From positions 21,337-85,336 of the forward strand of contig FLMG01000505.1 of NCBI GenBank assembly GCA_900088475.1: a DNA stretch of 64,000 nt, given 5' to 3'. The stretch is from Hyphochytrium catenoides (lineage: Eukaryota; Protista; Hyphochytriomycota). The notes beneath the pieces are model-generated. The model was given only the letters and a program-made list of their open reading frames with translations. It searched no databases and was not told the origin of the DNA. Positions within the stretch are counted from its first letter, which is position 1. Every line of letters starts with the position of its first letter. A program made the position numbers and the translations under genes. Shown piece after piece: positions 1 through 64,000 of the stretch.

Positions 1-3000
1 GAAAGAGGGTGAACATTCAAGTATGGTGCCATAGAAAGGTAAAGAAGGACCCATCCATTACCTATCCTTCATGAAAGGTGAGGGCGACTCCAGTACGTAG
101 TGAACAATGCTCATCATCTCGTCTATACTCTCAACCACGGAGGCTGACACGGTCATCGGATCCCACCGAGGGCGCACACTAACATCTGCAACTGTGTGGT
201 AGACGTCTCGCGATGAGGCCTTAATGATGCCCCATCCTCTGAAGAGAATCATGTTAGCTATTTGGAAAAAGAAATGGAGGGCAGCAGCAACAGAGCAGCT
301 GAACATTATTGCGGACTTGTAGGTGAGGAAGTGTTGGCTATGAGACTAAGCAGATTAGAGGTGCCCCCCCCTCCCCCGCAAAAAAAGAAAGCACGAAAGG
401 GCACTGCGCAAGTACGCAGTGTTGGACCAGGGAATAAGGGCGGAACGGCAAACAAGACTGTGAAATAGAACTTGACATACAGAGAGGACTAAAGCCATTT
501 TTACAGAAAAGTTAATGCACGCGGTGGAGTGTAGGAGTGTGGGGAGGGAGTCACGACGACAAAGGTGCGGGCCAATGACAACATCGGGCGTACCTCACGA
601 CGACCGTCCCATCTTCGGCATCTTTAAAACGTGAAACAACCATTTCATTGTGCGCCTTCCAGAACTTCCAGCCGTTAAGCTGCTCGACTTGCCGTCCATC
701 CGGACCTCGCATGCTTGCACCCTCCACCAAGCCCATCAGCTTTGTAAGACCACGCCGTGACATCTACGAGAGGCAGTTTGACATCCAGCTTAGAGACATA
801 TTCGAAATGGGCGCAGAGATCTAACAAAGAGAAGCACAGTTTGCCAATCTCAGGTAAAGGAGTTCAGCAACAGCAGCGTTTATTCCGCAACAATTTCAAT
901 GCAGCCACCGTCGTCCAAGATGCACGTGACGATGCAGAGAGGGCATTGTCAAGATAGGTAATGGCGAAGCCCCATCTAACGAAAGGAAGGAAACACTAAC
1001 CTGTGAGTAGAACGCTTGAACGAAGACGTTGGGTTGACTCTTCCCGTCAGATAGTTTTCTATCAAACGATCGTCCAGACGAGGTAAGATCTCGGTCCCCA
1101 AAGTCGACACCGTTGACATGGAGACTGTCTTCTGGTGGGGCTGCCATCATCAAACTACCGCGATTGGATAAGTCCGCTCCAATGCTTGATATTAAACGTT
1201 GCTGTGATGTAAGAGATGATCATGAGGGCGAAAGCGAGATTTGAATGAGCTAAAGGTTTGTTGAAGAGACAATAGGTCCAAGGGATCTCCAGACAACGAG
1301 GAGTTTGTGCCACAAGGCTTCATACCTCTGGTCTTCTACCTCTTCTGCTCGTCATAACCATGCTTCCCCTATTAGAGTGTTCAAACCCATGGGATGGACC
1401 GATACGCTGTCATCAACGAGAACCTCCGTTAGCGATGCCACCCTCGAGTATATAGAAGGTGTCGAGTTTTCTAATCACGACCCACGATCGCTCAATAAGA
1501 ATTAAGTCAACGGGTTCTCACCCTACTGTCTGTGTCTGGGATGCTGTCGGTGGACTTTCCACCGAAATCTAGAAGCTCCTGCAGTGACTTAGTCGCCGCA
1601 GTCTCAACTAGATCCCTGGTAGATTCTAATAAGCTAAAGTCCTCTCCTCCTCCAACACGGGGCGAGCTTGCACTACTCCCGGGGCTATTCCTGCAAGCAA
1701 ATGCAAAGAAGCGAACAAGTCAGTCACCTTGGAGTTGGGCAGATAGAGCCAGGCAGGACAAAATGGAGTGACCAGTGAGGTTCACACTGCTAAGTCTTTA
1801 AAGTTAGCGGACAAATAGTAACCACCGATAAAGTGCAAGAATAGCAAGGGAATTGGAAGGCCCTCCACAATAAATCTGCAGGTGTACAGAGTGCAACGTA
1901 GCATGATGCCACGCGAGAAATGTCCTGGCGAAGATAGGTGATACTCAACAGTGCAGGACAAAGATGATGAGGGTGGAGCACAAGTAACTCCTACCGTTTC
2001 CCCCTATGGTCACCCTCCTCGGGCCTGCCTGAAACGTGAGCGGCCGAAGATGAGGAGGCCGAATGCGTTCGCCGCTTCGCGCTGCAGAAAGGAGTCTATT
2101 AGAGCCAAAGCTTGGGCCTAACATTTCTATACATGTACGAATGTCCGAAGGACAGTTTAACAATCAGGGCATGGATAAACTCAAAGGGCACTTTCCGACA
2201 AAAGGAGATAGAGGGGAGCTAACATCTCGCTGTTCTTACCTCTTCTGCGTAATCCCGGCATTGGGACTCTTTTCGATTGACGAAGTCTTAGGCCTATTTG
2301 CTGGAGAATGTGCCGGAGTAGAATATGCGCTGTACGATAAGAATGGAACGAGTAGCGTAAGCTACATAGATTAGGTAACGTCCAAACAAAGGGCAAGCGA
2401 ACTGAGCCTGAGCAGATGGCAACTACAAAAGATAGACGTAAGGAGAGTTTATATACCTCCGCGAGCCGAGCGATGTGGGGCTCTTTTCTGGACCGCTTTT
2501 GAGCCTGCTAGCCGGTGACTGGGCTGGGCTGGGGTGCGCGCTGTTGTTGGAGAAGTACACATGATTATAAAGAGAACTAGCGGCATTTTGGAATGGGGCA
2601 AAGTGAAGCGCAAACTGGTGGCCAAATGCCTACAAGCATGGACGTCTTGAGACCTAAAAGCAAGAACGACGGCCATCAGAAATGATACCTTCGAGGATGG
2701 TGGTGTGCCTGTGGCGTGCGAGGTGCACCTTCCTTGATACTGGGCGACATATCCAGACTTTTGGGCACGCTGTTGGCTGTCTTATACGTGGCACTTGAAG
2801 AGGTTGAAGGAGAGTACTTGTCGCCAGGAATTGTTCCTCCTGCTGCTGCGAGGGTCCTCTCCGAGTTTATCCGTTCTGCGCGCCGCCGGGCGAGGCGACG
2901 TCTTAAAAGCCGCCGGACGGTCGACATGACAAAGACCTAAAGGCAGACAAAATAAGAACGAGACTTGAATAGACAACACAAAGTGCTGCATCTCCAATCA

Positions 3001-6000
3001 GCAGACGTGCAGCAGACGTGATTCTTAGGAAAAAAATACTCTTCAAAGGAAGTGAAGCACTCGTAAAGTCGCCTATGCGACCCACTGCCAGATGCCGCTT
3101 GGCCGACCGCGGGCTTGAAGGCTGAGCTCACAGCAGATGCGCAGTTCCTCACCGGTGTGGATGCTTCTAAATGCGTTTTGACTAGCTCAATGTTCCCTCT
3201 AACAGCCTCTTGGATGGTTGACGTCGCCTGAGCGATCTCTGGGCTGCTGGTAACCTGCTTGTGGCGGAACTGGACGGAAATATCCAGATTCTCCTTACCG
3301 CTGAGATTCTTCTGTCGCTCTAAAGAGGCCAAACAATAAAGATACCCGCAGAAGTGTCTTAGGCGTTCCAAATGGATATGGCTTTGAAGAGAAAAGGAGG
3401 TAGTGCACGGACCACGGAGTTCCGTTTCCTTCTCAGCGGAAGGTAGCAGCACAGCAGAACTTAGCAACGCAAGGGAGAAGAGTAGGAAACTATCACATGA
3501 CCACCATCGAAATGATCGTAGAAGATGCGGAGAGACCCGATTAAGAATAAGCTGGTCTGCAATTTATACCTTTCTCTTCTTCCTCGTCATCACTGAGGGT
3601 AAGTTCTGTCAGCCGTACATCTAGATGTGCACTCCGAGCTAATGAGGCGCTGCGAAGAGAGATAACATAGACTTAGCGCGAGGTTAAGAAGTAAGTGGAT
3701 TCGATGGAGATTGGCCAGAACATGATGCTCACAGAGCTGTTTTGTGGGTCGCTGGGGAGCTCATAGAATGTAGAGCCAATAAAAGAGTACCACAAGGTTG
3801 CAGGAGGCTGCTGCAATGCGATGGAGAGCAAGGAATTGTTTTCAGCACACACCTTTTGTTTACGTCGCATATATTGTCATAGAAGTTGAGGACAACAGGA
3901 TAATTCTTTCTGATGAAGCTATTGAAGTGCTCCATGAAAGGCTCTTTTGCACCGAATAGCACGTTATTTGCCTATGAACAACGTATCAGGGCCATAAGAG
4001 AGTTATTAGGCCCAAGAAGTGGTCAAAATGGCAACAGGTAGCCAAGGATACGCTTCCCAGCAAACTCAGTCCGGGCGGCCAAGGTAAGACTAACAGTAGA
4101 AAGCAGCCCAGTCCGAGCACAAGAGGTAGTAAGAACAAAGTATGGGGCCTTCAGAACCGTCAAGTACCAGATTTTGTAACATCTTCGCGACGAGCATGAG
4201 CGCTCGCCTATGTCCAGCACTAAGCACGGTTTGTTTGTGCACCAGGCCAAACTTTTGCGGTATCACGATCACTGGACAGACAAAGCGGAGGAAAAAGACC
4301 ACGCCCACTGCATTCTCGCCACTAGAGTCAAACCTAGAGATAGAGCATACAAGGAACAAATGAGCACAGGTGCTAAACTGATGGGAAAGAGAAAAGAGAG
4401 GCCAGAACAGGTCATGCTAGCACAACAGTGAATAAGTCAGTGATTCAGAGCTTCGTGCCATTATGACCTAGGGACAGCGCTGCACGGACCCCAGGGGAGG
4501 ATCGAAGCCAAATGGAGAAGACAAAGCCGAAGAATTTAATTTGCATCTTACTTGGCTGATGCCCTCTTGCGTACTTGCTCCGACAGCTGACGCAGGGTAC
4601 TTGGGCAGAACTCTGCGGAATCTAGGATACTGTAAGGGAAGGAGTCAGAGAATATAACATGTCTCACGAATGTCCTTCAACAGCCATGAGGTCACTTGGT
4701 AGTAGAATAGAACTGGTGGCAAAGAAGTCCCAGACCAATAGGACCTAGACATTCAAGAGCACAGCCAGACCCAGCTTGGCGTCCCACCTTTTAAGAAAGT
4801 CCCGAGCTGCTGTCAGAAGACGTTCCCGATTTTCTTTGAGATCCTCGCCAGGTCCCAAACGATCGGGATCGACCTATAGGGAAGGGAAGCGGGAGAGAGC
4901 CTTTATTAGAAGAAAAGGAGCTCAAGTGACCAAGGAGAGAGGAAGCAGAAAGGGGCACAGATCATGTTTCCGATAGAGGTAGAGGAGAGAGACGAGAGAT
5001 AAAGCAGGCAGGATGCAGGACGAAAGAGAAGTATGGGAAGTAAGGCCATCCAAACCTACCTCAAAGGATCCTGTCTGCTCCAGAATTCTAACCACGGGAT
5101 CGCGCAGCATCTCCAGGAGGTAAGCATGCCCAACCGCATGGGAAAAAGCACCAATCACCTGTGTAAAGCAAAGTGGGTTTTCTTGCCGAATGCCTCTCTT
5201 CTATCGTCTCTCTTCTACGGGAACAACCCTTTGCCCCTCTTCTTGTCTCTTCGCGTTAGCCCATCCTTCAGAAACCCCCAGATTTTCTAAGGTTGCCGCT
5301 CACCTTAGAAGACAAAGTGTTGGACCTAAGAAATCCTGAGGCCTGGTCTGACTCTCCAAGTTCGATGTCTATAATGGTCTCTACGAACTTCATCAGCCGC
5401 TTGTGGCTGTTCGAGCAGTCAAACGCCATCACAATAGACTGAGAAAGGTTTTCCATGTCCTGACGGATCTAAGAGACAGAGGTGTTTAAGCATGCCAAGT
5501 CAAGAGTTGCTTCCACTGGGCTATTAATGTCTCCTCTACTGTCAGAATATATATTTCCTTGATCGCAAAGTAGGTTATGCCAATGGTTCCAGTCCCTTAT
5601 GTTTGCATTAAACTCTCCTCGTCCCACGGGTAAAAGCGAAGTCGTCCTTGTATTGTCACATACCGGAAGAACGGCCTTTAGCAGTTGAAAGTCCGGGTCG
5701 TCCACCATGCAATAAAGCAACGGTCCCTTGGAGTTCTCCTCGACTAAGTACTGGAAGGATCAATAGAGACAGAGTCTGAGCAGAACGTAACATGGAGGGA
5801 AGAGGAATGCAAATGCGTTCCTATAAGCTACTAGCAGCTGTGAATAACCATCACAGTGTCCTACGGTAAGCGTACCTTCAGACACCCTTCTGCGTTCAGA
5901 TTTTCCAGCTGCTTAGCCTATACACGAGAGACAGATGTAAGGAGAAAGCGCAAGGGAGAAGAGACCATAGTGCACGCCAGAATTAAGGACATATCAGGTT

Positions 6001-6944
6001 GAAAGTCGATAGCGAGATCTACTATACTTCGTAAAATCATGCGCACCTGGTCTAACTCCCTCTGTCTTCGTCTCTCAGTGCGGCGCTCTGCCTCTTCTCG
6101 TCTCCTGGCCTCCTTCTGCACTTCGGTTTCTTCCTCATTTGCCTCCCCTGACTTTCCCTCCCTATATTTCTGCTTTCTCCTGTCTTTGTCGCTATTCTTC
6201 TTCTCCATCTCTTGCTTTTCCTTTTCTCCGTCCCTGGGGACAATTTAGGAGTTGTCAGGTAACAAGAGGGAACAGCTCGGAGATATTGCGGCCCCTTGAA
6301 TATCAGTGATAAAAGAGACAAGGATGGACATCGTGTTATGCTAGGGTAGGGGAGAGAAGCCACTCGCTACCTCCTCTTTTGCTTATCTGCAGAGCTGTCT
6401 TTTCTTGAGAGCCTCTCGGCGGATCGGCCTGGAGGAGGACTACCGGTGCGACTCGGTCGGCTGTCTCGTGGCGTCTCTCCTGATCAGCGGTAAGTCAAAT
6501 GTGAACAGGAGTGAATTCAGCACTGTAAGAAACATGACAGAGGAAGAGGAAGGAGAAAAGACTAGTAGACAAGGCGATATTCACCATGGGACGGCAGCCC
6601 AGAAGAATGAAAGAATAGACAGCGCAGCACGCCAATTCGGTGTACCGCGCTACACCGGAAGGAGAGTTATCACGGTTTGAGAGTGCGGGAGGGAAAAAAC
6701 AAGCACAAGGGCTACTAAGATGACTTCCCAGTGGGCCTGAGACGGAGAAAGTATAACACCTACCATTGGCCTGCCTAGAAGAATTGGAATCCATCATCGC
6801 CCTTTCCAACATGACGCTACCCTCGTCCTTAATCTCTTCCTTGTCCCCAATGGTTAGGAAAGAGTTGAAGATTTTCGTCATTTCCTTCTTCAGGCCGTTG
6901 CCGAACAGGCCTCCTCTAGGCTTCTTCTTCTCTTTGTCCTCCAT
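1..6944 (-). CDS. Multi-exon Ras GTPase-activating protein (RasGAP) with probable C-terminal START lipid-transfer domain; 3' end runs off the window
   Basis: RasGAP exons: 'GFLRSNTLSSKV' (arginine-finger region, ~5310), 'AVGHAYLLEMLRDPVVRILEQTGSFEV' (~5060-5140), signature 'FFLRFVCPVIVIPQKFGL...RRALMLVAKMLQNL' (4170-4320), 'ANNVLFGAKEPFMEHFNSFI' (~3910-3970). START-like exons: 'LNGWKFWKAHNEMVVSRFKD' (~600-770) splices in phase to 'RGWGIIKASSRDVYHTVADVSVRPRWDPMTVSASVVESIDEMMSIVHYVLESPSPFMKDR' (61-240). Ser/Pro-rich GT-AG exons lie between. ATG at 6944 is inferred. Confidence 0.8.
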
Positions 6945-7365
6945 GGTGCAGAGTAAGTCTCCTACCTGACTCTGCGTATCGCTCTCGAATAGTTACGTGG
7001 AAATCAAATCATCTTGACTTTGGATAAGCGCCAAGACTCTTAAGAGCTCGACCGACAATGCTCGCAAGAGGCGACCGAGCAAGAAGGGATGGACACGCTC
7101 CGCAATAGGTTTTCGTTGCTTCTTAACCCTTTCCTGTGCTATAGCGGGAGAGCTTTCAAAAGCAGCTTCTCCTCTCTCAGCCTTCTTTCGCTAGGCTGCT
7201 CGATCTCAACAAGAGGTAGCAGTTAGCTCTTCTGACAAGAGTGCTTTGTTTGCCCTCGTTCTTTCGAGCTCTGTCTGCCGATAGTCTGAGGCTCCATACT
7301 CTTCTATTGCTTGCTGTCTGCTCCCGCACTGACCCTCAAGTCTCTACATCTGCACTGACTCCCAG

Positions 7366-7389
7366 CTCTCTCTCTCTCTCTCTCTCTCT
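7366..7389. repeat. (CT)n microsatellite
   Basis: Run of CT dinucleotides upstream of the RasGAP gene. Confidence 0.85.
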
Positions 7390-9406
7390 GTGACGCTTTC
7401 CCTATGTCTGGCGTTATCGTCCCAACCTGATGATATTGACAAAGCCCCTTGGTGATACCTTTTCCAACTCTGTCTAGTGAGCCCTGATATGTACTCACTT
7501 AGCAGTAGTATCTAGCGCATGCTCTGTCTCGGTCTCACTGTTCCTGCCTCCTCCGTCAATGTTGGCTTTACGCGTCTAATACAGCGCCGTATTGAGAACC
7601 CTGGCCTAAGATCTACTTAAGGACTACCTAACATTATACCCAAACCTATTCTATCACAGTTTCAGTTCCAAAGCGAGCCAGAAGCCACAACCCGTACAGA
7701 TTGGCTATCAGTATGGATTTCATTCAAAACTCCTCTCATCCTTCTGATTTACGGGGTCGAAAGCCATTCTTAGAACCGCTGGGTGGGTCGAGAGCCACTG
7801 GGATTCATTCAGATTCCAAACAGGTGAGGAGATACTGTCCTCCTTCATTCTGACCCTGTAAGTGGGTAGGACACCCCTCCTCCTCCCTCCTCAGACCGGT
7901 GAACTAGCAGCAGAAAACCATCATCAAGAGTTCATGGGCGTTAGTTCATCGTGTGCAGTGCATCACGCACTTCTTACACTTCACGACAAGCGAGATCACA
8001 TGTGGAGATGGATGCAAGCATTCGACATGTGTTTATTGGATGAGGGCAAGCTGGCCGCCAAGAGGCGAAGAGTCCAGGCTCGTCAGCCGAAGCTGAAAAA
8101 GTCACAATATTGGATCGATAGAATGTAAGCTTTCTAGACGAGTTCAACTGGCTCTGATAATAATCTTATTGGTCTTCATGTAGGGCCGGCGGCCCGCAGT
8201 TGTTGGCCGCCTGGTCCGGGTTGCACATTGCGCCACTGCAAAGTGCACACTCATCATTGTATCTACAGTGCGGCGCCAACCTCACGATTCCATAAATAAT
8301 ACTCCATATATTTTTTTATAAAAATGACACTTGTATGCGATACATTGAGACCGCCACCAAAGGCCAAAGAAGACACAGCAGAACGGCAGATGAAGGACCC
8401 ACCAGCAGCAACTCACCTCGTCATAACGATGCAGCAGAAGAAACGGCAGGATAGGACCGGCAAAGATCATTGATGGTAGCCAGTAAAGGAAAGGACGCCG
8501 GAGGTAGGGACAAAGACAAGCAGAGGACTGGCGGAACGAGTAAAGGTTTATAAGAAGAAACAAAAGTATGTGTAAATGATGCAGACAACAGAAGAATCAA
8601 ATAGCAAAGTAAAGAGCTTTTAGTGATGAGTCCGGAAGTTGAACGCGGCAAGGCCGTAAAGGTCCGCCTGCAACTTTCCCTATTATTACCATGGCAAGAT
8701 ACAAGTCAACGAAGCCAGCCTTATCTGACTCAACTAGTAGTAGATGTTTCCAAAAGTAGACTGCCAGCTGCTGCCTCAGATGGTGTTTGTTGTGCAGCAG
8801 AAGGACCCGGACGGATAGGCCAGTACAACGAGTTGTTTATGCCGCATGCTGACGAGGTCGAAGAGACGATGAAAATTGTTTAGGACCACCGACCCTTGAA
8901 GGACGCTACAGCTAGCTGCCTAAAAACCAACAAGGAGGAGACAGCAGCACGACAACACAGGACAGACAGGGTTATTACTACCAGGGCAGCTCCCCGATAC
9001 GGAGAAAGCTCCAGATATTATCACATCAACAACCTTATTCGAAGAACTAGTGTTATTACTTCCTCCACCCGTTTAGGGAGGAAGGCATCTCTATAGAACT
9101 CTTTCTTCATCAAACATGCCGCATTCTCCTAATCCCTGCGTCCCCTGGTACTACGCATACTGTTGTGCCACGATCGCAAGCCTTTAGGCTGCTGCCATGA
9201 CGCCGCTGCACTCATCCAATCTGAGCCTCAGCAGTGCCTTATCACTTACTCCGTACTTGATTGAAAAAACCGGGGAAGGAAGAATGGCTTAGAGTAGTAG
9301 TACTACGAAGGAGGAAGACTGGGCTTTGGTCATCGTCATGGTGCTCCTCATCAGAACCCATTCTTATATTTAGTAGGCCGATAAACGTTGTGTACTCCTC
9401 CAGTAG

Positions 9407-9490
9407 TCCGCTGTACAGTTATAGGTCCAAGAGGAGGCCCGTTTCCGCATCATGTGATAGAATAATAATGTAGCAGTACTTGTACACAGG
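9407..9490 (-). mobile_element. Possible decayed piggyBac-like transposase fragment
   Basis: Minus frame reads PVYKYCYIIILSHDAETGLLLDL*LYSG, resembling the piggyBac 'P.KYG.K...LCDA.TGY..NF.IY.G' block. Short and interrupted by a stop. Confidence 0.25.
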
Positions 9491-9937
9491 CAGCACAGAC
9501 GGGATAGTTTCTTAGTGCCAGAAAAGACCCGTTAGACCAGCGTCAGACTATGGCCATTCTTATTACGGTGCTAGCCGCGCCAAACGCCTTGTGAGTCCTA
9601 CCAGTAGATTCACTGGGTAGAAATCTATAGACTTTTTTTTCTCGTCTGAGGAGGTCTTTCCATTCACAAGATATGTGTGGGTGTGCCTTTTCATAGGTCC
9701 GCTCATCAGTTCTTGAGATTAAGAGGAAGAGACTGGAGCTCTTCACTCGCAAAGGCAGTGAGTTGCTTCCAGATCCTTGTGCAGTCCCTTTCCCTACGTA
9801 ATGGATCCTATAACCAGCACAAGGAGCTTGGCCGCCCGTCCTTTCACCAAAGCCCATCCTGATCGCTTTAGGTTCGGCCCAGCTTCCCATTCCTAAACTT
9901 AGGAGTCAGCTATCAAACCCCCAAAGGCGCCGAAGAC

Positions 9938-12900
9938 ATGACGTTATTTGCGGCTCGAGAAGCGTGGGATGGCTCGTTAGGGATTCGCGCTCGACTGCCT
10001 GCGCGTCTGGCTTATATAGTCACGAGCAAGCGGCGGAGCTTGATCGTTGGATTGTTTGTTCTCTTTTTTCTAGATTACGTCATCAAGCATCCGAAGGTTA
10101 GTCCCAATGCTGAGCTGCTTGGATATCGTCTTTGTGTTCTCACACAGTATTGGTGTTCGTACAGGGCTTCTTAAGGCAGTCTCTCCTGATTTCAAGCCCA
10201 CAATTCGTGAATGAAGCTTGTGGCTGGGACTATGAGGCCTCCTGGACGATTGGAATAATGAAGGGAACGTCACCCCTTACTTTACGATTCCCAAAGGACG
10301 TTAGGAACCCAATAGTCACCTGCGCAATGGTGAAGGACGTAAACGTCAGCTTTGTGGCTGATCCCTTCTTATTCATCCCTTCCGAAACGCGGGCCTCACT
10401 TCATGATGAAGAAGCAAAGGCTGACTTTGATTTGGTCTTCGCACACCAGTCCACTTGGTTTTTGTTTTTTGAGCAGAAGAATCTACAACGGTACATTGGA
10501 GAGATCGGGGCACTGATGAGCATGGATAGTGGGCAAACTTGGCAAAGTGTGGGAACAGTCCTCAGAGAGCAGTTCCACTTGTCCTATCCTCTCGTCAAGT
10601 TTCACGAAGCCTCTCGAAGGTAAGTCTGCTGGAGCTTCGCTTGGGACCACGTAGTAAACGAACCATGCTTCTCCCGCTCCATGCCACGACGTTAGATTTC
10701 TGATGATACCTGAGACGAATGAAGCGAATGCTATTCGGATATACACGACATCCATTGAGGAGTTTCCAAGGGGTTGGGTTCTTCATAGGACCATGCTGAC
10801 GGGTAAAGACAGTAGATAGCCTTCCAAAGACTTCCTGAGCTTCGCTTACAATGGTTATCTCCTAGGAAAGGAGTTTGTTGATACATCTCCTGTCTTCTTT
10901 GAGAATACATGGTGGATTTTCACCACGGTCTCGGGGACATTGTATCTGTACTACACAGATGATCTTCTTGAGCCCTGGCAAGAGCATCCGAACTCGCCCA
11001 TCTACACGAAAGAAAAGCGCTTTGGGCGGAGTGCTGGACCTCCTGTGGTGTACGACAATTACATATACCGTTATGCCCAAGACTACTCCCGGTGGTACGG
11101 AGAGAAGACACATATTTTCCGTGTGACTGAGCTCAGCAAGACGCGTTATTCGGAAAAGCTTGTCCATACGGTGAAATGTGGCATAGGAGAGTGGTGCGAG
11201 TATCGACTTCATCACATCGATGCGCATGCACTGGAGACACATCAGTGGGTGGCTGTAGTCGATGGAGACAACCATCCCTACAACTATGAATGGAAGAAGC
11301 GCGAAGGCACGTGGACTGCACTGAAACGGATAGCATTGTTGTCTTTGTTTTTGACAATTATGCGCTTCCTCTGTTCAACGAAGTCGGATTCCAGGATGCC
11401 AAGGAGAAAGAGCTTGACTATACTAGTAGTTGGCGAGAGACGAACGTTCAGCCACATCCGGTCGACACTCAGCCGCTCTGTTGCTCTGGGCTTCGTGGCC
11501 GTGAACTCGCTTGTATTCCGTTCCAACAAAGCTCTCATAGAACGCTTGGCTCTGGTTGCGGACCTGTTAGTCTTCTACAGATTGCAGGTCTTAGCGTATG
11601 CAATTAGTTGGCTGGCGGCCTTCACAATAATTCTGCTAGGAGTCATGCCTCGCTTGTGCTGCTACGATTGTAGCTATGACCATACGATCTGGTCAGAAAA
11701 GTCAGCGACCTTGCAGGACTTAGTTATTGTGACTCAGGCTAGTCAGGGCTATTTCGATAGGCTGGAGAACTTGGTTGGATCAGTGCATGTCTGGGAGCCA
11801 CAAGCAAGAATCGTTATTTATGATCTGGGCCTAGCTCTGTGGCAGGTAATTGACTGGTGGACGCCTTCTACTGAGTATACTACTAACTTCTTATATATGT
11901 AGAGGCAGAAAGCACTCTGTTGGATGAATGTGGAAGTCCGGGAGTTCAACTTCACACAATATCCAGTCCACGTGAAAAGCCTATGGAACTTTGCTTGGAA
12001 ACCCCTTGTGATTGAGGATGCTTTGAGACTGGATTCTGCTATATTAGTGCTAGACGCGGGAGTTGAACTACGGCGAGAGCTGACGCCAATTAGGAGAGAG
12101 GTAGGTGAAGCTGCAATACCACCGGTGGTCTGTGATATCTAAGGCACACATGATATCCCAGCTCGTTCGACATGGCTATTTCGGCACCAATCAAGTCGGC
12201 TTCGTTTTGGGTGACACTCACCCCGTGACCTTGCGAAAGATCCTGGACAATATTCCAGAGTCACCTCCACCGGAATACTTTGCCAATAAGAAACTTTGTG
12301 CTGGTGGAATCCAGGGCTACCTTAGGCACTCAGCAGCCTGGCAACAAGTAGGATCGCGCGCCATCAATTGCTCGCTTGACCCAGAGTGCATTTCTCCCAG
12401 CTTTCCTGTTCGACAACACAACTATGACCAATCGGTCTTGAGCCTATTAATGTATACATATGGCTACAAATGCGATGATGAAGATCTATACGCGCAGTGG
12501 TTTCTAGGGCAGACGACTCCAGATGAGACCGCCAAGAATGACGTGGTCTTGGCTCTTCGTAAGTATAACCATCTAGGGCCATATCGCAAGCATATTAAAG
12601 TACAGGTGAGGTACCCGTTCTGTTGCACAAAGAACAAGTCTTAACTCTTTGACATCAAGCAGACGAACTGTACTCCATTGCAAAGCGCAAATAGGCACTC
12701 GGTTGTCGAAAGTAGCGCTCTTTTGGTCGATGAGGAAGTGAAGAAGTGTTTATTGGACAACAAGTATGTGATGACCGCCTGTGAAGAAGCCCTAGCGAAA
12801 TCAGCATCCACCGGTGGCATCACCTGGAGATTGAGGATGAAAGCTGGATGGAACCACGTCAGATTCTCCTGCTATAGAGCATTTTGGTGTCCTTGGGCTC

Positions 12901-12995
12901 ATGTCATTGCTGCATTTGTTACATTGATAGTCTCCTTTGCCTTAATAATCCCACGGAAACGCCGCCAATCCGCTGGGCATCCGAGATGGGATTGA
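9938..12995 (+). CDS. Multi-exon membrane protein: GINT1-type N-terminal beta-propeller + TM segments + DUF1647 putative glycosyltransferase domain + C-terminal TM
   Basis: Propeller motifs as in plant GINT1 N-terminus: 'CGWDYEASWTIGI..G.SP', 'NPIVTCA', 'SFVADPFLF', 'LFFEQK', 'FHLSYP', 'WQEHPNSPIY', 'YRYAQD...YG', 'HHIDAH...VAVVDGD'. C-terminal half has DUF1647-like motifs 'VIVTQAS..YF..L.NL..S', 'IVIYDLGL', 'YP.HV..LWNFAWKPLVI', 'LDAG', 'AGGIQG', 'C.LDPECISP', 'HNYDQSVLSLL'. GT-AG introns at ~10097, 10620, 10803, 11846, 12101, 12606. Confidence 0.85.
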
Positions 12996-13281
12996 TATTT
13001 ATAACGTAGCAGCTGACAACAATGCGGTGTACCTCACATTAGTATGTTGCGCTTATGAGCTAAGCGCTTATGATCACACATTGGTAGGTATAACTGAGGC
13101 TGGTCTTGTTAAAAAGTTAGCAGACCTGACGCTGCTGCTGGAGGACGTAGGTTGGGGAGGCACAACTCAGGTAACATGGTGGTCCACTCCCTAGGAACAT
13201 GTGCAACCTTGAAGCTATTGCAAGTTGCCATGGCTTACTCTTTATGAGCATGAGGAAAGGACTGCAAATCAGTATTCTGAG

Positions 13282-14805
13282 TCACGCAATGTGATCGTGC
13301 CTAGGCAAAGTATAGCTCTTCCGCCGTATGGCTGAGGGTAGTAGCTGCCTAAAGGAAGAATGGGATAATCTTCCGCGACAAACAAACATTCCTACCACAA
13401 CGCCTAAGAACATAAGGCGGATCAAGATGTACTTCACCCAATCGACTTCGTCCTCGATGTAGCCCGATCGGATGCATATCGCTAGTGCCGAGAGTCCACC
13501 AATCAAACAACTGGAGCCTAGCGGATAACCTTCCAGAAATCGATGGATCTGCAGCATATATGTGGTGTCTATGTTATGAAAGGTCATCCACATATCGTGC
13601 AAGTCTGCGACCTCATACAATCTTGGACCTCCATAAATTCGAAATAGAGATTCAGCCGCGCATCCCCAGAACTCGTGAGGGGGATACTGGTGCATCATAG
13701 GATGGGCCACAAGTCTTGTCCCTGTCTTCTCCGCACACTGGGAGACGGTGAGATCATGGTATATAGTAGAGGGACATAAGCCCTTGTGATAACCTTCGAT
13801 CATGGATGTGACAGATTCGCGGCTGAAAATTTGACCAGCTCCCAAGTGCAGATAGCCGAAAGGATTATCGCCAAACGCGTCTTTCGTCCCGATGCGAAGA
13901 GACTGCACAAAGTGCCAAAGCACATTCGGCCGCAGGTATGTACTTTCGTTGCACATAACAAAGAAGCTTGCTTTGGGAAACTCTTGAACAGCATGAGACC
14001 ATATCCTCCATGTGTCTGGAAGGGCTTCGACAGACTGGCGATATTTTTGAGTGGTGGATGACTCTAGAGATACTGAACCATCCGATGTTATGAAGCGGAC
14101 CTTATAACCCATGTTGGCCGCAGCCCCTCCCCAAGACCTCCGGACGGCCTCAGACTGAGCAGTTGAGGCGTCACCTGAGGTGAGGATAAGAATAGCCACT
14201 TGGTCAGGGCTTGTCAAGTGGCTTTGAGCATCGATAGGTGACGATCTGTAGCTTTGCAGAACTTTTTGAAGCATGTGAGTGTCTGCCTGGTATCGCACAG
14301 GATGCTCCCCCAGGGGACTGGGTTTGCATGCAGACGCCATTAAGCTCACAATCACAGATCGCAATGTAAAAAGGCCCAGAATAATACCGAGGGCCCATAA
14401 AGGCCAATGCCTGTAGTTCCATAGCAGGTGAAGCTGGTGACACCAGCGAGCACGCCTACTCCTGGTTTGATTCAGCATCGCTGCTAGATAGGAGGCAGAG
14501 AGGTGAGAAGTGTGCAGGAAGTCGGTAGAAGTACTGCTGCCATAGCCACTGTTCAGGGTGAGCAGCCAAGCAGCAGCAGGCCGTACTGTTCCCGCTGCAT
14601 GATAGTTATTACCCTTCCGTCCTATCTCCCTTCGGAATGGAGAGGTCCAGCCAAAGCTCTCATCGATCTGCTGAAGAGGAGGCAGAAAGCGCTTGGCCTT
14701 CGTCTCTTGATGCATCCTTTGACAGCGCGAAGTTACTCCGCGCCAAGCCTCTTGGGTGAGCAGGGCAGCAACCTGCAGACCGCCCTTCTCCAGATCTTGA
14801 TCCAT
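13282..14805 (-). CDS. Intronless GT31 (Fringe/C1GalT1-like) glycosyltransferase-fold protein with degenerate DxD motif
   Basis: 507-aa ORF. TM 'WPLWALGIILGLFTL', then 'VAILILTS...AVRRSWG', 'FFVMCNESTY' (canonical xKADDDTY), 'GYLHLGAGQIFSRESV' (canonical GYxSGGAGYVLSREA), 'HDLTVSQC' (canonical EDVxxGxC), 'MTFHNI'. Extra C-terminal TM. Confidence 0.8.
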   Translation of the reverse strand: MDQDLEKGGLQVAALLTQEAWRGVTSRCQRMHQETKAKRFLPPLQQIDESFGWTSPFRREIGRKGNNYHAAGTVRPAAAWLLTLNSGYGSSTSTDFLHTSHLSASYLAAMLNQTRSRRARWCHQLHLLWNYRHWPLWALGIILGLFTLRSVIVSLMASACKPSPLGEHPVRYQADTHMLQKVLQSYRSSPIDAQSHLTSPDQVAILILTSGDASTAQSEAVRRSWGGAAANMGYKVRFITSDGSVSLESSTTQKYRQSVEALPDTWRIWSHAVQEFPKASFFVMCNESTYLRPNVLWHFVQSLRIGTKDAFGDNPFGYLHLGAGQIFSRESVTSMIEGYHKGLCPSTIYHDLTVSQCAEKTGTRLVAHPMMHQYPPHEFWGCAAESLFRIYGGPRLYEVADLHDMWMTFHNIDTTYMLQIHRFLEGYPLGSSCLIGGLSALAICIRSGYIEDEVDWVKYILIRLMFLGVVVGMFVCRGRLSHSSFRQLLPSAIRRKSYTLPRHDHIA

Positions 14806-15306
14806 GACTTCAATATTTTGGTAATCACCTCAGATATCTTGGGTCATAACTCAGTTAACGCGGGTCAAGTCATCCGAATAATTCAGGTTGACGTTGAGTT
14901 AGGAAGGCCAATGAACTCTGTCATCAATTTCAACAAATGCTGCGGTAGGCGACTAGTAGAGGTCAAAACCTGGGTACCCAAGGATATTTCAAAATTATCC
15001 AGAGATACGCAGACAGCTCTTCAGGCTCCACAACTTGTCTGCCGGGCAGGTTGGAAGAGCTCTCTGTAGATCCTTGTAGATCAGAAGCCTAACTAGGAGT
15101 GAAGCTCCAGGATGACTGCCACTTCAACACGTCCAGTCGAAAGCCAGGTGTCACCGCACTGATCGAAGCTTCGTATGCAGTTCTCATGGCTATCACTGAG
15201 CCCTTGATAGAATAATCCGCCAGGCTACTTTCCCTTTAAGGAGGAGGCGCTTGCTGGTCTGGCCGTTGAATCCTTATCCTTAAGCAGTGGAAGCGCACAG
15301 CTGACG

Positions 15307-16467
15307 ATGGACGACAAATGCTATGTTGGCACTCATCTCTCACCCATAGAGAGTGCTAGGAAGCGTGTTTCGGATTGTCGGAATGGCTGCCCTGATGGTA
15401 TTTGCGATGACTTTTCCGACCTTTCAAAGAAGGAGCAGCTGCGACAGTCTCCAAGATTGGGTCTTACCCTTGTAGGGCTATATGGAGTTCTTGTCTCCAT
15501 AATATGCCTCTATCAATGCTCTCGCATAGACGATCTGCAACTGCAGGTTGTAAAGAGGATGCAGCCACCCTTCGCACTATCTCCGGAATATGGCGCCAAT
15601 AGATCGCATCAGGATGGTTGTGATCTATGCAGAAGTTCATCATCACGAAGGAGCTTGTCAGATAATGCTAGTAGGGGATATCCAGTTCCAAATTACGTGC
15701 ACTTTGTTTACGCTAACAAGCAAGACGCGGTTCCAGATCTTCCATATTGGGTTTATCTTAATATTGCGATGGCCAAGGATGTGCAGAAGCCTGAAAAGAT
15801 CTTCTTCCACTGTGTCCAGGAACCTCGGGGCAGATGGTGGGATAGGGTGAAAAGCTGGGTGGAGATGCATATCATTCGGGACGTGACGGAAATTTTTGGA
15901 AACCCTATATACCACAGTGCCCACAAAGCTGACATCATTCGGATGGAAGTACTGCTCAAGTATGGAGGTATCTACTTTGACACAGACGTCCTTCTGCTAA
16001 AGAATCTGACACCTCTACGAGCCTTCCCGTTCGTCATGGGAATTGAAGAACATGGGGTCGGCCTGGGAAACTCGGTAATGATCTCCGCCCCTGGGGCAAC
16101 ATTTTTGGAAAGGTGGTACGAGATGTATCGTACCTTCGATCACACCGATTGGGACTATCATTCAGTCCAGCTGCCATTCCACCTGTCTCAGGCTTATCCC
16201 ACGGACATTGTGCTTGTACCCAAGGCAGGATGGTTCTATCCCTTCGGAGGGGTGAAAATCAAGCTATTCGGAGACTCTATATTGGACAATTCTAACCATT
16301 GGGCTCAGCATTTATTCCACAACATGGTGAAGTCGAGATTAGATGTGGAGGTTACAGGCCCGAGTTACTTCTTCAGAAAGCGTAATACGTACACAGTGGC
16401 AATAGTCACACGCAACACCACGGATTACCCGCATGTCATGGAAGCCTTGACGGTCGGAGAGGACTAG
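15307..16467 (+). CDS. Intronless GT32 family glycosyltransferase (DxD sugar-binding; alpha-1,4-GT/SUR1/OCH1-like), type II membrane protein
   Basis: 386-aa ORF with TM 'LGLTLVGLYGVLVSIICLY', 'VPNYVHFVY', 'AHKADIIRMEVLLKYGGIYFDTDVLLLK', 'LGNSVMIS.PG..FL..W', 'WDYHSVQLP'. Confidence 0.9.
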   Translation: MDDKCYVGTHLSPIESARKRVSDCRNGCPDGICDDFSDLSKKEQLRQSPRLGLTLVGLYGVLVSIICLYQCSRIDDLQLQVVKRMQPPFALSPEYGANRSHQDGCDLCRSSSSRRSLSDNASRGYPVPNYVHFVYANKQDAVPDLPYWVYLNIAMAKDVQKPEKIFFHCVQEPRGRWWDRVKSWVEMHIIRDVTEIFGNPIYHSAHKADIIRMEVLLKYGGIYFDTDVLLLKNLTPLRAFPFVMGIEEHGVGLGNSVMISAPGATFLERWYEMYRTFDHTDWDYHSVQLPFHLSQAYPTDIVLVPKAGWFYPFGGVKIKLFGDSILDNSNHWAQHLFHNMVKSRLDVEVTGPSYFFRKRNTYTVAIVTRNTTDYPHVMEALTVGED

Positions 16468-16511
16468 GTGGACATCACTGAGCTGATTTTCTCAATTGAC
16501 CAATGCGTTAA

Positions 16512-16729
16512 TGTCCCACTCAAAAATCCTTTGTGCAAGGCTTGCATTGATCAAGGATACTAATAACGTACGGCACGCTTAGTGGTGGCTATCGGTTCAA
16601 CACGTGGTTGGCGCGGTATTGTCCCACTAAATAAATATAATCCTTTGTGCAAGGGGAACGCAATGACTTATGAACTCTATACTAAATAGCGGCAGGCTTC
16701 GTGGTATCGCTATCGATGTAACAAGTGGT
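16512..16729. repeat. Diverged tandem duplication, ~108-bp period, just 3' of the GT32 stop
   Basis: Both units share TGTCCCACT...AATCCTTTGTGCAAGG...TACTAA...CGGCA.GCTT.GTGGT..GCTATCG...AACA.GTGGT (unit starts 16512 and 16620). Confidence 0.8.
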
Positions 16730-18873
16730 CTGATACTTGAGCTCGACGCTTTTGGTGAGTAGGCAGATGTTGATGCATGGACATAGAACCCCGACAGTCT
16801 AATATGCTGTGTTTGTCAGTCTTCGTCCTTAGGGCGCCGCTGTCTTTTGGATGGGAGGTCAGTGGTGCCTCTCGTTCTGATAATCACCCACTGATCACTG
16901 GTGTGGGCCGTTACAAAAGAATGAAGCGATGAAGAGGCAAGCGTCAAGCGTCCTCATAGTTTTTCCTTTTTTGAAGAGTGAGCGAGCAAGCGCCTTGGGT
17001 TCTGATACGTTGCTTTCATTATTCCGCGGAAGTAAGTAACAAGGATATTGATAAAGTTTGAGGATCTGGTGTCGTGGGAACTAAAGAGTTTGATATCAAG
17101 CGTTTTTATCTTTAGCGCAGAGTTCACCACGTTAGGGCACAAACTTTGATGTGTCGGCTTCATCTAAATGGTTCTTTCAAGGCAGCTCTTGCTGGCGATG
17201 TTAGCGGAATCCCGCTGACTTTTGACCATAAATAGTAAGGGAGTAAGGGTCAATCTGCTCCGAAGATCTTGGAAGGTGGCGAGATGCCCATAGCATTGTT
17301 CTTGACTACAAAGGTACTGGTCGGAAGCAGGGAAACAGGTGCGGGTAGCTACTAACTATCGCTTTTATATCCTTGAAACAGCTGTTATGAGGCAGGAGAA
17401 GAGAGTGACTTCTTCATTCAAAGGATGCGAAGGCCAGCTGACAATTAAGAAGATTTCTCTCTCCAGTCTTCACATCCCAAGAGATTTTGAGCGCATTCAT
17501 CTAAAGCTAAAGCAGGATACTCAGTGCGACACTGCAAAGCCTTCTTCTCTCCCGGCTCTCACTCTGTGCGTCTAGCTTTTACCAAAAGTTGCCTAACCAT
17601 TAAAAGAACGATGTGACTTTTAAATGGGCTGGTTCGTGTTTCCATCAGCAGTACCTTCTTACAAGCAGCGTCAGTAGGCCAGCGTCAGCGAGCAGCGTCG
17701 TTATAAACAACCTCACCGTCAGTAGAAAACCTCCCTTACTGATCTCAGGGTGATGATATACCGCCCACCTCAAACTAGGAGTAGGATCCGACAAGTGGCC
17801 CTCGCCAGAAGAAAGCAGCAATCACGACTGCGCTAAGCCTATCATGTTCCCCGGGCGGCAGCTGGATGGCTGTAGTCTCTTAACGACTCTGTATGATCTC
17901 TGGACCTGAACGCCCTGAGGTACCAAGCTACCCCTGGCCGGAGAACCAGGAAGGATAGGAGATTTCACAACTCCACATTGGCCATCATCCAACGAAAGCT
18001 CATCATTAAGTCTCCATAGGTTTCTCTCTCCTCAGCTTCTCATTCTCAACACCTGACTAACCGTCTTCCTGCCTGCTTGAGCTAAGCAGACTCTCATCAC
18101 CACCATCATAACACGAGCTGAAATGAACCATCATCAAACCACAAATACCAGTCGCTCTAACTGTCGGCCCATCCGCTTCACCAATTCTCTGGTCAGAACT
18201 CTAAGAAAGCATCAAACTTGGTTAGATTGTTTGCCCTATGATTCTCAGTTTCGGCTGACAAGCCTCAATTTGTCGAAGCAACTACTGCCATACGTGTGAG
18301 TGCCTCCACTCCGGCATTTGCTTTACGATTTGATGAGTTGCACTCGAATCGTTGGGCTTTACTCAGGGTGAAGACGACCAACCTCCATTGCTTCTTCTTA
18401 CAAATGAGTTGGTGTTATCCCGAGCATTATAAATGACTGCCTGTTATCCCGAGCATTGGTTGTGGGGAAGGACGCGGCAACCTTTGATGACAGCTCTGGG
18501 CATAGTTAACCGTGCGAAGAGTTGATGAGCTCCTCGTGAGCTCTAAAGGCCTTTAGGATGCTAAAATGAGAGACTAAGAACATGAGGAGCAGAGGGGCCA
18601 ATGAGAAGGTGAAGTTTCAGCAGCTGTGACGTTTGTTTTTTTATGGGCAGCGTCAGGTTTGCCGCATAAAACCTCAACAAAGTGTGATTCTCTCTTCCTC
18701 AAACTAGAGACTGACCACTTTTCAGCACCAAACAGGCTGCGAATTGCCGTCTACCTGACAACAGAAGCAGAAGACTATCACAATATTATTAGTAACATCT
18801 CAGCGGCAATCATTATCAACACTTCCGCTCGATCTGCTACCCAGAAGGCCAGTATACCCTTTCTACGCCAAGT

Positions 18874-21800
18874 TTACTTCTTAAGCCTGGCGAACCGTTC
18901 TAGCAACATCCCAGTAGTTGTTGCGGGTCTGTCTGTCTTGGGCTGGGTGTTGCCTTCCCTAGTCTCCGCCTGAGATAGCAGGCGAGAGCCTTGAAGGCGC
19001 TCTCGAAGTTCCCCTGCCGTCTGATACGAGAGATTCTTTGCGCTTGACGACTCCGAGAGACCTTGACGGCGTAACATCAAATGAGAAATGCAAAAAGACA
19101 CTTGCACTAGCCTGTGGGATGAACTACACTGACATAGAGCTCGAGAGATCTAGCAAACGGTGCGAGCCAAAGAGTGAAGACATAAAGCTGTGAAGCGAAG
19201 CCAGCAATAGGCCGCCCGGACACCAAAGAAAGTACCAAGTAGTTGATACTGTAGGAATACTAGAACAGAGTCATATCCACATTGTCTTCGAACTGACATT
19301 CCCTTGGCGTGAAAACCAAGACGAATAGTCAAAATCAACCTAAGCTTTACCTGAGGAGTGCCCCACTGTCTGACTGAGCTTCATCTTCAGCTGCCTCACG
19401 CGATCAAGTGTCTCATCCTGGCTCTCCAAGCCAGACTTGGCCTCCAAGGCCGCAAGACTGCTTGAGTTAAGGGTCAACGACTTCTGCTTTTTCTGATAGG
19501 AAAGGATCTATTGTCAGTCTCGAGCATACGCTCAGAACGTTGGCTAAAGACGACGGGATAGAAGGGGTGTCATGGAAGACGTGCAGGAGAAGGGCAAGCT
19601 CCACCAAACACCATGGGAAGCCAAGCAAATTCTTCTTTGCTGTGTTGGGACTCACCGTCAGTTCAAGTCGCTCGAGCTCCATCTTGATACGCCACTGGAA
19701 GGCCGAGCTTGCCTTACTGAGCGGCTGCGCGATGTCATATTCCGGGTGAGCTTTCTGTAGATTATACGCAGTGAGGACCCTGTCAAAGCTTAATGCCTTT
19801 TACCATATGTTTATGTAGAGCAGAAACGAAACAAGTGGAGAGAGGTACTCACAGTGAAGTCATAAAGGTCACGAATAGCTTGATCCGAGCCCGGGCTGTC
19901 AGCCGCTTCTGCCGAGATGGCTTTGAAAATACGTGCCAGTTCCTCATGAAGACTGCTCGAAATGTTGCCAGGTGTAACTACACGAAGACAATGGGGAGTG
20001 AGGGACTGCAAACTGGTGGATGATGTCCAGGACAGCTGAGGAATGGTTCTTTTTAGTACCTTTGCCTCCTTCTAATTTGATCCCTTTCGACTTCAACTCC
20101 TCGACGACTGCAGACGATGCGGGGAGCTGAGATCCAGCAATTTCCAGTCTCTCCGTGCCTCCTGAGTTCTTCAGTGCTTCAACAAAGGAGTAAAGCAGGT
20201 GCTTCAGGGCATTTCTGACGGGGTCCACTGGTGCCGCTTGGGCTTTGCTATCCTCTCGATAGAATTGGTCAATCGTCGATAGGAGGCGAGATGCGTCTAC
20301 CGTCAGGTATGGCTGTTTAGCTTGATTCTCTGCCTTCATTAGAAGTAGGAGGAGCTAGCGAAAGGGAAAGCGTCAGCAAGAGGGTGTTATACAGCATACT
20401 GCCGAGTTGTTAGCTCTAACAAGACCCCTTCCGCCCCCCCCCTAAAAACGATGTGCCTTGCACCGTCTAAAATCGTCCTGTCAACATAAACCAGCGGTAT
20501 GAACACTACTCATTCCTTCTCCAAGGACGTACGGCTAAGTACCAGACTATGATTGATACAGCTTCTGTTCACTTTTCGCTAATACCTTGACGGTGATTTT
20601 GGGTATCACGCCTTCTGAATCTTGATTTTCCTTGTCCTTATTGCAGACGGAAAGTAGACGCACGAGAGTGACTAGGGAAACCGTCCTATCAGTTTTTTCG
20701 GCGGCCTGCATGGCTAGTTTGTTCAACGCCCAGACGATCTTTTCTGCGTGCTCTGGATATTTTCCACCTGGTTTAAGCCTTGGATCCACCAGGTGTTTAA
20801 TGGCCTCACCTAGCATCTGAGTAAGCGAGTCCGAACCAATCTGAAAAGCAACCTGATGTCCCAAATACCGCCCGAATTACGGCGGATGAACAAGGTTAGG
20901 TGACAGCGGAGACCGATTTCGTATCAGAAGGCTGGCAGGAAACGATGACAGGGCAGAAGTACCCAACTCTTGACAAAGCCGAGAACGAGCTAATTGGTTC
21001 GAGGGGCAGCACTCAAAACGCGATATATTCCCTTCATCTGAGCGTTTTCAGAACATGCCTATAGCTGTCTTCGCTTACCTCAGTTTCTTTGAAGAGAAGT
21101 ACCATCGCAGAAAGAGACAGAGAAAGTACGTAGATATCAATTTCCGAATCGTTGGGCCCACTCGAAAACGATGCCCGCATCGCTCGCGTCAACTTTATCA
21201 GAAGATTGTCCACATTCGACACGAGAAAGTCCTTATCTGCAGCTTCAAGTGATGAGCCCTCCAGGTCACCCTCCTTGATCTGGCCTGTAGCAGATCCTGA
21301 CGCCATGGCGTGCACCGTTTTTATTGCTTCCTTGCCTTCCTTATATGCGAGAGAGGACTTGCTAACCAGCCTGGGCCCTCTTGTTCCCTCCAGTACCAAG
21401 AGCTTGTCCAGTCTTGAGAGCAACTCTTTGTGCATACGGGTTAGGGCGTCGTCAGTGCACCCATAAGAGGGGGAGGTTGATAGACCGGGCTTGTCGAGCT
21501 CCAACTGTCTAGCTACAGCCGAAGCGCCGGTTCTCGTCTTGTCTGCAGAATGGAACGGTTCGATTCTGGTATTGTCAGATTGAGGAGTGCTAGAGAAGTT
21601 GTTGATGTCGATGTGAGAATCGTCGTACTTCAGTGGGGAGGCATCTGTAAGCTCTTCTGGACCTGAAACTGGTGCAGGAATAGGAGGAGGAGGGCGATTC
21701 ACTAGCGACGGGGCAGCTTGCTTCGCGGCCATCGGCTCCGGCCTTGACAGAGAAGAGGACGGGCCAATAGTGGCGTATTTGACCTTCGCTTCGACCTTCT

Positions 21801-24800
21801 GGTGCTTCATCCTCTGCTCCAGCAGATCCTTTACCTTCTGGCTGTTTACTGGGCAAAGCTGATAAAACTTGGTCACGTCAGCATCACATTTCAGGTAGAC
21901 CGCCATCATCGTGCTCAGGGCACTCTCTCGGACATCTTTCTCAGGCGCGTCTACTAGCGCTACCATATCCTTCAGTGCTTTCTTGCCAGCGATACCATAG
22001 CCTAGGCCGTTGGCAACAAGTTGGAGTTGGATTTAGAGATATTGACTTTGCGAGCACAGTCCTCGTAGCCATGCCGCAACTTACCAAAGTTCTGTATGAG
22101 CTGTCCCATGAAGTCCAGACATGCAGATTTCGTTCTGGTGTTTTTGGAGGTCAGGCCTCCCATAACATAGGGAGAATACTTGCTTGCGGGGTAGATTTGA
22201 CTGATTAGCGTCATCACTTCACGATAAGAGTCCCTAAAGCGAGGCTTCTGTTGGCCACACTCCTAATGAGACGAGCTTTTGAGTCAGTTGAAGGGCAATC
22301 GTACAAGAGAGAAACCTAGGGTATCTACCTTGATGAGAGTTGGCAGAAAGATCATAGCCTCAACGTCATGCAGCTCGTAGGCAGAAGCTTTGAGCATTGT
22401 GAAGAGGGATATTTGGATCTCCAAGAGCCGAGCCAAAGCCTATGGACCGTCGCACATCAGTCATGTTGTCCGTTAGCCTTTACAAAGCAGCTTAATAGAA
22501 TCAGGTATGTTTCTCGGCAACTAACCTGAACATTGTTATCGATCATCCTTAAGGTGCACCATTTGAGGACAAGATCTAGTGAGTCCTTCACCTCTTCCGG
22601 CATTGTCGAGATCGCATTTGCCAAATCGTCCATGCCAGCCAAGATGCCCTTCTCAACAGAAGGGGCGAACAGCTTCGCTTCCAAATCAGGACTGAACAAC
22701 GCGGAACAGCGAACGTGACAGAAGAGGAACCGGAGAACGTTAGCATGGGTGCAATTGTACGCATAGTTGCAGAACTAGCTCGTGGTACTGAAATGTGAGC
22801 ACGCACAGCCATCCCTTGAGCCCTCATTAGCTTATTGATATGGGCAAAGCAATATTGAAGGGACAACCTAACTTGAACCCCACTTATGTCCAAATACACC
22901 AGAGCACGGTAAAAAGTTATAAGGTGCAAACGTCAACGGTGGCTATTGTCGTCACCTGATGAATGGCTTCCAATCGTCCTGCAACGATTGTTTGCAGGCT
23001 GCCTCATCCTTCGGATCCTCAAAGACCCATCTATTCCTCTTTGTCTTCTCCAAGCGTTGCGTTTTCTGGTTGTTTCTAAGCATCATAACATCATTGGGCC
23101 GACCATTAGAGACCTCCATAGGGGCACTAGGAGGTGGCTGACTTCCCGTTCCTCCTGGTGCTCCCACTCCAGCTGTCGAAACGGGTTTCTTTAGCGTGCC
23201 AAACTTGCTTCTCATCCCGGAGGTAGCCCGCACAGTGGAGGCTTTCCTTGTGACGGAGATAGGTCCTTCGGAGGCAGGGGCCGGTTTGTCTTCTACGTCA
23301 ATGGGCTCTGGTACGCCCGAAGACGATTCTCGGTTATCTGCGGCCTCTGGTACCAGGGGCGCAGCACTTGCAGGTTCGCCTTGCCCTCTTTCATTGCTCG
23401 CCGCTGCGGCCACATTGGCAAAGATTTTTTCAAGTATAGGACTAAGCGTACGCATAACCGCAGGCTTGACGTCTCTGCAGCCGTTGCGCACAGCATCAGG
23501 CCCCACGGATCTGGTGACCACCTCCAACACCTCCTGGGCTTTCTGTCGAGTAGCGGCGTTTTTGTCCTGCAAGCAAAGTATGAGAGAACCCACAATGGGC
23601 GTGAAGTCGATAGAGGTTCCTATTTTGTCGATGTTCTTGGCCATCCATACAAGTAGTTCTCCTGCAAAAGATAACGTGAAGAAAGAGTCATCATTGAGCT
23701 TCAGATCCATTTCCGAGAAGACAAGCCAACTGAACCCAAAGGTCTCCGTGCTACAATATGTAAGGGCCCGCTCTATCGGAAGACCATCAACTCACCTCTA
23801 CCGACCGGATTATTAAGAGCAGCAGGAAACAGTGTCATGAGACTATCAAAGCAAGCCGTGTGCGGCTTGCCTCCATGTACAATCCAGCTTTCCAGGCAAT
23901 CAATGGAAGCGCTTTGCATTACTTTTTTGTTGTCGCTTACACAGCCCAACACCTCTCCCATGCAAACCTTAGCGAACCTAGCACAATCTGGGCCCAAGCT
24001 CTGTGCGACCACACCAATCACTTGGGCGGCTTTCACCTTGAAGAGTTCGAGTAGGATAACAATTGGTTTGTCAAAGAGGACCCAATTTATGCGCAATATA
24101 AAGCAAAGTCCACCTTAAGATTTTACAATAAGGGTGGTCCAAATACAAAAGACCAATGATAGGGAAGGATGATAGCGAGCCAATATCGGCGGTCCAGAGC
24201 GGGCAGCGGTACGGAATCTTACCTTAAGGTTGGCATTTGAATCTGAAAGCCTGCCCTTAAGGCTCTTGAAGAGCACTCCAACGCTCTTGGTCGGTTGTAT
24301 GCAATTCCCAGTTTCGGCGCAGATAGCAACCACTTGTTCCATAGCTGCAAGCCGCTGCTGCCAGTCTTTGCTGTCTCCTTCCTTTTCCATCTTCTCTAGT
24401 AGATCTTTCGATATTTTCTTGGTAATGTCCACCCTCTCCAGAAGAGACGAAGATGACGCAATAGCTGCTAAGCTTTGGCCCTTGATACAGCGTTTCACGG
24501 AACTAAGGGCATTGACAGGGTCATAGCCCGCCTTACTGAATTCTGAGTCTAAGGACGATAGTAAGGCAGGCTTAAGGCCCTCCCCTATGATCGCCTTCAA
24601 AGCCGGCCCCATCTGCTTGTACAGAACACCTAACAGAGATATGGCATTGTTCTTTACCAGGGGGTTAGAAGCCTCTAAGCCGTAGGGCCCCTTCACATAG
24701 TCAACAACAGATCTTGCTCCACATTCTCCAGCACCAAAATCTGCGATGAGCTTTGAGATGAACTCTAGGGCTGCAGCATGCACCGCAGGAGCTTTGACAG

Positions 24801-27800
24801 TAGGAACATGCTGGTAGAGACACTGAAGGACATATTTGGGCCCCACAGACTCAGCAATATTCAAAAGCATCTCAGTTGAACCCTCCGTTGCCTTTTTGTC
24901 GTTAAGCTTCTCGAAGGCTACTGCACATATGACACCAGCCCCCTCTTTACTGAATGGTTGGTCTGCAGTTGTAGCACCAGCAAATGCTGCGACTGCCTCA
25001 AAGATAGCCTTTAAAACGTTGATGTTGCTCTCCTTGAAATTGTTAGTTTTCCCTCGTAGAAAGACGACTAAGGCCTCTGAAAAAGGCCCAGCTGAGGATG
25101 ATTCCGTAAGTGTTTTCTCGCAATGCTCCTTCAGAGAATATGCTGCATCTTTCCGGTCTGTCCACTTCGCGCTGGAAAGCATGGAACCGAGAGCCTCCCA
25201 ATCTGAGATCTCAAGCTCCCTTAACTTTGCCTCCGCCTCCTCGTCGGTCATGTTGCTCTGAAGGGGTCTTTCAGCACCATTCCCTCCAATTGAAGACTTT
25301 GTGGAGGCAGCGGAGGCTCCGCTGGAGGATTTACCTTTTGAGGAGATACCGCCCGCAGGCCCAGAACGCGGAGAAACCTTCTTAGGTAGGCCCTTTCCTC
25401 CTCTAGCCGCTGCAGCTGGGCGCTTACTAGACTCCGTTGCTGGAGTAGGTTCTTCGGTGTCGTCCTTGGTTGACTTGTCAGAACCTCGCCGAACAGCCTT
25501 AGATCCTACCTCCGTAGTAGCGGTCACACCACCCCCACCTCCGACTTGCTGCTCAATGGCAGACCATGACCTAGTGCTCTTGAAAGCAGCGAGGACATCC
25601 GAGTCTACTGAGCTGTGCACCTTGAGGTATTGGGCTGTGACTGACACCGCGGCGCTCTTAACCTTGGGATCGGTGTCACCTAACCCTGACCCAAGAAGCT
25701 CGCCCACCTGTCTAAAGAGTTGACGATCGTATTTCTGGTCCGGATTAGCTAGGCAGCGACCCACAAACTCAAAGGCGAGCTGCCGTGCACCAGGCACCTT
25801 ATTTGAGGTCGATAGACATGCCGCCTTGACCTCTTCGAACATTACATCGAGCGGCACACAATGCCTCTCGAACAAGTCCAAGGTATTGTTAGTCGTAGTA
25901 ATGATAACGGACTTCTTGTCCGACAGCTTGCCCAACAGAAGAGGCGTCAAAGATCTCGCATAGACGCTGAACGACTTCCGAAGACCATCCGCCAAAGCGC
26001 CAAAGACAGCCAGCGCTTTGGCCTGGATTTGGACGTTGGAATCCTGAAGCAAGAGGCGCACTGTGTTGACAAATTCTCCATACTCGCCTTGTGTTAGCTT
26101 GGGGACAGGGCCAATTATCGATAGGACAAGCTGAAGCCCTGCCACCTTCTCGCTCCACTTGGGATGAGCAATTTTCTCCTTAAAATCCGTCTTCGCGAGC
26201 TTCTCGAGCAGATTAACCGTGTCCGCAAACTCTCTAGGATCTACTGGTTTCCCGACGGCCGAAGGTGGTCCTTGTGCTCCATTCTGACGTTTTCCTCTGT
26301 CCTTTCTAAGAGTCATTGTCGGGGTTGCGGAACCGGGAACGATATCCTTGGTAGCATTTTGGTATTCAGTCTTCTGGGCTGGACGGATCTGGGACACCAC
26401 GTCCTCCAAGAGGGCCGGGCCGACCCACCTGTGTAGCTCCACCAGGAGACTCATGGCTGCAGGTCTCACTTTCGGTACGGTGGACTCAAGAAGCTCTACG
26501 AGCTTGCCCTTGACTACTGAGACAGGTAGAGGACGTGGGCCAAAGACCTGGAAAGCTTCTGTCATAAGCTCCACACAGAGCGGAGGTATTTTGGGCTTCT
26601 TATCCTTTACACCTTCTAAAAGTGCATTGAAGGTTTGCTCTATGGCGCCAATCTACACAGAAGCACCTATTAGGCGGAATCAATGGGCCACCATTAAGTC
26701 ACTCAAGACACAAGTGCATCACGCAAAGGTCGACATAAAATTTCAAACAAGTAAGCGCAGCCCAATATTCTTTATAAAAAGATCACCTCAATAAACTTGA
26801 TAAGTAACTCTTTGGAAAGCTTGACAGCTGTAGGTCTGCCATTGAATCCCTTCGCAATAATAAGAGGAGCCAACTCTCCGGCCTTTGAAGGAGGAAACGC
26901 TTCGAACTTGTCCACCAGAACGGCAATGGCGTCCAGGCCCGACTCAAAAGAGCTTGCGTTGGCATCGCTAACCATACCTTTTAGCAGATGTTCTGTGGAA
27001 TAAACATTAGTACAGGACTTCCTAACCACCGCTGGTCACACAGCGTAAGAGTCATCACTATGAACGCAAGTAGTAACCAAAGAGACATGTCACCAAGAGC
27101 ACCCATATGAGCCCTAAGCTCAAAGTTCTTCGTGTATATACACGGCGGAATAGCTAATAGTGATAACCAGACCTTACCATGTTCCGCATAGGTTTGCTGC
27201 GTTACCGCCTCGACAGTGGCCAACTCCGCCTTCAAAGCTTCGCAAGCTCCTTTTCGTACTTTCCAATTCTTTCAGTCGCAAAATGGTGGCACGGCAGACG
27301 AAGAGAGAGGACAGTAGAGATTGGGCCCGTAGACAATCAGACAAGGGGTCGCATCATGTGCATAGTATTGTGGGCAGTAACTTACACTGTCTACCATCCT
27401 TTGAACTATTGGCCTATCATCCGCCGGACCATCATCACCTAGTGGCAAGAGATTAATAAACACGTTTCAAAATTATGGCAACGGACCTCTAGAGTCGTAC
27501 CAGCTTGCTCCGAGTTCGATGGAGCCTCTCCAACGTTTGGAATCGAGTCCCCTGATATACCTGATGTAGGAGGTGGAGCTGGGGGTGCAGCGGGAGGCGG
27601 GCCATCTTCTCTCAAGTCTGGTGCGGCTTGGGGTGCAGGTAGCTCAAGAGATGGCATAGGCTCTGGTTTACTTTCTACTACCACTTCTTTTTCACGTGCG
27701 TTTCTCTTTGCTGCTATCGCGGACCTGAGAGATGGCTGCTTCTTGGCCGGCGCAGGAGCGGCTCTGGGAGGATCCGACGCTGGCTCGCTGGCACCTTTTA

Positions 27801-28103
27801 TAACTAAGGGTCAACAGTTAAACCCATGTTGAGAGTATACAGCTACCGAGAAGCCACTTACGAGGAGAATTGGCTAAACCTCCAGTGGCGGGAGGAGGGG
27901 GCGCACCCTCATCATCATCTAATGCGAACAAAAAGAGAATAGTTTTAGTCTCAGGGCTCTTGTTGACACTTGGAGGTTCCGGTCTTACATTTAACACCAG
28001 AAGAGATGGACTGGGTGATTGACAAGAGCTCCCTCACATCAAAGCCGCCGCACTGGGGACACTTGCAACTCATATTGCGGAGGCATTTTACCTCCTCCGC
28101 CAT
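18874..28103 (-). CDS. CKAP5: XMAP215/ch-TOG/MOR1 family TOG-domain microtubule polymerase (multi-exon)
   Basis: Successive TOG/HEAT domains with tubulin-binding loops 'KWSEKVAGL', 'KWTDRKDAA', 'DWQQRLAAM', plus 'SDANASSFESGL', 'DSNVQIQ', 'FKESNINV', 'LSDSNANLK', 'SDNKKVM', 'LDLVLKWCTLR', 'SKNTRTK..CL'. C-terminus '...LLERFARLKK*' at 18874. First micro-exon ATG GCG GAG GAG|GT at 28103 is inferred. Confidence 0.95.
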
Positions 28104-28398
28104 GGTTGGAACAACAGGAGTGGGCTAGAGCACCCTCGCTAAGTAAATTTTAAGCGAAGAGTTACGGATGCAAATCCCGTGGGCATTCCCTTAATTATAA
28201 CTGTGCCGAAATGCCGCAGCAAAACGGTCGAAAAAGCCAATAAGAAGCTTCAGAATCTTCAATCTGGAGTTCCTCTGATTTTTTGTTCAAGGAGGAGATG
28301 GAGGGACAACACAACTTGACAGTGAGATTTGCGTGGAGAAAAGTTATAGATTTTGCAGGGAAAAATGGTTCAAATCAAATGCCGGATAACAGTAAACT

Positions 28399-28481
28399 TG
28401 ACTCCCCTGAATAACGACCTCGGGAAAAGCCCATATAGGTAGTTATTATTATGTGAATAATCCTAACATTCAGGGGAGTCA
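28399..28481. repeat. 14-bp perfect inverted repeat (TGACTCCCCTGAAT ... ATTCAGGGGAGTCA) with 55-bp spacer
   Basis: 28399-28412 is the reverse complement of 28468-28481. Confidence 0.8.
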
Positions 28482-28938
28482 TAAAGCGCTGGGTAAGAGT
28501 ACAAACGGTAGAGCTTCCGTTCTGCAAGGCGAAAAAAGGCAAACTCATTGAACAATTCACTTGCTAGGCACAAGGCAAGGTCTTCCCATGTCATCAGGAG
28601 AGGAGCATCAACAGATAGCGCGCAACCAGGACCAGGACATGACGTTGAGAGTTGCCACCTTATTATAGGCGTCAACTTATCCTCTGTCCGACATCCACCT
28701 CAGTCCGACGGTAGGATACCTAGTGGTAAGCGGAACTGTTGCGCGTTCCCTGGAGACTGTGGACATAGTGCTGGAGGTCAAGAGGACGTGCGATTGCAGA
28801 GTTGCAACAGCCTGCCATGCTTAGGAAGGTCTCGCTTTGTTCAGTGAAGGTGGTAACTCAAGTTAATATAGCAGTATCAGAAGAGGTTACAAGGCTCGGG
28901 CCACGCCAGTGCATTACGGAAATCGGGTAGTTGAAAGA

Positions 28939-29072
28939 GGATTTTGGAAGAAGAAAGGAAGGTGTTCAGCAGGATATCATCGCTGAGGGTAGGGTTTCAC
29001 GTGGGGATTTTGGAAGAAAAAAGGAAGGTGTTCAGAAGGGATATCCATCGTTGAGGGTAGGGCTTCACGTGG
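28939..29072. repeat. Tandem duplication of ~66 bp (2 copies)
   Basis: GGATTTTGGAAGAA.AAAGGAAGGTGTTCAG..GGATATC.ATCG.TGAGGGTAGGG.TTCACGTGG at 28939 and 29005. Confidence 0.9.
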
Positions 29073-29305
29073 CTGCGTGTCCTCTACGTTCTCCTTTGAA
29101 GATTGATACCCCATACCCACAAGCCGTGACCCATGGCAGCCGACGCCCTTGGCTGCTAATACTCTCCATGCTTTCCCAAATAGTATCCGTAATAAGCATG
29201 TGTTAGCTTTGCTATACATAGCTGCGACAGTTAAGCGGTGTTCAAGATCCATATTGCCACTGGTCCTGTCTTGTCCTGCTTCTATGGCTCTTGGAGGGTA
29301 GAGTG

Positions 29306-31273
29306 TTAAGATCTGACCGAGGCTAAGAGTTCCTCCCAGACCTCCAGTAAGGAGGAGCCTGACTTTTCTCTCTCTTGCACCTTCTCGACAAAAGCGGATG
29401 CAAGAAGGCTATCCCCAAAGGTTGATATGCGGAGGATGGCAGACAAAGATTCCGCGCAATGCCAAGGGAGTTCTTTGAACGCCATGGACGCCGCCAGCCA
29501 TTGGACTGTGAGCATCACTAGGGGGTCACCCCCAAATGCTCCGCAGCCCCATTTACCCGTATCTATTACTAACCGTGGAACTAATGTGGGCGGCACTATA
29601 CCCTCTTGTTTTCCCGCTACAGTCGAGTTGAGAGCCAGCGGAAGGTAGAAGTATCTTATAGCGGCACGAAAGCCCAGGAAGGCCTTTCTAAGGTCCCTCT
29701 GTAGCAAAGCGTTCCCTTGTAGACCACTAGTTGAACTGACAGCAACTTCCCTTTGGTCACATTCGTTGAGATTCAGGTCCCTCTCAGTTGCGTCCATCAC
29801 GATAACGCATTCAGAACACTTGTCTCCTCTTCGCTCCCTTTCTAGCTTTGAGATTCTCCCAATGTGCCGAATCTCTCTCCCTCCATATCCAGCGTAATCT
29901 CCCCACTTTTCTGCCCCACGTGCAATGACAACCTCATTGGCAGCAAGAGGTTGACTGCCTGTAAAGAGGACTATCAAGCATAGCTCGGGTCTATGTCCAA
30001 TCAATAGCTCCTCTTGACTCCCTCCTCGGCCAAAGCTGGGGAACCTATGCGCAAAGTCAACCTCAGCCCGCAGGGTGGGAGGGAGACAGTGAGACTCTAG
30101 ATCAGGAGCTAAGGCCATGCACTGTTCTTCCCTGCACTCATCCCGGGGTGATTGCATCTCAGACAACAGAGAATCACCAATTCGCCCTCGTGCCGTGCAG
30201 ACTATGGAATCCGCGGGCAAAACCGAGGTGGAAGCGTAGTGAGCTATTAGCTGCTCCGGTGATAAGTCCGTTTTGAGACGAAAGAATGATATGGGAGCTT
30301 CCGACAGTCGAACCGTCGTGTTGTGAACCAAGGGGACTTCCTCCATCCGTGATGCTGCTTGGCATTCGTAGCTCTCTTGCTTGGGTTCCCAATCCTCAAA
30401 ATAGCTTATAATGGTGTGGAGGTAGGAGGCACAAGCTGGAGAGGCTGAATCCTCATACCAAGGAAGTAAGGTCATCCAATAAGGGTGATAGTGGAGACAC
30501 TGGCCATCAACCAGCGCCACCCTATCTATGCCTGCTCTTTCGTGCCGAAGTGCACTGACATCTTCCGATTGCCGGCGGCATAGCGTGCAAAGAAACATGT
30601 TGGCAAGCAGAGTTGCTGCTTGGCCTCGGGAGAGTTGCCAAAGGTCGCCAACCTGAAGACTGCAGGTCCCCTCCTGAGTCCACTCAGGTTCTACATAGGG
30701 TTCGGTTATCGTGTTTCTCTTTACAGAGGCAGGATCCGTTCCTCCCTGCCACTCTTGAGGACAAAGCTCACCAAACGGGAAATGCTGGTCAAGTTGTGTG
30801 GCAGCTTTAACTACATTACTTAGCACCTTCCTCAACCTGTCCGGATTGACTTCGGCAGCTAGGAATGTAGCTAAGAAGTCGAGGGATGGTTGAGGTGCGG
30901 AATACAGATACCGTTTTTGTATGTGTGGCGGCAGTTCGGCCGCTGTCTCTAGGGAAGACGACGACAAGGTGCCATACTTTTCATTCACAGTTTCTATGAA
31001 CTCTATAAGATGTGGTGCAGTGTGTATCGGAGGGGCAGCAGGAGACAACAGGTCACTGAGGACTGACCAGGCGATGTAGTCCACCTCTCGAATACTGTCT
31101 GTTGGAAGCTTATCCTCCTGTTCTTGGCCTGGTCCTTCATCAATACCATTGAGCTCTTTCCCTCTTTGTCGTCTATGTATCTCCCTCTCATTCCTCCGAT
31201 GGACGGCTGACGGAGAACAATAGTTCGGCAGACGGAAAGACCGCCAGCACGGACAAGACCTTTCGCTATCCAT
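29306..31273 (-). CDS. PARG: Poly(ADP-ribose) glycohydrolase, intronless
   Basis: 655-aa ORF with 'LLANMFLCTL', 'AEVDFAHRFPSFGRGGSQEELLIGHRPEL', 'NEVVIARGAEKWGDYAGYG', 'VMDA', 'RDLRKAFLGF', 'TGKWGCGAFGGDP....VQWLAAS'. Confidence 0.92.
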   Translation of the reverse strand: MDSERSCPCWRSFRLPNYCSPSAVHRRNEREIHRRQRGKELNGIDEGPGQEQEDKLPTDSIREVDYIAWSVLSDLLSPAAPPIHTAPHLIEFIETVNEKYGTLSSSSLETAAELPPHIQKRYLYSAPQPSLDFLATFLAAEVNPDRLRKVLSNVVKAATQLDQHFPFGELCPQEWQGGTDPASVKRNTITEPYVEPEWTQEGTCSLQVGDLWQLSRGQAATLLANMFLCTLCRRQSEDVSALRHERAGIDRVALVDGQCLHYHPYWMTLLPWYEDSASPACASYLHTIISYFEDWEPKQESYECQAASRMEEVPLVHNTTVRLSEAPISFFRLKTDLSPEQLIAHYASTSVLPADSIVCTARGRIGDSLLSEMQSPRDECREEQCMALAPDLESHCLPPTLRAEVDFAHRFPSFGRGGSQEELLIGHRPELCLIVLFTGSQPLAANEVVIARGAEKWGDYAGYGGREIRHIGRISKLERERRGDKCSECVIVMDATERDLNLNECDQREVAVSSTSGLQGNALLQRDLRKAFLGFRAAIRYFYLPLALNSTVAGKQEGIVPPTLVPRLVIDTGKWGCGAFGGDPLVMLTVQWLAASMAFKELPWHCAESLSAILRISTFGDSLLASAFVEKVQEREKSGSSLLEVWEELLASVRS

Positions 31274-31812
31274 GTCTGCAAATAATTGCCCCAGACCTCA
31301 GCAGCAGCTCATCCTGCTTGTGCGAGCTATGGACTAGGTGGAAGTGATGGATCTATCATCAACAACGAGAAAGTTGCCATCTCCTACGAGGTCTGGACTT
31401 CCCTAGAAAGTTTGTCTCTTTGTTTGAAGCAACTGATTCTGATTTGTCTCGGCTTTCTAGGCTCTTTATTAGTAGCCCTAGATAGAGGTTGGTAAAACTT
31501 TAAAGCGCCGCCAGGCGAAGCTTGGCGGCCACAGAAAGCATCACAAGAACAAGGGATTTGGAAACAAGCGATGAACCAGCTCAAGAAAAACTTCCTGACT
31601 TCGCACTTTGACCTACAATAACCGGCAGATTCTGTGCGCAGAAGCTCCAGATTTCGACATTTGAGCACCTGCCGCTTTATCCTCAGGCCCAAGGTCGATC
31701 GGAAAGAGAGAGGAACCTCCTCATGCAAGAGTGCTGCCTTACATAGACATAGGCCTTTCATAGCAGCTTGTTTTTCTCAAACCCACTTTGATCTACCAAC
31801 TGTATAAGCACC

Positions 31813-33163
31813 ATGGGAGCCCAGTTCAGCTCTTTGAAGGAATCCTCTAGATCAAACGATGCCCCTTTTTCCTTTCGCATCCCAGTTGCACAATGCGAGG
31901 CGGCTCCTCAGCAGGTTTTTCCTTTACCTTTCTTGATACGGGGATGGTGGCAGCTTGCTTACCTCTACTGCAGGATTATGTAAAACAGGTTGCCGAGGAG
32001 AATCCAGAGGACAATCCCATCATCCAAAATCTAGAGAAGAGACATGAAGAGATGAAAAGCCTTCCCAACCCGGGACCTTTTGAGTCCTTGTCGGGTACAC
32101 CGTACTATTTTGACATCTTTGAAGGTTTCAGAGTAGATATACAGAAGCGGATTGGACCGGCACTTCATGTCTCACATAGGTAAGCGGCCGCATCGACTTC
32201 TGTTCCCAGAATAGGGACGTTAAGGTAACAACATACTGCAGCTTGAACCTTGGTAATCAGCAGATTCCCGGCGGCGCCTTCTACAACTTCGCTGTGAGCG
32301 GCACAATGCTAAAAAATGTAGGCCATTGTCCTAGTTTTGCATCACGCAGATGCCACGGCTTATGGTCTAAAAAAATTGTCTCCAAACTCAGGGACAAACT
32401 CCTAGCAGAAGCTTTACATCTAGACTCATGATGGACGGGCGGTTGGACTTCAAGTGGAGCGAGAATGTATCTGAACGAGTTGGCACGAAGCTCCAGGCCC
32501 TTGTACGTACTTTCAAGCCGCCCTAGTTATTTTGGGAGATGAACAGCTTATTCACACTGCCACCAAATGCAGCTAAGCCCGAATAATCAGCCGCCTCAAG
32601 TATCGCTTGATGTTGATTATCTGGGAACGGACTTCGTAGCCACTGCTAAATGGAACAACGGCGGGATTCTTGGTGTAACTTACTTGCAGAGCATCACAAA
32701 GAGGATTGCCATGGGCGGTAAGCTACATCATTGAACATACCTTTAAGGTGTCTTGGGAGATCCTAAAACGTAGGTTGCTGCAGGAGAAGCTTACTATGTG
32801 GTTGGTGGGAAGCAGGACGTCAGTACTTCATATGGAGTACGGTATGCTGATCCCATGATGGGGACTGCGCAAGTGTGTTATTCAAACGGAGCTTTCGCCC
32901 TTCAGTATTACCGTACGCTTAGCCCGAAGTGGACCCTTTTATCGGATCTCCAATACTCCGTAGAGGGGGGATCTGCTGCGTCGACAGGGTTCATCTGCAA
33001 CTTTGGGCAAGGCCAGCTGGCCTCTAAAGTGGATCACAACGGGCGAGTGACATCTGTCCTCGATACAGCTCTCTCAAACTATGCTTCTTTAGTGTTTAGC
33101 GCAGAAATTCAACACGCAACCAACGAATATGCCTTCGGATATGGTATAAAGTTTGCTAGCTAA
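31813..33163 (+). CDS. TOM40: Mitochondrial import channel Tom40 (multi-exon)
   Basis: 'LPNPGPFE.L....FDIFEGFRVDIQKRIGPALHVSH', 'DVDYLGTDFVATAK', 'GVTYLQSITKRIAMGGE', 'SKVDHNGRV', 'FSAEIQH...YAFGYGI'. ATG 31813 gives MGAQFSS. Confidence 0.9.
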
Positions 33164-33721
33164 GCAAGAGCTGGCTCCATCCCCAGCTTTTTCCACTACT
33201 ATTGACTGAGATTCCAGATGTTTCCCATGCTTCCAGAAAGGGCAGTCACACTTTACATACTCAGGTTGCTAGTACTACCGAACCTGCTCCTCTTGAGGCA
33301 TTACCACCATGAATAACAATAAACCTCAACAAACAACAAAAGAACCGCAAATTTGTCAAATCATAGTTCTATCTTCTTCTGGGCAGCTCTTCAATACGAA
33401 TGGGAGCTGGCGACGGAGGCAACCGGCCCAGTCTATCATCAGCCCCGTACGCCAACAGTTTCTTCTTGAGATGTCAGGGAGTGAATGGGCGCAAGTAAGC
33501 TAAGCCTGGAAAGGAAAAGAGAAGACTTCCAAGAACCATCACCTCGTTCATCATCTCTAGGGAAGAATAATCCCCCTCTGATAGTGACTTAGAAGTGGGG
33601 ATTAAGTTCTCATCCGGTATGTAAAGGCCTTTAGATCTATGGGACTGCGGGGATTGAATTTCTTCTGTGTAGATCAACATTAAACTATCGAGAACCTAAC
33701 ATACTTTATGGAAAGATGTGG

Positions 33722-36310
33722 TCTTTATTATCAAATTAGTAAAGAGGATGCAGTCGACTACTGATTAGAGAACGCGAAGGTATGCAAATATGTACTACGA
33801 AGACTGAAAAGAGAAACTACAAAGAACTATAGTAGGCCAGACACAGAAAGGAAGAGCACAGTAGCAGGACTTCACCCGGCCCCCAAGGGCCGGGCATTGA
33901 CAAGAAGCGGCTGCTGTGGGGCCATCGAAGAAGCAGGGCAGGGAGTTCATCCTCCTGCCCAATGATGCGAGAAAGGAAGACGTCTTGATCCTCCTTGACG
34001 ATCAACACCCCAGACAGCATTTTCAGGAGCTGAAGCAGGAGCTGGAGCAGCAGTGCGACGAGTAGGAGGAGAAGAAGCAGCAGAAAGGAGAGCATAAGAA
34101 GAGGCCAGAGCGGGAGAAAAGTGGTAAGGCAGCAAGGAAGGGCGCTGAAGGCGGCAATCTGGATACTACCATACGGGCGGCTTCCTCATGCAATGCCAAG
34201 GACACTTGTTTGAACAGGCGATGTCGGAAAAAGTGAACATCGCGTTCCAGAGCTACTGTCCCATCAGCCTGAGCAGCACAAATAGTGTTGACAAAGCTAG
34301 CAACGGTAGCAGAGGCCCCACCAAAGGGCTCCCGGACTGAAGGAAGGAAGTCGATCTGGTGGGCATTACATGCGGCCAGGTACTTGTGACTCTTTCGGTC
34401 CTCAACCGCAGCCATCTGATATCCCGACCGCTCCGCTGCATATCGAAGGGTGTTTTTTTGTTGCAGCCGATGCGTTACCGAGATGTCAAACGCTGTGACT
34501 GGGAATCGGTGACTGTATCCAGGGACCGCTCGGTTACCAGTGCGGGCGAAGGAACAGCGAGATAGAGTGGAGCGGCTCACTGGAGCAGCGGTAACCGGCG
34601 TCCGACACTGCAGAACACAGTGGGGAGAGGACACGGTTATGACGACGTGAGGCACCGCCACCTGTGCGACACATCATTGCATGGTCGCCGTAGACATCCA
34701 TCTCGGACCTTTTTGCAACTCTCACATACAGCGGCGGCCGCGAGAAAGGGAAGACCAAGAAAGCGCTGAAGCATGGCCCGAAATAACCCTGGACTGAGCC
34801 TTATGCAACAGCGCCCCACAGGGAGAGGCGGCAAGGAAAGCCCCAGCATGTGGGAGAGAAACAGAAAGGAGACAAGCCCGGAAATAGGAGACGGAGGAGA
34901 AAGAAGACGGAGGTGAGCGCGCTTCCAGAGGCAGGAGCAAAACCTCTGCTGCAAGTCCTTGACACGACAAGCTGAAGGAAGCCGCCGCTCCTCTGATTGC
35001 TCCGGCAACCCCATGTCATCGTAGAGGGCACGAAGAGAGCATTCAACCGCCGCAGGTGGACTAGCAAACTGTTGCGTACAGGGCACGAAGAGAGCATTCA
35101 ACCGCCGCAGGTGGACTAGCAAGCTGTTGCGAAGGCCTAAGAGTGACGACACAAGTTCGTAGGAGAGCGCTAGAGAATCAACAAAAGCAGGACGAGAGAC
35201 AGCGGAAGCAGGAAGGAGACCCAGACCGCCAAGCCTGATGGTAGAGAAGCCTGCTCCCATGCACAGTCAGGACGTGGAACGGAAGAGTCCCAACTCAAAA
35301 GACAAGCTAAAAACCGTTTGCTCCTCAGATCAACATCAGGCAACTGACAGGCCACAAGAGCCGGGGACAAGTGCGGAGAAGATAATTTATCTTGATTACG
35401 CCCAGACAGCCCCTGAACAAGGCAAGACGAACTTGGAGATGTTCAACCTGATCAAGAAGAGAATCGACGGAAAGGAGGCGAGCAAAGAGAGAAGACAAGA
35501 AGGAAGAAACGAAAACCGGGGAGCCTATAAGGGCCCCAAGAAGCTCTACTCCACACGGAGAGACACGTCTAATCGCTGGAGAAATTCATCCAGAGGAGAG
35601 GTTCGGGAAGGCCACCATAACTCGCATTTGGGAAGGTTCAAAAAGAGTCCAAGCGACGGGGAGAGGTCGTTAATGAGCTTGAGAGCCCGGAGAACAAAAG
35701 CATGGCGTCCTATCAAGGTGCCATCATCAAGGTACCAAGTATGCAAGAGGAGGTCAGGAACCTCCTCCCGCAACTTTAGGACCAAGGGCTGTAGGGCCAG
35801 AGAAAATAGAAGTGGACCCAAAGGATCGCTCTGCTGGACCTCCCAGGAGATAGAGAGACGGAAGGTACCAAAAGATGGGACGGCTGGCCATAAGAGAACC
35901 TCACCCAAAGACAGAGAGAAGGAAAAATGGAGGCGAATCTGATCAAGGATAACCGATCTGCTAACACAATTGAAAGCATTGGAAAAGTCCACCTTGAGCA
36001 TAACCAGCTCTGGATCGTTACCATGTTCGTGGGACCACTCGTCTTACTGCGTGGACAAATGGCTTCCGACCCTGCCCGCACAGCCACGCCAACGTGGAGA
36101 GGAGAGAAGTAATCACTAACGTCAGACTTCACTATGGAGCAACAGCACTGGGCGGCCAACCTCCGAAAAGTTTCGCCGACAGCTATAGGCCTTCCCGGAA
36201 CGAGCATGCTTAGTGCGGCTTCCACTCGAGCTGAGCTAGTCCAACGCAGATCAGCTTCAGGGAAGAGAAAGAGTAAAGACCAGGCTGACACAGAGTTGAC
36301 CAGATCACAG
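33722..36310 (-). mobile_element. Decayed non-LTR retrotransposon (CRE-like; RT + CCHC + restriction-like endonuclease), 5'-truncated
   Basis: Frameshifted motifs 'RPIAVGETFRRLAAQC', 'LKVDFSNAFNCVSR', 'VQQSDPLGPLLFSLALQP', 'WYLDDG', 'GLFLNLPKCE', 'RLGGLGL', CCHC 'CESC...YGDHAMMC...RRHN', RLE 'AFDISVTH...K..KY...FLP.V.E.FGG'. Ends near AATAAA at ~33725. Confidence 0.92.
35025..35131. repeat. 55-bp internal tandem duplication within the minus-strand LINE copy
   Basis: AGGGCACGAAGAGAGCATTCAACCGCCGCAGGTGGACTAGCAA.CTGTTGCG at 35025 and 35080; single copy in the other LINE. Confidence 0.9.
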
Positions 36311-38510
36311 CTACCTCCTCCTGGACACTTGGTACCTTGATGACGGCACCCTGATAGGATGCCAAGCTTCTGTTCTTCAGGCTCTCAAGCTCATTACGGG
36401 TCTCTCCCCTTTGCTTGGTCTCTCTTTGAACCTTTCTAAGTGCGAGTTATGGTAGCCTTCCCGGACCTCTTCCCTGGAAGACCTTTCCCCCCGACGATTA
36501 GACGTGTCTTTCCGTCTGGAATGGAGCTCCCTGGGGCCCCTATTGGCTCCCCGGCTTTCGTTTCTTCCTTAGTGTCTTCTCTCTTTGCTCGCCTCCTTTC
36601 TATGGATTCTCTTCTCGATCAGGTTGAAGACCTCCAAGTTCGTTTCGCCATGTTTAGGGGCTACCTAAGCATGGACAAGATAAATCACCTTCCCCGCACT
36701 TGTCCCCCCGCTTTTCTGGCCTGTCGATGCCTGATTTTGACCTGAGGACTGAACAAGGTTTAGGTCGTCTTGTGGGGTGGGACCCCTCGGTTCCCTTTCC
36801 TGATTCTGCACTCTTCCCATCAAGCTTGGCGGCCTGGGTCTGCTTCCTGCGTCTGTTATTTCTCGTCCTGCTATTTTAACTTCTCTCGCGCTCTCCTATG
36901 AACTGGTGTTGGCTCTCTTAGGCCGGCCTTACCATCAACCTGCTAGTCCACCTGCGGCGGCTGTGCTCTCTTCGTGCCCTCTACGATGACATGGGGTTGC
37001 CGGAGCAGTCAGAGAAGCGCCATAACTTCCTTCAGCTTGCTGGTGTTACGGACGTACAGCATAAATTTGCTCCCGTCTCTGGAAACGCGCTCACCTCCGT
37101 CTTCTTTCTCTTCCTTCTCCTGCTTCTCGGGCTCGCCTTCGTTCTGTTTCTCTCCCTCATGCTGGGGCTTTCCTCACCGCTTCTTCCTGGGGGCGCTGCT
37201 GCATAAGGCTCAATCCTCTGTTTTATTTCGGGCTATGCTTCGACGTTTTCTTGGTCTTCCTCTTCTTCAGGCCCCTGTAGTATGCGGGAGTTGTCGAAGA
37301 GGTGATATGGATGTCTACGGCGACCATGTGATAGTCTGTCGCACAGGTGGCGGTGCCTCCCGCCGTCATAACGGGGTTCTCTCTCTTTTGTTCTCTGCAG
37401 TATCAGACGCCGGATACCGCTGCTCTCGGGAACCCCTCCACTTGCTCTCTCGCTCTCCCTTCTCCGCCCTGGTGACCTAGCTATCCCTGGGTATGGCAAC
37501 CGATTCCCAGCCACAGCCTTCGATATCCCTGTCACACACCCGCTGCAGCATAATACCCTTCGTTATGCAGCGGAACGGTCAGGATATCATATGGCCGTGG
37601 TTGAGGACCATAAGCGCCACATATTCCTAGCTGCTTGCAATGCCCACCTGATCGACTTCCTCCCTCTAGTCTGGGAGTCCTTTGGTGGGGGCTCGCTGCA
37701 ATTCGCAGCGCCTCTCATTCCTCCTCCAACATCTCTTTGCTTAGCGCACTGCCTATAGACATAGTGATGATAGACCAGCCACCAGTTAGCGGGGATATAC
37801 TTGTCGCTCCAGAGCAACGTCTTTGCCTGCACTGCAGCGGGCCTCTCTCCCAGAAGGATGGAAGCATGGAGTTCAAAGGCATTCTTAAGGCGATCGTTCT
37901 TGGCAGAGTAGAGATCAATGCCTTGATGCCAGAGAATCTCAGAGATACCCGCTGCCACCGTTGCAGCCTTTGTCAATACTTTTTGTGCTGCTCAGGCTGA
38001 TCATACCGTTGCTCGTGAGAGCGATGTACCCTTCTTTCGTCATCGCTTATTGAGACAGGTGTCTTTGGCATTGCATGAGGACGCCGCCCGTGTGATAGTT
38101 TCGAGATTGCCGCCTTCAGCGCCCTTCCTTGCGCCTTTCACGCTTCTACTCCCCTCTCTTCTTCTGCACTCTTTTCTGCTTCTTCTTCTTCTGTCGCTCC
38201 TGCCGCTGCTCCTGCTCCTGACAACGCCTCTCAGTTGTTGACCGCGAGCAGGATCAAGAATTTTCTCTCTCGCATTATTGGAGAGGAGGACGTTCTCCCC
38301 GTAGCCTCCTCGCTGGCCCCACAGTTGCTTTCTTCAGTCAATGCCCCGCCCTTGGGAGCCGAGTGAGGTCCTGTAGCTACTCTGCTCTTCTTTTTTCTTT
38401 CTGGCCTCATTTAGCTCTTTCTCCTTTCTCTTTTGTTACTTCGTACTTGCATCTCTTCATCTTCTTCACACACTCCTTATTACTGTACTCTTTCTGAATC
38501 ATAATAAAGG
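36311..38510 (+). mobile_element. Second decayed copy of the same CRE-like LINE, inverted, starting at the WYLDDG motif
   Basis: Begins ACCTCCTCCTGGACACTTGGTACCTTGATGACGGC (LLxTWYLDDG). Collinear with the reverse complement of ~33722-35757 (e.g. 'YDDMGLPEQSE', 'DVYGDH..VCRTGGGASRRHN', 'QVSLALHEDAARVIVSRLPPSAPFLA'). Ends near AATAAA ~38503. Confidence 0.92.
37700..37949 (-). pseudogene. Captured gene fragment resembling the C-terminal part of an Alginate_lyase-family (alpha/alpha-toroid polysaccharide lyase) protein, inserted antisense in the LINE
   Basis: Absent from the homologous position in the other LINE copy and flanked by CGCTGC direct repeats (37694-37699, 37950-37955). Reads 'GISEILWHQGIDLYSAKNDRLKNAFELHASILLG...WWLVYHHY', like the 'AE.AW.QG.DLY....RL..A.EFHA...LG...W...YNHY' block. 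Confidence 0.65.
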
Positions 38511-38977
38511 CGACATCAAAGTCAAAAAATCCGTATCATTGCATGTTATGACTATTAGATTATTAGGGATGAGATTAATGTATAATATCCTGGTTCATGA
38601 TGGCGCACGTTGAATCCGGGATACAAAAGCCAGAACCCATATTGTAATGGATCTTTTAGATTTTTACTGTTTCTGTCCTCTCCTCTCTTCTGTGACACTG
38701 TGGCGGAGTTGCATTGGAGTTTCTGGGTTCTCAATCAGTCACTGTTTGGCACTGTTCTTCTCTCCTGACAAGCAGACCTCAGCATTGAGCTGCTGACTCG
38801 CTGCCCCATAGAACTATCATTGATTTCTGTCGCCGAGTGAGTGTTACTCATCGCCCTCCTGAGGCGAGGACAAACCTACCTAGTTGCAGGAACCTTGCAT
38901 CCAAGCTCCCTCATAAGCCAGATTAGCAGCACTTCAGGAGTCTAGTGCAGGACCTTGCCACGGCTGCGGGAGTTATC

Positions 38978-40085
38978 ATGTCTTCATACAAGCGCCGAAG
39001 AAAAGACCAGCTTACAACAGAGCAGCGTGCGCTGGCTGCTAGTGTAGAGAGATTTAATGCCTCGATTGCTGAGGAAGGGGAGAGAATAGTACGAGAAGTG
39101 CTGCCAAGGAAGATCTTACAGCTCGATGTAATGGCAAAGGTATAGCTTAACGTCTGCTTTATTCACTCCTGGGAGGTAGTATGTGCGTGAAGTATTCGCT
39201 TGTTGACACTCTTGCCCAGGATACTGAAAAGTTCGATATGAAAGGATTGGATGAAGTTTTACAAAGTGCAAAGGTGGACTTGATACCACCACGGCTACAG
39301 GAGGACAAAGCCAATGGTATGAACTCTAATAAGGGTTCTGGAGAACCGCAAAATGGGGATATAGTTGTTCCTTGTAACAAGGTACATGACCACGGAAAAC
39401 TTTCCCTGGCCGGCATGCATTGACACTACCTACCTCTATACCAGCGTCTTATGGAGCTTATGAACATCCTGAAAGATGAAATCCTCTCCACGGTCCAAGT
39501 GATCGGTACCATCAAGACTTGGATCCAGCTAATGATTCCGCGAATAGAAGCTGGCAATAATTTTGGAGTTAGCGTTCAGGTTTGACCAGCATTCTACTGC
39601 GTACCACGAGTTTTTTTTTACGTCCCGTCCTTCTAGGAAGAATGTGTCAGCGAGGTCGGGCGAGCAGAGGATCTCAGTTTCGGCATATTAGAAGGGATGG
39701 CCAAGTACTACCAAGCTCGGGCGAAGCTTGTAGCCAAGGTGCGTTGCCTACACTGGTTAAACGCTGCCGCCGGAGTGTAAGAGCTAATCACGTCCTGGCA
39801 TATTAGTTCATGAAGCATCGAAACGTGATGGATTATCGCCGAAGCATCCTGGAGTGTGATGAAATGCAGTTTATTAATGTATGCCTTGGAGCCATAGATC
39901 TTAGGTGCGTTTGTTACCGTCCCTTTGATTTGCGTCCTGAATGAATACTCGAGCGTTGTTACTAACGGTCTTCTCTCATGCACGATAGGAATAATTATGT
40001 CATCATGTACGACCTTCTTATCAAGAACATAGATAGAATCAAGCAACCGAAGGGCAATGTCGACCATTCATCCATAATGCTCTAA
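38978..40085 (+). CDS. PSME3: Proteasome activator 11S/PA28 (REG-gamma/PSME3-like), multi-exon
   Basis: Spliced product contains 'LPRKILQL', 'VPCNKRL..L..ILKDEI', 'IKTWIQLMIPRIEAGNNFGVSVQEE', 'KYYQARAKLVAK', 'DYRRSILECDE', 'LRNNY...YDLLIKNIDRIKQPK', TAA at 40083-40085. Confidence 0.93.
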
Positions 40086-41228
40086 GAAAGTATTCGTTAC
40101 AATGTGGCATGTAAACAGATTCCGCTTTGATAGAGCTTGGAACGGCTGTGTCTTGGTCATGTTTATGGGCGCACAAATTGTGCAAGAAGGACGGTCTAGC
40201 TGTCCTTGCTGAGACGTGCCACGACTGGATAGAGCTTGTTCCCTGGTATAATACATTAAATTTACCTTGTCCTGCACAAACAAACTGCCCTTATGTTTCG
40301 GGCTTTAGTTCAGCTGGCCTGCCTTCTCTCTGGATGGTGTCATGTAGCCCATACTGAGGTGCAAGAAAGAACTAAGGATACCAAAGGTGCCTGAAAGAAG
40401 TAATAGAAAAGGAGGAAGCAGCAGGCGGCGCTGACAAGAGCAGAGAGCTATTCTGACAAAGAGCAATCAAAGGGAAGCTAGTGACCTTCTTTTACAGCTC
40501 CCACAGACGCCGACGATGTTGCCACGCAATCATCAACCACGGCGGTTCCAGAATCCAGGGCTAGAGATGGGATTGACGTGCACTGTCTGCTGCTTTATTT
40601 AGGCAAAAAGACCAAAGGTAGAAGACGCCTCGCGTGCGAACAATGGCTTGAGCATGGCCCAACTGGGCACAAAGGCACCCAGCCGATGGCAGCCAGAGTC
40701 TTGCTCGCCCCTGCGCCGAGTTCTCCGGCAACAGCACAGAAGAGTTCCATACTTCGTGCATCACCACCCGCGCCCACTGTTCTGTGAGCCTTGGAACGGG
40801 TTGTCGTACAATGTTCGTAGTACATGTGTGACGGTAAACAATGTGTACTCTGTACACTGTAGATGTACGGCATCAATGGCAAAGAGTTCGGAATTCACAC
40901 TCAAGGCACCAGAGTTATCCGGAATATGTCTGATCAGCAGCCGAGTTCCAGAACCACGTCTTACTAGGCCTCTTCCTGCGGAACTAATTACTGGCATAAC
41001 AGCCTTCTTTGGCTGGTGCTATTACTAACGGGTATCATTGAACTTCTCTTGGAATCTACGGTTCTGGCGGCAAGCGAAGCTAAGATGCCCATCGGTTGGG
41101 AGAGAAAATCTGCAGATCTAGATGAAGATCTGAAGACTCGTAGGGAAAGGGCCATAGTCTCAACAGGCGACGCATAACTGAGAGTTTTGGCCGGCAATAG
41201 AGCGGGCTGCTCGCCACATTATACAAAG

Positions 41229-43511
41229 ATGAGCTTCATGATGGTAGGAGGTGCTCGGGATGACCCCTCTTGGGTGTAATCAATACTAACCTGAATCTCA
41301 ATATCATGGGTGTATGTGTCTAGCAACCAACCGTCATCCTTCTTAAAGAAGGCACTGACACCAGTCAAGGGAAAGCCCAACTGATCAGCAACATCAATGC
41401 TTGTCAGGCTGTATCGGACGCTATTCGCACAACTCTGGGGCCTAGAGGCATGGACAAGCTAGTTTTCGATGGCCGAAAGGTAATTCTCTAAAGCGCATAC
41501 ATTATTTACCACCGAAAGGGAAGAGTAACAAATCTTCTGTGATTAGGTCACCATATCCAATGATGGCGCGACGATTATGAACCTTCTTGACATAGTGCAC
41601 CCCGCTGCGAAGACGTTGGTAGACATTTCATTATCTCAGGACGCTGAGGTGGGGCATCCTGTCTCTTGTATGGTCCTGACCTAGTATTTAAAGGCCCTGC
41701 CCAGGTCGGTGATGGTACCACATCGGTTGTCCTGCTGGGGGCGGAGCTGTTAAAACAAGCAAAGGGCTTTGTTGAGGATGGCGTACACCCACAAATTATA
41801 ATTAAGGTAGGGTGTCATAGTCGAAAGATCTCTCTTCCCCTGTGTGTGGGGATCCTTTTTCCAGCTAAGCACATACCGGTCAGGCCTTCCGGCGCGCCTC
41901 TATCTTAGCTGTTCAAAAGCTGAAGGAACTTAGTGTTGGAGTTGCAGATACGGATCCTACGGGCAAGCGTCAGATGCTTGAAAAATGTGCTGGGACTGCG
42001 CTGAACTCCAAATTGATTAGCAGAAACAAACCATTCTTCTGCCCAATGGTATGATTTACACTCCTCTACAACTGAACTTGTGATCTTTGATTACTTGATC
42101 GCTAACCATTCCCATTCCTGCAGGTGGTAGATGCCGTAAGCTCTCTTGACGAAGATTTAGACATCAGTATGATCGGTATCAAGAAAGTTCCTGGTGGCTC
42201 TGTCACGGACTCCTTTCTCGTGAATGGTGTCGCTTTCAAAAAGACTTTCTCCTACGCCGGCTTCGAACAACAGCCAAAGAGCTTTAAGGACCCGAAAATA
42301 CTGATGCTCAACGTGGAGTTAGAGCTGAAGTCTGAGAAGGAGAACGCTGAAATTCGTATTGATGATCCAGCTAAGTACCAATCCATTGTCGATGCAGAGT
42401 GGAGAATAATTTATGAAAAGCTGGAAAAGTGTGTGGAGGTAGGTTCCGTCGGCTGCTCTGTAGTCCATCCCATGTTATTGGCTAAAAGACAGATGACATA
42501 GACTGGCGCGAAGATTATTCTCTCTAAGCTGCCTATTGGTGACCTGGCGACCCAGTACTTTGCGGACAGAGGTCTCTTCTGTGCTGGCAGAGTGTCACAA
42601 GAAGACTTAGAGCGGACTGCGAAGGCTTGCGGAGGTGTTGTTCAAACTTCAGTTCACGACATGAAGCCTTCTGTTCTTGGGTCTTGCGGGTACTTTGAGG
42701 AGAAGCAAGTCGGAGACGAGCGGTATAACCTGTTCACTGATTGTCCACATGCGAGGAGTGCTACTATCGTCCTTCGAGGAGGCTCGGAACAATTCATTGA
42801 AGAGTCACAGCGCTCTGTACACGACGCCATTATGATCGTAAAGAGAGCATTGAAGTCGTCAAAGATCGTGGCAGGTGGCGGGGCAATTGAGATGGAGCTT
42901 TCCAGATATCTAAGGGAATATTCCAGAACCATAGAGGGGAAGACGCAACTTCTCATAAATGCATATGCAAAGGTAACACCACCCGTCTTCGAACTTCCTT
43001 GGCAGCATTGATTAAGTTAAAGTCCATGCACGTAGGCCTTGGAAGTTATCCCACGGCAGCTTTGTGAGAACGCAGGTTTTGATACTTCCGAGGTGATGAA
43101 TAAACTCCGCCAGAAGCACTACAAGGACCCAGAGGCTGGCAAATGGTACGGAGTGGACGTTAATAGTGGAGGCATCTGTGATACTTACGTGTCGAATGTA
43201 TGGGAGCCTGCAGACAACAAGGTACAATCTAATTATCTCGTCCTGGTAACCCCTCTTCCATTCGCACTGAGCAAATGATCTTTTTCTAGACGAACTCCTT
43301 AGCAGCAGCCACAGAGGCAGCTTGCTTGGTTCTCTCAGTGGACGAGACAGTCAGAAACCCTAAATCAGAAGTGCCAGATGCAACCGGCGGTGCCCCTGGC
43401 GGACAACCCATGAGCGCTGCAATGGGAGGACAGGGCATGAGGGGAATGGGGATGCGTGGTAACCAGCTAGCCAAGGGTGTTAAGATGTTCAAGGGCAAGG
43501 GCGGGAAGTAA
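41229..43511 (+). CDS. CCT7: T-complex protein 1 subunit eta (multi-exon)
   Basis: '[30 protein letters not shown]...[11 protein letters not shown]', 'GDGTTSV', '[18 protein letters not shown]', 'DAEWRII', '[14 protein letters not shown]', Gly/Met-rich tail. Confidence 0.97.
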
Positions 43512-44886
43512 AGCAACCGAGCCTTCTCAGAATAGTGATAGAGCTTTTATGCACTGGGCTAGCAGCTCAGTTTAAATAAGGTGTTCCTGCCATGCTATTC
43601 TTTCGACGTGCTTGCTGGTCTCTGTTCCGTCACGCGAGAGTCTGCTATCGCGAAGTCTCTCTGCCAGCCCTACCAGCTCTTTTGAGCCTACTGAGGCTTC
43701 TTATTAGTCGTGCCTGCTATAGAAAGAACGAATGGATAGGGTTACAAGCTCAAAAGCGGAGAAGAGTGAGAGGAGTTGAAAGTTGTCAAGCGACGGAAAC
43801 CCCAATAGCTCTCTAGCTGTTCTGTGGTACTTCTTCAGCGATTAAAGTGCACTGTGCAGAGGTCCGACTGCCTCTCTCTTTGCTAATGAAAGATTATACT
43901 TTTTTATAACTATTGGACTTTCGATCTATGGAGTCCTGGGCAGCTTCGTGGGGATCTGAGTCTGCCAAGGTGCGATACGAAGATCACTGGTAACCCGCGC
44001 CGAGGCGCTACCTCCTCCTTTGAATGCGACAAAACAGTGAGAGGACACAACAGGAACCGGTGACAGCAAGCGCTGCTGCTGGGATGGTAAGGTCTAGCAG
44101 TCAGTTGGCTGGGTACTTTGACCTTCTTCCTTCAGACGTTGGGAACTTTTTCTCCATCTTCGAGTATGAAGCTGCCGCTGATGAAGAAGAAAGCCAAGAT
44201 GCCCAAGATTCGCTGTTGAGAAGAGGAACCTCTTGATGGCGCTGTCATGAGTGTGTCATGTGTTAACCCTTCCTGATTACTACCAGTAAAATCCTCTTTG
44301 TGATTTGTGCCAGCAGCAGCTCTTCGTCTCATTATCGATCGGATCATTTTTCCGGCCTCTCTGACCTTCGTAGCTATGGCTTGGGTGCCCATGTCATCTT
44401 CAACGGATGATGGAAGATGCTGTTGGACCATCACGGAAGATGGGGCAACGCCGCAGCGCCCTGCTCACAACGGCATGATATGCCGGTAGTGTGCCTGCTT
44501 CGTGACAAGGCCGTCACTAGCTAATGACATCTGCGCATCTCTGAGCAAGCCTTCACCAGTGTTCAGACGCTCCCCAGAAAGTCAACTCTTGACATCGGAG
44601 ATGCCGAAGGACAGAGGATGCGCTGTGTGGTGAATGGCGTGAGATTACCGCTCCACCCTGGGGAGTGAGGAGAGATCATGTTATCGCCGGATCACCTAGT
44701 CAATTCAAACCCTCTCTTTCTGGAGTCTGAGATGCACCTTCTTTCCAACCTCACTCTGGCGCCGACGATAAGAGTCTTCAGGGACAACTGATGAGGTTGT
44801 CAAGAGTCCGCTTCTGGCAACCATGACAGCCTGGGTTGGAGAGGAACCCAGCGTGAAGTTCTCGTGATCCTGTCTTCGACAGAACC

Positions 44887-47800
44887 ATGGCTGAGAATGG
44901 CCAGCGGGAAGCCGGAGCTGTGAGTGGCGCACGGCCCCTCGTCACTACGGCTGAAGTTCCTATGCTGGCGAAGACTGGTGCGGAACGGCAGGTGCAGTTC
45001 AACCTTGCGGAAGACCTGCCAAGTGCCGGTCGGAGGAAAAGTACGTTGCGGCCTACCGGGATTCAAACCAGTCCACACGAAGAAGACGAAGTCAGCGACT
45101 ACCATGGAGGCTTCAATTTCAAGGCGCCCATTTCCTCTACGCATTCTGTCTTTTCCTTGACCGACGAACTGTCATCGGAATTACAAAGCCCTGCAGAGTT
45201 CTTTCCCACAAGTCGCTTTGCAGACAGAACGGCCAACGGAGGACTGTCTCGTTCCCGCTTCGCATTACGAAGCAGATTCTCCTCTATCACCGAGATCCCT
45301 GCAGGAAGTATCGCTCCTCAATCTGCTCGGCCAACTACGGGTTATGAGCGTTATAGAGGTAGGCGGTGTTGAGCTTCTGTCAATTTTGGGAATATTCTCA
45401 GTCCTGACCTACGGATAATAATATTGATTGCGCACATGAGCACCAATTCGGCTATCGAGGTGGATCTCATCGAGTGTATTTAGCTTTGCGTGTGCTCTGC
45501 TGGGCTCTTCTTTCTGCCAGCTTGAAGAAAAGTTATCAGCATTGCTGTCTAAGGGCTGGCCCGATCTAACCATGCTTTCTGAACCCTCTTTCTCACTCTA
45601 TTCCCTTCCGGTGCTAGGCTGGGTTGATGATGTCCCCGAAGAGGGCCTCAGTTCTGAGTCTCTTAACTTCGTAGCGCCCGACGCAGTTGTTCCTTTTGAC
45701 GAGATTGTCGACCCCTTCAGGTGCTTACCCTCCTTTACTTCTAATCACCATAGCTTAAAATACCAGGGCGTTGTCTTCTCTTCACCTTCCGCTCCATCAA
45801 CTCATCTCCGTTGGGGACATTTAGGTACACCATACAAGAATCTGTTTCTCAAACACAACCGAAGACCATTATACACTTGGCCGGAGATTGTGCCACCAAG
45901 TATGGGGAGGGACCCGCCTTTCTCCTTTCACACCGCTCGTCCTCTGTTGTAGCTCCGCTAGAGGATGTAGTCCATCAAGGCATGGTCTTTCATGGGCTTT
46001 CGTGGCAGGCTTATTATGACAAGGCTATCGAATTCGCTCTGACCTTAATAGTCATCGGCTTTGCACCCCGTCAGAGCGTTAACATGCTGGTGTCCGAGCA
46101 TTTGGTAGAACTATATATCGTTAACTTGGGCACAATACTTGCAGCTGGTAAGCCTTGAGGCCCGGGATCGGAGAGCTCTGTAGCGTGACAATTTTCCTGA
46201 AGTATTCGGCTTTTCTTCACTATCCAAAGTCCTTCTAGCCAGCATCTCTTGACAAAGCAGGCGCTCTAAGCATTGACGCGGTAGTCCCTGCTAATGACAA
46301 TACGTATCATGCTTCTTTGCTGATTAGGTGTATCGGTTATATTAGAACAGGGACGCTCTACCTCGGACTACGTCCAAGTAGCCAAAGACACCGGAGCCAG
46401 CATTCTTGTTGTTGATACTCCAAGTCATTTGGCCACGTGCATTGAGTGTATGGATCAGGTAAGCTAGCTGTCTCCGCAGCCATTTGGCTCTCTATCGAAT
46501 ATTGTGGAACAAACTCTTGCTAACCAGCTCCTTCCCTTCAGTATCCATTTCTTGATGTACGCTGTGTTGCTTTCACCATCGTCTATCAACGTCAAATTAA
46601 CTCCTGGGCTAAGTCATCTCACTCTGGCGTTTTCGGTTCAATGTTTCACCAAGGTGGACAGCATAAGCGCGATTATTCTTCTCAAGGGCACAGTGGAAGA
46701 GGCCAGGATTCCCCAGAGTGGTGACTTGCCTGTCTTTACCTTAGCCAACTTCCTTTTACTTGGCAAGGAGGTGGATCCGGGAGAGCTGTGGACCAGGAGC
46801 GCCTTTGTGCATCCGGATGATTGTGCAGTTATTACCTATGTCTTCCCTCTTGGAGGCAAGCCCTTTGGCATGCAGTTCAGCCATGACAACATTACCTTTA
46901 CGGGTATGCTCTAAGGGAGTTAGAACATTAGCATTCGAACAAATGTCTGTTCTTAGATGCCCCTGTGAAGGGCCATAGCGACCCTATTTGTATCCCATTA
47001 GAGTAAGGCTTATTGTTGGTTTCTCTCTCCATTGCTTTAGCATCAGTATTAGCCACTGTCATGGGTGATGTAAACGCCAGGGACAGGATGATTGGCTTTA
47101 TGCCTCTCCACGATATCCTTTGTCAGGTACGTGCCGCCGGAAGGAAATCTGTCTGGTCGGCCAGGAGTGTCTGCAGATGCCTGAACCATCTTTCTTCTCT
47201 GGCTTCCTCTAGATGATGGAGATCTACCTTCCTTTAAGCTGCGGAGTACCCCTCGCTCTTGCCCCAGGAGACCCTTTTCAAGGGACACTAGGGGCTACTA
47301 TTCTCTCTTTCAAGCCTACAATCTTCTTTGGCTCTCCCTCAGTTTATCATAAACTTCTCGGGAAACTGTTGGTGGTCGAAACACAGCTTGGAGCTCTGGA
47401 TAGGAATATGCTAGCGAGTAGGACGTTGCTCTATCACCCAACCTTGGCCACTCAGGCTCGTGACGATCTTCACACAGTTCCTACATCGATCTCTGCCCTT
47501 GTTTCTATTGATTGTCTGTTTGGATATAGACGCCGAGCCTTGCTCGTGTTTTCCTTGATCTTCACGTGGAACCAGTTGATTCATTTGCTAACGAGTTCAT
47601 GGTCTTATGAAGAGGCACGAAGATCCAGCCTTCGGATGGCGAAGGAGTCCCAATTCACCGCTATAGGGGATAATAAGGCAGGCAAGCATCCTATAGACAT
47701 AATTAGGAGCCGGATCCTTAGGAAAATGAAGAGATCGGTTGGGCTAGAGCACTGCAGAGTCGCATTTTCTGGTAAGAGTGATGTTTGCTTTTCCACGTGA

Positions 47801-49998
47801 ACGCTTAGTAGGTGGCAGATCCCGTAAAATCACCAGAAGATGGAAGGGCAGTGAGGGAGGAGAGAGCGTGTGAGAGAGAGAGAGAGAGGCAATAACATCC
47901 TTGGATAGAATGAGATTTGGAGGAGCGATATTCACGGGAGAGAAAAGGAACTCGTCACCCCACGAAGGTGAAAGATAGGAGGCATGATGTTGCGATTGAG
48001 GGCATGTTCTCTGGACTGAGCTCTCTTTCTTAGGCCTTGCAATGATGGACCCCAAGGATGTCGCGCACTTTATATCTCTAGGTCTCCCGGTTTTTGAGAT
48101 TTACTCTTCACCGCAATGCACAGGAGTAGCCGCACTCAACAGGTAGGCAGGAAGTAACAACAGCACCGCTAACTAGCAATGGGAGGAACTGGCTGCAAAG
48201 GGGATGAGGAGCCGCTCAACTAGTGCTACGCTTGGAGTGTGTGCGCACTGACTATTGGCGCTTCTTGTACCATTGCCCGCCGGCACCAAACTCAGACCGA
48301 GAGTGTGGAAGATGGGGACTGTGGGCCGAGAACTACCAGGATCAGTTCTCCTAGCATCTCCACTATCAGGGGTAGGCTTTTGATGTCTACTTCTTCCTTC
48401 CGCAAATGGATGACAGAGCCAAGTTTCACTGTTAATGCCCGTGTTTGAGCCAAATGTTTCACTCACTGAAATTCTTGCCTCCTTAGGAGCTGCGCTACAA
48501 GGGCCGGAATGTTTTCATTGGATATGTGAACGATCCTTCTCGTACCCAGGTATACAAGTCGCCGTTCTATCTCAACCCTTCCTAGCTAGAACGCTGCACT
48601 TCAGTACTTCCTGCCTAGTGCCGGGTTCGGATGCACTAAAGACCTTTAATGTATGCAGAAACTCTTCGATCCACATGGCTGGCTTCGTTTAGGAGAGTAT
48701 GGTGCTCTAGACAAGGATGGCTGCTTGACATTGCAACCCACCTGTTCGAGTCCCATCATATTGGCTGACGGAACGGAGACTGTTCCAGGTATGAGCAAAT
48801 AGTGAATTTCTTTCCCGTGCTTTCTTCTACCCGTTTCGGCAAGTGTGCATCGCTTACTCAATGCCGGAACGCCATCCTATCTTTCGTTACCGGCTGTGAC
48901 TGCGATCCTTATCGGGCAGGATGCGAGTCACCCACTCTATGGACCATGTACTATCAATTGGTTTGCTCGCACTTTACATCATCCACCTTTAAACCGCTAC
49001 AATACTCTTTGCTTGCCTGATCATTTGGTGGTTCCAAACCTCTGACCGCCTAACACTATACAGATGCCCTAGAGACAGCAGTGAGAGACGAATTGCCCGA
49101 GATATCTCACGCTGTCGTGCTCGGAGATGGGAAGCCCTTTTTGGTACTTCTGCTTACTCTCAAGCAGACGCTAGACAAAGATGGACGCTCCAGTGGGACT
49201 CTTGCATCTCAGGTCGAAGAAAGTCACCAACATTTCTGTTTTCTCTCGGGCCATTGGCGTCTTGCTCGCTGCCTTTGCGACGCCATCGGGCTTTGATTTG
49301 AAAGATCTGTCCTCAGCACCTCTACCTTCAATCGAGTCCACCCCCATTTCGTGGTACTCGTTTCTTGAACCTGATTATGAAAGAAGAAACTTAATGCGCA
49401 TCTGCAGGTAGTTGACAAATCACTTCAGTTAGGGAGCACGGCGTCGAAGATGGAGGAGGTAAGATGGTGGGCCTTCTGTCGATCCTAGGTCCCCGCTTCA
49501 GGTATTCTGGCTCTTATACGCTTCTCTAGCTTGTCTTGTTCTATATACAAGAAGCTATGAAGAGATATTTTGGTTGACGTTGGTGTTATCTCTTTTCTTG
49601 TCGCTTCCAGCTGGTACTGGATGCCAAATGGGGGAACTACATAGATAATGGCATTCGAAAAGCAAACAGGTACGCCACATCACTCCCGGTGATTGATCCC
49701 CAGACAATCTTGGCACGAACTGAGCGGTACTAGCAGCCTCTCTATACTCTCCGGCAGTAGCAAAGAGATGGCGGATTATGGGCAAAAGGGGGAGAAACCT
49801 GCCATAGTCTAGACGCTCCTTGCCTAACGTCGCTTCTCTAGAGGTGTATATGGCTCGAACAACCACCGCATCAGCAAGTGGGCGCTGCTGCTGGACGAGT
49901 TTTCAAGAGAAGACGGGGAGCTTGATGATCACGATAGAGTCAACAGGATTATTGTACAAGAGCGATACAAGGAGGTTATCGACTCACTGTATACATAG
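44887..49998 (+). CDS. Bubblegum-type (ACSBG-like) long-chain acyl-CoA synthetase homolog with N-terminal extension and degenerate catalytic motifs (multi-exon)
   Basis: Exons follow ACSBG order: 'PKTI......TKYGEGPAF', 'SWQAYYDK..EFA..LI..G', 'PDDCAVITY', 'SHDNITFT', 'FMPLHDILCQMMEIYLPL', 'KPTIFFGSP', 'VGLEHCRVAFSG', 'GRNVFIGY', 'LPEISHAVVLGDGKPFLVLLLTLK', 'ISKWALLLDEFSREDGEL...YKEVIDSLYT*' (TAG 49996-49998). Start codon inferred. Confidence 0.85.
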
Positions 49999-50324
49999 AT
50001 AGGAGTTAGGTGTATATTTGTTAGGATCAGGAGACCGATAAGGAACTCAAAGACGGCGGGAAGGGAAAGCTGGTCTAGGTTAACATATTAGACTATTTAT
50101 TGGGCACGTGTAGATGGACATAGCAGGACGCTGTCTGGGCGCAGCTACCTGGGAGGAGCTAACTGGTCGAACGCAGTAAGCATGGATAAATGACAAAGAG
50201 AGAGGTGAAAGAGGAAGAGGCAGCATCGGAGGACGGGCAGCATGCTATGAAACTGTTTTATCATTGAATATGATCCTAAGGCCTTCAGCGGGCCGTATAC
50301 ATATACAGGGTTATCACTGTCATA

Positions 50325-51354
50325 CTAAGGGATTGGCTTGATCTGTTCCAGGAGAGAAAGAAACAGAATAAGCTTGGAGGTCTCTGAGACAGGTTGGCCC
50401 TTTTCATCTTACCTTAAAATGAAGGCTGATAAGGGAGAAGACCAAGCATTTGAGATCCTGCACTAGATAGTAGAAAATCCTTAAGCCTTCTGGATCCTTG
50501 CTGTCCTGTACGTCCAGCAACGAGCCAATTTTGGAGCACTGTTGATGAGAGTAGGGGTGAATGCCCGAAGCAAGGCGGAAGACGAACGACATTAGCATGA
50601 GGTCACTGTCACACTAGGAACGCGCAGTCATATCCTAGTTGTGGCCCGGAAGTAGCGTCAGATAGAAGCTAAGAGCTATCAAGAAGAAGGAAAACAGAGC
50701 GACGGGTCGTGCTAATCATCTGACCGTGAAGGAGATGTGCTCATTCCCGATGAGAATCTCCAACTCTTGGCGTCCAACCCTGTCCGGCTCTGGCCAGTTA
50801 TGATCATCTTCCTTTGTGATCTCACTGTCCTCAATTATCCGCTTTACCTCCGCCAACACAGCGGGAGTAACGTGCACTAGGTTTTGACGATAGAGAAGCA
50901 AAAGCTATTAAATTAAGAGCAAGGGAGGGGTAGACCACAGCCACACGCTGAGCTCAACCATGTACCCAGTCTCAAGCCTCAAGTGGCCGCAACAGCTAAG
51001 TTGAAGGTAGGCGGATATATAGCTGGTCTAGCTTCCGACTGAATGAGAGGAACCAAAAGGACACGCTCTAGTCTATCATTCCAGTTGAGCTTCTTCAACG
51101 TACCCATTTTCCTGATCATGACGTCTCTCTTGTAGTTTGAGTTGTTCGCATACCGCAGAGTCCCATCGGGCCGGAACTCGAACTCCATAAATTCATGGCC
51201 GAACTTTCCTTTGTGTCCGACACTGTAAGGCAACGGAGACGTTAGGAAAAGCTGAGGACACACACACACACCTAAGGGAAGATTCCTTGACACGAGCTCA
51301 ATCAAGAACTGCAACTTACTAGTATCTGCAGTAGAACTCCTCTTGCTTTGACAT
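50325..51354 (-). CDS. MAGOH: Mago nashi, exon junction complex core subunit (multi-exon)
   Basis: '[42 protein letters not shown]', '[29 protein letters not shown]', '[35 protein letters not shown]'. Confidence 0.98.
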
Positions 51355-51839
51355 CTTTCCTTCTTTAACGTCTATCTTAGCAAGGCCAGATCTCCTTATG
51401 ACTTCTGAGCTCCGGCAAAGAAGAACACACAGGGACGAGCAGGTGTCGGCCGCAGAGCCAAAGGTCAAGCGCAAGAAGCAGCCAAGAGAACTCCAAAACT
51501 ACGAAGTTTGCGGCACGAGTACCAGCGGCAAAGACTCCGCTTTCATGTTGAAGAGGGACTCCACACGCCTTGCCAGCTATCTTATGAGGTTTGTATGGAC
51601 TAATAGACGGCTGAAAATACCATAAGGCGGAGTTGTGGGTGCAATTCTCCTTCAGGTCTCCTCCTGGACTTGTGGATATTGGATTTCCTGAGACGGTGAT
51701 GTGAAGCTTCCTATGTGGAGCTTCCTGAATCTGGAGCTCGGAAATCTGTGAAGAACTTTTATTGAGTCTCCTACCGCCAAACTTTCCCACAGGAGAGAGG
51801 ATCCTCAACGCCATTGGAGTGGGTATACGGGCTAGAAAG

Positions 51840-52323
51840 ATGAGCACAAAGCCAGGCCAGGAAGCTTCCAAAAAGAAGACGCCATCCGACTTCCTAAGGT
51901 CGGTTGTCGGAAGACCGGTGGTACGTCACAGTAACCCTGCACCTCAGACCTTTTCGTCGGGACAATGCTACAGCTGAACTCTCTTTCGACAGATTGTCAA
52001 ACTCAACTCTGGCGTTGATTATAGAGGTAATTTGGCAGTAGATTATTCATCTCCAAGTTTCAAAAGAAACTAACCAGAGGCTGCTCTCAGGCGTTCTCGC
52101 CTGCTTAGATGGCTACATGAATATTGCGATGGAACAGACGGAGGAATACGTCAATGGGCAATTAAAGAATAAATATGGAGATTGCTTCATCAGAGGGAAC
52201 AACGGTAAGCACCCGAAAAGGACCTTAGCGCATGTGTCTGGCTCAGCTAACCACTTTTCTTTCTCTTCACCATAACGGACGGACTATCTAGTGCTTTACA
52301 TTTCCACCGCACAGCGGCGATAA
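51840..52323 (+). CDS. LSM6: U6 snRNA-associated Sm-like protein LSm6 (4 exons)
   Basis: 'KTPSDFLRSVVGRPVIVKLNSGVDYRGVLACLDGYMNIAMEQTEEYVNGQLKNKYGDCFIRGNNVLYIST'. Confidence 0.97.
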
Positions 52324-52572
52324 GGTTTCTATGGGTGTAGAAGCCCTACTTTAACGCGGAATAGTCATCCTTACGTCTGAACGTCTCTTGCCTCTTCCTT
52401 TTTATTTCCCTCTGGCTCGCTCTTGGCCAGTTCCATGTCGTATGTTCTCTGGCACCGGAATAGCTTCATATTACTGCTAAGAATACTTCATAATAAGTTC
52501 AAGCTGAGTGCAACCACTATGATGCAAGATAAAGATAGCCAAGGACGTAGCCGACAAAAAGATTTGCTTATT

Positions 52573-55793
<3,221 letters not shown>

Positions 55794-56330
55794 ATCTCCC
55801 CTCAATCAAGCTGCCGAAAAATGTCTGCGCACATTAGAATTCTTCAAACATCATTTGACCAGAGGAGCTTCTCACTTCGTTGACCTATAGATCGCGGTCC
55901 ATACGGGTCAGCGGGCCATAAATAAGAGCAAATGTAGTTCAAAACGGATGAGCAATTGGTGGGAAGTATAAGTATAGCAGGGACGTCGGTGGAGCGAGCA
56001 AATGCTAAGAGCAGCCAAACTTTGTCCAATGCCCCTCTAGCACCTTACATCTGACAATATCTGGGCGGGCGATCTGCGATACAGGGCTCCAGAGCCTTTC
56101 TTAACCTGATGGTGACCGCCTGGATGCTCGTTCTCTCCTCCCGTCGGCGCTATAATGGGCTTTCAGAGCGGGCTGTAGGACGTGGTGAAGCTTGAGGACC
56201 TTCCTCCTCCTTGATCTTCAAAGCAAGCAGGTAAGGTTGCTCCTCTTCCACTTGACTTGATCCTCCTCTAATCGACAACTTCGTTTCTTCCAGCTTTCAA
56301 AGCTTTCTGCCATCCTTTTACATCTTTTTA

Positions 56331-56565
56331 GCTCTCTCTCTCTCTCTAGCTTCCCACTTCTTTCTCTCTNNNNNNNNNNNNNNNTCTCTCTCGTCTCTCT
56401 CTCTCTCTCGCCTCTCTCTCTCACTCACTCTCATCCTCTCGTCTCTCTCTCTCTCTCTCTCTCACTCACTCTCATCCTCTCTCTCTCTCTCTCGTCTCTC
56501 TCTCTCTCGTGTCTCTCTCGTCTCTCTCTCTCTCTCCTTCCTTCTCTCTCTTGTCTCTCTCTCTC
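56331..56565. repeat. (CT)n-rich simple repeat containing an assembly gap (N at 56370-56384)
   Basis: Long CT/TC tract interrupted by 15 Ns. Confidence 0.95.
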
Positions 56566-57243
56566 TGCTCCTTGTCCATATCTCACAGTCAAGAAGTTCC
56601 ACTTCCTCCAGGCGCGGAACTCTGCACTTTGGGAGTGTCGTCCCTCGCGCCTGCTCGACAGAGAGGCAGTAATAATATCAGGACCTAACCCTTCAATGCC
56701 GTACATCCTTGAAACAATAACGGTGTCCCAGTTAGAGAGGTTGATGTGGAGAATGGGAGGTCAACTACGTACATTTGTTCCACGAAACATTTCGATACTT
56801 TCAATGAAACATTCTCGTTAGTCCTTAGGCACAGTATAGGAGGAAAGACTAGCCTGCAAAGCCGTTAGCGGGCTTTTCAGAGAGCGGCCCTGCGATCTTC
56901 GGAATGACTGTAGAAACAGAGTTGACACAGAAGGTATGGAGAACCGTCATCATCCGGTGGTCGGACAGACGGACTGTCGTGGAGATTATTGGGAAGGGGG
57001 CAGATCTGGGTAGTTCTATGGCAAGGTAACAATAGAGAAGAGAAAGGAGGGAGATATGGCCCCATATCTACATGGAATGATTAGAAAGAGGTCTACCGTA
57101 CTGTAAGAGTCTGAGCAACGCGTGTCGGGGGTTACTCGATGCGGATATGCCACCATCATCACTTCTGCCTCTCTGTGGGGAGCCCATAAGGCCAACGCTG
57201 TCGCTGGAAGCTTAGAGTGCATCAAGAGTGAAGTCAACCCCCA

Positions 57244-59278
57244 ATGTCAAACTCAAGGGTAGTGCGCGAGGGCAAGATATCCTCAATATCTTACCCGATC
57301 TTTGCAGTGGATTGGGCTCCAGCTTATGAAGCCACTTTGGCTGAGGCGAAGACCAGCAATAACAAGTCGAGGGCCTACCCTTGCGACACTCTGCTTGTGA
57401 TCGCAGGCGGAGGCGGTTCAGCAAAAAGTGGTGTCAAGAATGCGGTGGTATGTACTCGGGGTACCCTCAAGCCCGCCACCTGAGCCGTGCCAGTTGTTCT
57501 AGTCAGCCTCTAATCATAAGTTCTTAGACATTAGGTTCACTGAAGACGGGTCCTGAAGGCAGGCCTATCATAGCAACAGACAGCGTTATTGACACGGGCA
57601 ATGAACTGGTGTCGACGGTGGCATTGTCACCTGATGTAAGGCTAGCTTGTCAGTCGCCCTGTAAACTGGCTCAATATGACTGAGCCTCAATTGATACACT
57701 TTCAGGGCCGTCTTCTCGTGGTCGGGGTCAAGAACCAAAGCCGCCTTTACCTCTTGAACGGAAAGGAGAAGTAAGCTGTACCATTAAAACGTAGAGCGAT
57801 AGCTTCCAAAGTGTTTAATCTCTTTTCCGTCACATTAGGCAAGAACTCGTGGGTTACTTTGAGACCGATTTCGCAGAATTCGGAGCTGGCCAGGTAATGG
57901 CCGGCTAAGCTCAAAGCGGTGCTGGCAACCTTGCTAAGAATATGGTCGTTGCCTCACATTATCACTGTTCAGTGTGCAGTTCTATTTAGTCCGGATGGCA
58001 GGCTGCTTGCAACAGCTGGGGAAGACACGGCTGTTAGGGTATGGAAGATCCCGCCCTCCTTAGCTACCGCCAAGACAGCGAAGGGAGGAAAAGCAAAGCG
58101 ACGGGGTTCAAAACGCGAGAAGTCAGATTCACCTGTCGACGTTGAGGAACCGTTGAAGAAACTGGAGCTGGAGCTTGTTGCGACGTTTAAGGGCCATGAG
58201 AAATCTGTTAATGCCTTAGGATGGAGTTCAGACTCATCAATGGTGATACGAGAGCGGTGCCTCTATTCAGTCTTTAGTTCTTCTCTAAATCTTCGTGCTC
58301 GTTTGCTCCTTTCCTGTTGCGGTTTCTTTCCTATTGACCACATTAGTGGTCGCTTCCTGTGTCCTCCTCTATCCGCCTATCAAAAGTCCATGCCCTTCTA
58401 ACCTATCGCAACTTCATGGTCGTCAGTTGGCCTCCTCTGGACGGGATGGGAAGTGCTTTGTATGGTCGTTAGACACTTCGGCCAAGGAATATTTATTTGC
58501 CCTGCCTGAGGCGGGCTCCATCATTCCCCCTTCGTATACAGCGGAAGGAAAACGGAAGGTTACCTTTGTGTATAGAGGCTGCAGGTAACCTTTCCTTAGC
58601 CCCAGTTTCCAAATTTTTATAACTTCCTCACCTGCTCTAAAGATTCTTGCCAGGAAAGAAGGAGCTCGTCACATTGCAGACTCCAACACGAGGGCCTACC
58701 TTCTTGACGCATTGGAGTTTACAAGCAGACAACGCGAATAAGGGCCCTTCACTTCTGAGGATGACTAAGGTGCACGGTGTTCCCGCTTGTTCGTTAGCTG
58801 TTAGGTAAGAGTACCTCTCTTTAAATCCTGCAACTCCGTCTGACTTTGGAGTAGTCCCAGTGGAAAATGGATTGGCGTCGGCACGAATGATGGGCAGAGC
58901 ATTGTGCTGTCAAGCGCATCTTTCAGCATAGTAAACTCCGCGAAAGCTCATTACTTGCCTGTCACGGGCATGGCTTTTTGCCCCGCGAGGTACGCTATAA
59001 CTCCTTTACTCGCTTAGTAAGGTGCTAAGGCCAGCGACTACTTAGAGAGGAACCTGAAGAATTGCTGCTGTCTGCTTCCGCGGACTATTCGTGCTACGTC
59101 CTCCTTCCACAAGGTAATCCATATAGGATAGGACGGATGGCCATGAATATCTCTCTCTTCTTCGAAAGTAGCTAACTCTCTTTGTTTGGCATGGCCAGGG
59201 CACAGGACGGGACAGCTAGTCCTCCTTCTCCTATCTCTCATTGTCGTTCTTCTGGCTGTGGTCTATCAAGTAGCCTAG
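57244..59278 (+). CDS. SEC12: Sec12/PREB-like WD40 guanine-nucleotide exchange factor for Sar1 (multi-exon, C-terminal TM)
   Basis: 'YPIFAV', K-loop 'AGGGGSAKSGVKNAV', WD repeats 'FSPDGRLLATAGED..VRVW', 'GHEKSVNALGWS', 'HYLPVTGMAF', 'LLSASADYS', tail TM 'LVLLLLSLIVVLLAVVYQVA*'. Confidence 0.9.
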
Positions 59279-59836
59279 CGCTGTTTCAAGGCCCAACCCA
59301 AATGAGAAGTGGAGTTACGTGCCCTCGTCAGTTAGATGAAGCTTAAGTGTATGTTAGACAACTCGAGGGCTTAGTGATCTCACCCTCCATCACTCCTTAT
59401 GCTTGGAGGAGGCAGCCTAACTCTGCTCTTTCGAGTGCTGCTTGCCCACCAAGACCACGGCTAGAGAGATATCACTTTCCACATACAAACAGCTAGATAA
59501 ATGCACAATGTGATTATCAGTGAGTGATTATCGGGAGTTGGCAGTAACGGTCCTGGGCAAGTAAACAATGAAATCTTGATCAAGGTCGACCAGGCGGTCT
59601 GGCCGCGGGATTAGGGGAACCAGACTGGCGCTGGACGGGTAGACGTCCTTCGCTTGCTCCAGTGTTTAGCTAGAATGTTGAGTCAGTCGACCTCTTTGTC
59701 GCTTTGCTCCACTGTCACTGGTCTGCAGCCTTCGGCGGCCTGTGTGTGGATAAGCTTTCCTCTCCACTGATTCCGTCTCGCTTCTTACCTTAAGGCCATT
59801 CTTAAGTCAGCAACCTTTAAGGTAGACCCCTGAAAC

Positions 59837-60481
59837 ATGGGTTCTAATGTACTCCTTTCCCACGCTGGATCCTCGTTGAGCACCTGCAAGGGATCCATAG
59901 CAACATCGGGCTCTCGGTGTGCTCTGGGTAGTCACAGCGAACGTTTGATCCCAGAGGATTTGGTGCTCAGCATACTGCTTGGAATAGCATGGGGGCTCAT
60001 CCTTTTACGGATCCTCACATGGTACCCTGGTGAGCCATACGAGTATATTCCTGAGAGTGAGAAGCTTCAGAAGGAGAGGAAGGCAAAACTGGAGGCTGAG
60101 AAGCGGGATGCTACCCTTCGTTCTTCTGATGAGGGCCAGGCAGTTCCGCCGACACAGGAGGAGGAGCTTAACCGCATGGTGGCTAACCTCCCCCGGGATA
60201 GGATGAAGGCTTTGCTAGGTCTTGACGATCAAAAACTAAGTCAAATCATAGAGCAAGCAAAGAAGGATGCAAGAGAAGGAGTGGCCACGGATGACCAAGG
60301 TGCAAGAATGGCCCGCTGGCTTGACACGGCTGTATATGTTCTGCTCTTTGGCGCCCTCCTGTGGTTCACATCAAAAGAAGCCAGCGATTTCTTAACGTCA
60401 CTTTTTCCAACAGAGGCTCGGACACTTGCTGTGGGCCTGGAGAGAATGAATGCACTCCTTCCCCCGCCATGGAAATTCTAG
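59837..60481 (+). CDS. Hypothetical membrane protein (two hydrophobic segments, central charged region)
   Basis: Uninterrupted 214-aa ORF with TM-like 'LVLSILLGIAWGLILLRIL' and 'AVYVLLFGALLWF'. No family recognised. Confidence 0.6.
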   Translation: MGSNVLLSHAGSSLSTCKGSIATSGSRCALGSHSERLIPEDLVLSILLGIAWGLILLRILTWYPGEPYEYIPESEKLQKERKAKLEAEKRDATLRSSDEGQAVPPTQEEELNRMVANLPRDRMKALLGLDDQKLSQIIEQAKKDAREGVATDDQGARMARWLDTAVYVLLFGALLWFTSKEASDFLTSLFPTEARTLAVGLERMNALLPPPWKF

Positions 60482-60875
60482 ACTCTCCTTATCTCATATT
60501 TACCGTATAAAGGCCTAGAAAGGATATGCTAAGGCGTCAAGGGAGGGCGCTCCATATTCAGTTCCTGGGTGCAATGTGTGGCGCTGGCCCGATACTGGTC
60601 TCTTTGAACTGGTGAACTAGCCTCTGGTCATGGAGAGTTAGGAGTGCTAAACTCAATCCAAGATGCAAGAGGGAAAGGGGAATTGAAGCAGGGGAAGGCA
60701 GACGTGATTTGTTGGGGCCTATTGGATCCACATCTCGCGCCTCTCATCAACGGCAAAGAGGAAGAGCTTTACTTGAGGCTCTACTGGTTGAGAGCTAGGG
60801 TTAGCCCATTATCAGTGATGAGCTAGAATGTTATACTTGCTAAGAAACACGGTCATTTGACCTTAATCGTATCAG

Positions 60876-61016
60876 ACTGCCAAATCTTGACGGGTACTAG
60901 CCTAGCCTTGCCACAATCAAGACTTTTGACGGGTATCAGCTTTGCCACAAGCGGTCTTTCGCCTCACGATAGAAGGCTAGGCTAGTACTCCGTCAAGACT
61001 ATTATGGCAAGGCTAG
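60876..61016. repeat. Foldback/MITE-like structure: ~25-bp inverted repeat built from short internal direct repeats
   Basis: TCTTGACGGGTACTAGCCTAGCCTT (60885-60909) pairs with AAGGCTAGGCTAGTACTCCGTCAAGA (60973-60998) with one indel. TTGACGGGTA and TTGCCACAA recur in direct orientation. Confidence 0.7.
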
Positions 61017-61219
61017 CGCTCCGCCGGCTAATATTCACTCTTATCCTTCCACCATCGATCGTCATCTCTACTAGCGATATGTCTCCATCTTTCGACCAGG
61101 TATCTGCGGAATCCGCAAGAGGGTACTAATTGGATTGATGGTTATGTCCTCCGACGTAGCAAACGCCGGAGATTATTATAAGTCCGGCGAAGGCTGGGCA
61201 GGAGAGGACACCACTTTGC

Positions 61220-62854
61220 GTGGCGGAGTTGATGACCACTGACACCTCTGCCTTTTGCCTCCAGACGCACTTGGAGAGGCTTCGACATGCCGAATATAAA
61301 CGGTTTAAGAGCCACGTCATTCCCCTGATCCTTGTAATGGATTGCGGCCTGAACTTGTTAAACGCTGTCTTGCACACGTGTATAACAAGGGCGAGAGCCT
61401 GCACAGTTACAAAGCAAAGTGGTTTGAACGCGTCGATGGCGGCAGTGATGATGTTCCCGAAGGATCCCAAGAGGTTGTCGCTTCTTGGTTCTATTGTCAT
61501 TGTGTCAGGGCCGTTCCGGATAAAGTCAAAGGGAAACATTTCCTGAAACAGGATCAAGCTTTAAAGGATCGAATGCTAACGTTGGCTCCAAAAATCTTTA
61601 TAACCGTCAAACATCAACGGACCTCTGGTGATGCTGAAAAGTGTATCAGAGCCTTCAACTGTTTACTGTCCATGGATTGGCTCCAGGCTCAGGATGTTGA
61701 TCTATCCCTCGATGTTGCTGGATGTTGCGCCTCATTCAATCGCTATGGTTGTCAAGCTCTTGAACAAGGCTGACCGGTTGAATAGGACCCAAGGAGATAA
61801 TGAGGTTGAAGGCGAAGGGGCCATAGGCGAAGCTTCAAACCCTTCTTCGGAGGAAGGGATCCCCGATGCGATTGATGAAGAAGAGGTGCCTCCCGTTGGA
61901 ACGAAAGTACACTCATATTGCGTCGGAGCCGGAGGACCATCTCTGCTAACCTTCTATATAAAAGATGGACGGAAGAGAGAATAAGAGCTCGCAAGGTAAA
62001 AACATATATTCTGTGAGGCTTCTCGAGGTGGTGGCTTTGGTAGAGGTCGATTTCTTACCGGATGAAGGCCTCTCCATAAGAAACCCCTTCTACTGCCTTC
62101 AACTACATGCTTACTTCAACGCATTCTTGTGGCCTTCCTCTCTCTTGTTGAGCGATGTCCTCAAGCGAGTGCGGGAGCCGACGTTTAGTTCCAAACCGTT
62201 GTTGAGGCGTACTTCCGCATCATGCATGCATAGCTGTCACAACGACGGCTTGCGCTCCATCGATACCTCATTGAGCGAAAGGACATGCTTGACCGAGAAC
62301 TGGCCGCAAACATAGACTCCAATACTCGCAGGGACAGCGCCTCTGCTCTGAAGAGGAGGAGACGACCGGCTGCTTTGACACCAGACAAGGTCAGGTCCAA
62401 AGAGGGTGCGAGCGATCACGAGGGAGAGGTTGAAGAAAACGAGCATAGACAGAAACGCTTAAGACCTGACCTTACGGGATCTGCTCTTCAGTTAAGCAAC
62501 AAGGATTTTGCGGAAGCTATCCTGCATCGCCGAAGCGGCTTCGCTTCAGGTAGCAGGAAAACGGTGTCACTGCAGCTAATTGCCCAGGAGATCTTAGTTT
62601 GTATTTATCAATACCGTGCTGGTGCGACGCTGTCCCAAGCGACGGTTCCCCAGCTGAAAAACGCGAGAAGTGTGCCTGCTGACCCGGCCGTTACTAGGGG
62701 TATCTGTGACTGGAGTTCGACGTGGATGACAAAACTTCCAACAACGCATCGAGTGGCCAATAAAAAAAGAAAGTCTTCGTCCTATATCGTTCTCAGTTGC
62801 GCAAGTCATCACACAGAGATAGATAATCCTCTCAGGGTGATGACAAGGAGTTGA
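61220..62854 (+). CDS. Possible hypothetical multi-exon gene or decayed coding region
   Basis: Chain of overlapping + ORFs (61220-61546, 61342-61773, 61628-61984, 62285-62854) with protein-like composition and an NLS-like 'KRRRRP'. No family recognised. Confidence 0.35.
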
Positions 62855-63154
62855 GAAATGACAGCTGACATCTCCGTGTCTTGAGCTATAGCTGAGCACT
62901 CGAATGCGTCGTCAGAGCATGAGTCTTCCAGTAGACCCCTAATTAGCGGATAAGCCGACATACAATTCTCAATCTCCACCACGGTAGGGGGCTCGGGAAG
63001 TCACCGTGAACAACATAATAGGATGCTCAGCCCGTGTAGGTGTGAGCAGAAAGTGTGCTATAACTATATGAGATCTGCAAGGTATCTGCTGCTGGAGAAG
63101 AAAGAAATGCGAGAGGCTGCTCGAGCTACCCAAGCTACGTAGTAGTGGCGGTCT

Positions 63155-63155
63155 G

Positions 63156-63187
<32 letters not shown>

Positions 63188-63285
63188 TCTCTCTCTTCTT
63201 CTCTTCTGATCTCTCTCTTTCTCTTTCTTCTCTTCTGATCTCTCTCTTTCTTCTCTCCTTACCTTCTCTCTTTTCTACCTCTCAT
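63155..63285. repeat. CT-rich low-complexity tract
   Basis: (CT)n/(CTT)n-rich, with a repeated TCTTCTCTTCTGATCTCTCTCTTTC unit. Confidence 0.85.
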
Positions 63286-64000
63286 ACAGACATGTAGGCC
63301 TAAAGAAGGAGTATTAATACCCTTCGGTACAAGAAAAAAGAAAAACAAGACCTCCCTAGAGGTGAAGAGGAAGAAGAGGGTAAGCAAACCTTAATCCTTC
63401 TTTGAGCACCACCGACGAAGGGTAGGTAGAGGGTAAGAGAAAGAAAGCACCCACCGCTGCTCAGAGTGAAGCAGCTATGATACCAGCGCGCGCTAGGAGC
63501 TGTAGTAGTGGGAAAAAGAAAGGGAGAGGCTACCAGTTGGAAGAGGCAAGGGTACGGTGGGGCTTGGCGACCTACCGCAGTTTTTTCCTCATACGTTGTA
63601 GGGGAGGTATTGCCGGCTGCGGCACCGGCGCCTGTGAATGAAGTTGGAGAAGAATAAGCTGGCCGTTGTGAATAGTAGACAAGGGCTCCAGTCTCCAAAC
63701 GACGAGAATCTAGTGGTCGAGCTCTTCCTTCTTGTCATTCTTGCGGGTTGGGGAGCGCTAACGGCAAGGTCGTACTGGATCAGAACGAGGAGAAAAGAAA
63801 GAGTTCTCATCAGCTCATCAGTGGTCACTAGAACTACTCTTGAAGCTGCTGGCCCGCTGCCTGGCATTCTTACACGTCCTGCCAATGCGACTTCCTCCTC
63901 CCTGGCCCACAATCAAGCGCCATTAGTCTAACGGTCGTCGCACTTAACACTCCTGGCTTCGGCCGCTTCTTCTGCGTCTAAGAAGAGGCATTTGAATCTA

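Follow-up and report, generated by a model that had tools for sequence, protein, structure and literature searches.

A hyphochytrid gene joining a GINT1-type propeller to DUF1647, a probable glycosyltransferase domain

In plant GINT1 (glucosamine inositolphosphorylceramide transferase 1), the GT64 domain is credited with glycosylating glycosyl-inositol-phosphoceramide. At one locus in the window, a 64,000-nt stretch of the genome of Hyphochytrium catenoides, a propeller of the GINT1 type appears to be followed by DUF1647 in the position of GT64, which raises the question of whether this is a single gene and, if so, what a protein built in this way might do. The reading at which we arrive, and which we consider likely, is that of one gene whose product is a secretory-pathway protein with four membrane passes, in which a DUF1647 transferase is combined with a propeller that binds, or possibly trims, glycans.

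The gene lies on the forward strand at 9938-12995 and, in a splice model predicted from sequence, comprises seven exons and 891 codons, running from an ATG at 9938 to a stop codon at 12993-12995. All six introns (57-76 nt) are of the GT-AG type and keep the frame, including those at 10620-10695 and 10803-10865. The encoded order is TM1, the GINT1_N propeller (PF24793), TM2, TM3, DUF1647 (PF07801) and TM4 (Table 1), with TM1, TM2, TM3 and the C-terminal TM4 all visible in the hydropathy profile. The open frame at 10820-11899 carries the last 150 propeller residues together with the first DUF1647 motifs as one uninterrupted exon; because the end of one domain and the start of the other share this exon, the fusion is independent of the gene model and is more than a chance adjacency.

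Table 1. Predicted features of the fusion gene and the basis on which each was placed.
Feature	Position	Strand	Basis
Exon 1: start codon, basic N-terminal tail, TM1 (about 10037-10087)	9938-10096	+	first ATG of the frame; donor GTTAGT at 10097
TM1, in exon 1	about 10037-10087	+	hydropathy peak SLIVGLFVLFFLDYVI; homologues likewise start with a TM
Exon 2: first GINT1_N blades (SW.IG, NPIVTCA, FVADPF, FFE, HLSYP)	10165-10619	+	PF24793, 82.8 bits, E 3e-23
Exon 3: mid-propeller, MIPE motif	10696-10802	+	PF24793, 15.1 bits, E 0.012, profile positions 124-157
Exon 4, first part: last propeller blades (WQEHPNSPIY, AQD..YG, HH.D, VDGD)	10866-11305	+	PF24793, 88.3 bits, profile positions 150-304
Exon 4, middle: TM2 (about 11318-11374), Arg/Lys-rich loop, TM3 (about 11579-11653)	11306-11689	+	hydropathy
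Exon 4, end: start of DUF1647/GT-A (VIVTQAS..FDRLENLVGSVH, IYDLGL)	11690-11845	+	PF07801, positions 52-100, 17.2 bits, E 0.0045
Exon 5: DUF1647 core (YPVHV, AWK, LDAGVE at 12050-12067, invariant Asp at 12053-12055)	11903-12100	+	PF07801, 26.5 bits
Exon 6: C-terminal half of GT-A (CAGGIQG, C..PECISP, HNYDQS at 12417-12434, RK...GPY)	12162-12605	+	homologue matches
Exon 7: C-terminal extension, TM4 (about 12894-12953), basic tail RKRRQS, stop	12663-12995	+	TM4 hydropathy 2.39

Support from homologues extends through most of the model. In local phmmer searches, exons 2 and 3 match the homologue P0006 at 1.7e-33 and 3.3e-9, respectively, and exon 6, which alone has no Pfam match, finds the corresponding region of 13 fusion homologues at 6e-22 to 4e-13 and retains the conserved Cys, His, Asp and Gln. 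A propeller HMM built in this analysis matches residues 1-144 of exon 4, the whole linker of that exon is aligned by P0007, and its end lines up with the first strand and first helix of the homologue model described below. No exon has a match in NCBIfam, and an ESM Atlas feature search with exon 4 returned no usable match. Exon 7 is the weakest section of the gene model, having no homologue sequence match at E 1e-3 (local phmmer), and it is this gap, together with the status of the splice model as a sequence prediction, that would allow the locus to be two adjacent genes, or a decayed one, misread as a whole. We regard that as highly improbable, since parts of both domains sit in one open exon, intron-free homologues align without gaps through the junctions of exons 4/5, 5/6 and 6/7 (the Cys directly past the last of these included), transcriptome-derived homologues carry both domains together, and the conserved residues are intact. 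The two-gene artefact is rejected on the shared exon, the in-frame introns and these intron-free and transcriptome-derived fusions, and the coding sequence as predicted confirms a real, intact seven-exon gene encoding one membrane fusion protein.

Both halves can be assigned to their families. The motifs that the earlier note had listed are all present in the three forward frames, namely SWTIGIMKGTSP, NPIVTCA, FVADPFL, HLSYP, WQEHPNSPIY, AQDYSRWYG and HHID..VVDGD in the propeller half and IYDLGL, AWKP, LDAG and HNYDQS in the C-terminal half. The matches of exons 2 and 4 to GINT1_N each exceed its Pfam gathering cut-off of 27 bits and, with exon 3, cover profile positions 1-304; the near-invariant residues of the family (ADPF, FFE, IPE, H..SP, AQD..YG, HH.D and VDG) are all found in the translation. 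For DUF1647, with a cut-off of 25.7 bits, exon 5 passes alone and exons 4 and 5 together reach 36.7 bits in a six-frame search of the genome, in a match that spans only profile positions 52-140; the fusion homologues score 19.7-48 bits against the same profile, mostly above the cut-off. No exon matches the GT64 family (PF09258) or PF01501, the Pfam family of CAZy GT8. GT64 was likewise not found in the genome, a search with no positive control there, yet the same Pfam library recovers it in the plant-type protein P0145 at 1.1e-61. The gene is the sole GINT1_N and the sole DUF1647 locus found in the 61-Mb genome.

The combination of GINT1_N with DUF1647 is neither unique nor rare. At least 15 further 50%-identity clusters carry the fusion in the same order and one cluster has the domains reversed; carriers occur in amoebae, green algae and a choanoflagellate, and include Mastigamoeba and Codosiga (transcript-derived proteins) as well as Volvox and Dunaliella (genome proteins). 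An earlier suggestion that the architecture was undescribed holds for the literature searched, in which no paper on it was found, and gives way as regards the sequence collections, since such fusions already stand in public protein sets, UniProt entries with automatic names among them. DUF1647 as such is found across many protists. At the locus of one homologue, P0014, the neighbours are rhamnosidase-like or unannotated and neither GT32 nor GT31-like genes are present, so that conservation of a candidate three-gene cluster in the window is unsupported.

Comparison of the fusions with one another supports an exchange of catalytic domains on a common scaffold. In the propeller tree, a starred branch (SH-aLRT 96) separates the fusions to DUF1647, to GT64 (P0145) and to an HtrL_YibB-like domain (P0035 of the ichthyosporean Amoebidium) from 98 other propellers, many of which stand alone or are linked to domains of secreted type. 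The layout of TM1, propeller, TM2, TM3 and catalytic domain is common to all three kinds of fusion, the TM pair between propeller and catalytic domain being seen in P0009, P0013, P0016, P0145 and P0035. It is the occurrence of one propeller clade and one TM layout with three types of catalytic domain that supports the swap, and the proposal that DUF1647 occupies the place of GT64 here is supported by this and agrees with the missing PF09258 match. Hydropathy and the layout of P0145 also agree with the propeller-TM-TM arrangement ascribed to plant GINT1, and the hydropathy of the window protein shows an additional C-terminal TM, which recurs in P0009, P0016, P0013 and P0008.

If DUF1647 has taken over from a glycosyltransferase, is it one itself? 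The literature on the domain that we found consists of lists of C. elegans gene families, with no activity shown for any member; C. elegans has 14 members, and 'glycoclusters' there contain members of the family. As the domains of the window protein are split by introns, both folds were predicted on P0006, which is 47% identical. The DUF1647 model is a GT-A (Rossmann-like) fold of high predicted quality (pLDDT 92.3, pTM 0.90), as the earlier note had expected of the C-terminal domain. Foldseek matches it to GT6, GT8, LARGE1 and WbbM at E of about 1e-7 to 4e-8, with BoGT6a (GT6) the best, and VIA-align gives Z 15.7 for glycogenin (GT8; rmsd 3.4 over 205 residues), 15.6 for WbbM, 15.4 for BoGT6a, 15.3 for AgtA and UGGT, and 15.2 for LgtC. 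The GT64 domain of EXTL3 reaches Z 10.2 only, and on these models the fold of DUF1647 is closer to retaining GT8, GT6, GT24 and GT77 than to GT64. Among 139 chains at Z >= 8, the best 50 consist almost entirely of nucleotide-sugar enzymes with a GT-A fold, and glycosyltransferases fill all of the highest places; the Atlas neighbours of the model fall into DUF1647, GT8, GT2 and GT92 clusters.

Key residues of the domain are conserved as well. The first Asp of LDAGVE (D111), found in 40 of 40 relatives, follows a beta-strand and lies at the DxD site of GT-A enzymes, and the window protein retains it together with K93, H208, D211, Q212 and two Cys. The canonical DxD is absent, its place being taken by D-A-G-x-E with Gly at the third position in 82% of relatives and Glu two residues on. 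In sequence comparisons, the DUF1647 profile found no chain among solved-structure sequences at E up to 10, and hhalign against E. coli WaaJ/WaaO (GT8) aligned only 29 columns, those surrounding the Asp motif, at an insignificant probability of 3.4%; in this weak match the invariant LDAG Asp stands opposite the Asp that opens their DAD motif. A GT8-like reading of the other motifs, FCAGG and DQS, finds no support in these comparisons.

The missing second acidic residue of DxD leaves room for a GT-A fold that is not a Leloir enzyme: the domain could transfer sugar 1-phosphates, as Stealth/GNPT proteins do, act as some other nucleotide-dependent enzyme, or be inactive and serve for binding, and the fold list does include GlcNAc-1-phosphotransferase (Z 12.2), CpsY (Z 11.9) and MobA (Z 10.1). 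True transferases nonetheless hold all the top places, about 3 Z-units higher, the best Foldseek match is to a metal-independent GT6 enzyme, so that a GT-A enzyme can function without DxD, and the invariance of Asp, Lys, His and Asp-Gln speaks for an active site that has been conserved; we therefore think a non-Leloir role unlikely. Because the nearest solved folds are those of GT8, GT6, GT24 and GT77, DUF1647 is probably a retaining, nucleotide-sugar-dependent glycosyltransferase. The earlier claim that it is a glycosyltransferase is thus supported in respect of the fold, from which we infer the enzyme activity.

The propeller model (P0006:28-349) is a five-bladed beta-propeller (pLDDT 91.5) that resembles GH159 (Z 23.7), GH130 (21-22.6) and GH62 and GH43 (20-21.8), and close GINT1_N relatives give weak Pfam GH43/GH32N signals. 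A set of acidic residues (the D of ADPF, the E of FFE, the E of IPE and two more D) is near-invariant across bacterial secreted and eukaryotic fused forms. Other GINT1_N proteins carry GT4, GT2, GNAT, sulfotransferase or GDSL domains, or, as in many bacterial members, carbohydrate-binding modules, a range of predicted partners that supports the propeller as a portable module, as had been proposed. The acidic set, the kinship in fold with active enzymes and the binding modules, reminiscent of secreted hydrolases, might be taken to mean that catalysis lies mainly with the propeller, as a glycoside hydrolase, phosphorylase or transglycosylase, and that DUF1647 just supplies or holds its substrate. 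Set against this, GINT1_N domains are without any known activity, the activity of plant GINT1 is attributed to the GT64 family, and an active propeller would be compatible with a transferase role for DUF1647 in a bifunctional protein; a propeller acting as the principal enzyme consequently seems to us decidedly unlikely.

How, then, might a DUF1647 transferase and a glycan-binding propeller work together? The basic N-terminal tail, the Arg/Lys-rich TM2-TM3 loop and the basic C-terminal tail would lie on the cytosolic side, in which case both globular domains would be lumenal; the DUF1647 half has lumen-type features in its sequons (NFT, NCS and NCT) and conserved Cys pairs. DUF1647 would be the sugar-transferring part, presumably with a retaining mechanism, and the propeller, of the GH43/GH130/GH159 type, would bind, or perhaps trim, the glycan head of an acceptor anchored in the membrane. 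By parallel with plant GINT1, where propeller and TM hairpin carry GT64, the acceptor may be a glycolipid. That it should be glycosyl-inositol-phosphoceramide itself is the weakest step, and a doubtful one: an AUR1-type IPC synthase (PF14378), GT8 of the IPUT1 type (PF01501) and GT64, sought as members of that pathway, were not found in the genome, and the synthases present are of the PAP2_C type only, which is uninformative here.

More speculatively, and as a possibility to which we give only limited credence, the scaffold of TM, GH-like propeller, TM hairpin and lumenal catalytic domain could be pan-eukaryotic and have exchanged transferases on at least three occasions, plants having GT64, an ichthyosporean an HtrL-like domain, and hyphochytrids, amoebae, green algae and choanoflagellates DUF1647. 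DUF1647 would then found an unrecognised retaining family, and the propeller, acting as a hydrolase or phosphorylase, would contribute another active site to a two-step remodelling of a membrane glycolipid head group.

For DUF1647, a fusion conserved in two domain orders and a confident GT-A fold provide a concrete, testable assignment as a probable retaining glycosyltransferase. The results bear equally on the N-terminal propeller of plant GINT1: the service of one propeller and TM hairpin to three catalytic domains, with the hydrolase-like acidic set kept, suggests that the propeller recognises or processes the acceptor, a role that is testable in Arabidopsis or, with the DUF1647 version, in green algae.

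Among known systems, plant GINT1 (GINT1_N with GT64; P0145) shares PF24793, the TM layout and the propeller clade with the window protein, which differs in having DUF1647 instead of GT64 and an extra C-terminal TM, and is not a GINT1 orthologue. DUF1647 proteins that stand alone, such as the T15D6 family of C. elegans and proteins of Adineta, Owenia and Willaertia, share YDLGL, AWK, LD.G.E and H..DQS but have a single TM or a signal peptide and no propeller; in the DUF1647 tree, the copies of the annelid Owenia form a separate starred clade, and those of Adineta and Willaertia share one large starred clade with the fusion type. The retaining GT-A enzymes of GT8 (glycogenin, LgtC), GT6 (ABO, BoGT6a), GT24 (UGGT) and GT77 (AgtA) agree with it in predicted fold (Z 15.2-15.7 over 198-226 aligned residues) and in the Asp that follows strand 4, at the DxD site, whereas in sequence the relationship is insignificant, D-A-G-x-E replaces DxD and Pfam keeps the families separate. 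GH159, GH130 (beta-mannoside phosphorylases and synthase), GH62 and GH43 share the five-bladed fold of the propeller (Z 20-24), although GINT1_N is a separate Pfam family and is here membrane-tethered beside a predicted transferase. Finally, Amoebidium parasiticum P0035 combines the same scaffold and propeller clade with a third kind of C-terminal domain and, on these domain assignments, reveals re-use of the scaffold on at least three occasions.

The gene at 9938-12995 on the forward strand is a series of open segments in alternating frames, which can be read as seven exons joined by GT-AG introns of 57-76 nt, with every junction in frame and a coding length of 2676 nt (891 codons and a stop). 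Three of these junctions, exons 4/5, 5/6 and 6/7, are borne out by gap-free alignment with intron-free homologues; for instance, the window reading LGLALWQ followed by RQKALCW aligns with LGLTSEQALIVACW, and LTPIRRE followed by LVRHGYFG with LTIIKRLLWRDKFFS. Using single exons or database homologues as queries, the GINT1_N propeller (PF24793) was matched in Pfam on exons 2, 3 and 4 (82.8, 15.1 and 88.3 bits; cut-off 27) and DUF1647 (PF07801) where exon 4 ends (17.2 bits) and on exon 5 (26.5 bits), the two stretches together scoring 36.7 bits. As the earlier note had proposed, the two families are joined in one protein, and this is a fact of the DNA rather than of the gene model, because a single uninterrupted open frame, 10820-11899, runs from within the propeller, whose last 150 residues it encodes, into the first DUF1647 motifs. 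Exon 6, which has no Pfam match, is the conserved second half of the DUF1647-type domain; in local phmmer it pairs with the corresponding part of 13 fusion homologues (6e-22 to 4e-13).

Exons of the fusion gene (GT-AG model), its neighbours and other loci
Feature	Position	Strand	Content
Exon 1	9938-10096	+	TM1
Exon 2	10165-10619	+	GINT1_N match
Exon 3	10696-10802	+	GINT1_N match
Exon 4	10866-11845	+	GINT1_N, then DUF1647 start
Exon 5	11903-12100	+	DUF1647 match
Exon 6	12162-12605	+	C-terminal half of DUF1647-type domain
Exon 7	12663-12995	+	
Neighbouring ORF	13282-14805	-	507 aa, single exon; sub-threshold Fringe-like match (PF02434, E 0.066)
GT32 ORF	15307-16467	+	386 aa, single exon; 'Gly_transf_sug' DXD region (PF04488, E 7.8e-11; motif YGGIYFDTD)
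PAP2_C pair (L007, L008)	G000:C1469:26941-28105	opposite	two PF14360 matches, 73 and 62 bits, ~700 nt apart
P0014 homologue contig	L006:1-2761		three rhamnosidase-domain gene calls upstream

Hydropathy places TM2 and TM3 between the propeller and DUF1647, and TM4 near the C-terminus. Basic residues lie ahead of TM1, between TM2 and TM3 and after TM4, as the positive-inside rule requires if both domains are lumenal, and we infer that they are; the conserved cysteines and N-x-S/T sequons of the DUF1647 half agree with this placement.

The GT-A fold expected of DUF1647 was recovered in a model of the homologue P0006 (residues 445-760; pLDDT 92.3, pTM 0.90). Its PDB matches in Foldseek are GT6 (BoGT6a, ABO transferases), GT8 (glycogenin, LgtC), LARGE1 and WbbM (E 4e-8 to 5e-7), while an independent structure search returned glycogenin-1 (Z 15.7, rmsd 3.4 over 205 residues), WbbM (15.6), BoGT6a (15.4), AgtA of GT77 (15.3), UGGT of GT24 (15.3) and LgtC (15.2), with the GT64 domain of EXTL3 at only 10.2. 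Together with Atlas neighbours in DUF1647, GT8, GT2 and GT92 clusters, these matches make it a GT-A domain, whose closest counterparts are the retaining GT-A families. Across 40 aligned DUF1647-type domains, D111 and P200 are invariant (100%), followed by C191 and C197 (95-97%), K93 (95%), Q212 (92%), H208 (89%) and D211 (84%), all of which are kept in the window protein. GT-A enzymes carry a DxD after strand 4, where D111 lies; the motif here is D-A-G-x-E, and the canonical DxD test therefore fails. Since sequence comparisons with solved transferases gave either no match or an insignificant one, we infer activity, donor and stereochemistry from the fold alone.

The propeller model (P0006:28-349, from an alignment of 78 rows; pLDDT 91.5) most resembles GH159 (Z 23.7), then GH130 phosphorylases and a mannoside synthase (21-22.6), and GH62 and GH43 (20-21.8). 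The near-invariant acidic residues of this family occur in bacteria and eukaryotes alike, and the window protein retains them. Among 41 long GINT1_N proteins lacking DUF1647, the partners are GT64 (one, of plant type), an HtrL_YibB-like domain (Amoebidium), GT4 (three), GT2, GNAT, a sulfotransferase, a GDSL esterase and, in many bacterial proteins, F5/8-type-C, PKD and NPCBM modules. The propeller is clearly a portable carbohydrate-related module, as had been suggested.

With exon 4 as query, an exhaustive profile search gave 3277 proteins at E <= 0.001. Of the top 150 cluster representatives, 15 showed a propeller followed by a DUF1647-type domain in separate-exon phmmer searches, Pfam confirming both domains in all ten fusion homologues scanned. 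The named carriers are Mastigamoeba balamuthi (Amoebozoa), the choanoflagellate Codosiga hollandica and the green algae Volvox reticuliferus and Dunaliella salina; a fragment from Astrephomene has the propeller only. The closest homologue is 47% identical to the window protein. P0026, an ENA metagenome protein of 812 aa among the same 150 representatives, has the order reversed, with a single N-terminal TM, DUF1647 at 82-158 and beyond, and GINT1_N at 569-812, and is an independent arrangement of the pair. The architecture, which the earlier note did not recall being described, is thus neither unique nor new, being widespread and catalogued in UniProt under the automatic name 'GINT1 N-terminal domain-containing protein' only; it is nonetheless unstudied in the literature searched, where PF24793, PF07801 and GINT1_N are not mentioned and DUF1647 is only listed in C. 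elegans work and mentioned once in work on a Candida mitochondrial protein.

In a tree of 124 propellers (quick search, midpoint root), those fused to DUF1647 form one group (SH-aLRT 95 without P0026, 79 with it), and a branch with SH-aLRT 96 sets the 98 others apart from a wider set made up of this group, one fragment, the plant type joined to GT64 and the Amoebidium protein joined to HtrL. All three fusion kinds share the layout TM1-propeller-TM2-TM3-catalytic domain, the third catalytic partner being the HtrL_YibB-like domain (PF09612, E 2.4e-11) of P0035 from Amoebidium parasiticum (807 aa). Grouping and layout fit an exchange of catalytic domains on a single ancestral scaffold, in keeping with the proposed swap of DUF1647 for GT64. 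In the DUF1647 tree, fusion-type domains group loosely with some stand-alone or fragmentary proteins (support 80), Owenia (annelid) copies form a separate eight-row clade, and P0026 falls outside the fusion group, within the same large starred clade (99).

The fusion gene is the sole GINT1_N and sole DUF1647 locus found in the 61.0-Mb genome (4759 contigs). If GINT1 is taken as a guide, an attractive though rather doubtful acceptor would be a glycosyl-inositol-phosphoceramide-type lipid. Genome searches for AUR1-type IPC synthase, GT8 and GT64 gave no match (the GT64 search having no positive control), and the only synthases found were of PAP2_C type (sphingomyelin/IPC-synthase type). The GT32 ORF is found 2.3 kb past the end of the fusion gene and belongs to the family that includes Och1 and fungal IPC mannosyltransferases; the ORF between them, convergent with the fusion gene, has no match in NCBIfam. 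This trio of genes does not recur at the locus of P0014, the one homologous locus read, as no GT32 or GT31-like neighbours occur there.

The domain fusion is therefore confirmed and its interpretation supported, with corrections as to its breadth and its fold, and it offers a useful functional lead for the uncharacterised DUF1647 family. Compared with plant GINT1, the protein is a GINT1-type scaffold carrying DUF1647, a domain whose modelled fold lies closer to those of GT8, GT6, GT24 and GT77 than to that of GT64.

Follow-up and report, generated by a model that had tools for sequence, protein, structure and literature searches.

Among eukaryotes, fungi and plants aside, it is rare for unrelated genes to form functional clusters. 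Why do three intact and mutually unrelated secretory-pathway sugar-handling genes adjoin each other at positions 9938-16467 of the window, our name for a 64,000-bp stretch of the genome of Hyphochytrium catenoides, a little-sampled protist that resembles the water moulds? Gene 1 (9938-12995, + strand) has seven exons and joins a GINT1_N β-propeller to a DUF1647 domain, gene 2 (13282-14805, - strand) is a single-exon ORF of 507 aa for a very divergent protein that is probably GT31/Fringe-like, and gene 3 (15307-16467, + strand) is a single-exon ORF of 386 aa for a motif-complete GT32 protein. Genes 1 and 2 converge, with a spacer of 286 bp (12996-13281) separating their stop codons. Genes 2 and 3 diverge, and the intergenic region of 501 bp (14806-15306) that separates their ATGs is a candidate shared promoter. 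The gene coordinates and spacing in the initial annotation are exact with these two gaps, and its view that the genes are not tandem paralogs agrees with the lack of any cross-similarity among the three proteins. It had also called the products membrane-anchored, and a Kyte-Doolittle scan indeed finds hydrophobic segments in all three; as to the families it had named, Pfam supports GINT1_N, DUF1647 and GT32 but GT31 only weakly, with Fringe below the cut-off. The flanking DNA is gene-poor as described, since no credible Pfam match was obtained with any of the 44 stop-free stretches that reach 60 aa or more at 5.5-9.9 kb and at 16.5-21 kb, while its supposedly decayed look could not be shown; notable repeats were looked for in these flanks and none were found. 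Overall composition and codon-position GC of all three genes are like those of the rest of the window and thus give no pointer to a joint import.

The three gene products

Gene 1 runs from an ATG at 9938 to a stop codon at 12993-12995 and has about 891 codons. Its exon model (9938-10096, 10165-10619, 10696-10802, 10866-11845, 11903-12100, 12162-12605 and 12663-12995, + strand), with boundaries set by hand from the sequence and a frame map, sums to 2676 nt in frame, and the six introns are all GT..AG and 57-76 nt long. Pfam domains were matched exon by exon and not on the joined protein, and the profile coordinates continue without gaps at the exon joins. GINT1_N (PF24793), a five-bladed β-propeller of the GH32/GH43/GH130 kind, covers exons 2-4 (10165-11269, + strand), which match profile coordinates 64-119, 126-156 and 159-304 with E-values of 2e-23, 0.013 and 6.9e-24, respectively. 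A hydrophobic linker inside exon 4 (11318-11644, + strand; Kyte-Doolittle), which is predicted to cross the membrane at least twice (11318-11374 and 11588-11644), separates the propeller from DUF1647 (PF07801), whose matched part (11690-12013, + strand) consists of the tail of exon 4 (profile positions 52-99, 16.9 bits) and exon 5 (positions 111-140), with the intron at 11846-11902 inside. The cut-off is 25.7 bits, which exon 5 passes by itself with 27.1 bits. The domain probably extends further, through exons 6-7; a C-terminal membrane span follows at 12894-12950. Because the end of the propeller, the linker and the start of DUF1647 are all in one uninterrupted exon reading frame (10868-11845), the fusion is independent of splice prediction.

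What can be learnt from the plant protein after which the propeller is named? Plant GINT1 is GlcN(Ac)-inositolphosphorylceramide transferase 1, and its GT64 domain carries out the GIPC reaction. Gene 1 resembles it in the PF24793 propeller, for which it matches profile positions 64-304 of 304, and in a membrane-embedded linker followed by a second luminal module. That module is the GT64 catalytic domain in plants, whereas no gene 1 exon matches GT64 in Pfam at E up to 1 and DUF1647 takes its position. Therefore, GIPC activity is not transferable to gene 1 by homology from plant GINT1. It is to be noted that the propeller occurs widely among bacteria, where it belongs to polysaccharide loci. 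Bacterial stand-alone homologues (such as those of loci L041, L006, L009 and L094-L173) show 31-38% identity to the gene 1 propeller exons and share with them in alignment the motifs FVADPF, FHLSYP, PET.E, PW.EHP.SPI, RYAQD and HHID, while they differ in being unfused single-domain proteins of about 320-360 aa. Their setting is one of glycan synthesis, beside GT4 and CapD-like dehydratases, with Polysacc_synt_2 as nearest neighbour in 13 of 52 cases and GT4 in 9 of 52, and a profile built from them matches structures of GH32, GH130 and GH43. This survey shows the GINT1-named propeller to be common in polysaccharide loci and to have GH32, GH43 and GH130 enzymes as relatives, and it argues against taking "GINT1" as a sphingolipid marker. 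The other module is known from Caenorhabditis elegans, whose DUF1647 proteins are secretory and 340-410 aa long (PMC3534327). In the C. elegans clusters C13A2, K06H6 and T15D6, different GT families are mixed with DUF1647 genes (PMC7614267); the locus described here is like them in the DUF1647 domain, the secretory pathway and the mixed GT-family/DUF neighbourhood, but those clusters are larger, their family members are repeated, and a propeller fusion is not described there.

The protein of gene 2 (- strand) starts with a tail of 137 aa, which is followed by a membrane span (14338-14394) and the GT31/Fringe-like core (13573-14217); towards the C-terminus there are one or two hydrophobic segments. 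It scores 13 bits with Pfam Fringe (PF02434), below the cut-off of 21 (E = 0.066); a word search found no homologues, and phmmer against 1.8 billion representatives gave three matches, the best at E = 1.4e-4. A profile of three sequences, gene 2 and two Fringe-family relatives, aligns to the catalytic domains of C1GALT1 (1.7e-13) and B3GLCT (1.4e-12), and the language-model neighbours of gene 2 belong to Fringe/C1GALT1 and Cosmc clusters. By these comparisons of sequence the protein is likely a member of the GT31 (Fringe PF02434/Galactosyl_T PF01762) fold family; its fold model (pLDDT 42) is too poor for use. What sets it apart from C1GALT1, Fringe, B3GLCT and Cosmc is a score under the Pfam threshold, the near absence of detectable relatives, a long tail on the cytosolic side and additional hydrophobic segments at the C-terminus. 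Where its relatives and C1GALT1 carry DDD, the DxD metal/nucleotide-sugar site, gene 2 has N286-E287-S288 (13942-13950, - strand), as placed by the alignment and by a profile alignment to 7q4i, and it keeps Asp351 at the position of the GT31 'ED/DD' motif. With the DxD site gone, gene 2 may encode a pseudo-enzyme. Cosmc, the chaperone of C1GALT1, likewise lacks DxD.

Gene 3 (+ strand) has a signal-anchor span at 15457-15513, then a stem, and its catalytic domain, at about 15679-16341, has D225-T-D227 (15979-15987, + strand) as the DxD site. It matches PF04488 (Gly_transf_sug) above the cut-off of 23 bits, with 43 bits (E = 7.8e-11), and has 22 homologues with E-values down to 6e-44, and all the residues invariant among 20 aligned sequences are kept (H206, D209, R212, G220, G221, Y223, D225 and D227). 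The AF2 model has a mean pLDDT of 74, with values over 90 in the greater part of the catalytic core (residues 150-310). Its top Foldseek matches are the retaining GT-A proteins SetA, YeGT, glycogenin and LgtC (E = 6e-8 to 1e-5), so that the predicted fold is that of a retaining GT-A enzyme. GT32 includes the IPC mannosyltransferases Sur1/Csh1 and Gb3 synthase. Gene 3 is like the members A4GALT/A4GNT, Och1 and Sur1/Csh1 in PF04488, in the HKAD..R and GG.Y.D.D motifs, in type-II topology and in the predicted fold, but it differs from the A4GALT/Gb3 synthase subgroup in that no Gb3_synth C-terminal domain (PF04572) was matched at E up to 1. In the tree its branch is long and joins a group of unnamed GT32s from fungi and protists (SH-aLRT 95 for the clade with eukaryotic sequences); a language-model search places it near alpha-1,4-GlcNAc/Gal-transferase clusters.

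How might these products act? The comparisons above give the families, that of gene 2 as a likely one, and from them we infer the following activities. Gene 3 would be a type-II Golgi/ER membrane protein whose luminal, metal-dependent retaining GT-A (GT32) domain takes a hexose or HexNAc from a nucleotide sugar and attaches it in alpha linkage to a glycan acceptor. Gene 1 would be a multi-span protein holding two modules on the luminal side, namely the GH32/GH43/GH130-like five-bladed propeller, which stands alone in bacteria and is fused to GT64 in plants, and DUF1647, which would replace the transferase partner. Canonical sugar transfer is improbable for gene 2, with its putative GT31/Fringe fold lacking DxD, and it may be a Cosmc-like helper or a binding protein. 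Genes 2 and 3 may be co-transcribed from the 501-bp divergent spacer, the sole module-like feature that the anatomy itself suggests.

Why are the genes adjacent?

Since the genes are non-paralogous and their products all look like membrane proteins of the secretory pathway, a shared role in glycan building is possible. Do the genes belong together in other genomes? No GT32, GT31-like or DUF1647-like gene lies within 10 kb in any of 80 bacterial GINT1_N loci, and among 80 bacterial GT32 loci one has a GINT1_N gene nearby. The latter, L041, is an exosortase-type EPS operon with GT32, a deacetylase and GINT1_N, in which a GT32 of gene 3's subfamily lies two genes from GINT1_N. The closest homologues that genes 2 and 3 have in eukaryotes, those in the clade of gene 3 included, are distant relatives, and their neighbours are unrelated genes with no sugar transferase among them. 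Joint working of the three genes is not established, as none of the available tests gives it positive support. The likeliest reading, to which we give about an even chance, is that the adjacency is a neighbourhood of independent glycosylation genes, neither a dedicated pathway cluster nor a GIPC pathway. It rests on the lack of conserved linkage in bacteria, the unrelated neighbours in distant relatives and the host-like composition, where the negative evidence on linkage comes from distant relatives only. On the other side of the account of independent genes stand a low chance expectation, the C. elegans precedent (PMC7614267) and a shared 12-mer.

These three observations favour instead that the genes form a co-functional module, which we hold as a tentative possibility, clearly short of an even chance. 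The products would then act in one Golgi compartment on one lineage-specific protein- or lipid-linked glycoconjugate, genes 2 and 3 being served by a bidirectional promoter and gene 2 acting as a Cosmc-like helper or an atypical transferase. The tight gaps of 286 and 501 bp with the head-to-head arrangement of genes 2 and 3, the signal-anchor-type hydrophobic segments in all three non-paralogous products, and the bacterial EPS operon with its GT32 two genes from GINT1_N fit such a module, as do the mixed GT/DUF1647 clusters of the worm (PMC7614267). As for chance, our own estimate, which is not the result of a tool, is N*p^3 with an assumed 12,000-15,000 genes of which 1-3% are GT-like or CAZyme; roughly 0.01-0.4 triples of consecutive GT-type genes are expected per genome, so that by this estimate, under narrow definitions, such a triple is uncommon under random gene order, though the adjacency may be due to chance. 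The 12-mer is common to the upstream regions, occurring exactly at 15205-15216, in the spacer of genes 2 and 3, and at 9455-9466, upstream of gene 1, where about 0.03 such matches are expected for two 500-bp stretches; against its weight, its distances to the two ATGs differ, at 472 bp and 91 bp, and no wider similarity between the two upstream regions was found around it. The module is further opposed by the trio not being found together in any relative examined, with 0 of 80 in the reciprocal bacterial test, and by the missing DxD of gene 2.

A more specific proposal, that the locus builds the head group of GIPC or another glycosphingolipid after the manner of GINT1, SUR1/CSH1 and Gb3 synthase, had been the pointer of the initial annotation and has been weakened by what the proteins contain; we regard it as improbable. 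The domain of gene 1 named for the N-terminus of plant GINT1, the membership of IPC mannosyltransferases and Gb3 synthase in GT32, and the language-model placement of gene 3 near alpha-1,4-GlcNAc/Gal-transferases would suit it. Nevertheless, gene 1 has DUF1647 in place of GT64 and a propeller that is widespread in bacterial polysaccharide loci, gene 3 lacks PF04572 and falls among unnamed fungal and protist GT32s, gene 2 lacks DxD, and no sphingolipid genes were seen in the window. The phosphosphingolipids reported so far from oomycetes, moreover, are CPE and CAEP (PMC9174665). Might the locus rather be a remnant of a bacterial polysaccharide operon, with GT32 and GINT1_N acquired en bloc and introns and membrane anchors gained later? 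L041 does combine GT32, a deacetylase and GINT1_N in one exosortase-type EPS operon, and genes 2 and 3 are intronless. Yet gene 3 belongs to a clade with eukaryotic sequences (SH-aLRT 95) and not with L041, the propeller, with 30-33% identity to L041 and 38% to other bacteria, is no nearer to the former, GC and codon-position GC fit the host window, and GINT1_N is present in plants too, and such an origin appears very remote.

Meaning for glycan biology

What stands firmly is descriptive, namely a propeller joined to DUF1647 inside a single exon, a GT31-like protein that is close to an orphan and lacks the metal site, and a motif-complete GT32. DUF1647 and the GINT1_N propeller are both uncharacterised modules, and plants fuse the propeller to GT64. 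It is rather unlikely, though worth stating, that the locus is a stramenopile cluster of non-paralogous genes for glycan assembly, in which the propeller-DUF1647 fusion, a DxD-less GT31-like helper and a GT32 are regulated together, in part by a bidirectional promoter, and make a single surface glycoconjugate specific to the lineage. If this were true, DUF1647 and the GINT1_N propeller would for the first time be placed in a functional context outside plants, and there would be a route to the pathway of an unknown surface glycan in a stramenopile.

Layout of the locus and structure of gene 1

The window is eukaryotic, with a GC content of about 49% all along, and the three genes lie where the initial annotation had placed them. 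Gene 2 (13282-14805, − strand) and gene 3 (15307-16467, + strand) each consist of one open reading frame, of 507 and 386 codons, respectively; the spacer between genes 1 and 2 measures 286 bp from stop to stop, and that between genes 2 and 3 measures 501 bp from ATG to ATG. As had been claimed, they are not tandem paralogues, and neither a paralogue nor a relic of any of the three is found in the rest of the window. A search against NCBIfam gave no useful match. The flanks had been described as gene-poor and decayed. They contain no recognizable domain, repeat or Rfam family, and thus the first half of this description holds while the second is not borne out. Farther away are large open frames for a TOG-domain protein of XMAP215/CLASP type (24115-26574, −) and a poly(ADP-ribose) glycohydrolase (29306-31273, −). 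Because these are ordinary housekeeping neighbours, the run of glycosyltransferase (GT)-type genes stops at three. A RasGAP-START gene is another of the flanking genes. Further open frames, 200-310 codons long and without a Pfam match, are seen at 21034-21966 (−), 22952-23710 (−), 34023-35942 and 59837-60481 (+).

Gene 1 (9938-12995, + strand) is split into seven exons, which were placed from the printed sequence and the frame map at 9938-10096, 10165-10619, 10696-10802, 10866-11845, 11903-12100, 12162-12605 and 12663-12995. Separated by six GT..AG introns of 57-76 nt each, these exons add up to 2676 nt of coding sequence. Profile and sequence searches were carried out exon by exon. In Pfam, the GINT1_N profile is matched at positions 64-119 by exon 2, at 126-156 by exon 3 and at 159-304 by exon 4; for DUF1647, the last part of exon 4 matches positions 52-99 and exon 5 matches 111-140. 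Since the matches run on across the exon joins, they support the exon model, and they confirm that the gene encodes a GINT1 propeller joined to DUF1647. It is to be noted that a single uninterrupted exon frame (10868-11845) carries the last part of the propeller, the first part of DUF1647 and, between them, a hydrophobic linker of at least two spans, so that the fusion does not depend on splice prediction. An anchor at the N terminus and a span at the C terminus are also predicted, and both globular modules would be luminal provided that the linker passes twice through the membrane. A search with exon 4, to which a length filter was applied, returned only propeller proteins of bacterial size, and exons 5 and 6 matched no PDB sequence. 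No exon shows a Pfam match to GT64, and for this reason gene 1 does not encode a GINT1 enzyme.

The GT31-like and GT32 neighbours

How firmly can the other two genes be assigned to their families? The product of gene 2 scores 13 bits against the Pfam family Fringe, for which the cut-off is 21. A word search gave zero matches, an identical-protein look-up gave no record, and exhaustive phmmer against 1.8 billion representatives gave three marginal matches (best E 1.4e-4). Two of these are Fringe-family proteins, whose accessions we take to resemble those of dictyostelid assemblies. A profile built from gene 2 and these two relatives matches C1GALT1 at 1.7e-13 and B3GLCT at 1.4e-12, and a language-model search agrees with this. 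Probably, the fold family is GT31, as the three-sequence profile indicates, with the Fringe score making the assignment weaker than had been claimed. In the alignment, gene 2 has N-E-S at the site of the DDD of its relatives and of C1GALT1; farther downstream, the Asp of 'ED/DD' is retained. The structure model (pLDDT 42) was too poor for a structure search. The gene seems to be alive, because its 507-codon frame stays open, and its product is most readily understood as a GT31-like membrane protein of a non-canonical or non-catalytic kind.

Gene 3 is a GT32 gene as annotated, with a 43-bit match to PF04488, 22 homologues at 33-47% identity, and all of the invariant residues kept, including D225-x-D227. 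A confident model of its catalytic core has retaining GT-A enzymes as the nearest solved structures. No Gb3_synth domain is found by Pfam, and an identical-protein look-up gave no record. Weak Pfam matches to TcdA_TcdB and Caps_synth reflect the generic GT-A DxD block, and a relationship to toxins was rejected. In a quick maximum-likelihood tree, gene 3 sits on a long branch of unsure placement in a 13-row clade (SH-aLRT 95), together with proteins of Cryptococcus and Cetraspora and two from eukaryote-like contigs. For genes 2 and 3, which lack introns, a foreign source was rejected from the composition and the tree. On a compact contig of eukaryote-like or virus-like character, the GT32 protein P0005 (loci L001/L002), which has a long extension at its C terminus, is encoded next to Methyltransf_24, a sulfotransferase-like gene and two genes with AP2 domains. 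Many GT32 homologues are encoded on densely coding metagenomic contigs with a GC content of 16-24% (L022, L025, L026, L028, L037, L038, L040, L048, L049, L057 and L062), which could belong to giant viruses or very AT-rich microbes.

Linkage of the three genes

By our rough N*p^3 estimate, which assumes 12,000-15,000 genes of which 1-3% are GT-like or CAZyme genes, 0.01-0.4 runs of three GT-type genes are expected per genome. Chance adjacency is still conceivable, since any such run would be flagged by a reader, and that the three genes are independent neighbours is a reading to which we give an even chance. A true co-functional module of all three, as the initial annotation had proposed, is rather doubtful. 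It has a precedent in C. elegans, where genes of different GT families and DUF1647 genes are clustered together, with unclear meaning (PMC7614267). However, the points that could be tested gave it no support, and the functional cluster is a hypothesis. For none of the three genes, gene 3 included, was a close relative found in protein collections or metagenome contigs. Where the genomic context of a eukaryotic relative of gene 3 is available, the neighbours are unrelated (such as PAT1, GST, E2F, a kinase, a methyltransferase and AP2), and the same is true of the two relatives of gene 2. Of the 80 GT32 loci taken from metagenomes, one has a GINT1_N gene nearby, and none of the 80 GINT1_N loci from bacteria (1.36 Mb, out of at least 573) has a GT32, GT31-like or DUF1647-like neighbour. 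Genes 1 and 3 have a 12-mer, TGATAGAATAAT, in exact copies on the + strand upstream of each (9455-9466 and, in the spacer between genes 2 and 3, 15205-15216), and the 64-kb window has no further exact copy. These lie 472 and 91 bp from the respective ATGs and show no wider similarity around them, and the 12-mer was rejected as evidence for a shared promoter element.

The single positive locus, L041, is a bacterial exosortase-type exopolysaccharide operon (3706-15362) with the order Wzy-like, double GT4, GT2, GH123-like, GT32, polysaccharide deacetylase, GINT1_N propeller (two genes downstream of the GT32), GT2, exosortase EpsH and DUF3485. Among the loci surveyed, GINT1_N occurs together with a GT32 of the same subfamily as gene 3 in this one only. 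Import of the genes from a bacterial operon is hardly credible. A role in a sphingolipid pathway, making glycosyl-inositolphosphoceramide (GIPC) or similar lipids, had been suggested by the initial annotation, and is very unlikely. This pointer is weakened by the missing GT64 in gene 1, the missing Gb3_synth in gene 3, the loss of DxD from gene 2, and the polysaccharide loci in which the propeller is set in bacteria. Indirectly, the phosphosphingolipids reported from oomycetes, ceramide phosphoethanolamine and ceramide aminoethylphosphonate, also speak against it (PMC9174665).

Partners of the GINT1_N propeller

Stand-alone relatives of the propeller are found in at least 573 bacterial genome stretches; among these matches, loci L094-L173 come from hosts such as Omnitrophota, Acidobacteriota, Planctomycetota and many cyanobacteria of the Nostocales. 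The nearest neighbours of the bacterial genes (26 loci, n=52) are mainly Polysacc_synt_2 (CapD-like) dehydratases, in 13 cases, and GT4, in nine, and flippases, nucleotidyl-transferases and one priming sugar transferase are also seen. Thus, sphingolipid enzymes are not the only proteins to carry the propeller. The bacterial proteins, combined into a profile, match solved five-bladed propellers of GH32, GH130 and GH43 (best E 2.9e-6), and motifs common to the bacterial propellers are also kept in the protist domain in the alignment. From this likeness, the GINT1_N domain itself may be catalytic. Its partners differ among lineages: in bacteria it adjoins GT4 and other genes of polysaccharide loci, in plants it is fused to GT64, and in gene 1 it is fused to DUF1647. 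Since the propeller stands beside GT4 in the one case and is fused to GT64 in the other, DUF1647 may, by 'Rosetta-stone' logic, be regarded as a candidate transferase.
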